From a virus (Duplodnaviria > Heunggongvirae > Uroviricota > Caudoviricetes): a stretch of DNA of 22,453 nt. Numbering within the stretch: position 1 is the stretch's first letter; the number at the start of each line of letters is the position of its first letter. The stretch spans positions 1 through 22,453 of IMG/VR virus record IMGVR_UViG_2718217868_000005; one strand, given 5' to 3'. The notes under the pieces are model-generated. The model was given only the letters and a program-made list of their open reading frames with translations, ran no database searches and had not been told where the DNA came from. Positions 1-22,453 of the stretch are shown piece after piece. The position numbers were made by a program, and so were the translations under genes.

Positions 1-258
1 ATGCAAACCGTTATTTTTGGTCGTCCGGGTTGCCCTTACTGTGTGCGTGCAAAAGATCTGGCTGAGAAATTGAGCAATGAACGCGATGATTTTCAGTATC
101 AGTATGTTGATATTCGTGCGGAAGGGATCACTAAAGAAGATCTACAACAAAAGGCAGGTAAACCCGTAGAAACCGTGCCGCAGATTTTTGTCGATCAGCA
201 ACATATCGGCGGCTATACCGATTTTGCTGCATGGGTGAAAGAAAATCTGGACGCCTGA
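1..258 (+). CDS. grxA: Glutaredoxin 1 (85 aa), complete
   Basis: ATG at 1, TGA at 256-258. CPYC active-site motif (GRPGCPYCVRAK). Sequence recognised from memory as E. coli GrxA. Confidence 0.93.
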   Translation: MQTVIFGRPGCPYCVRAKDLAEKLSNERDDFQYQYVDIRAEGITKEDLQQKAGKPVETVPQIFVDQQHIGGYTDFAAWVKENLDA

Positions 259-268
259 TCGTCTGACA

Positions 269-300
269 AGCCCTCACGTTGAGGGCTTTACTGATTTTTT
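269..300 (+). terminator. Rho-independent terminator downstream of grxA
   Basis: 8-bp stem AGCCCTCA (269-276) / TGAGGGCT (280-287), 3-nt loop, then T-rich tract ending TTTTTT (295-300). Overlaps the 3' end of the convergent ybjM. Confidence 0.6.
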
Positions 301-665
301 CTGTGCTGTGGTTTAAACAAACTACTGATAAATAAGAAACACAGTGCCCCCAGCGCACACCAGAACACCGCGCTTAGTAACCATGCCAGCTCTTGCCAGA
401 ATGAGCGGGTCGGTGAAAAAAACAGCCGCATAATAAGCATTGAACAGGGTGCCGCCAGCATTGCGCCAAACAGAGGTTTCAGGACTTCTCTACGCTGTGA
501 AAAGAAACTGGCAACTGCTCCAGGAAGAATGAAAAACAGCAAGCCGATTTCAGGATGCCCGGCAGCCCGAAAAGCGCCTTTCATGTGCGTCGCCAGAAAA
601 AGGCACACCACAATGAAGAGGACAAAACAGCAGATTGCCCCCGCCCAACGTTGTTTATGTTTCAC
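288..665 (-). CDS. ybjM: Inner membrane protein YbjM (125 aa)
   Basis: Hydrophobic 125-aa ORF between grxA and ybjL on the opposite strand. Length and context match the E. coli ybjL-ybjM-grxA arrangement as I recall it. Confidence 0.75.
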   Translation of the reverse strand: MKHKQRWAGAICCFVLFIVVCLFLATHMKGAFRAAGHPEIGLLFFILPGAVASFFSQRREVLKPLFGAMLAAPCSMLIMRLFFSPTRSFWQELAWLLSAVFWCALGALCFLFISSLFKPQHRKNQ

Positions 666-934
666 TCGTTCCTCCTGACACTGCGTCTATCGAACACATT
701 TTTCGCCAGTGTGGCGTTCAGTAAGATAAAGCCGCTTCGCATTCCATGCTAATATAGGCCAACGCAATTCATATAGCCGTTGATACCTAATGTGATTACA
801 CTAGTAAAATATATTGTTACTTTACTATCGTTTAGGTGCGCTGAATGAATCTGCGCCCTGAATTCTGGTAAAAAACATTATCGTAAATTACCATTTCTTT
901 CAACAGCTTACTAGTAAACAAGAAGTTAGCCTCC

Positions 935-2620
935 GTGAATATAAACGTCGCCGAATTGTTAAATGGGAATTACATTCTGTTATTATTTGTGGTCCTCGCG
1001 CTTGGGCTATGTCTCGGAAAGTTACGACTTGGTTCGATCCAACTGGGTAATTCCATTGGCGTTTTAGTCGTATCGCTGTTATTAGGCCAACAACATTTCA
1101 GCATTAACACCGATGCGCTTAATCTTGGCTTTATGCTGTTTATTTTCTGTGTTGGGGTTGAAGCCGGACCGAACTTTTTTTCCATTTTTTTTCGCGATGG
1201 GAAAAATTACCTAATGTTAGCACTGGTGATGGTTGGCAGTGCGCTGGTGATCGCCTTAGGGTTAGGTAAGCTGTTTGGCTGGGATATTGGCCTGACGGCC
1301 GGTATGTTAGCAGGCTCTATGACGTCGACACCGGTTCTGGTCGGTGCTGGCGATACACTGCGTCATTCCGGCATGGAAAGCAGGCAGCTCTCACTGGCAC
1401 TGGATAATCTGAGCCTCGGGTATGCCTTAACCTATTTAATCGGTCTGGTGAGTTTGATTGTTGGTGCGCGTTACTTGCCGAAATTGCAGCATCAGGACTT
1501 ACAGACCAGCGCCCAGCAAATCGCCCGCGAACGTGGCCTGGACACTGATGCCAACCGTAAGGTTTATTTACCGGTGATCCGCGCCTATCGCGTCGGCCCG
1601 GAGCTGGTGGCCTGGACCGACGGCAAAAATCTGCGTGAACTGGGTATTTATCGACAAACCGGCTGCTACATTGAACGTATTCGACGTAACGGGATTCTGG
1701 CAAATCCAGACGGTGATGCCGTGCTACAAATGGGCGATGAAATAGCGTTGGTAGGCTATCCCGACGCCCATGCCCGACTCGATCCCAGCTTCCGTAACGG
1801 TAAAGAAGTTTTCGATCGTGACCTTCTCGACATGCGTATCGTCACTGAAGAAGTGGTCGTTAAAAACCATAACGCTGTAGGTAAACGTCTCGCACAACTG
1901 AAGTTGACCGATCACGGTTGCTTCCTTAACCGCGTCATTCGTAGCCAGATTGAGATGCCGATAGATGACAACGTCGTGCTTAACAAAGGTGACGTTTTAC
2001 AAGTCAGCGGTGATGCCCGTCGCGTAAAAACCATCGCCGATCGCATCGGCTTTATCTCGATTCACAGCCAGGTCACTGACCTGCTGGCATTTTGCGCCTT
2101 CTTTGTTATTGGGCTGATGATCGGGATGATCACCTTCCAGTTCAGCACATTCAGTTTCGGCATGGGGAACGCTGCCGGGTTGTTATTCGCCGGAATTATG
2201 CTGGGCTTTATGCGTGCTAATCACCCGACCTTCGGTTACATTCCGCAAGGTGCATTAAGCATGGTGAAAGAGTTCGGCTTGATGGTGTTTATGGCAGGCG
2301 TTGGTCTGAGCGCCGGTAGCGGTATTAATAACGGCCTGGGCGCGATTGGCGGTCAGATGTTGATTGCCGGATTAATTGTCAGTCTTGTGCCCGTGGTTAT
2401 CTGTTTCTTGTTCGGTGCTTATGTATTGCGAATGAACCGCGCACTGTTGTTCGGCGCAATGATGGGCGCACGCACCTGCGCGCCGGCAATGGAGATCATC
2501 AGTGATACAGCTCGCAGTAACATCCCTGCGCTGGGCTATGCGGGCACCTACGCAATCGCCAACGTCCTGCTGACGCTGGCAGGGACAATCATCGTCATGG
2601 TATGGCCAGGATTAGGATAA
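935..2620 (+). CDS. ybjL: Putative transporter YbjL (561 aa)
   Basis: GTG start at 935 with GCCTCC about 6 nt upstream. Multi-TM N- and C-terminal halves around a soluble middle region. Recognised from memory as E. coli YbjL. Confidence 0.88.
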
Positions 2621-2732
2621 AACTGAAGTTGCCCTGAAAATGAAATTTTTTTGCACAACCGCAGAACTTTTCCGCAGGGCATCAGTCTTAATTAGTGCCA
2701 CTGCTTTTCTTTGATGTCCCCATTTTGTGGAG

Positions 2733-2776
2733 CCCATCAACCCCGCCATTTCGGTTCAAGGTTGATGGGTTTTTTG
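2733..2776 (+). terminator. Hairpin plus T-tract downstream of ybjL, near the host/prophage boundary
   Basis: Perfect 10-bp stem CCCATCAACC (2733-2742) / GGTTGATGGG (2760-2769), 17-nt loop, then TTTTTT (2770-2775). Confidence 0.5.
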
Positions 2777-2855
2777 TTGCCTGAAATTTAAGCTGTTTAA
2801 AATCATGATGTTAGAAGCATTGTTTTTTAACGATGGCGACAAAATGGCGGCAGCG

Positions 2856-3074
2856 TCAAAGAGAGAGCGCCACCTGTCCTGATTTCATTGGATGCGGCTG
2901 AACCGGATTTGACTCTTTTGGCGTTGCAATCGAACGAACAAAAGTTTCATGGGTAACAAAAGTATGGCTGCAGTTAATGTTCTGGCACTGGTTGTAACGC
3001 TCTTTGGTCAATGAAGATACCTGAAAACTGCTGCGAGTATGGGCGGCACTTCCACACAGTGGGCAAATCATCAT
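2856..3074 (-). CDS. ogr: Ogr/Delta-type zinc-finger late-gene activator (about 72 aa)
   Basis: CPLCG...CQNINCSHTF is a C2C2 zinc finger resembling P2 Ogr. Start chosen at the internal ATG (MMICPLCG); the 11-codon upstream extension is unlikely. Sits just downstream of gene D as in P2. Confidence 0.8.
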   Translation of the reverse strand: MMICPLCGSAAHTRSSFQVSSLTKERYNQCQNINCSHTFVTHETFVRSIATPKESNPVQPHPMKSGQVALSL

Positions 3075-3164
3075 TTTTCGAGTTCTCCCCATTTTTGCTA
3101 AATTCATAATAATGATACCGCATTATTCCATTTTGCAAACTTAAAAGTTCTCCATTGCGAAGAA

Positions 3165-4265
3165 TCATTCCATTTCGAAATCATCAATCCTCACTTCAAG
3201 CTCCAGACTGGTCGTAAAACCATTATCCGGGCTTACGGTATGCGTCAGAGTCGTAATGGTCCATTCCGCATCATCTATCGGCTGTTTAAAGCCACTGACT
3301 TTCACTGGCATTTCCGTGTAGAGATCTGCCCGCCCTTCCGCCAGTTGTAGCGAGAATGACGCAACGCCACGTTGCAGGCGTTCCCACTGCATTTTCGCTG
3401 CCCGTTCAGCGTTGCTCCGGTTGGCATAAGTGCGATTAAGTACCAGCACGTTTTCATCCGTCCCCACCAGGTAATCGCCCTGCTTCGCTTCCGGCTCTTT
3501 CTTCTGCTTCTTAGTCCTGCGCTTACGCTTCACCGTAGTGCTTTCTTTCTTCGCGGGTTCGCGGGTATGCAACCAGCTGGCAATGACGCCCGTATAGGCT
3601 CCGCGATCTGCCAGGGTAAAGCGGTGACTGTCGCCGTCCTTACGCGTGATAGTGATCACCGGCAGTGGTTTACCGCTGGCGCTTTTGCCCTGTCCCTGCC
3701 GGATGAATAACAGATTGCCATTTTTCACCGACGCAATAGCACCGTACTGGCGCGCCAGTCGCATCAGAAAACTGCCGTCACTCTCATTGGTCTGGTCTAT
3801 ATGTTCCACGGGTTTATCTGACAGGTCTTTACCCAATGCCATCTTCAGTTTGTGCCGCGCAGCTATTTCCTTCACCACTTCCCCAACGGTGGTCTTGTGC
3901 CACGACTTTTCACGGCGGGTATTCAGCGTTTCACGAAAATCAGCACTTCGCGCCCGGATAGTCAGGCGGTCCGGTGCGCCAGTGTGTTCAATCTCGTCCA
4001 CCGTGAATGCCCCTTTCGGGAAAAGCGGCTGCCCCTTCCAGCCCAGCGCCAGCGTAATAACCGCACCACGGCGCGGCAGCACGATTTTTCCGTCGGCGTC
4101 GTCCAGCTCCAGATCAAGCTGGTCTGCTTCAAAGCCCCGATTGTCCGTCAGCGTCAAACTCATCAGGCGGTTATCCAGCACAGTGGTGATATCCCTGCCC
4201 TCAATACTGATGCTGAATGCGGGAGTTTTGTTGCCTTTGTTAAGCAGTTCAGAGCTGAAATTCAC
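3165..4265 (-). CDS. D: Tail protein D (late control gene D family), 366 aa
   Basis: N-terminus MNFSSELLNKGNKTPAFSISIEGRDITTV matches P2 gpD from memory. Lys/Arg-rich central linker. Start overlaps the stop of U. Confidence 0.9.
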   Translation of the reverse strand: MNFSSELLNKGNKTPAFSISIEGRDITTVLDNRLMSLTLTDNRGFEADQLDLELDDADGKIVLPRRGAVITLALGWKGQPLFPKGAFTVDEIEHTGAPDRLTIRARSADFRETLNTRREKSWHKTTVGEVVKEIAARHKLKMALGKDLSDKPVEHIDQTNESDGSFLMRLARQYGAIASVKNGNLLFIRQGQGKSASGKPLPVITITRKDGDSHRFTLADRGAYTGVIASWLHTREPAKKESTTVKRKRRTKKQKKEPEAKQGDYLVGTDENVLVLNRTYANRSNAERAAKMQWERLQRGVASFSLQLAEGRADLYTEMPVKVSGFKQPIDDAEWTITTLTHTVSPDNGFTTSLELEVRIDDFEME

Positions 4266-4747
4266 GACAGCAGCCCTCCCACCGTTTTACTGATATCGCT
4301 TAAGGCAGACGTTGCCGTGTCCTGCAGATTATTCAGTTGCGCACTGAGATCACCGAACATATCGGACAGGGATTCATCCACCCGTTTGAGCGACAGGGTG
4401 AACTCAATCCGGCGCGGCATACCGTCGCGGAAAAACTCCGTTTTAGTCTGATTCAGTCCCTCAATCACATACATGCCGTAAATCGTGCCGCTGCCTTCAA
4501 TCAGGGGCCATGCTTTCCCCTGTTCTGCCATCTGCTCCAGTACCAGCAACGACAGCCTGCCGCCTGTTATCTCCGGCATAAGAACACCAGAAAGCGTCAG
4601 CATGTCGTTGTCCGGTCCCAGAAACTGCGTGGACGGACGTCGGTTGACCCGGCTGTTTGCCGCATGTCGCCAGCTGCGTTGATACTGCAGTTCCTGATAC
4701 GGCACAGTGCGCAGCATAAACACGTACAATCCCAGCACCATCATCAT
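4262..4747 (-). CDS. U: Tail protein U (161 aa)
   Basis: Position between T and D, with ATGA overlaps at both ends. Sequence resembles P2 gpU from memory. Confidence 0.85.
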   Translation of the reverse strand: MMMVLGLYVFMLRTVPYQELQYQRSWRHAANSRVNRRPSTQFLGPDNDMLTLSGVLMPEITGGRLSLLVLEQMAEQGKAWPLIEGSGTIYGMYVIEGLNQTKTEFFRDGMPRRIEFTLSLKRVDESLSDMFGDLSAQLNNLQDTATSALSDISKTVGGLLS

Positions 4748-7465
4748 GCGTCGTATCCCCCCTGATCGCTGTAGTTACTCCTGGCTTTTGCCTTCAGCCT
4801 GCGTTCACGTTCATCAAGCTGGCGTGCCACCTCCCGCGCAATATCCTGCGCACTTTGTCCTGGCTGCGTCTGGATGATGATCTGCGTCGGTGCCTCAATC
4901 CGTTGAGCGGGCGGCACAGTGGCTGCACGACTCACCATCGCTTCGCCGCCTTTCGCGGGAAGTGCCAAAGGATGTAACGGCGGAAGCTCTGCAGGCGCGG
5001 CAGCAACGCCCATCATTCCGGCAACAACGGCAGCCAGTGCAGCTGTATTTCTCCGACTGGTCACGTTTGCCGGACCGTTGACAATTTCAGGCCCGTTTTC
5101 ACCGACAATGCCGAACTGCCCGCGCGGGATATAGCCGCCGCTGTCATACATCCCCGCAAAGCCATATCCCCATGACGGAAAACCACCCGATGGCATCATC
5201 ACTTTACCGTCTGCATTCACCGTCGCAGGTTGCTGACGCGTCACGCTTTCCGGCAGTTTCGCCTTTGCGGCCTCTTTACTGACAATGCCGAGCTTCTCCA
5301 GCAACCAGGAAACGCCGGATTTCAGGGAGTCCAGCGGATGCATGACCATATTCAGCCCTTCCGCCAGTGCCTCCCCGAATCGCCGCCCCATTGCCGCTGC
5401 GCTCTGCAGTTCGGCAGAGGTCGACTTAACGGGCGTCAGCAGCTCAGTAAACCAGCCCCACAGCGCCTGCACTTTGTCGCCAATCCACTGGAACACGGGC
5501 TTAAGCGGTTCGAACGCTGCACTGATGGGACCTGCCGCCGCTTTGAATCCTTCCACCACGCCACCGAGAAATGCGGTGATGGGTTGCCAGTATTTCCAGA
5601 CAACCAGGGCCACGCCCGCCAGTGCAGTAACCACAAGACCTATCGGACTGAGCAGAGCACCTAACGGAAGATAACGTTTTGATACCCAACACAGAGAATC
5701 CCAGACGGATCACTGCCAGCGGCCCCAGCACTGCAGCCAGCGCCACCGCTAAGGTGCCGAGGCCGACGGTAACCGCAGCCACAACAGCCGATGCTTTCAT
5801 CAGTGTGCCTGTCAGTTCCGGGTTAGCTTCCACCCAGCGACGCAACGCCCCCGTGACGCTTTTCACCGTGTACAGAATATCCATCAGCGGCTGGCGCAGC
5901 GTTTCGCCCAGGCTGCTGAAGGTGTTCTGCGCTCCGGTTTTGACCAGCAACCACTGCGCAGAAAGTGAATCCTTGTTAATGTCGGATTCTTTCTGCATGG
6001 AGCCGAGCGCATCATTGCCCGCTGTCAGTTTTAACTGACGCTGCAGTTCCGGCAGGTTGTTTGCCAGTTTCGCCGCGTCATCGCCAAACTCTTTACCAAA
6101 CAACATAGTCATGGCAGACAGGCGCTTGTCCTGCGGCAGCGCGTTTACCTTCTCCAGCACGCGCTGGATGGTTCCCATCGCATCCTTCGTCATCTGCTTT
6201 TCAATCACTTCAGGATTGAGTTTCAGCAGATTCATCCCTTCAAAGAAACTCTTGCTTTGCATGGTGGCAATGGACAATTCACGCACCATCGCGTTTGCTG
6301 CACTGGCTGCAACCTCTGGCGCAGCGCCCAGTGTCAGGAAGGTGGAACCCAGCGCCGCCGCTTTACGATAATCCAGACGGTCAGCCACACCGCCCAGACG
6401 TTGCATCACATCAATGATGTCTGCCCCTTTCGACATGGCGTTATCATCCAGATAGTTCAGCGCATCACCGAGCTGTTCAATATTGCGGGTGGGGATTTTG
6501 TAGAGCTGGGCGATTTTCCCCAGACTTTCTGACAGTTCATCCGCTGGCAGCTCAAAGGCTGTTGCCGCCTTTGCTGCCGTACTGGCGAAGGCCAGCAGGT
6601 CACGTTTCTGATCTTCCCAGCTGTCGTCAGGGTTTGCGACGTTCATGCGCGCACCACCTTCAACCAGTGCAGCGAAGTCCACCGCACCGTTTTCCATCGG
6701 CAACTGTTCGCTGGCAGCCTTGATGGCATCCTGCATTTCATAAAAACGTGCAGTGCGGTTGCCATTATCGTCACGCAGACCATTGACCTGCTTTGCCACA
6801 CCTTTCATGGCATCTTCCATGCTGGTATAGCTTTTTACTGCCGCCATCACTGGCGCACCCATTGCCAGCCCTGCAGCCGTGGTGGTGGCTCCGGCACCTG
6901 CAATACGATCACGCACCTCCAGCGAACGGGCATAACTGGCACGCGCTGCATTCATCCTGCGCTGAGCTTCCCCCAGTCGCTTCAGCCGCGCCTCCTGTTT
7001 CGAAAGTTCCTGGTTATAACGTGATGTTTCACGGGCTAAACGGGCAGTTGCTCCCGCATCGTCTTTCGCAGAAATTCCCGCCCGGTACAGTTCAGCACGC
7101 ACAAGCGCCGTCTGCTGCTGCAGCTTTTTCTGGCGTTCTTCCAGGCGCTGAACAGCCAGCCGTTGACGGCCCAGAGCAACAACCTGACGTTGCGAAGGCG
7201 GCCCCATCGCTCCCAGTTCCTGACTGAGCAAATTTGCACGCTGGCGGGCATAGTTCAGCCTGTCGCTTAATTTCTGATTTTCTGCCTGCAGCTTTCGGAA
7301 GCTGTCCAGACTGCTCCCGGCCTGATCAAGCTGCTTTATTGCATCGCGGGATTTTTTGACAGCAGCAGCCAGTTCTCTTGAACTGGCCTGCGCAGATCGA
7401 AATGGGCGGGTGAGCTTGTCAACCGCATTAAGAATGACCTGCAGACGCAGGTTGTTATCACTCAT
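4744..7465 (-). pseudogene. T: Tail tape measure gene T, split by a 1-nt frameshift into 654-aa and 296-aa ORFs
   Basis: ORFs 5501-7465 and 4744-5634 are in different frames and overlap by 134 nt. Upstream part is coiled-coil (Q/R/A/L-rich); downstream part has hydrophobic and Gly-rich segments, typical of tape measure proteins. The frame switch maps to about 5665-5700, next to a TTTT run at 5677-5680. Confidence 0.8.
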
Positions 7466-7491
7466 CTTTGGCCCCGCTTCTCTGAATCGCT

Positions 7492-7944
7492 TTATACCGC
7501 CATTCCAGCACTTCGGTCACTGGCGCTGAATGTCAGCATTTCAGTGCCCAGACTGGCAGGGTCATCAGTGGCAGCCAGGCCGACCAGGTAGGCTTTGCCC
7601 GTATCAGCAAACTTCGGGCTGACTTCCATAGAGGTGAATAATTTCTGGCCTTTTTTCACCAGTTCCACCAGGGACTCCGTTGGCTCAACGTCGGCATACA
7701 GCGCCATCTTGCCTGCCAGCGGACCTTCCGTGATTTCTTCAGCAAACAGCGCCGTCACCTTACCGTAGCGGTTAAAGGTGCTGTCCGGCAGATAAGACTT
7801 GATGTGCTCAAGGTTAATCAGCGCGGTATACACCGCCGGGTTGTAGCTGGCTGCCATCTGTTCCAGCCATTCACGCTGGATTTCGCGTCCGTCGGTGGTG
7901 GCACCTTCCACCCCGATGCGAAAACGCTTTGCTTTCACTGTCAT
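7492..7944 (-). pseudogene. O: Capsid scaffold gene O, truncated (N-terminal about 140 aa homologous, then a short unrelated tail)
   Basis: FRIGVEGATTDGREI...INLEH...SMEVSPKFADTGKAYLVGLAATDDPASLGTE matches the N-terminal half of P2 gpO (about 284 aa) from memory. The ORF stops 26 nt before the T start. SD ACGGAG upstream of the ATG at 7944. Confidence 0.8.
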
Positions 7945-8022
7945 GAGCCGTGCTCCGTTAGAAAAAACTTACTGGAGCCTTATGGTTGCGGTGATGGGGG
8001 CAGTGAAACAATGCGCGGTATT

Positions 8023-8040
8023 TGTACCGACAACCACACA
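8023..8040. promoter_or_regulatory. TGT-N12-ACA element, candidate Ogr-dependent late promoter site in the O-P divergent region
   Basis: TGTACCGACAACCACACA sits in the 142-bp O/P intergenic region. P2 late promoters carry a TGT-N12-ACA element near -55 (established knowledge). Which strand it serves is not resolved. Confidence 0.4.
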
Positions 8041-8086
8041 AACCGCAGGCGGGGAAAGCCTTCATTCAAGGTTGTAGGTTTGTGCC

Positions 8087-9853
8087 ATGAACACCACACT
8101 GACACCCGCAGATCTCGATCCCCGTCGGCAGGCCATGCTGCTGTACTTTCAGGGATACCGCGTAGCCCGCATTGCTGAAATGCTGGGCGAGAAAGTTGCA
8201 ACCGTTCACAGCTGGAAAAAACGCGACAAGTGGGGTGACTATGGGCCGCTGGATCAGATGCAGCTCACCACCGCCGCACGCTACTGCCAGCTCATCATGA
8301 AGGAGCACAAAGAAGGGAAAGATTTCAAAGAGATTGACCTGCTGGCGCGCCAGTCGGAGCGCCAAGCGCGGATCGGCAAGTTTAACAATGGCGGCAACGA
8401 AGCTGACTTAAACCCTAACGTCGCCAACCGCAACAAAGGCCCGCGCCGTCAGCCGGAAAAGAATGTCTTCACCGATGAACAGATTGAGAAGCTGGAAGAA
8501 ATCTTCCATTCCTCCATGTTCAACTACCAGCGCCACTGGTGGGAAGTCGGAAAAACCAACCGCATCCGCAACCTGCTGAAGTCACGCCAGATCGGCGCGA
8601 CCTTTTACTTTGCCCGTGAAGCCCTGATTGACGCCCTGCTTACCGGACGTAACCAGATTTTCCTTTCCGCCAGTAAGGCACAGGCCCACGTCTTTAAGCA
8701 GTACATCATCGACTTCGCCAAAGAAGTGGATGTGGAACTGAAAGGCGATCCGATGGTGCTTCCTAACGGGGCCACGCTTTACTTCCTCGGCACCAATGCC
8801 CGCACGGCTCAAAGTTATCACGGCAACCTGTATCTGGATGAATATTTCTGGATACCGAAATTTCAGGAGCTACGCAAAGTGGCTTCCGGTATGGCTATTC
8901 ACAAGAAATGGCGGCAGACCTATTTTTCCACACCATCCAGCCTGACCCACAGTGCTTATCCGTTCTGGTCCGGTGCGCTGTTCAACCGTGGGCGCAACAA
9001 AGCCGATAAGGTGGACATCGACCTGTCCCACAGCAATCTGGCCCCCGGCCTGCTGTGCGCAGACGGGCAATACCGCCAGATAGTCACCGTGGAAGATGCG
9101 GTGCGCGGCGGCTGTAACCTGTTCGACCTTGACCAGTTGCGCATGGAGTACAGCCCGGACGAATACCAGAACCTGCTGATGTGCGAGTTTGTGGACGATC
9201 TCGCGTCCGTGTTCCCGCTCAGCGAGCTGCAGGCGTGCATGGTAGACAGCTGGGAAGTCTGGACTGACTTTCATGCACTGGCCCTGCGCCCGTTTGGCTG
9301 GCGCGAAGTATGGATCGGTTATGACCCGGCGAAAGGTACGCAGAATGGCGACAGCGCCGGATGCGTGGTGGTGGCTCCGCCAACCGTGCCGGGCGGCAAG
9401 TTCCGCATTCTTGAGCGTCACCAGTGGCGCGGAATGGACTTTCGCGCCCAGGCTGACGCCATCAAAAAACTGACCGAACAGTACAACGTGACCTACATCG
9501 GCATCGACTCGACAGGTGTCGGCCACGGGGTTTACGAGAACGTGAAAGCGTTTTTTCCAGCCGTCCGGGAGTTTGTCTACAACCCCAACGTTAAAAACGC
9601 CCTGGTACTCAAGGCCTACGACATTATCAGTCACCGTCGTCTGGAGTTTGACGCCGGACACACCGACATAGCGCAGTCATTTATGGCAATCCGTCGCGCC
9701 ACCACCGCCAGCGGCAACCGCCCAACCTATGAAGCCAGCCGCAGCGAAGAAGCCAGCCATGCCGATCTGGCCTGGGCAACAATGCACGCACTGTTTAACG
9801 AACCGCTGCAGGGCGAGTCCGCCAATACCAGCAATATTGTGGAGATTTTTTGA
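8087..9853 (+). CDS. P: Terminase large (ATPase) subunit, P2 gpP family, 588 aa
   Basis: Size and N-terminus match P2 gpP from memory. Divergent from O and upstream of Q as in P2. Confidence 0.9.
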   Translation: MNTTLTPADLDPRRQAMLLYFQGYRVARIAEMLGEKVATVHSWKKRDKWGDYGPLDQMQLTTAARYCQLIMKEHKEGKDFKEIDLLARQSERQARIGKFNNGGNEADLNPNVANRNKGPRRQPEKNVFTDEQIEKLEEIFHSSMFNYQRHWWEVGKTNRIRNLLKSRQIGATFYFAREALIDALLTGRNQIFLSASKAQAHVFKQYIIDFAKEVDVELKGDPMVLPNGATLYFLGTNARTAQSYHGNLYLDEYFWIPKFQELRKVASGMAIHKKWRQTYFSTPSSLTHSAYPFWSGALFNRGRNKADKVDIDLSHSNLAPGLLCADGQYRQIVTVEDAVRGGCNLFDLDQLRMEYSPDEYQNLLMCEFVDDLASVFPLSELQACMVDSWEVWTDFHALALRPFGWREVWIGYDPAKGTQNGDSAGCVVVAPPTVPGGKFRILERHQWRGMDFRAQADAIKKLTEQYNVTYIGIDSTGVGHGVYENVKAFFPAVREFVYNPNVKNALVLKAYDIISHRRLEFDAGHTDIAQSFMAIRRATTASGNRPTYEASRSEEASHADLAWATMHALFNEPLQGESANTSNIVEIF

Positions 9854-10902
9854 TGGGAAAGAGTAAGAAAAACCGCGCTGCGGCGACGAACCAGATCCAG
9901 CATAAAAACCAAACTTCAGCCGAAGCATTCAGCTTCGGTGATCCCGTTCCTGTTCTGGACCGCCGCGAACTGCTGGACTATGTGGAATGCGTACAGACAG
10001 ATCGCTGGTATGAGCCACCAGTAAGCTTTGACGGACTGGCGCGCACCTTCCGCGCTGCCGTGCATCACAGTTCACCAATTGCGGTGAAATGCAACATTCT
10101 GACCAGTACCTACATCCCTCACCCGCTGCTCAGCCAGCAGGCTTTTTCACGTTTTGTGCAGGACTATCTGGTATTTGGTAACGCCTACCTGGAGAAACGC
10201 ACGAACCGCTTCGGTGAAGTTATCGCCTTTGATCCTGCTCTGGCAAAATACACCCGACGCGGGTTAGACCTAGATACCTACTGGTTTGTGCAATACGGTA
10301 TGACAACCCAGCCGTATCAGTTCACGAAAGGCAGCATTTTTCATCTGATGGAACCGGATATTAATCAGGAGATCTACGGCCTGCCCGGCTATCTTTCTGC
10401 CATTCCGTCCACCCTGCTCAATGAGTCCGCCACGCTGTTCCGTCGAAAGTATTACATTAACGGCAGTCATGCTGGCTTCATCATGTACATGACCGACGCT
10501 GCGCAGAACCAGGAGGATGTGAACAACCTCCGCAACGCGATGAAAAGCGCCAAAGGTCCAGGCAACTTCCGCAACCTGTTTATGTACTCGCCTAACGGCA
10601 AAAAGGACGGGCTTCAGATCATCCCGTTGTCAGAAGTCGCAGCGAAAGATGAATTTCTGAACATCAAGAACGTGAGTCGTGATGACATGATGGCCGCGCA
10701 TCGTGTTCCGCCACAGATGATGGGGATTATGCCGAATAATGTTGGGGGTTTTGGGGATGTGGAAAAAGCGAGCCGTGTCTTCGTCCGCAATGAACTGATG
10801 CCGCTGCAAAAGCGGCTGCAGGAGCTGAATTACTGGCTAGGTAAAGAGGTGATCCGCTTCGAGCCCTACACGCTGGGAATAGACACAAACAACGATAGCT
10901 AA
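9853..10902 (+). CDS. Q: Portal protein, P2 gpQ family (about 349 aa)
   Basis: ATG at 9853 overlaps the P stop (TGATG); GGAG at 9841-9844. The ORF track's TTG at 9850 is a less likely start. Sequence resembles P2 gpQ from memory. Confidence 0.9.
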   Translation: MGKSKKNRAAATNQIQHKNQTSAEAFSFGDPVPVLDRRELLDYVECVQTDRWYEPPVSFDGLARTFRAAVHHSSPIAVKCNILTSTYIPHPLLSQQAFSRFVQDYLVFGNAYLEKRTNRFGEVIAFDPALAKYTRRGLDLDTYWFVQYGMTTQPYQFTKGSIFHLMEPDINQEIYGLPGYLSAIPSTLLNESATLFRRKYYINGSHAGFIMYMTDAAQNQEDVNNLRNAMKSAKGPGNFRNLFMYSPNGKKDGLQIIPLSEVAAKDEFLNIKNVSRDDMMAAHRVPPQMMGIMPNNVGGFGDVEKASRVFVRNELMPLQKRLQELNYWLGKEVIRFEPYTLGIDTNNDS

Positions 10903-10909
10903 ATTTAAA

Positions 10910-10940
10910 AGCAGCGCCTCTGCTTGTTAAAGGCGCTGCT
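10910..10940. terminator. Bidirectional hairpin between the convergent Q and 223-aa ORF
   Basis: Perfect 9-bp stem AGCAGCGCC / GGCGCTGCT with a 13-nt loop. On the minus strand it is followed by TTTAAATTT. Confidence 0.5.
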
Positions 10941-10953
10941 AAGCCTCAAGAAA

Positions 10954-11625
10954 TTATCGCTCTTCCCCAAGAATTCCGGTCTTAATCAGCTGATTCCAGA
11001 AGTTTTTCATTTTCTGTCCTGTCTGCTGATTAACAAATAGAGATGATCTGGCACCGTGCGGATATCCCATCAACTGCCCGCGCATATCTTCCCAATTTTC
11101 ACAATAAACTGCATGCCGCCAGTTAGGAACCTCGCTTTCAAGCATCAATCCAATTGCTGCTTTTGCTGGAATGGTGCCATCCTCTTCCATATCTTCCGAA
11201 ATAAGCCAATGGCATTTTATTAACAACGGGACGGCGTTGTCATTATAAAGCACAACGTCATCAATCTTCTCAATAGAGAAATGGGCATCCGTGTGCTTTA
11301 GACGTTTTATACCAGCTATAAATTCATCAACCCCATGACCATAAGGACAGGTAAGAATGCCGTTCCTGAAATAGACCGTGTGGTCCAGGTATTTAAAGCT
11401 AGGAGTATTATTGGGAGTCATAGGCGCCCAAATAGCTTTATCTCTTTCCAGCAAAAAAGGATGCCATGCTGGATACCCATCCACTACTGGCCCACATTCT
11501 TCAACAATTTCTTTGAGCTTCGCCCTAACTTTCGAACGCATCTCCTGATTTGAACCTTGTGGAACTAGATATCTGTAAGCATTTTCGAAATTCGATGCTG
11601 CTGCTTCTTCCGCTCTGAAAGCCAT
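10954..11625 (-). CDS. Hypothetical cargo protein (223 aa), function unknown
   Basis: Intact ORF with SD-like GGGGTG about 7 nt upstream of the ATG at 11625. Lower GC than the flanking phage core. Lies between portal Q and the cos-like site, where P2 has essentially no coding sequence. No motif I recognise. Confidence 0.6.
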   Translation of the reverse strand: MAFRAEEAAASNFENAYRYLVPQGSNQEMRSKVRAKLKEIVEECGPVVDGYPAWHPFLLERDKAIWAPMTPNNTPSFKYLDHTVYFRNGILTCPYGHGVDEFIAGIKRLKHTDAHFSIEKIDDVVLYNDNAVPLLIKCHWLISEDMEEDGTIPAKAAIGLMLESEVPNWRHAVYCENWEDMRGQLMGYPHGARSSLFVNQQTGQKMKNFWNQLIKTGILGEER

Positions 11626-11643
11626 AAAACACCCCGCAATATA

Positions 11644-11665
11644 GATACATTACGCACAATGTATC
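11644..11665. promoter_or_regulatory. Perfect palindrome GATACATT-N6-AATGTATC overlapping the putative promoter of the 223-aa ORF
   Basis: 8-bp arms with a 6-bp spacer, 19-40 bp upstream of the ATG. Candidate minus-strand -35 TTGCAA (11680-11685), 17-nt spacer, -10 TACATT (11657-11662). Confidence 0.45.
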
Positions 11666-11845
11666 AATTTCATGCACAAGTTGCAATGTTTGTGTTTTAC
11701 CGCTTAAGCCAATTCCCTCAATAAACAACCTCAACAACTTCCTGTGGGGCGGTTTTTTTGCTGCTGCACCTCACCATTTCAATTTGAAGCCGCTAGCGGG
11801 CCGTAGGCTGTGCCGAGTTTTTGCTATTTCACCTCGTTGCGCGCG

Positions 11846-11864
11846 CTCGTATCCCCGCCACGCC
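11846..11864 (-). other. Candidate cos site (cohesive-end sequence)
   Basis: Minus strand reads GGCGTGGCGGGGATACGAG. The first 13 nt match my recollection of the 19-nt cohesive ends of 186 (GGCGTGGCGGGGAAAGCAT) and P2 (GGCGAGGCGGGGAAAGCAC). Orientation is correct: it reads from cos toward Q. Confidence 0.4.
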
Positions 11865-12060
11865 TGCCCACTTTATGTAGTGGTTTTCATGCACCTGCAT
11901 GATCTACGCAAAAGCCCGCCAGTTCTGGCGGACCTTAGCAAAAACGATCCGCAAACGATCATGCGATCTCATGCGGCATAGTCATGCACTTACGGGGGAA
12001 GTGAAATCCCGTAACCGAATGACCGCTTGAAAAACAAAACTCTCGTTTTTATAAAGCACA

Positions 12061-12086
12061 AAGTCCGCTTCGAGCGAAGCGGACTT
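12061..12086. terminator. Hairpin downstream of the KAP NTPase gene
   Basis: AAGTCCGCTTCG / CGAAGCGGACTT, a perfect 11-12 bp stem, about 63 nt after the stop at 12150, with T/A-rich flanks. Confidence 0.5.
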
Positions 12087-12149
12087 TAATAATTTTACTG
12101 ACCATGTCTAGTACTTCTAATAATATTACCTATGTTAATCAACAAAATG

Positions 12150-14042
12150 TTAATCAGTTCCCTCAGTAAATAATTTGATTGCATTAGTTAGTGCATAGTC
12201 AATAAAAAACTTTACATGAAAAACCTGAAAGGAGTTATTGGCTGCGTTTTGAGTGAAATCTACAGCTATCTCTTTTAGGCTAATCAACCAGTTGTATTCT
12301 TCGGTCAGTCTGGTTCTGGCATCCCTATCAGAATAACGATCCCTCAAGCTAAATGCCAGTTTCCTCATGATGATTGGGTCAAGTTTCCTATAGCTTTCAA
12401 TGAAAACTTCAGGAGAAACCAAGTGTAAAAAAGGCACGTTATGAAGATTTAGCTGCCTATTATTAGAATGACACAATTCAGATACAAACGATAAATTCCC
12501 TCTTTGCAACTCATCGCTGAACTTCAATGCAAACTCCGGAATTGATTCATCAAACCGTTTCTTCTGCGCTATCTTAATATGCTCAATAATGAGTTTGAAT
12601 TCATCGCTATCCCTGTCAAGAAAACCAAAGCCACGCCATGCCATTAACTCATTATAATGTCTTTGCGCATACTCCTGATGTATATCTTCAGGTCCTAATC
12701 CATTGTAATAAATATCTATATGATGTTTTGTCTCATTTATAATGTCATCAACAGCATCTGTGGTTAAACCTTCTTTCGCCAATGCCAGCAAAATACTCGC
12801 GGTCATCAGGAGTTCACCTAAGGAAGTGATCTTACCTGAAAATAGATTATCCTTGGCAATGGCGTACTGTTCATTAAGCATAGTTTCATTAAGTTCTCGA
12901 TAGTTCCACAAATACTCCCATGCTTGGGCATCGGTGCTTCTAAAAAATCGCGTAATATCCAGCTGAGCGAGAAGATCATGCGTTACCTTTCCATCACAGA
13001 TTAGCTCTCTCCAGTACGCACCATCCAGCAACGTCTCGGTTAATACAGGTGATGAATATTTCTCGACGATCATGTCATACTTAGTTTTGGTACGCCCTTT
13101 ATCTAAAAACATACTATAATTTACATTGCCGATTGAATTGAAATCCTCGTAGTTAAGGTTCCCTCCCCGATACTCCATCGAGAAAATTAATAACTGCTGG
13201 AAAAATACTTTCATAAAATCGTCGTTGCTGACATATTTATCTCCCAAAAGGGAAATGATGCGTTGTACATCAAGAAAGAACTGCCTCAAATGTCTTAGAT
13301 TATTATATTTCGCCGACACATAGAGGTGTTCTATGGTCTGCATATCTTCTTTAAATATATTAGCTACGTGTAAACTACTAATTACGCCCAAGAAAACATT
13401 ACAAGCACTATGTAAATCTGACGTTACTTCAAATGTTTTACCTACAAGCTTTTCTTTTGTTCTTATGTATTCACTGCTAGATTTCTCATCATCATTATTT
13501 ATTCGCTTTTCTCTGTTGATTATTTCTTCTTCATTGGCAACCAGGATCGCTTTGTATCCGTTTACTTCTACAAAGTGATTTATATATCCAAATAAGATTG
13601 GTAAATCTATACCAGCTCTCTCGATATCATCAAAGACCAGCACAAAACCATCTGGTTCTCTGCTAAAGTCGCTAAGATTAATGGTGGGGACACTGGCATT
13701 GACATCTACGTCAGGCTTATTATCGCCATTGAAATCGATCTTGAAAGTAGCCTTAAGCGTATTTTTTAGTACATTTGCACCAAAGATAAGGGCTTTGTTT
13801 GATAGAATAGGATGAAGTTGACGATAGAACTCATCTTCAATCTGCTCAATAGAGTTGACGCCATACAAACTCACTTTAAGAAATTTGAACTCTGAATGCT
13901 TTTGCTTATATTCTTCAAGAACTCGTTCAATGAACCAAGTTTTACCTGATCCCCAAGCACCTTTAAGCATAATGGCGTATTGAGGTTCAGTTTTAAGGCT
14001 AAGGTAATATTCTATATAGTCTTTGATGTACGTATTGTGCAT
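12150..14042 (-). CDS. KAP-family P-loop NTPase (about 630 aa), candidate anti-phage defence protein
   Basis: Walker A GAWGSGKT and Walker B-like FVLVFDDIER (the hhhhDD-x-ER form typical of KAP NTPases). Strongly AT-rich. Start placed at the ATG at 14042 (MHNTYIKDY); the track's TTG at 14093 has no SD. Candidate minus-strand -10 TATAAT at 14152-14157. Confidence 0.7.
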   Translation of the reverse strand: MHNTYIKDYIEYYLSLKTEPQYAIMLKGAWGSGKTWFIERVLEEYKQKHSEFKFLKVSLYGVNSIEQIEDEFYRQLHPILSNKALIFGANVLKNTLKATFKIDFNGDNKPDVDVNASVPTINLSDFSREPDGFVLVFDDIERAGIDLPILFGYINHFVEVNGYKAILVANEEEIINREKRINNDDEKSSSEYIRTKEKLVGKTFEVTSDLHSACNVFLGVISSLHVANIFKEDMQTIEHLYVSAKYNNLRHLRQFFLDVQRIISLLGDKYVSNDDFMKVFFQQLLIFSMEYRGGNLNYEDFNSIGNVNYSMFLDKGRTKTKYDMIVEKYSSPVLTETLLDGAYWRELICDGKVTHDLLAQLDITRFFRSTDAQAWEYLWNYRELNETMLNEQYAIAKDNLFSGKITSLGELLMTASILLALAKEGLTTDAVDDIINETKHHIDIYYNGLGPEDIHQEYAQRHYNELMAWRGFGFLDRDSDEFKLIIEHIKIAQKKRFDESIPEFALKFSDELQRGNLSFVSELCHSNNRQLNLHNVPFLHLVSPEVFIESYRKLDPIIMRKLAFSLRDRYSDRDARTRLTEEYNWLISLKEIAVDFTQNAANNSFQVFHVKFFIDYALTNAIKLFTEGTD

Positions 14043-14370
14043 TTTTAGTCCATTTTGATAAAATACATAAACATAGATGGTAAGTAGAGCCAAAGGCCAA
14101 CTATGGAAAATTCAATAGGTAGTGTACATTGTAAGGTTATTATTGGTAAATATTATAGGAATACCCATAATCTTACAAAATTCAGATTATCCGTTGCAAA
14201 TTAGTCTGCCATTCGTTAATTGACGAAAGATAGCAGAAGAAACGTTCGCTTCTGGCACAAAGTGGACGATCATTTATCAAAATGCCCCCCCACCTTACGC
14301 CTTACGCCTTATTTCACTCATTGCCCAAACTAGCCCCCATTCGAATGAATCCTCTTGGGGGCAACGTTTC

Positions 14371-14604
14371 TTAATGCAGCCAGCTGTCGTCTTCCCACAC
14401 TTTCTGCATAATTTTCATCACTTGTTTTCTTTCTTCGTCCAGTTGCAGTCCGGTAAGTTCCACACCGTTAGAGCTACCTTTACGGATACGGATTACCGTT
14501 TTGGGATACAGGGGGCGCAGATTGCGGTAAAGCTCGGATTCAAGGGCGTCCAGGATAGACTGGCTAATCTTCTGCTCTTTATCGATCATTATTTCAATGC
14601 GCAT
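14371..14604 (-). CDS. DinI-family protein (77 aa)
   Basis: MRIEIMIDKEQ...LYRNLRPLYP...KVWEDDSWLH resembles E. coli DinI from memory. SD GAGGTG 5 nt upstream of the ATG at 14604. Second gene of the LexA-box operon. Confidence 0.75.
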   Translation of the reverse strand: MRIEIMIDKEQKISQSILDALESELYRNLRPLYPKTVIRIRKGSSNGVELTGLQLDEERKQVMKIMQKVWEDDSWLH

Positions 14605-14614
14605 AAAAGTCACC

Positions 14615-14803
14615 TCAACTGATGACATCCATTGAGCGGTTGTATTCGTGGGTTCTGATTTTTGCCATGAGTTCATCTGTTAGTTCAGAAACCCACTGCA
14701 AAGCCAGCCCCTTCTCTTCATCACTACACTCACTAGCCGCTACAAGCTTAAGAAAAAAATCAATGCGCTGGAGCTTCAAAGACTCCAAAAAATAGTCCTG
14801 CAT
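14615..14803 (-). CDS. Small SOS-regulated protein (62 aa), possible Tum-like antirepressor
   Basis: ATG at 14803 preceded by AGGAGG with a 4-nt spacer. Its stop overlaps the DinI SD. Lies about 30 bp downstream of the LexA box. The longer 97-aa version would include the LexA box and is rejected. Confidence 0.5.
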   Translation of the reverse strand: MQDYFLESLKLQRIDFFLKLVAASECSDEEKGLALQWVSELTDELMAKIRTHEYNRSMDVIS

Positions 14804-14834
14804 CTTTCCTCCTATGACACCACACGCAATACTG

Positions 14835-14854
14835 TATGTATAACTACTGTTTAT
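14835..14854. promoter_or_regulatory. LexA (SOS) box TACTGTTTATATTTACAGTA
   Basis: Perfect CTGT-N8-ACAG palindrome with an AT-rich spacer, matching the consensus TACTGTATATATATACAGTA. Overlaps the likely promoter of the small ORF/DinI operon. Confidence 0.75.
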
Positions 14855-14956
14855 ATTTACAGTATATAATAATCTTACTGATGTAAAACGTTTTTTTACG
14901 TTCATCATCCTGATATGCCTGGTATTATTAAGAGCACGAATTGTTAACCCGCGTAA

Positions 14957-17371
14957 TTAATACAGGTTCCGCCACTGATCATCTTCCTGCAAACGCTGGT
15001 TCCGATAGAAGATACGCAGGCCTGCTCCTGACGGAATACTGCCTCCGCGAAGGAGTAAATCGACCTCTTTCTCGCTGCCATCAAATCCTCTGGACTTCAG
15101 CTCATACACGAGCTGCAGTCGCTGATGGTCTGTAATTCGCTGTTTGTAGTCTTTACGCCGTTTCGGTTTCACCAGGCGTAACCTTGCTGCCAGTTCCCGG
15201 CGCTCTTTTTTGCTCATACTGTGCAGGTAATCGTGCAACTCCTTGTCATCCATGCTGGTAATGTCCGTTCTGGGGTCCCCATCAGCTGATTTATCTTTCT
15301 CCTGTTGGTTCAAATTTTCAGCAAGGGGACAGTTATTGCCACGAGTCCAAGGGGCGCAAGCGCCCTGGTCGGCTGCCGCCTCCTGAACGTCAACGGCTTT
15401 ACGGACCATTTTCCACTTCACTGCATGAGTGCAGATCTTGCCCTCTGCAATGGGTGACCAGATGCCATAAATACGAATACCGTGATCGCCATAGGCGGTC
15501 GGCTCTTCGTTGATTTCATAAGCGGTTCTGATGAGGTGATATTTACGGGGAACCAGTACGCCGCCCTGCTTCATGATGTAGGTGGCAAAGCAACCAGCAT
15601 CAGCTGCAGCCAGAATGGCATCAAGGCGCGGGTTATCCAGTACCGGCGCACCTGCTTTTTTGTCACCCTGTTGCCTTGCCGCCTGACCAGCCAGCAATCG
15701 CAGTTCACGGTAAGCCTGACGCCCCGGAATGCCAAAGAAGCGGAATTGCTGAACACGATGCAGAGACGCCCAGGCATTAACGTATTCAGCGTTATCACGC
15801 AGAGATTTACCCGTTTCCTTGCTGATCTCGCCAGCCAGACCACGCCCGTCAATGTTCTTACTGATGTATTTCGCGATGTAGCTTGTTGGTGTACCTTTGC
15901 GCGGGTTTATCAGCTCAGACTTAAAGCGTGGTCCTGTGTTATTACCCAGCTCCTCGCGGTCTTCACGAATGGCAAACTTACGCAACAAAGCAGTAATGGC
16001 GCGGCGATCTTTTTTGCGCATAAAACACAACAGGTGCCAGTGAACTGTACCGTCATGATGCGGCTCAGCCACCCGCACGCCATACCAGCGCAATCCGGCT
16101 TTGTACATCGCCTTACGAAATGCAGCAAACATGCCGACCAGATAATCACTGCTTTGTCTTACCGTCGCATTTGTCCAAGTCGGGTTGGGCCTGCCGTTAT
16201 TTAGCGTGGAATGGAAACGTGACGGACAGGTGATGGTGTAGAAAACGGCGCAGTCACCGCGCATTCCCGCGATAAGCTCCAGACCTTTAACACATGCCAT
16301 CATCTCATTGCGGCGATGCGCCGGGTTGCTACTACTGGCATTTACCACGTCCTCCATATCCAGCGTGTCGCCGTCTTCGTTCACCAGTTCATGAGAACGG
16401 AAAAACTCCAGCGACTTACGGCGCTGCTCACGTTTATGCATCACGGCTTCATAGCTGACATAGGGAGATGCTTTTTTGCTGACCAGGCAAACAGCACGCA
16501 ACTGCTCTTCCCGCCATTCGCAACGCATCTTCCATAATTTCCGATACCACCAGTCGGCGCACAACATACGCGCCAGCGAACCCGGAATGAGTTCATAGGG
16601 TACGGGTTTACGGCGGTTTCTTTTCCGGCGGAGTTGCTCAAACGCAGGAGGGATGACATCCAGACGCAGGGTTTCCGCCGCCACCCTTTCCCATGTCTTG
16701 CGGATTTCTTCTGGCTTAACGTCATCGGTGGCATACAAATCACCACAAGCTGCATCAAGGCACATGCTCATATGCGCGGCAACAAGGGTAGACAGGCGCT
16801 TCACCTGATCCTGACTCATTTCAGGCAAGATCAGCAGGCCGTCCAGCCCTTCATGGCTTGCCATAAAACGAAAAGATGCAGATAGCTGGCTGTCGCGTAC
16901 ATGCTCCAGTCGTTCCAGACATGGTTTAATCGTCTCACGCAAATAGCGGGAATAAGCCTTTGGCCTGCCCAGGCTGCTGAAGTATTCAATACGTTGCATC
17001 AGCGGCTTGCTGATATGGGAAGGCTGGGCGTTAACGTCCGCCAGTATGACCATGTCCGGATTAAAACGCTGCTGCTCATGCACCAGCTTTGCCCGGCTAA
17101 TGAGCTTATCCTGCTCCATTTCGCGCTGGACAGGATCACGGGATTCATTAAAGAAATAATGCTCCCAGACCTGATCACTCAGTGCCTCGCGGCGCAGTTG
17201 TTCCTGCTTGTTATCGGCAGCGTACAGAGTGATCAGGTTTGAAAGCGCAGAAACCGGCGCAACTTCCGCCGGGTCCAGATAAGGGTTAATCGCCTTTTTC
17301 GGGCTGTTCCATGAGAATGCTGCGGCGGCCTCGTTAAAGCCGCTGCAGTTGTTCATATCAGCATGGCTCAT
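14957..17371 (-). CDS. A: Replication initiation endonuclease, P2 gpA family (804 aa)
   Basis: Size, position and motifs ([30 protein letters not shown]) match P2 gpA from memory. SD ACGGAG upstream. Start overlaps the dam stop (ATGA). Confidence 0.9.
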
Positions 17372-18225
17372 GCACGCACTCCGTACACGGCAGAACTATC
17401 CACGCCACGCGAAGGATCAAATCCCACCCAGCAGCGCGCCCCAGAAACAGCGATGATTTCTGTTGCAGATTTACTCTCACCAGCTGCTACGCCGATGCTG
17501 CGTTTTGCCTTGATGTAGTGGTGAGTAAAATTGCGATACAGCGAACGGATCAGGGATGTGTCACTGTTAGAAACAATGACCGGATGTCCTTCTGATGACC
17601 GATGTTCAAGAACGGATGCCAGGTGATACTGGTCATCTTCAGTGAAACCATCAGTGTGATAGCTGGAAAACGTACCGTCATACGGCGGATCGCAATACAC
17701 CACATCCCCCGCCTTCAACATCGCCAGCGTTTCATCAAAGCTGGCGCAGATAAACGTTGCTCGTTGGGCTTTCTCTGCAAATGCGCGAATTTCTTTTTCA
17801 GGGAAATACGGATTTTTATAATTACCGTAGGGAATGTTGAAATGCCCGCTCTTGTTATAGCGACATAACCCACGGTAACCGTGACGATTGAGATACAGGA
17901 AATATACCGCTTTCATGAAATCAGTAATTTCAGTTGAGTAATTAAACTCCTGCCTTATGTTGTAATAAGCCACCTCCCTGTTTGCTTCCTTAAATAAAAC
18001 TCTGGCGCGAGATATAAACGATTCACAATCAGCGGCAACCTTTTTATAGAGGTTGATTAAATCAGGATTAATATCCGCAACCAGATAGCTGGGATAACCC
18101 GTCTCCATCATCACAGCACAGGAACCCGCGAAAGGTTCAACCAGTCGCGGGCCAGCTGGAAGATGTTTTTTCAGTTCGGACATTACGGCGGTTTTATTTC
18201 CCGCCCATTTCAGGATGGTGCTCAT
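17368..18225 (-). CDS. DNA adenine methyltransferase (Dam-like), about 285 aa
   Basis: N-terminal ILKWAGNK and catalytic DPPY motifs. Start at the internal ATG ([11 protein letters not shown]), which overlaps the upstream traR-like stop (ATGA). Confidence 0.85.
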
Positions 18226-18449
18226 ACAGCACCTCCGTTGTAATGTTTGCCTTTCAGCTCTGCGATTTCCTGACAGGTAATGCAAAGCTGCACACCTGGA
18301 ATGGCGCGGCGGCGTGCTGGCGGAATTGGCGCTTCACACTCAATGCAAAGCACGCGGGACACGCCCGGCGTTTTGGCACGGGCAGCACGGATATGGCGCT
18401 GGCGTTCTTCTTCAACGCGCTGCTGTACGAGATCCATTGCATCAGCCAT
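18222..18449 (-). CDS. TraR/DksA-family C4 zinc-finger protein (75 aa)
   Basis: CIECEAPIPPARRRAIPGVQLCITC is a CxxC-N17-CxxC zinc finger typical of phage TraR/DksA-like proteins. Translationally coupled to the neighbours on both sides. Confidence 0.75.
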   Translation of the reverse strand: MADAMDLVQQRVEEERQRHIRAARAKTPGVSRVLCIECEAPIPPARRRAIPGVQLCITCQEIAELKGKHYNGGAV

Positions 18450-18688
18450 TAGTGGATCTCCTGCGCTTCGTTCTGGATTGCTTCAGCAGTTACACGCAGT
18501 AGTTCTGCTGCTTCGACGTGGTTTAGCTGGCGGGATGTGATATGACACGCCAGGCTATCAAGGCGAGCTGCCATTGCTTCAGCCCTTGCCCGGCGTTCTT
18601 CCAGACGAGCCTCTGTCAGTAATATATTAAGCCCTGCATCATCCGGTCCGGTTTTAGTCTTGAGGGTTTCAATATTACGCATAATCAA
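18449..18688 (-). CDS. Hypothetical phage early-region protein (79 aa)
   Basis: Intact ORF in the early operon. Its stop overlaps the traR-like start (TAATG). Confidence 0.55.
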   Translation of the reverse strand: MIMRNIETLKTKTGPDDAGLNILLTEARLEERRARAEAMAARLDSLACHITSRQLNHVEAAELLRVTAEAIQNEAQEIH

Positions 18689-18749
18689 TTCTCCTGAATT
18701 TAGATAAAGGGATATCCGGCGGGTTTACGCCATTAATTTCATTAGTTGG

Positions 18750-19091
18750 TTAATTCGGCATGGTTAGCCGTCTGGGAAATAAGCTCACCACTGCACGAAA
18801 ATGATTCATTGCTTTAATCAACTCCCGCTTTTCGTCAGTGGTCAGCTCATTAATGCTGATGCTATGACGTTCAGCTGGAATTTTTGCCATAAAGAATATG
18901 GCAGCCAGTGCTCGTTTATTCTGTTCGTTATTGATATCCCGTGGATCACGCATATCTTTAATAAACCGCTCAAGCTCTGACTCAATATTCAGGCCAAATA
19001 CTTTCGCCCTTAACTCCGCAATGTGATTAAGTCCATTCAGGCGTTCACCGGGGCTTAATGGAACAGTTGCTGCAGCGCCATTAATTGCCAT
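18750..19091 (-). CDS. Hypothetical phage early-region protein (113 aa)
   Basis: Intact ORF in the early operon. No motif I can name. Confidence 0.55.
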   Translation of the reverse strand: MAINGAAATVPLSPGERLNGLNHIAELRAKVFGLNIESELERFIKDMRDPRDINNEQNKRALAAIFFMAKIPAERHSISINELTTDEKRELIKAMNHFRAVVSLFPRRLTMPN

Positions 19092-19113
19092 ACTTCATAT
19101 CCCCCAAACGCAG

Positions 19114-19338
19114 CTATCGTTCTTTGTTCTTACGGTAACGCTCAAGAGGAGATACATTTTTTCGTATCGTCTCTTTAACCTGCTCTCCCCGTAAAAACGT
19201 CCCATCCTTTAACGCGAAAAAGTAACTGCCATCGCCCGACAATGACGGATAGCAACAGAGCAAATCATCTTCAGGTACTGAATAACTCTCCCCTCTGTAA
19301 CGAAACTGATAAACCACTTCACTTTCTGCCGCATACAT
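19114..19338 (-). CDS. Hypothetical phage early-region protein (74 aa)
   Basis: ATG preceded by GGAGAAAG. Protein-like composition. Confidence 0.5.
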   Translation of the reverse strand: MYAAESEVVYQFRYRGESYSVPEDDLLCCYPSLSGDGSYFFALKDGTFLRGEQVKETIRKNVSPLERYRKNKER

Positions 19339-19505
19339 TTGGACTTTCTCCGTTTCCTCGTGGTCAATTCAGACAGCAATTCATCTTGTGAATGACATGG
19401 ATGCCAGCGTTTTCCATCCTCACCCGTGATCCAGCCGTGACCGTAGTGCATTGCCGGGCTTTGTTTTACCAGCAGCGATGCAAATGATGGTTCTTTCGTC
19501 AGCAT
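19209..19505 (-). CDS. Hypothetical small protein just downstream of cII; its 3' part overlaps the 74-aa ORF out of frame
   Basis: ATG at 19505 preceded by GAGGTG, 7 nt after the cII stop. The first 55 aa look protein-like; the tail (CMRQKVKWFISF...) looks like out-of-frame read-through. Confidence 0.4.
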   Translation of the reverse strand: MLTKEPSFASLLVKQSPAMHYGHGWITGEDGKRWHPCHSQDELLSELTTRKRRKSKCMRQKVKWFISFVTEGRVIQYLKMICSVAIRHCRAMAVTFSR

Positions 19506-19512
19506 AAGCACC

Positions 19513-20031
19513 TCACAGCAAACCGAATGAAGCACCGAGGCCAGTCACGGTATCAACTGCACTCGCCATCGCAGGGTTAGCCTGTAAACGGGCCTGCAAT
19601 GAAACAGCAGCCAACGCCATCAGTCGTGTTACAGAGTTAATGCTGCTGATAGCATCACGACGACCTGCACTGGTTTTTACATCGCCAGATACCGCACCTG
19701 CAGCAACACGCCCGATCTCTGCGGTTGCACTCATGACGTAATGTGGCAGTTTCTCTTTTGCCACCTCATTAATTGGTACGCATGGCAGGCAGTGAATCTG
19801 TGCCAGAAAACCATCTACCAACGTTGAATCTTCAGTCAGATCGGTAAGCAGCCAGATTTCTGGTGCGGTTAATAAATGAGGTTGAGCTGGGTTCAGCTTG
19901 TTCCGCAGAATCTGCACATTCATGCCCGCACGTTCTGCCAGTTGCACCAGATTGTGGCGCAGTGCGAATGCACGACAGGCTTCATCAAAATGTGGATGTT
20001 TGGAAACTTGGTAATCAAACATGGTTTTCAA
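19513..20031 (-). CDS. cII: CII-like lysogeny-establishment regulator (186 CII family), about 170 aa
   Basis: HTH region [18 protein letters not shown] and overall sequence resemble phage 186 CII from memory. Follows apl in the early rightward operon. The true start may be the ATG three codons in (MFDYQ). Confidence 0.75.
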
Positions 20032-20086
20032 CTCCGAACTTATCGCAAAATCGAACTCAGCGTCTTATTGCGAAAATAGACGTCTA

Positions 20087-20290
20087 TTAAGCAGACAAAG
20101 CATCAACAGTCAGAGCAGCCAGGTTAATCATTACCTTTTCACGTTTTTTGTCTTTACGAAGACGATGACGAGGTAGTCGGCCATCAGCCAACATGTCGTT
20201 AATCGTATCAATAGAAAGGCCAGTCAGTTCGCTATAACGTTCGATTGTGACATGTGGTGTATTCAGAGTAATTGAAATGTTAGGTGTCAT
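20087..20290 (-). CDS. apl: Apl/Cox-like excisionase and transcriptional regulator (67 aa)
   Basis: Small HTH protein ([22 protein letters not shown]), first gene of the operon divergent from cI, as for 186 apl and P2 cox. Confidence 0.65.
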
Positions 20291-20379
20291 AAGGCAACAT
20301 TCCTTCTAGATATGGCTTGTGGCGAGCCGTTGTTTGTCGTGATTAGTAGTGAAGGCTCCAAAAGAACACTTCTGGTTCA

Positions 20380-20408
20380 ACTTTAAGATCGCTTTTGGAA
20401 TCTGTCAA
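20380..20408 (-). promoter_or_regulatory. Candidate lytic promoter (pR-like) for the apl-cII operon
   Basis: On the minus strand: TTGACA (20403-20408), 17-nt spacer, TAAAGT (20380-20385), about 80 nt upstream of the apl ATG. The matching lysogenic promoter was not located. Confidence 0.35.
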
Positions 20409-20435
20409 CGAATTTTGGATTTCTTTGGAGGACTT

Positions 20436-21005
20436 GTGGATTTCAATAGCGGCGGTAAGAAAGCCATAGAACGTTTAGTTGAAGCATATGGGTTCGGTAC
20501 CCGTCAGGCTCTCTGTGATCATTTAGGTGTTTCTAAGAGCACCATGGCAACGCGCTATATGCGTGATATTTTTCCAGCAGATTGGGTAATCCAGTGCGCC
20601 CTTGAAACGGGCACCTCGCTTAATTGGCTAACAACAGGGCATGGTTCAAAGCAAGCATCAGCAAATACAAATACTATAGAAGTAGAAAAATATTTATTGT
20701 CTGATGGAGCATTGCAGAAAGACGGTTTTTATATTTTTGATAAGGAATTTCTACCCTCTACGTTTAAAAAACCTTTTGTCATCACAGATAACAATTCTGA
20801 ATTTATTTGTGATAAAGAATTTGATGATATACGTGATGGTAAATGGGTAATAAGTATTGATGGCGAAATAACGATCCGTGACATTACTCGTTTACCCGGT
20901 GGAAGAATCTTCGTCGAGGGTGGAAACAGAGCCTTCGAATGCAAGATAGAAGACATTGAAATAATTGGTAAAATTATAAGTTTAACAGTCAAATATGTTA
21001 AATAG
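20436..21005 (+). CDS. cI: CI-type immunity repressor (phage 186 CI family), about 189 aa
   Basis: Start placed at the in-frame GTG at 20436 directly after GGAGGA; the track's upstream GTG at 20349 has no SD. Position between apl and int matches the 186 arrangement. Family assignment is from memory. Confidence 0.7.
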   Translation: MDFNSGGKKAIERLVEAYGFGTRQALCDHLGVSKSTMATRYMRDIFPADWVIQCALETGTSLNWLTTGHGSKQASANTNTIEVEKYLLSDGALQKDGFYIFDKEFLPSTFKKPFVITDNNSEFICDKEFDDIRDGKWVISIDGEITIRDITRLPGGRIFVEGGNRAFECKIEDIEIIGKIISLTVKYVK

Positions 21006-21020
21006 TACCGGGAGGAAACT

Positions 21021-21212
21021 ATGCTTGGTAAGGTATTTTTTGTGGTTTTGTCATGTTCTTTGTTATTAAACCCACTAACTACCTATGCTAGAAATTATCC
21101 CTGCTCAGGGAAAAAGGGAGGTGTTTCTCACTGTACCTCAGATGGCAAATTCGTTTGCAATGATGGAACTATTAGTAAATCCAAAAAAATCTGTACTAAA
21201 AACTCACGATAA
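21021..21212 (+). CDS. Small secreted Cys-rich basic peptide (63-aa precursor)
   Basis: Strong SD GGAGGA 4 nt before the ATG. N-terminal signal peptide ([23 protein letters not shown]) with a likely cleavage site after TYA. Predicted mature part is about 40 aa with 4 Cys and many Lys. Lies between cI and int. Confidence 0.55.
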
Positions 21213-21400
21213 CTTTTGCTTTTATATCTGCGTCTAAAACAAAAATGAGCCGCAGGTTAACCGCAAAAGTTACATGCTCACATAGCAAAAAGAATAGCCA
21301 ACTTCATTATGGCTTCAGTGAGATGTATGGTCGTAGGATTTCATACATTGACACTGGTTATACATACAGTAAAAATGCTCTCTACTGGAGGGCATTTTTT

Positions 21401-22453
21401 ATGGCAGTACGAAAACTCACCACAGGGAAATGGCTTTGCGAATGTTACCCCGCCGGACGTAGTGGGCGTCGTGTGCGTAAACAATTCGCCACCAAAGGCG
21501 AAGCTCTGGCTTTTGAGCGCCACACGATGGAAGAAACCGAAGCAAAGCCCTGGCTGGGTGAATCAGTGGATCGTCGAACACTGAAAGACGTAGTTGAGCT
21601 ATGGTTCAAACTACATGGTAAATCTCTAACCGCTGGGCAGCATGTCTATGACAAATTGCTGTTGATGGTTGACGCTCTGGGCAATCCCCTTGCAACCGAT
21701 CTCACATCTAAAATGTTTGCCCACTATCGAGATAAACGCCTGACGGGTGAGATCTACTTCAGCGAGAAATGGAAAAAAGGAGCAAGCCCAGTCACTATTA
21801 ACCTGGAGCAAAGCTATCTTAGTAGTGTTTTTAGCGAACTATCCCGCCTGGGCGAATGGTCGTATCCGAACCCACTGGAGAACATGCGAAAATTCACCAT
21901 CGCAGAAAAAGAGATGGCATGGCTTACCCATGAGCAGATTGTTGAATTGCTGGCTGATTGTAAACGTCAGGACCCAATTCTGGCACTGGTAGTTAAGATA
22001 TGCTTAAGCACTGGCGCACGCTGGCGTGAAGCCGTAAATCTTACCCGCTCACAGGTGACCAAATACCGAATTACCTTTGTAAGAACGAAGGGGAAGAAAA
22101 ACAGAAGCATCCCTATCAGTAAAGAGCTTTACGAAGAGATCATGGCGCTTGATGGGTTCAATTTCTTCACAGACTGTTATTTTCAATTTTTATCCGTGAT
22201 GGAAAAAACGTCTATCGTGCTCCCTCGCGGTCAACTCACACACGTTCTGCGCCATACGTTTGCGGCGCACTTCATGATGTCGGGTGGAAACATTCTGGCC
22301 TTACAAAAAATTCTCGGACACCACGATATAAAAATGACTATGCGTTACGCACATCTGGCACCGGATCATCTGGAAACGGCGCTTCGTTTCAATCCTCTGG
22401 CAACGCTGCCAAGTGGCGACAAAGTGGCGGCAGCGGTTGGCATTACCCCGTAA
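21401..22453 (+). CDS. int: Tyrosine integrase, P2 Int family (350 aa)
   Basis: C-terminal catalytic region (HVLRHTFAAHFMMSGGNILALQKILGHHDIKMTMRYAHL, with the R/H-x-x-R/Y signature) and LSTGARWREA box. Start at the ATG at 21401 with SD GGAGGG; the 52-codon extension from 21245 is rejected. Confidence 0.9.
   Translation: MAVRKLTTGKWLCECYPAGRSGRRVRKQFATKGEALAFERHTMEETEAKPWLGESVDRRTLKDVVELWFKLHGKSLTAGQHVYDKLLLMVDALGNPLATDLTSKMFAHYRDKRLTGEIYFSEKWKKGASPVTINLEQSYLSSVFSELSRLGEWSYPNPLENMRKFTIAEKEMAWLTHEQIVELLADCKRQDPILALVVKICLSTGARWREAVNLTRSQVTKYRITFVRTKGKKNRSIPISKELYEEIMALDGFNFFTDCYFQFLSVMEKTSIVLPRGQLTHVLRHTFAAHFMMSGGNILALQKILGHHDIKMTMRYAHLAPDHLETALRFNPLATLPSGDKVAAAVGITP

Follow-up and report, generated by a model that had tools for sequence, protein, structure and literature searches.

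Defective P2-like prophages that carry conserved defence genes have been described in the literature, and the possibility that they are being domesticated has been raised as a question (PMC13586616); the idea that such a prophage may be retained for its cargo is, therefore, already a published one (PMC13586616). Rousset et al. described the gpA-gpQ locus, next to cos, as a defence hotspot of P2-like phages (PMC9122126). In those defective P2-like prophages (PMC13586616), and in the cryptic prophages of E. coli, virion or mobility genes have become pseudogenes and the cargo of the hotspot is identical to that of intact elements. The element that we describe here, which is found in E. coli H5 and H6, resembles them in both respects, but differs in being extremely young, in being limited to one lineage, and in being intact everywhere outside two deletions. 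A comparison can also be made with P4-type satellites, in which a P2-type cos is likewise present and any packaging requires structural genes of the P2 type. Nevertheless, P4 possesses a primase and regulators of its own, as well as the capsid-size determinant Sid, none of which is found here, and it did not derive from P2 by deletion.

The window, by which we mean the whole 22,453-bp stretch of DNA that was analysed, corresponds with 100% identity (BLAST) to positions 3292505-3314957 of the E. coli H6 chromosome (NZ_CP010170.1), and its sequence is identical in E. coli H5. The element within it is recognisable as a 186-like prophage of the P2 family (Peduoviridae), inserted at the 3′ end of rybB, with ybjL on one side and rcdA on the other. 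Peduoviridae records match the window at 94 to 99.8% identity, and its open reading frames and Pfam matches follow the P2 order of portal, terminase, GPO, tape measure, GpU, GPD, and ogr, with Q-P and O arranged divergently and T-U-D-ogr at the far end, beside att. The PGAP annotation also provides the components of a 186-type early region, namely an integrase, CI, the CII, Fil, and Apl-position genes, and the rolling-circle endonuclease A. In full, this region holds a DinI-like gene, replication endonuclease A, a Dam methylase, a TraR/DksA-like gene, DUF2732 and DUF5347 genes, Fil, CII, the Apl-position gene, the repressor CI, and the integrase (21401-22453). The coordinates of these and other features are collected in Table 1, together with the recurrent deletion endpoints discussed below.

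Table 1. Features of the window and recurrent deletion endpoints. Coordinates are those of the window unless preceded by L005, the locus that holds the intact prophage of strain ML35; a slash within a sequence marks the junction.
Feature	Coordinates	Strand	Status, evidence, or use
Host genes grxA (part), ybjM, ybjL	Left end of window, before rybB
sRNA gene rybB	2700-2778	+	Rfam RybB, 105 bits
Right att core ATGGGTTTTTTGTT, 14-mer (predicted)	2765-2778	+	3′ end of rybB; direct repeat in the H6 locus
ogr	2856-3074	-	Intact; PGAP
D	3165-4265	-	Intact; Pfam Phage_GPD, PGAP
U	4262-4747	-	Intact; Pfam Phage_P2_GpU, PGAP
T, tape-measure pseudogene	4744-7465	-	PGAP "frameshifted"; intact T of relatives is 3,078 bp
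E′ remnant (tail assembly chaperone frameshift extension), last 62 nt	7458-7519	-	Overlaps the start of T by 8 nt
O′, truncated capsid scaffold/protease gene, 150 aa	7492-7944	-	Pfam PF05929, alignment, PGAP
P/O divergent late-promoter intergenic region	7945-8086		Intact; 99.99% continuous identity with the ML35 prophage
Large terminase P	8087-9853	+	Intact; Pfam Terminase_6N/6C/5; accession as in ML35
Portal Q	9853-10902	+	Intact; Pfam Phage_portal; accession as in ML35
223-aa protein, no assigned function	10954-11625	-	Cargo region
cos-type non-coding segment (predicted)	~11828-11990		Minus-strand core GGCGTGGCGGGGATACGAG, near 11848-11866
KAP-family P-loop NTPase	12150-14042	-	Pfam KAP_NTPase; PADLOC PDC-S49
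Early region	14371-22453		Intact; zero pseudogene flags in PGAP
E′ site, TG/ACCGAAGTGCTGG	L005 31370-31373		Six uses: H5/H6, S43, AST205, TBE6/TST3, F829, food-metagenome contig
T site, TA/GGTGCTCTG	L005 33585		Second deletion of H6, NCTC9041, NCTC_13148
T site, GTTA/CGGCAG	L005 33229/33230		Left end of a deletion in H6 and right end of one in 38A23CPO011
O codon 260 site, GGACTA/	L005 17836-17839		Three events
M site, GCGCTG/	L005 19492		Two events
P-O spacer site, GTGGTTG/	L005 16971		Two events
T site, GGAGA(A)/	L005 32741		Two events

The 14-bp att core is repeated on the far side of the integrase gene, immediately outside the window. The core coincides with the terminator end of rybB, and the 3′ end of RybB is regenerated upon integration. 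The cos-type segment is conserved across P2-like phages, and its core, a 186-type variant (GGCGTGGCGGGG), was located by reading this conserved segment; a search for the P2 cos 19-mer gave zero matches with up to 3 mismatches allowed. The cos and att cores are predicted sites, assigned at the level of sequence. The ybjL/rybB site is a very common integration site for P2-like prophages: the ogr-D end adjoins ybjL in approximately 1,105 of 5,426 complete E. coli genomes, or about one fifth of them.

The best reference for this locus is E. coli ML35 (NZ_CP025747.1), in which a complete prophage occupies the same site and almost all of the genes in common have identical protein accessions. Across the ~19.7 kb of prophage that the two have in common, the window departs from ML35 by 2 SNPs, one in T (7267) and one in the methylase gene (18098); a single mismatch was counted over 14,936 bp of alignment and another over 1,858 bp, and two gaps are the sole structural differences. 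The ML35 prophage and phage 500465-1 (Wadgaonvirus, Peduoviridae) share with the H5/H6 element the integration site, the integrase, CI, CII, Fil, A, the DinI-like gene, and the KAP NTPase, as well as the portal, terminase, U, D, and ogr proteins; in contrast to them, late genes (13,890 bp against ML35) and a 356-bp piece of T are missing from the H5/H6 element.

The larger of these two gaps is a deletion whose ends lie in O and E′. When the window was compared with three intact relatives (BLAST), the flanking pieces were found to abut at 7518/7519 with a 2-nt overlap: the sequence to the right of this point continues into O and P, and that to the left into E′ and T, which in the intact relatives are found 13 to 14 kb away from there. 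The missing stretch measures 13,890 bp against the ML35 prophage, 13,634 bp against that of strain MFDS1006657, and 13,659 bp against phage 500465-1. Base by base, the junction reads ...GCGCCAGTG/ACCGAAGTG..., with the TG (in phage orientation) common to the O side and the E′ side, and it is located 54 nt upstream of the start of T. Relative to ML35, the losses are, in succession, the C-terminal half of O, N, M, L, X, the holin, the lysozyme, LysB/LysC, R, S, a small ORF, V, W, J, I, the genes for the fibres and for their assembly, the invertase, the sheath, the tube, E, and the 5′ part of E′. Thus, the absence of the whole block from capsid to E/E′, which the preliminary description had reported from the sequence, is confirmed by the intact sisters. 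Of the genes that a complete prophage has for its major capsid, full scaffold, small terminase, head completion, lysis, baseplate, fibres, sheath, and tube, as well as E/E′ and an unbroken T, all are absent or broken in the window and present in the sisters. The open reading frame of O does end after about 150 codons, 26 nt before the ATG of T (7465), as had been noted, but the alignment to intact relatives places the physical junction not at this stop codon but at 7518/7519, within the frame.

Consequently, O′ is a composite reading frame. Codons 1-142 (7519-7944) are genuine O, as judged by alignment to the intact 277-aa O of the relatives, and codons 143-150 (DRSAGMAV) with the stop (7492-7518) are the 3′ end of E′ read out of frame. 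The intact protein of the relatives, with 277 aa, is longer than the 150 aa that an earlier caveat had considered as a possible full length in this phage family, and O′ aligns only with positions 2-139 of the 268 positions of the Pfam Phage_GPO profile (PF05929). RefSeq/PGAP labels O as "GPO family... incomplete, missing C-terminus" and E′ as [quoted passage not shown], and O, E′, and T are the only genes of the element with pseudogene flags. In P2 gpO, residues 1-141 constitute the protease domain and residues 195-284 the scaffold domain (PMC7552001). Given that 142 genuine codons remain, the surviving O′ is essentially the protease domain alone. The agreement with the published domain limit is almost exact, and O′ lies behind an intact late promoter region, so that a free-standing O protease domain could be made on induction; the coincidence of the two limits is, however, probably fortuitous. 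If the O-side late promoter acts as it does in P2, it would now read O′, the broken T, U, and D.

The second gap is found within T. It is a deletion of 356 bp with a GTTA microhomology (in phage orientation) at its junction, 5662-5665, which reads ...CCGTTA/GGTGCTC.... Because 356 is not divisible by three, T retains about 600 genuine N-terminal codons, after which the frame is shifted and the C-terminal part becomes readable in another frame (ORF 4744-5634). T had previously been described as frameshifted, and its reading frame is indeed broken, but by this internal deletion and not by a point frameshift. The contiguous sequence at 5662-5665 was seen only in H5 and H6, the 356 extra bp being present in all of the top-ranked matches listed; approximately 975 other genomes cover most of the T-junction query.

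We consider it highly probable that the element originated as a 186-like prophage at rybB that subsequently suffered two illegitimate, short-microhomology deletions in the H5/H6 lineage. After integration, one deletion (13,890 bp, TG overlap) would have fused O codon 142 to the last 62 nt of E′ and stripped the genome of its genes for the capsid, the small terminase, head completion, lysis, the baseplate, the fibres, the invertase, the sheath, the tube, and E, and the other (356 bp, GTTA overlap) would have broken the frame of T, leaving a defective prophage of ~19.7 kb. Across approximately 25 junctions mapped in E. coli genomes and one metagenome contig, as described below, the mean microhomology is 2.4 nt (range 0-8), against 0.67 nt expected for random joins, an excess that we read as the signature of short-homology illegitimate recombination. 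As for the time scale, the exact O-E′ junction is present in 2 of 5,426 genomes, namely H5 and H6, which are nearly identical and are counted here as one lineage. Given this restriction, and given that the intact sister is only 2 SNPs away in a different host background, the deletion must be very young. Furthermore, 16 of all 18 mismatches between the window and ML35 fall in the host gene ybjL, which indicates that the phage has been in the H5/H6 and ML35 hosts for less time than these hosts have been diverging. The order of events suggested by these comparisons is that a functional phage arrived and that it was then deleted, very recently, within the H5/H6 lineage.

The deletions presumably took place in the lysogen; a genome without capsid genes could not have transferred unaided. 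What remains comprises CI immunity, CII/Fil, the Apl-position gene, the integrase, both att cores, A, the cos-type segment, P, Q, U, D, ogr, and the candidate defence gene. The regulatory, replication, and cargo modules had been thought to be intact, and both the PGAP flags (O, E′, and T only) and the accessions, which are those of ML35 apart from one SNP in the methylase gene, bear this out. Judging from this gene content, the H5/H6 element may still be able to excise and replicate, but, with no shell, small terminase, tail, or lysis genes, it would be unable to form particles or to lyse the cell. The earlier proposal that the prophage cannot form particles on its own is, thus, in agreement with the loss of its structural and lysis genes and with the broken T. 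The loss of the lysis genes would presumably also make SOS induction survivable.

Other explanations of the locus are possible, but they account for the data less well. It might be supposed, for instance, that the junction is an artefact of assembly and that the real genome possesses the structural genes. This is extremely unlikely, as the O-E′ and T junctions are identical in two separate complete assemblies, those of H5 and H6, and analogous junctions occur in many other genomes. A search for the missing genes elsewhere, which had been named as a check on the deletion, found none of them in H5 or H6 at sister-level identity: a 4-kb piece of the deleted ML35 segment matched ML35 and other strains at 99.4-100%, and O/T-type sequence occupied a single place per record in both strains. 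It is also conceivable that the element is an evolved, satellite-like parasite that obtains its missing parts from a P2-like helper, and such a life would be in keeping with its retention of a cos-like segment, of A and int, of both att cores, and of P and Q. We regard this reading as very improbable, however. Two fresh deletions, one of which wrecks T out of frame, and 2 SNPs are all that separates the element from a complete phage, and capsid-size or helper-manipulating genes are lacking; in fact, satellite-specific genes (primase alpha, sid/psu/delta-type) were found neither in the annotation nor in a Pfam scan of the element. No second P2-type prophage was detected in H5 or H6 at megablast sensitivity, and ~19.7 kb is far from the P2 headful of ~33 kb. 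A domesticated tailocin (R-type bacteriocin) was rejected as well, since the pattern is the opposite of the one expected: the element has lost its sheath, tube, baseplate, fibre, and lysis genes but retains the portal and the large terminase.

A further alternative is that the defective prophage is kept by selection for its cargo, that is, that an anti-phage gene has been domesticated. The KAP NTPase matches the PADLOC profile PDC-S49 over residues 19-641 with E = 2.8e-161, and membership of this profile makes it a candidate defence gene, located, moreover, in the gpA-gpQ, cos-proximal locus known as a defence hotspot (PMC9122126). Defective P2-like elements with conserved defence genes have been reported (PMC13586616), and an older deletion derivative, spread over at least 24 genomes at the same locus, has retained its early region and its cargo in the one member examined in full. 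On the other hand, the H5/H6 deletion is restricted to one lineage, in an element only 2 SNPs away from its intact sister; nothing else has decayed, so that the non-cargo genes are preserved as well as the cargo; and PDC-S49 has only candidate status as a defence system. Because the deletion is so young, there has been no time for selection, and retention for cargo would leave no trace in this element. Thus, the proposal that the prophage has been retained for its cargo is not supported as stated, and we judge it unlikely for H5/H6, although the general idea accords with the older, widespread derivatives and with the published pattern. Regarding the cargo itself, that of the window is present in 24 genomes at 99.3-100% identity. 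The 223-aa protein, which had zero matches in Pfam or PADLOC, travels with the KAP NTPase in these 24 genomes, and some genomes carry the NTPase alone.

Returning to the two-deletion history, the comparison of the same locus in related strains, which had been suggested as a further check, uncovered analogous late-region deletions, and around 25 junctions were mapped. E. coli genomes were searched with queries of 3.6 kb and 8 kb spanning the junction, and in many of them the Q-P-O side was found close to the T-U-D side. The mapped set consists of 20 E. coli genomes and one metagenome contig, with loci L003, L006-L010, and L012-L025 placed on L005, and the derivatives in it are the top-ranked matches of one search. 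Their deletions begin in P, in the P-O spacer, or in O, M, L, or X and extend to the fibre genes, the sheath, the tube, E, E′, or T. For example, in S43, AST205, TBE6, F829, NCTC9041, and the class represented by strain 1223, one or more large deletions, with a microhomology of 0-8 nt, have brought Q-P-O together with the E/T-U-D side, and several of them share the exact E′ or T breakpoints of the window. They differ from H5/H6 in the partner endpoints, in the cargo, and sometimes in the integration site, which is ssrA in strain 300709. Considered in this context, the H5/H6 deletion is one more case of a common and known form of prophage decay, and RefSeq already flags its pseudogenes.

Some of these derivatives merit individual mention. 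One that joins O codon 26 to T (L005 17135/33794) occupies the ybjL site in at least 24 genomes, whose strains come from several countries and were obtained from dogs, cattle, pigs, humans, and water. Strain 1223 (L013), the sole fully examined member of this class, has an intact early region and intact cargo, with a cargo gene of the TIGR02391 family, and at least one other member, strain 26561, has a different gene beside the portal. As an example of possible long-term retention, this class is a stronger candidate than H5/H6. A food-metagenome contig, UOZX01000741 (L012), is heavily eroded: it has lost CII to Q, O codon 261 to the E′ site, and 829 bp within T, and this last deletion begins 10 nt from the T breakpoint of H6. 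In strain 300709 (L003), a different P2-like prophage located at ssrA has its own O-to-E deletion, and its T is cut, beside attR/ssrA, at L005 32741, the same coordinate at which a deletion in strain D2 has its endpoint.

When all of the junctions were checked base by base, deletion endpoints were found to recur, to the nucleotide, with different partners at seven sites on L005 (Table 1). Three of the four endpoints in the window are recurrent sites, matched within 1-3 nt in independent lineages. The most frequently used is the E′ site, which has been joined to O codon 142 in H5/H6, to three different positions in P in S43, AST205, and TBE6/TST3, to the sheath gene in F829, and to O codon 261 in the metagenome contig. 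We treat the events that share endpoints as independent lineages because their flanks differ by 0.3-5% and because they carry different cargo. The 52 endpoints form 25 coincident pairs (within 4 nt); the expected number is 1.25, and the highest value reached in 20,000 simulations with random placement within the same two zones was 8. The recurrence of endpoints is, thus, statistically solid. The metagenome contig, one of the six E′ cases, came from a search aimed at the E′ endpoint, while the other five came from searches independent of that endpoint. That scan for the E′-endpoint pattern gave one new independent case in metagenomes, recovered only the S43 element again in IMG/VR, and found nothing in the GTDB genomes.

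A fixed end combined with variable partners is what would be expected from recurrent site-specific breaks or from sites of replication arrest. A refinement of the favoured history is that the deletions used fragile sites specific in sequence or structure, subject to strand breakage, replication arrest, or cleavage by a type II topoisomerase. The reuse of three window endpoints with different partners, the four further recurrent sites, and the excess of coincident pairs argue for it, whereas the sample is the top of a single ranked search, one E′ case came from an aimed search, and tests for Chi, hairpins, a shared motif, and one CRISPR register were all negative. Weighing these points, we find the refinement about evenly balanced. 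The broader claim that the P2/186-like late region holds a few nucleotide-precise fragile sites, such as those at E′ (7518/7519) and T (~5662-5665), at which independent E. coli lineages have repeatedly been broken, and that inactivation proceeds through a specific mechanism instead of random decay, is more tentative, and we lean somewhat against it.

The candidate causes were considered one by one. RecBCD acting at Chi does not fit, as the Chi octamer (GCTGGTGG) is absent from both strands of the prophage. The absence of Chi from the 34-kb ML35 prophage (L005 2400-36700), in which around one copy would be expected by chance, is not significant alone. Hairpins or cruciforms, acting through SbcCD or slippage, were discarded in view of the folding of 60-nt windows at the seven sites, with a mean of -7.7 kcal/mol against -7.5 for the background and only 1 site in the lowest 5%. 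For a shared recognition motif, the best k-mers were no commoner among the hot sites than at random positions. With regard to CRISPR self-targeting, a repeat-spacer-repeat query for a single register of type I-E, with an ATG PAM, in which PAM and seed would fall at the E′ breakpoint, found no array with the corresponding spacer in 5,426 genomes. Finally, a ceiling of 4 nt on microhomology, which could have hinted at the stagger of a type II topoisomerase, is contradicted by overlaps of 5 and 8 nt.

The deletion that we describe is already known in kind, both from the RefSeq flags and from the defective P2-like prophages with defence cargo in the literature. What the H5/H6 prophage offers is a clean, datable example of the first step in prophage decay, in which both breakpoints can be read to the base because an intact sister is only 2 SNPs away. 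If the reuse of endpoints is site-specific, it would point to a defined source of DNA breaks in lysogens and, if true, it would provide a testable handle on how bacteria disarm their prophages and yet keep useful genes.

What the first reader, a model, noticed from the sequence alone, without database searches (positions are those of the whole stretch)
14371..14908. LexA-box-controlled operon (62-aa protein plus DinI-like) next to gene A: candidate SOS induction module
A perfect SOS box overlaps the promoter of a two-gene operon with strong SD sites. In phage 186, prophage induction depends on a LexA-repressed antirepressor (Tum) encoded at the same relative position, and the immunity region here is 186-like. 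The 62-aa protein is much shorter than 186 Tum (about 146 aa), so it may be a compact antirepressor or something else. The DinI-like protein could modulate RecA.
Basis: partly seen in the sequence, partly recalled or inferred. Interest (0 to 1): 0.55.

Follow-up and report, generated by a model that had tools for sequence, protein, structure and literature searches.

The report
Known SOS-triggered prophage induction switch
This is the DNA-damage "wake-up" switch of a P2/186-like prophage: a LexA-repressed promoter driving a small antirepressor and a DinI-like helper. The same module, 98% identical, has already been shown genetically to be needed for prophage induction, so the finding is correct but ordinary.

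Summary
On the minus strand, 150 nt downstream of replication gene A, a sigma-70-like promoter (TTTACA, 17 nt, TACTGT) overlaps a perfect LexA box at 14845-14864. The promoter drives a 62-aa ORF (14803-14615) and a 77-aa DinI-family ORF (14604-14371).

This is the "split tum" SOS operon of Fels-2/DuoHS-type P2-like prophages. The 62-aa protein is a stand-alone homologue of the N-terminal domain of 186 Tum (profile-profile probability 96%, P = 2e-9). The 77-aa protein corresponds to Tum's DinI-like C-terminal half and to PSP3 TumB.

The literature already says Fels-2 and PSP3 have tum split in two, with the upstream gene as the antirepressor. In E. coli HS, an in-frame deletion of the 98%-identical gene abolishes mitomycin C induction.

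My additions:
- A second, overlapping, colicin-like LexA box is present in 23 of 33 relatives but absent from 186- and PSP3-type operons.
- The DinI-like gene is dispensable: it is missing in 13 of 33 loci.
- Antirepressor type tracks the CI N-terminal domain, not the C-terminal domain.
- The prophage in this window has lost 12 kb of late genes.

The parts
14882..14887 (-). -35 hexamer TTTACA of the SOS-operon promoter (equivalent of 186 p95)
   Evidence: Read directly from the sequence. It lies 17 nt upstream of TACTGT. A TTTACA-like hexamer sits at this position in 31 of 33 related loci. The layout matches annotated 186 p95.
14859..14864 (-). -10 hexamer TACTGT, which is also the first six bases of LexA box 1
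   Evidence: It is analogous to the annotated 186 p95 -10, which is also TACTGT and also the start of the LexA site. The assignment is by analogy. The generic promoter scan did not call it.
14845..14864 (-). LexA box 1: TACTGTAAATATAAACAGTA (18/20 to consensus, both half-sites perfect)
   Evidence: the only exact match in the window, and 0 of 100 shuffles gave one. Conserved in 32 of 33 distinct relatives.
14830..14849 (-). LexA box 2 (overlapping, offset 15 nt): CAGTAGTTATACATACAGTA. The right half-site is perfect and the left half-site is degenerate (GTA instead of CTG).
   Evidence: The pattern CTG-N10-CAGT-N11-CAG matches at 14832-14862, with 0.03 expected by chance. The ColE1 cea operator has the same architecture. 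A box 2 is present in 23 of 33 relatives, usually as CAGTGG...ACAGT. LexA binding to it was not tested.
14615..14803 (-). 62-aa antirepressor gene (tumA-like, a stand-alone Tum N-terminal domain), including the stop codon. SD AGGAGG at 14808-14813.
   Evidence: phrog_698 at 3.6e-38. hhalign against the 186 Tum N-terminus: probability 96.3%, P = 1.9e-9. 61/62 identical to E. coli HS ECHS_RS04495 and to Fels-2 STM2728. dN/dS 0.075. AlphaFold2 predicts a two-helix hairpin, pLDDT 89.5.
14371..14604 (-). 77-aa DinI-family gene (tumB-like), including the stop codon. Its SD, GAGGTGA, overlaps the tumA-like stop, so translational coupling is likely.
   Evidence: Pfam PF06183 at 1.3e-22. phrog_189 'RecA filament binding protein DinI' at 2.6e-29, aligned to profile positions 71-148 of 151. 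77% identical to PSP3 TumB, 42% to the 186 Tum C-terminal part, 30% to E. coli DinI.
14333..14362 (-). Stem-loop GCCCCCA-N16-TGGGGGC directly after the operon, followed by UAGUUUG. Candidate weak or partial terminator, at the position of 186 t95a.
   Evidence: RNA fold and sequence. The U-tract is poor and the terminator scan did not call it, so this is inferred only.
20436..21005 (+). cI, the 186-type immunity repressor and presumed target of the 62-aa protein
   Evidence: Pfam Phage_CI_repr at 2.5e-31 and Phage_CI_C at 2.8e-29. 33% identical to 186 CI and 88% to DuoHS CI.
14957..17371 (-). Replication gene A (context: the SOS operon lies immediately 3' of it, as in 186, PSP3 and Fels-2)
   Evidence: Annotated as replication endonuclease in the 100%-identical ML35 locus. 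Same gene order in 186, Fels-2 and PSP3.

Best explanation
This is the SOS operon of a Fels-2/DuoHS-type P2-like (Peduoviridae) prophage, in other words a split version of the phage 186 tum gene.

Proposed mechanism:
1. In an undamaged lysogen, LexA sits on box 1, which contains the -10 element, and probably also on the overlapping box 2. This shuts off the promoter.
2. DNA damage activates RecA and LexA cleaves itself, so the operon is transcribed.
3. The 62-aa two-helix protein, a homologue of the N-terminal domain of Tum, binds the 186-type CI repressor and keeps it off its operators. This derepresses the early lytic promoter.
4. The co-translated 77-aa DinI homologue binds RecA filaments and tunes the SOS signal. 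It is an accessory part.

Shown here: the sequence features, their conservation, and the homologies. Shown by others on orthologues that are 61/62 identical: LexA dependence of induction and the requirement for the 62-aa gene. Inferred: direct binding to CI, occupancy of box 2 by LexA, and the role of the DinI-like protein.

In this particular genome the prophage has lost its capsid, tail and lysis genes. Firing the switch here could at most derepress the early genes, and it cannot produce phage.
For: Anatomy: the ORFs, SD sites, promoter and boxes.

Same position and layout as 186 p95-tum, PSP3 tumA/tumB and Fels-2 STM2728/STM2726.1.

Homology of the 62-aa protein to the Tum N-terminal domain:
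- The 62-aa protein hits phrog_698 (3.6e-38), phrog_8554 (2.4e-8) and phrog_1993, the PSP3 TumA family (2e-3).
- The 186 Tum N-terminus hits phrog_1993 (1.5e-23), phrog_8554 (3.4e-12) and phrog_698 (5.9e-6).
- hhalign of a 40-member diverse profile against the Tum N-terminus gives probability 96.3%, P = 1.9e-9, columns 4-44 on 4-44.

DinI homology.

Operator conservation: box 1 in 32 of 33 relatives. A single LexA box is present in all 68 distinct 186-type and all 67 distinct PSP3-type upstream regions.

The core is operator plus 62-aa gene. The DinI-like gene is absent within 1.5 kb in 13 of 33 loci and damaged in 3 more.

The target is present: a 186-type CI, 88% identical to DuoHS CI.

Literature:
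- PMC3121763: tum is split in Fels-2 and PSP3, and the upstream gene is the antirepressor.
- PMC12055606: deletion of ECHS_RS04495 and lexA(Ind-) each abolish mitomycin C induction of DuoHS. ECHS_RS04495 is the 62-aa gene.
- PMC7708051: Tum is the anti-CI factor expressed from LexA-regulated p95.
Against: - There is no pairwise BLASTP similarity between the 62-aa protein and 186 Tum or PSP3 TumA. The homology rests on profiles.
- There are no Pfam, NCBIfam or PADLOC hits for the 62-aa protein, and databases call it 'hypothetical protein'.
- The predicted fold is a generic helical hairpin that says nothing specific about function.
- Direct binding of this short form to CI has never been published as far as I could find. 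The PSP3 result is a personal communication cited second-hand.
- Box 2 in this window has GTA where relatives and ColE1 have GTG and the consensus has CTG, so it may bind LexA poorly.
- The prophage here is defective, so the module's normal output, phage production, cannot occur in this strain.
Confidence: 0.9

Rival explanations
1. The DinI-like 77-aa protein, not the 62-aa protein, is the element that triggers induction. It could do so by acting on RecA or CI. The 62-aa protein would then be an unrelated SOS-induced accessory such as a small toxin, a division inhibitor or a chaperone.
For: In 186 the two parts are one polypeptide, so sequence alone does not say which half inactivates CI. The 62-aa fold is uninformative. 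Gifsy prophages also pair dinI with an antirepressor.
Against: - The DuoHS deletion that abolishes induction removed only the 62-aa gene, fusing its start and stop codons.
- 13 of 33 loci keep the LexA box and the 62-aa gene but have no DinI-like gene, and Cronobacter phage ESSI-2 likewise.
- The 186 record annotates the DinI-only truncated products as modulators, not as the CI inhibitor.
- PSP3 antirepressor activity maps to the upstream gene.
Confidence: 0.04
2. The repressor is inactivated directly by RecA-stimulated self-cleavage, as in lambda. The LexA-controlled operon would then only fine-tune the SOS response or serve the host.
For: The CI C-terminal region gives a faint Peptidase_S24 match (E = 0.006, 16.6 bits, below the 23.3-bit cut-off).
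Against: - The match is below Pfam's threshold, while the curated Phage_CI_C family matches at 2.8e-29.
- The DuoHS tum deletion does not lyse after mitomycin C even though the SOS reporter still fires, so RecA activation alone is not enough. DuoHS CI is 88% identical to the CI here, and its last 69 residues are identical.
Confidence: 0.03
3. In this defective prophage the module has been co-opted. Its main present role would be SOS-dependent control of the downstream cargo, the KAP P-loop NTPase defence candidate, by read-through, rather than prophage induction.
For: - The late genes are deleted, yet the operon is intact and 100% identical to that of the intact ML35 prophage.
- The downstream gene is on the same strand behind only a weak hairpin.
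- It is a PADLOC PDC-S49 candidate at 3.4e-161.
- In 186 the gene at this position, orf97, is transcribed from p95 through a partial terminator, and it blocks 186 infection when expressed from a plasmid.
Against: - The deletion occurs in only 2-3 of 5426 genomes and the flanks are 99.99% identical to ML35. It is therefore very recent, and intactness of the operon says nothing about selection.
- A promoter-like TTGTAA/TATAAT lies between the operon and the NTPase gene, so the NTPase gene may have its own promoter.
- No expression data are available.
Confidence: 0.03

Closest known systems
Fels-2 STM2728/STM2726.1 and E. coli HS DuoHS 'tum' (ECHS_RS04495) with the DinI-like ECHS_RS04500
   Same: Essentially the same module. 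The 62-aa protein is 61/62 identical and the DinI-like protein 76/77 identical. The DNA is 96-97% identical, with the same promoter and the same box 1. The position after gene A is the same, and DuoHS shares the rcdA-ybjL integration site. In DuoHS the gene is required for mitomycin C induction.
   Different: Box 2 reads CAGTAG here and CAGTGG in Fels-2 and DuoHS. CI differs: 88% identical to DuoHS CI but only 38% to Fels-2 CI. The prophage here lacks 12.3 kb of late genes.
Phage 186 Tum (146 aa) expressed from the LexA-repressed p95 promoter
   Same: A LexA box containing the -10, a position downstream of gene A, and a 186-type CI as target. The N-terminal ~45 residues are homologous to the 62-aa protein at profile level. 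The C-terminal ~76 residues are 42% identical to the 77-aa protein. 186 also makes the DinI-like part separately, from internal starts.
   Different: In 186 there is one fused polypeptide instead of two genes. There is a single LexA box (68 of 68 186-type loci) rather than two overlapping ones. Pairwise identity of the antirepressor part is only about 19%, and BLASTP finds nothing.
PSP3 tumA/tumB
   Same: The same split architecture: a ~60-aa upstream gene followed after a few bases by a 77-aa DinI homologue, behind a LexA box downstream of gene A. TumB is 77% identical to the 77-aa protein.
   Different: TumA belongs to a different PHROG (phrog_1993) and is only weakly linked to the 62-aa family (hmmscan E = 2e-3, hhalign P = 0.003). 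It is closer to the 186 Tum N-terminus. It has a single LexA box (67 of 67). The PSP3 CI has a duplicated N-terminal domain.
Colicin operon operators (for example ColE1 cea) with two overlapping SOS boxes
   Same: The same CTG-N10-CAGT-N11-CAG layout, with the second box starting 15 nt after the first. The Fels-2 box 2 core CAGTGGTTATATGTACAG is identical to that of ColE1. In colicin operons such operators bind two LexA dimers and prevent untimely, lethal expression (PMC2994835).
   Different: It controls an antirepressor, not a toxin and lysis operon. Binding of two LexA dimers has not been shown here. Box 2 in this window carries one more mismatch than ColE1's.
Gifsy/Fels-1 LexA-controlled antirepressors (GfoA, GftA, FsoA) with dinI in the same operon
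   Same: A LexA-repressed operon that pairs a small antirepressor with a DinI homologue. Induction works by sequestering the repressor rather than cleaving it.
   Different: The gene order is reversed, with dinI first. The phages are lambdoid and their repressors belong to a different family. I did not test sequence similarity between those antirepressors and the 62-aa protein.

Membership tests
186 Tum-type LexA-controlled antirepressor operon of P2/186-like phages | A LexA operator overlapping the promoter of the operon | tested here: met
   The perfect box at 14845-14864 contains the -10. It is conserved in 32 of 33 relatives. The layout matches annotated 186 p95.
186 Tum-type LexA-controlled antirepressor operon of P2/186-like phages | Located immediately downstream of replication gene A, on the same strand, in a phage with 186-type CI/Apl/CII immunity | tested here: met
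   Gene order. Pfam Phage_CI_repr, Phage_CI_C and Phage_CP76. Same order in 186, Fels-2 and PSP3.
186 Tum-type LexA-controlled antirepressor operon of P2/186-like phages | Sequence homology to the N-terminal (non-DinI) part of Tum | tested here: met
   hhalign probability 96.3%, P = 1.9e-9, same register. Reciprocal PHROG cross-hits. Pairwise BLASTP is negative, so this is a remote, profile-level homology.
186 Tum-type LexA-controlled antirepressor operon of P2/186-like phages | The gene is required for SOS induction of the prophage | not testable with these tools
   Published for the 61/62-identical DuoHS gene ECHS_RS04495 (PMC12055606). Not tested for this locus.
186 Tum-type LexA-controlled antirepressor operon of P2/186-like phages | The protein binds CI and prevents operator binding | not testable with these tools
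   Known for 186 Tum (Shearwin et al. 1998, as cited). For the short form I found only a personal communication about PSP3 TumA.
Split tum (tumA/tumB) arrangement as in PSP3 and Fels-2 | Two separate ORFs: a ~60-aa antirepressor part, then a ~77-aa DinI-like part a few bases downstream | tested here: met
   The stop is at 14615 and the next ATG at 14604, 10 nt later and in a different frame. The SD overlaps the stop. The arrangement is identical in Fels-2 and HS.
DinI family (PF06183) | A match to the family model above its curated threshold over the full domain | tested here: met
   80.4 bits against a 24.2-bit cut-off, profile positions 1-63 of 63. NCBIfam's DinI equivalog scores 42 bits against a 111-bit cut-off, so the protein is a family member but not an equivalog of host DinI.
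DinI family (PF06183) | A conserved acidic C-terminal helix (W-E-acidic-acidic-W motif) | tested here: met
   W70, E71 and W75 are invariant in the alignment with E. coli DinI, 186 Tum, PSP3 TumB, Fels-2 and HS.
DinI family (PF06183) | Binds RecA filaments and modulates co-protease activity | not testable with these tools
   Inferred from family membership only.
Colicin-type double overlapping LexA operator | Two 20-nt SOS boxes offset by 15 nt (CTG-N10-CAGT-N11-CAG) | tested here: met
   The pattern matches at 14832-14862, with 0.03 expected by chance. It gives the same single match in ColE1 upstream of cea. A second box is present in 23 of 33 relatives.
Colicin-type double overlapping LexA operator | Both boxes are occupied by LexA dimers | tested here: inconclusive
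   Box 2 matches the consensus at 14 of 20 positions and has GTA in place of CTG. ColE1's proximal box is also weak on its own (HI 11.06). Binding needs a footprint.

The most novel reading that the evidence does not exclude
Two linked ideas are not excluded.

(1) The 62-aa antirepressor may recognise the conserved N-terminal DNA-binding domain of CI rather than the oligomerisation domain. Near-identical antirepressors (98%) serve CI proteins whose C-terminal domains are only 28% identical while their N-terminal domains stay about 70% identical. If so, Fels-2-type prophages with different CI C-terminal domains could cross-induce each other in polylysogens.

(2) This lineage, unlike 186 and PSP3, may have acquired a colicin-style double LexA operator. 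That would set a higher and later SOS threshold for induction.

The first idea could also be an artefact of genetic linkage within the early region.
Probability: 0.3. Interest if true: 0.35.

Novelty: already known. Interest (0 to 1): 0.15.

Why it matters
The module decides when a very common family of E. coli, Salmonella and Klebsiella prophages wakes up after DNA damage. It is present in 1125 of 5426 complete E. coli genomes.

For this finding the answer is already in the literature, so the practical value lies mainly in annotation. Every database name I saw for the 62-aa protein is 'hypothetical protein' or a spurious 'levan regulatory protein'. It should be called a Tum-family (TumA-like) antirepressor.

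Three comparative points could guide a short experimental study of induction thresholds and prophage cross-talk, but none of them is surprising to a specialist:
- the double operator;
- the dispensable DinI-like gene;
- the tracking of antirepressor type with the CI N-terminal domain.

Tried and rejected
- Pairwise BLASTP of the 62-aa protein against 186 Tum and PSP3 TumA found no alignment.
- Pfam, NCBIfam and PADLOC gave nothing for the 62-aa protein.
- hhalign with shallow profiles built from near-identical loci was only borderline: probability 68%, P = 5e-5. It became convincing only with the diverse representatives.
- The HMMER search of 1.84 billion representatives did not reach 186-type Tum directly. 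It returned 86 hits, nearly all short stand-alone proteins.
- The AlphaFold2 model is confident (pLDDT 89.5), but Foldseek against the PDB gave only generic helical hairpins, best E = 0.68. This was rejected as functional evidence.
- The generic promoter and terminator scan called neither the promoter nor the hairpin after the operon. Both are assigned by analogy with 186.
- Bunny et al. 2002 (PMC151935), the primary paper on Fels-2 tum and lexA, is not held in the library.
- The search for 'TumA/TumB' in papers returned only unrelated uses of the word.
- PMC2994835 does not print the colicin operator sequences, so I read the ColE1 operator from the plasmid record instead.
- The test of whether the LexA-like site upstream of int is conserved failed. 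The 80 viral-contig relatives of this integrase are 99-100% identical, and Fels-2, the Yersinia phage, SopEPhi and the Klebsiella phage have cI and int abutting with no intergenic region.
- Lambda-like CI self-cleavage was considered and rejected. The S24 match is sub-threshold, and the DuoHS tum deletion blocks induction.
Full report
**1. What is in the sequence**

All features are on the minus strand. Replication gene A (14957..17371) ends 150 nt upstream of the module.

The features, in order:
- TTTACA at 14887..14882.
- A 17-nt spacer.
- TACTGT at 14864..14859, which is also the start of the 20-nt palindrome TACTGTAAATATAAACAGTA (14864..14845).
- A second box-like 20-mer, CAGTAGTTATACATACAGTA (14849..14830), starting 15 nt after the first.
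- AGGAGG, then ATG at 14803 opening a 62-codon ORF that stops at 14615.
- A second ATG at 14604, 10 nt after that stop and in another frame. Its SD (GAGGTGA) overlaps the stop codon. It opens a 77-codon ORF that stops at 14371.

The longer ORFs in the mechanical list (97 aa from 14908, 101 aa from 14676) run through the promoter or overlap the first gene and are not the real genes. RefSeq annotates the 62- and 77-aa versions in the 100%-identical E. coli ML35 locus.

**2. Is it more than chance?**

- The loose core CTGT-N8-ACAG is expected 0.25 times in this window, so it is weak evidence alone.
- The full TACTGT-N8-ACAGTA occurs once, and none of 100 shuffles gave a match.
- I fetched 33 loci from one-genome-per-species contigs of Escherichia, Citrobacter, Enterobacter, Klebsiella, Raoultella, Serratia, Pantoea, Erwinia, Tatumella and others. 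Their 62-aa proteins are 71-100% identical to the one here.
- Of 33 distinct upstream regions (32 of those loci plus the window), 32 keep a CTG-N10-CAG box with 15-19 of 20 matches to consensus. 31 keep a TTTACA-like hexamer 17 nt upstream of it. The spacer and leader sequences vary freely.
- The single exception, Siccibacter, also has the ORF truncated to 20 codons, so it is a pseudogene.
- The ORF has a median dN/dS of 0.075 at near-saturated dS. It is a real, constrained gene.

**3. What the two proteins are**

*The 77-aa protein.* It is a DinI-family protein:
- Pfam PF06183 at 1.3e-22, full domain.
- 77% identical to PSP3 TumB, 42% to the last 76 residues of 186 Tum, 30% to E. coli DinI, with the C-terminal W-E-D-D-x-W motif conserved.
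- It aligns to positions 71-148 of the 151-position PHROG profile phrog_189. That profile is built on full-length Tum-like proteins.

*The 62-aa protein.* It has no Pfam, NCBIfam or PADLOC match and no BLASTP similarity to 186 Tum or PSP3 TumA. Profiles link them nonetheless:
- It matches phrog_698 (3.6e-38), phrog_8554 (2.4e-8) and phrog_1993, the PSP3 TumA family (2e-3).
- The first 70 residues of 186 Tum match phrog_1993 (1.5e-23), phrog_8554 (3.4e-12) and phrog_698 (5.9e-6).
- A HMMER profile search of 1.84 billion representative proteins found a small family: 86 clusters, almost all 35-100 aa stand-alone proteins.
- An alignment of 40 diverse members (Neff 4.0), compared with an alignment of 186-type Tum N-termini, gave hhalign probability 96.3% and P = 1.9e-9. 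Columns 4-44 aligned to columns 4-44, including the conserved Cys26 and the Ala-Leu pair.

So the 62-aa protein is a stand-alone version of the Tum N-terminal domain. 62 + 77 aa accounts for the 146-aa Tum.

AlphaFold2 predicts a two-helix hairpin (helices 2-23 and 28-61, pLDDT 89.5). Foldseek against the PDB returns only generic hairpins, so the fold adds nothing about function.

**4. What is already known**

The DNA of the module is:
- 96-98% identical to Fels-2, RE2010, many Klebsiella P2-like phages and several E. coli phages;
- 100% identical to E. coli ML35, H5 and H6;
- present in 1125 of 5426 complete E. coli genomes.

The 186 record annotates p95, its LexA site, full-length Tum ('inhibits CI DNA binding') and internally initiated DinI-like products ('modulates SOS induction'). 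The PSP3 record annotates tumA ('similar to 5' end 186 tum; UV induction of prophage') and tumB ('similar to dinI and 3' end of 186 tum').

Lemire et al. 2011 write that Tum looks like an antirepressor fused to DinI. [quoted passage not shown] For this they cite Bunny et al. 2002 and a personal communication from G. Christie (PMC3121763).

Ortiz de Ora and colleagues ('Phollow', PMC12055606) deleted 'tum', locus tag ECHS_RS04495, in frame in the DuoHS prophage of E. coli HS. They found no lysis and no viral foci after mitomycin C, although the SOS reporter still fired. lexA(Ind-) had the same effect on induction. I checked that ECHS_RS04495 is the 189-nt gene directly upstream of the DinI-like gene and that its product is 61/62 identical to the protein here. 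DuoHS CI is 88% identical to the CI in this window.

**5. Mechanism**

*Shown by sequence:* the LexA box contains the -10, so bound LexA must occlude RNA polymerase. The two ORFs are arranged for coupled translation.

*Shown by others on orthologues:* induction needs cleavable LexA and the 62-aa gene. 186 Tum inactivates CI by binding it, and the process is limited by Tum's 'sequestration capacity' (PMC7708051).

*Inferred:* the 62-aa protein binds this CI, and the DinI-like protein modulates RecA filaments.

**6. What I can add**

(a) *A double operator.* The window matches CTG-N10-CAGT-N11-CAG, with 0.03 expected by chance. This is the architecture of the ColE1 cea operator, which I read from the plasmid record (CTGTATATAAAACCAGTGGTTATATGTACAG). 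Colicin operators of this kind bind two LexA dimers and prevent untimely expression (PMC2994835). A second box at offset 15 is present in 23 of 33 members of this lineage. It is present in none of 68 distinct 186-type or 67 distinct PSP3-type upstream regions, which all have one box. In this window box 2 reads CAGTAG where close relatives and ColE1 read CAGTGG, so it may be weakened.

(b) *The DinI-like gene is accessory.* It follows the 62-aa gene in 20 of 33 loci, and in three of those it is truncated or frameshifted. It is absent within 1.5 kb in 13 loci. The 41%-identical ESSI-2 homologue also has a LexA box and no DinI gene.

(c) *Antirepressor type tracks the CI N-terminal domain.* Over nine phages (36 pairs), antirepressor identity tracks CI N-terminal-domain identity (Spearman 0.88) but not C-terminal-domain identity (0.06). 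For example, window against Fels-2 gives antirepressor 98%, N-terminal domain 70% and C-terminal domain 28%. This suggests the antirepressor targets the DNA-binding domain. However, the pairs are not independent, and the pattern could reflect linkage of the 5' end of cI with the early operon. I rate it a hypothesis only.

**7. Context in this genome**

The window runs from host genes (ybjL, the RybB sRNA) through the prophage to int.
- Coordinates 7518-22453 are 99.99% identical to the ML35 prophage.
- At about 7518 the scaffold gene O is joined directly to the gpE/tape-measure region. This removes 12.3 kb: capsid, small terminase, holin, lysozyme, spanins, baseplate, fibres, sheath and tube.
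- The exact junction exists only in E. coli H5 and H6. A third genome covers the query as two separated pieces. That makes 2-3 of 5426 genomes.

This is a recent deletion. The SOS switch here is intact but controls a prophage that can no longer lyse the cell or make particles.

**8. Verdict**

The feature is already known: it is the Fels-2/DuoHS-type split tum operon, so interest is low. The useful residue is an annotation fix for a 'hypothetical protein' and three modest comparative leads.

Noticed in passing
window 21347-21371 (int ATG at 21401): The second-best LexA-like site in the window is CACTGGTTATACATACAGTA (16/20 to consensus, CTG-N10-CAG intact). It sits 30 nt upstream of the integrase start, and a perfect TTGACA abuts its 5' end. 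It is identical in E. coli HS. It might be an SOS-controlled int promoter. By chance alone it is not significant: 0.53 sites with 2 or fewer mismatches are expected.
   Followed up: partly
window 12150-14042 (-): A 630-aa KAP-family P-loop NTPase (Pfam PF07693, 1.4e-21) matches the PADLOC candidate defence system PDC-S49 at 3.4e-161. It lies directly downstream of the SOS operon on the same strand, at the position held by orf97 in 186. That gene is transcribed from p95 and blocks infection when expressed from a plasmid. Possible SOS read-through was not tested.
   Followed up: partly
window about 7518 (junction), compared with L004/L006: A 12.3-kb deletion joins the scaffold gene O to the gpE/tape-measure region and removes the capsid, lysis and tail genes. 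The exact junction is found only in E. coli H5 and H6, with one further genome matching in two pieces, out of 5426. The prophage here is a recent defective derivative of the ML35-type phage.
   Followed up: yes
window 5662-5673, compared with E. coli HS (L004 20036-20379): The tape-measure gene is about 340 bp shorter than in E. coli HS, probably an in-gene deletion or length variant.
   Followed up: no
window 2700-2778 (+): RybB sRNA (Rfam RF00110, 105 bits) lies next to the ogr end of the prophage, between ybjL and the phage. The attachment site of this prophage family lies in the rcdA-ybjL interval, next to rybB.
   Followed up: no
window 21021-21212 (+): A 63-aa ORF with an N-terminal hydrophobic, signal-like segment sits between cI and int. 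It is annotated as hypothetical in ML35 and HS. It is absent from Fels-2, SopEPhi and the Yersinia and Klebsiella relatives, where cI and int abut.
   Followed up: no
L286 2219-3079 (PSP3 cI): The PSP3 CI (286 aa) carries two tandem copies of the N-terminal helix-turn-helix domain, unlike 186 and the Fels-2-type CIs.
   Followed up: no
protein database hits P0001-P0120; phage records H19, H21, H46, H47: The 62-aa antirepressor is annotated everywhere as 'hypothetical protein', or spuriously as 'levan regulatory (domain) protein'. Many gene calls are extended to 84-101 aa through the promoter and LexA boxes. This is a systematic annotation error.
   Followed up: partly

Follow-up and report, generated by a model that had tools for sequence, protein, structure and literature searches.

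The region analysed here lies in a window of 22,453 nucleotides (the whole stretch of DNA examined) and is the lysogeny switch of a P2/186-like (Peduoviridae) E. coli prophage. Between its immunity repressor gene and its integrase gene it carries a short open reading frame (ORF) that, by family membership and codon-level comparison, is a genuine gene and an annotated member of a known, uncharacterised family, the YdcA family, with no orphan novelty. The reading that we favour as a whole, namely that this is a YdcA mini-protein gene of a defective P2/186-like prophage, expressed in lysogeny, periplasmic and linked to DNA or nucleases, is put forward tentatively, its joint probability falling somewhat short of even. 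As an annotated member of a functionally blank family the gene is ordinary as a discovery; what makes it a moderately interesting lead is the way into that family that it offers. What is new is that alignment ties K-12 YdcA and Legionella Dis2 to one domain, that this domain recurs in fusion or operon partnership with exported nucleases, and that several P2-like phage lineages keep ydcA directly behind the immunity repressor.

The ydcA ORF was read from the sequence at 21021-21212 on the + strand (ATG at 21021, stop codon at 21210-21212, 63 codons), starting 15 nt past the stop codon of cI (TAG, 21003-21005) and ending 188 nt upstream of int. The strong Shine-Dalgarno (SD) sequence noted in the preliminary description was recovered as GGGAGG (21010-21015, + strand), 4 nt past the cI stop and 5 nt before the ATG; it reads GGGAGG or TGGAGG in diverged E. 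coli copies and AAGGAA or AAGGAG in other types. The signal peptide proposed in the same description was likewise borne out, as the N-terminus (MLGK, a hydrophobic stretch, NPLTTYA and then RNYPC) reads as the n, h and c regions of a Sec-type signal peptide. Within its codons 1-23 (21021-21089, + strand) the hydrophobic core and the Ala at -1 are conserved, the latter in at least 90% of 49 aligned homologues, and the rest of the sequence is free to vary. The remaining codons together with the stop codon (21090-21212, + strand) encode the mature YdcA-family mini-protein, which had been described as a Lys-rich peptide of about 40 aa with four Cys and is exactly 40 aa long; its residues include 4 Cys, 7 Lys and 2 Arg, and its pI was calculated as 9.7. 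The peptide is predicted to be exported to the periplasm and cleaved after TYA, and formation of two disulfides would be expected by analogy with the lobes of Dis2 (see below). A fifth Cys (residue 12) lies within the signal peptide, is unconserved among homologues and is outside any lipobox, and a lipoprotein of the Llp/Cor/Bor type was rejected on these grounds.

In the alignment of homologues (n = 49), the mature-core columns P4, K9, C15, F21, C23, G26, S29, S31, K32 and C35 were invariant and C5, G10, G11, H14 and D25 nearly so. The window peptide carries the four conserved Cys and the motifs PCSGKKGG, FVCNDG and SKSK within a core of ~35 aa, and an AF2 model of its mature form (pLDDT 81) showed a small beta hairpin. 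Small, strongly basic and disulfide-rich, with a signal peptide and a defensin-like appearance, the product could be taken for a secreted cationic antimicrobial or bacteriocin-like peptide that kills competitors, but this is very improbable: no immunity, processing or export partner gene was present in the contexts examined, a Sec signal reaches the periplasm only, homologues are single-copy core-chromosome genes in many species, and the sequence is near-invariant across genera, unlike that of diversifying bacteriocins.

The homology search suggested earlier led directly to the YdcA family. NCBIfam model NF007463 (PRK10040.1-2; cut-off 93 bits) was matched at 115.8 bits (E = 5.3e-34; profile positions 1-58 aligned to residues 5-63) and phrog_6000, a PHROG family annotated without function, with an E-value of 1.9e-34, and the sub-model NF007462 was missed (68.5 vs 118 bits). 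The RefSeq name for the identical protein WP_000900883.1 is “YdcA family protein”, and Pfam PF27300 is precomputed on all close homologues of the window peptide. The Pfam-A release scanned here predates PF27300, and its GULLO2-like match, at a sub-threshold E-value of 0.075, was discarded as spurious. The family counts 452 matching representatives of 50%-identity clusters at E <= 1e-3, its profile matches 1428 clusters at 90% identity, and its range covers Gamma-, Beta- and Alphaproteobacteria.

Comparison of the 34-codon mature core with that of a diverged E. coli copy gave 21 synonymous differences over 21.5 sites and 2 non-synonymous differences over 80.5 sites, with dN at 0.025 for the mature part and as high as 0.78 for the signal-peptide codons. 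Much closer is the copy in E. coli B, which differs from the window gene by 11 synonymous changes and one conservative change (R24K). Judged from these substitutions, purifying selection on the mature core is very strong, and the signal peptide drifts. An ORF of only 63 codons in DNA of 35% GC, within a prophage that is itself defective, might be suspected of being a chance or non-functional remnant in AT-rich intergenic DNA. Against this stand the curated family membership above cut-off, the breadth of the 90%-identity clusters that match the profile, the saturation of synonymous change with almost no non-synonymous change, and the conserved SD, so that selection and family evidence together exclude this reading, to which we attach a negligible probability.

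The E. coli K-12 homologue YdcA (b1419) is 57% identical to the window protein over 53 residues and has the signal peptide, four-Cys core and size in common with it. The K-12 gene lies on the chromosome between cybB/rydC and hokB, whereas the window gene is carried behind cI in a phage lysogeny module, so that its expression would follow the repressor promoter and not the YdcI/acid regulation reported for ydcA. The K-12 protein (57 aa) is predicted to be periplasmic, and its function was still blank as of 2024 (PMC11340327). In E. coli W, deletion of the chromosomal ydcA led to sensitivity to 3-hydroxypropionate, and induction at pH 5 via YdcI was reported (PMC7642389). This sensitivity, which is overridden by deletion of yieP (PMC7642389), is the sole ydcA phenotype found in the literature and comes from a single report; searches on the RefSeq accessions, PF27300 and “YdcA family” returned no functional study. 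Much of the literature under the name ydcA deals with other organisms (B. subtilis, a Neisseria genetic island, plasmid ORFs) and was left out of account. The UniRef name “Conjugal transfer protein” was set aside as unsupported by the contexts examined, among which one 3.9-kb Acinetobacter plasmid has a TraD-like neighbour.

The location of the gene in the lysogenic module, between repressor and integrase, was confirmed by annotation of its surroundings, with ydcA co-oriented with both cI and int. On the - strand are the lysogeny-establishment activator cII (CP76; 19513-20031; Pfam Phage_CP76, 3.4e-42) and an apl/cox-like excisionase-repressor gene (20087-20290; phrog_575, Cox-like excisionase and repressor, 1e-29), which is divergent from cI. 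The immunity repressor gene cI (20436-21005, + strand; Pfam Phage_CI_repr, 3.3e-31, and Phage_CI_C, 4e-29) encodes 189 aa from a GTG start with a GGAGG SD, and the same 570-nt coding sequence is annotated by RefSeq in identical loci. The tyrosine integrase gene (21401-22453, + strand, 350 aa; Pfam Int_N, 3.2e-32, and Phage_integrase, 7.2e-22) is followed by the host gene rcdA in genomes with 100% identical DNA; a 402-aa version of int from an ATG at 21245 was rejected, since the start at 21401, which is preceded by an SD, is the one annotated by RefSeq and seen in the homologues.

A putative pL promoter, TTGAAA-17 nt-CAACAT (20272-20300, + strand), lies at the place that the annotated pL takes in phage 186, with its -35 located 13-18 nt inside apl and its -10 located 5-10 nt upstream of the apl ATG, as in phage 186. 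The consensus promoter scan did not flag this site, and its identification is by position only. No terminator-like site was seen in a scan between cI and ydcA. Given the correspondence with the phage 186 promoter, co-transcription of cI and ydcA is a reasonable expectation, and ydcA would thus be transcribed with cI from pL in the lysogen. The prophage itself is defective. Its scaffold gene gpO (7495-7944) is truncated and borders directly on the tape-measure region, where the gene is broken into two ORFs, and it has no capsid, lysis, baseplate, fibre or sheath genes. The prophage copy of E. coli B is degraded likewise, with cI-ydcA-int intact.

The interval between ydcA and int (21213-21400) had been described as an AT-rich spacer of about 190 bp. 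Its length (188 nt) and composition (37% GC) agree with this, but cI (38%) and the ydcA ORF (35%) are equally AT-rich in a window of 49% GC, and, as judged from predicted folding and covariation, the interval is a structured, conserved int leader. RNA folding of 21213-21420 gave a minimum free energy of -59.5 kcal/mol (z = -5.1 vs 200 shuffles). The first predicted hairpin, CUUUUGC...GCAAAAG with an inner CUGCG/CGCAG stem, covers 21213-21269 (+ strand). Further downstream, an inverted repeat, ATGTATG..CATACAT (21323-21348, + strand), abuts the -35 of a putative promoter-like site upstream of int, TTGACA-17-AAAAAT (21348-21376, + strand; 10/12 matches in the consensus scan). Loci from E. coli, Klebsiella and Yersinia retain both hexamer positions of this site and the 17 nt between them. 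The arms of the repeat co-vary, being ATGTTTG/CAAACAT in Klebsiella and Yersinia and ATGTTTAA/TTAAACAT in another E. coli type. The leader closes with a 13-bp hairpin, AAAAAUGCUCUCU-ACU-GGAGGGCAUUUUU followed by U (21371-21400, + strand; folded at -16.4 kcal/mol), which encloses the int SD (GGAGG, 21387-21391) and ends one base short of the int ATG. Equivalent hairpins at loci L010 (GTCCTCA/TGAGGAC) and L013 (GCCCTCA/TGAGGGC) differ, between the Klebsiella and the E. coli variant, by a compensatory exchange of T-A for C-G, with a T run after both, and the last ~80 nt of the spacer travel with int despite other inserted cargo.

The 13-bp hairpin looks like a terminator and SD-sequestering element. 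A pL transcript would then carry cI and ydcA in the lysogen and largely end, or be silenced translationally, at the hairpin over the int ribosome-binding site, which would make cI-ydcA a constitutive “immunity” unit, and transcripts from the int-proximal promoter would start within the hairpin, near 21383, leaving the int SD free. An Rfam scan of 19900-22453 returned nothing relevant.

The gene is conserved in related prophages. Of 5426 complete E. coli genomes, 648 carry the ydcA ORF, almost always as a single copy, and a homologue occupies the corresponding site in phages of Klebsiella, Yersinia and Haemophilus. Natural carriers include E. coli B (BL21, REL606), HS, ATCC 8739 and ML35. Matches labelled as E. 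coli plasmids carry host rcdA-ybjJ-ybjI, look like chromosomal fragments and were not accepted as plasmid copies. At least 532 relatives were present in IMG/VR; the best 80 were identical in the mature peptide, and most of these lay ~1.24 kb from one viral contig end, a distance equal to the spacer plus int. None of the isolated coliphages in the phage collection had ydcA; related Klebsiella and E. coli phages have only int in common with the window, from position 21323/21343 onward, at the inverted repeat of the leader. Other 186-like prophages, in E. coli, Klebsiella and Yersinia, repeat the order cI, ydcA, int, some of them with a KAP NTPase gene between ydcA and int. In Haemophilus phage HP2 (and S2), an unannotated 59-aa YdcA homologue has an ATG that overlaps the cI stop (TAATG), and in HP2, whose CI is 32% identical to that of the window, a gene for an exported OB-fold (tRNA_anti-like) protein lies 3' of ydcA, followed by int. 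Phage 186 has no ydcA, and its cI and int abut.

Across the prophage loci, divergence of YdcA follows the type of CI and not that of Int. Two E. coli loci, for example, have Int proteins that are 98% identical but CI proteins just 65% identical. The cI-ydcA combination thus looks like an old linked pair, and the earlier wording of a gene “inserted” between repressor and integrase is apt relative to phage 186 only. Among the best 80 species-representative loci, the window CI family was directly upstream of ydcA in nine, and a repressor with HTH and Peptidase_S24 domains was upstream on the same strand in eight betaproteobacterial loci (Comamonas, Aquabacterium, Iodobacter and others). These eight sit within P2-like prophages, with Ogr, gpA and gpD nearby, and often have one or two other ORFs between repressor and ydcA. 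One such ORF, in Comamonas testosteroni (L077), has a lipoprotein-like N-terminus. With repressors of two unrelated families standing before ydcA, the arrangement was either retained or arrived at more than once, which points to selection for expressing ydcA together with immunity.

Superinfection exclusion or lysogenic conversion by the window peptide had been proposed from its placement, and this remains plausible, ydcA being placed for expression in the lysogenic state by its orientation and its close distance behind the cI stop. The rexA-rexB genes of lambda are transcribed with cI from pRM, and Spackle of phage T4 is a small exported periplasmic exclusion protein. The window gene is analogous to rexA-rexB in its same-strand position directly behind the immunity repressor and to Spackle in its small exported product. 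However, RexAB are cytoplasmic or inner-membrane proteins whereas window YdcA carries an export signal, and neither RexAB nor Spackle has a sequence or family relationship to it. The contents of the cI-int interval vary from phage to phage, from nothing in phage 186 and ydcA alone in the window to, in relatives, ydcA with a KAP NTPase matching PDC-S20 (E = 2e-171) or, without ydcA, an ATPase matching PD-Lambda-1 (E = 3e-120). The occurrence in this slot of PD-Lambda-1 and PDC-S20, which are validated or candidate defence genes, raises the prior for a possible defence-type role of ydcA. A PADLOC search of the window ydcA product matched no defence family, a BFVD fold search gave nothing significant, and no relevant description of a periplasmic exclusion factor transcribed together with a repressor turned up in a literature search.

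In addition to the stand-alone form, the YdcA domain occurs joined to nucleases. A domain scan of 20 longer YdcA relatives showed that the recognised partner domains were all nucleases, of three unrelated folds: SNase (P0112), Endonuclease_NS (P0168, P0188 and P0189, also P0249) and PLDc_2 of the PLD/Nuc type (P0169). The YdcA domain is N-terminal, straight after the signal peptide, in every nuclease fusion, and the fusions are a small minority (1 of the best 120 clusters at 90% identity; 5 of the 20 long proteins scanned). Exported SNase genes also adjoin or overlap ydcA in Shinella, Xanthobacter, Brucella, Methylobacterium and Microvirga, with a stop/start overlap in L076 and L107, and the exported OB-fold protein encoded behind ydcA in HP2 is counted with this nuclease link. 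The same Cys and Lys motifs as in the window peptide are found in the nuclease fusions and in the alphaproteobacterial ydcA-SNase operons. Unlike the fusions, window YdcA is the domain alone, and there is no nuclease gene in the window lysogeny module.

Given these fusions and operons, the conserved Lys/Ser/Gly motifs and the high pI, the YdcA domain, whose conserved surface residues are Lys and Ser (GKKGG, SKSKK), is most economically read as a module that works outside the cytoplasm, either binding DNA or acting as a partner of periplasmic nucleases. Taken by itself, this assignment is possible but tentative, with the balance of probability against it. A related reading is that the domain regulates periplasmic nucleases, as an inhibitor or as a chaperone of the pro-domain kind, so that exported nucleases would stay inactive or properly folded on the way to their destination, in which case the prophage copy would modulate a host periplasmic endonuclease. 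The stop/start overlaps with SNase genes, typical of stoichiometric partners, are consistent with this, as are the N-terminal position of the domain after the signal peptide in all fusions and a weak resemblance in the PDB to Cys-rich proteinase inhibitors (E = 0.14-1.8). However, the inhibitor-like matches are not significant, known nuclease inhibitors do not have the YdcA fold, and the benefit to a prophage of inhibiting a host nuclease in lysogeny is not obvious, so that a regulator is quite unlikely. An anchoring and an inhibitory role of the domain are not separable by computation from the reading as a DNA-binding or nuclease-partner module. Weak PDB matches that include Pin-II proteinase inhibitors and also lectins (E = 0.14-3.5) were rejected as not significant.

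Significant PDB sequence matches were obtained to Dis2 of the Legionella Dot/Icm secretion system (Lpg0823; chain 7muc_AN), with E-values of 3e-5 in a phmmer single-sequence search and 2e-4 with the profile; the alignment with window YdcA was good for the first lobe and weak for the second. The same chain was the best Foldseek match (TMq 0.61, 38% identity), which may reflect a common fold. On the sequence comparisons, the YdcA domain is homologous to the lobes of Dis2. The two proteins have in common the Cys-framework C-S-K-x-GG-[IV]-x-x-C ... G-[KR]-[FL]-V-C-N-[DN]-G, and Dis2 is exported, disulfide-stabilised and periplasmic, as predicted for window YdcA. They differ in that Dis2 (124 aa) has two lobes, whereas window YdcA corresponds to one lobe of 40 aa with four Cys, and in that Dis2 is without the conserved KK and SKSKK motifs of YdcA. 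Five disulfides pin the two lobes of Dis2, which are located in the Dot/Icm cap near the outer membrane (PMC8486379), in contact with the lipoproteins DotK, DotC and DotD (PMC12716638). Dis2 has been described as Legionella-specific and without structural relatives (PMC8486379, PMC12716638), a status that is contradicted by the homology detected here at the sequence level. The relationship supports a periplasmic location and disulfide bonding for YdcA and says little on function; Dis2 itself is required neither for the structure of the T4SS nor for macrophage growth of Legionella (PMC12716638) and therefore gives little functional guidance. No T4SS genes occurred near ydcA in the window or in any of the prophage loci examined, which hold phage genes only.

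The Dis2 relationship also bears on the choice between readings. At the periphery of a secretion machine, Dis2 touches lipoproteins and not DNA, and its lack of the Lys motifs likewise speaks against a DNA-binding or nuclease-partner module. An alternative is that YdcA is an envelope or outer-membrane accessory that docks, from the periplasmic side, on assemblies of outer-membrane lipoproteins or of OmpA-like proteins, or else on the anionic head groups of lipids, with the prophage copy improving the robustness or stress tolerance of the lysogen. That would amount to lysogenic conversion of a fitness type, unconnected with phage exclusion or the handling of DNA. The position of Dis2 next to the outer membrane and its contacts with DotK, DotC and DotD (PMC12716638) favour such an accessory, as do the 3-hydroxypropionate sensitivity and pH 5 induction via YdcI of the E. 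coli W gene (PMC7642389), the mostly chromosomal location of family members outside prophages, the OmpA-family gene ~2 kb from ydcA in Atlantibacter and Citrobacter loci, and the survival of an intact ydcA in the degraded prophages of E. coli B and of the window. This alternative nevertheless leaves the repeated fusion or operon link with three unrelated nuclease folds unexplained, the conserved Lys motifs are missing in the very protein on which it draws, and the 3-hydroxypropionate phenotype is a single report and is overridden by the yieP deletion. A pure envelope accessory is therefore doubtful, although a realistic competitor.

Under the preferred reading, in which YdcA is linked to DNA or nucleases, the peptide of the lysogen would go to the periplasm and act there on DNA, for example by holding it or presenting it to a host nuclease, and would so add a DNA-entry barrier on top of repressor immunity. 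Phage DNA normally crosses the periplasm inside a conduit, and a periplasmic DNA binder may thus never meet it; furthermore, most YdcA-family members lie outside prophages, which speaks against an exclusion-type role, and E. coli already has a chromosomal ydcA, so that a general envelope function is equally compatible. A broader proposal is that YdcA mini-proteins are a widespread periplasmic DNA-binding or nuclease-adaptor domain, of which the copies co-expressed, and in HP2 translationally coupled, with a phage repressor would be a new type of exclusion factor and Dis2 a relic. This is unlikely as stated, but if it were true, the copies of P2-like phages would intercept phage, conjugative or transforming DNA in the periplasm and possibly hand it to a host endonuclease, and the Dis2 domain would be left over from an accessory that served nucleases or DNA handling in type IVB conjugation-derived machines.

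Beyond the loci described above, ~80% of the species-level occurrences of ydcA had no recognised repressor adjoining. They include chromosomal sites, as in M. bovoculi, Herbaspirillum and K-12, plasmids of Acinetobacter and Rhizobium, and a position within the head-tail module of Moraxella phages.

[quoted passage not shown] Here chain AN of PDB 7MUC, which corresponds to Dis2, matched the YdcA-family mini-protein encoded in the window with E = 3e-5 and was also the top match in Foldseek; the widespread YdcA family and Dis2 are homologous. The YdcA domain also occurs in longer proteins (P0112, P0168, P0169, P0188, P0189 and P0249), fused there to an exported nuclease of the SNase, Endonuclease_NS or PLD type, and in Alphaproteobacteria (loci L034, L076, L099, L100, L107 and L108) genes for exported SNases share an operon with, or overlap, a YdcA-domain gene.

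The genome of Haemophilus phage HP2 (L001, NC_003315) contains an unannotated YdcA-family ORF of 59 aa at 2920–3099, and phage S2 has one too; the start codon of this ORF overlaps the stop codon of cI (TAATG), and orf1(S), which follows it, codes for an exported product with a tRNA_anti-like OB fold (PF12869, E = 2.8e-13). In P2-like prophages of Comamonas and Aquabacterium (L077, L088, L092 and other betaproteobacterial loci), a two-domain protein, combining the YdcA domain with a second Cys-rich module (C..C..CTGPRGG.YC), is encoded downstream of, and on the same strand as, an HTH+S24 repressor gene, from which it is separated by one or two other ORFs, one of these in L077 having a lipoprotein-like N-terminus.

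In the window, the ydcA stop codon is directly followed by a long hairpin (21213–21269, CUUUUGC...GCAAAAG) with no U run. Further downstream, the int leader (21323–21400) moves together with the integrase gene as one module; it contains an inverted repeat with arms that change in concert from one lineage to another, a promoter-like site (TTGACA-17-AAAAAT) and a 13-bp hairpin with a U run that encloses the int Shine-Dalgarno sequence (SD) and shows a compensatory change in relatives. Taken together, these features suggest that int may be insulated from the transcript of pL, the putative lysogenic promoter upstream of cI, and would instead be expressed from a promoter of its own with a start inside the 13-bp hairpin.

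The cI-int interval of related prophages also carries defence cargo (L007, L010–L015 and L028, the latter being phage vB_EcoM-813R9). One such cargo is a KAP NTPase (PADLOC candidate PDC-S20, E = 2e-171) encoded downstream of ydcA, another is a PD-Lambda-1-like ATPase (E = 3e-120) encoded where ydcA would otherwise lie, and in Yersinia a PDC-S21-like gene is located behind int. In the window itself, a 647-aa KAP-family NTPase matching the PADLOC candidate PDC-S49 (E = 2.8e-161) and an adjoining 223-aa ORF with no family match are encoded on the minus strand within 10954–14093, between portal and gpA, the interval described as the main defence hotspot of P2-like phages.

The prophage in the window is defective. 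The head-scaffold gene (7495–7944) is truncated to the N-terminal half of gpO and abuts a tape-measure gene split into two overlapping ORFs (5501–7465 and 4744–5634), and no genes for capsid, lysis, baseplate, fibre or sheath lie between this region and the terminase gene (8087–9853). A host permease gene with Asp-Al_Ex and TrkA_C domains (935–2620), followed by a small ORF matching the transcriptional regulator family phrog_603 (2856–3107), places the other prophage end near 2.7–2.9 kb, so that the whole element spans only about 19.7 kb. Among the comparison loci, L009 (NZ_CP148400.1, pZ1323HEC0009-3) is 55 kb long and was typed as a non-mobilizable plasmid. Behind the end of the prophage it carries rcdA, ybjJ and ybjI, which are chromosomal genes; the record is probably not a plasmid but a fragment of the chromosome, or a segment that was excised or misassembled.
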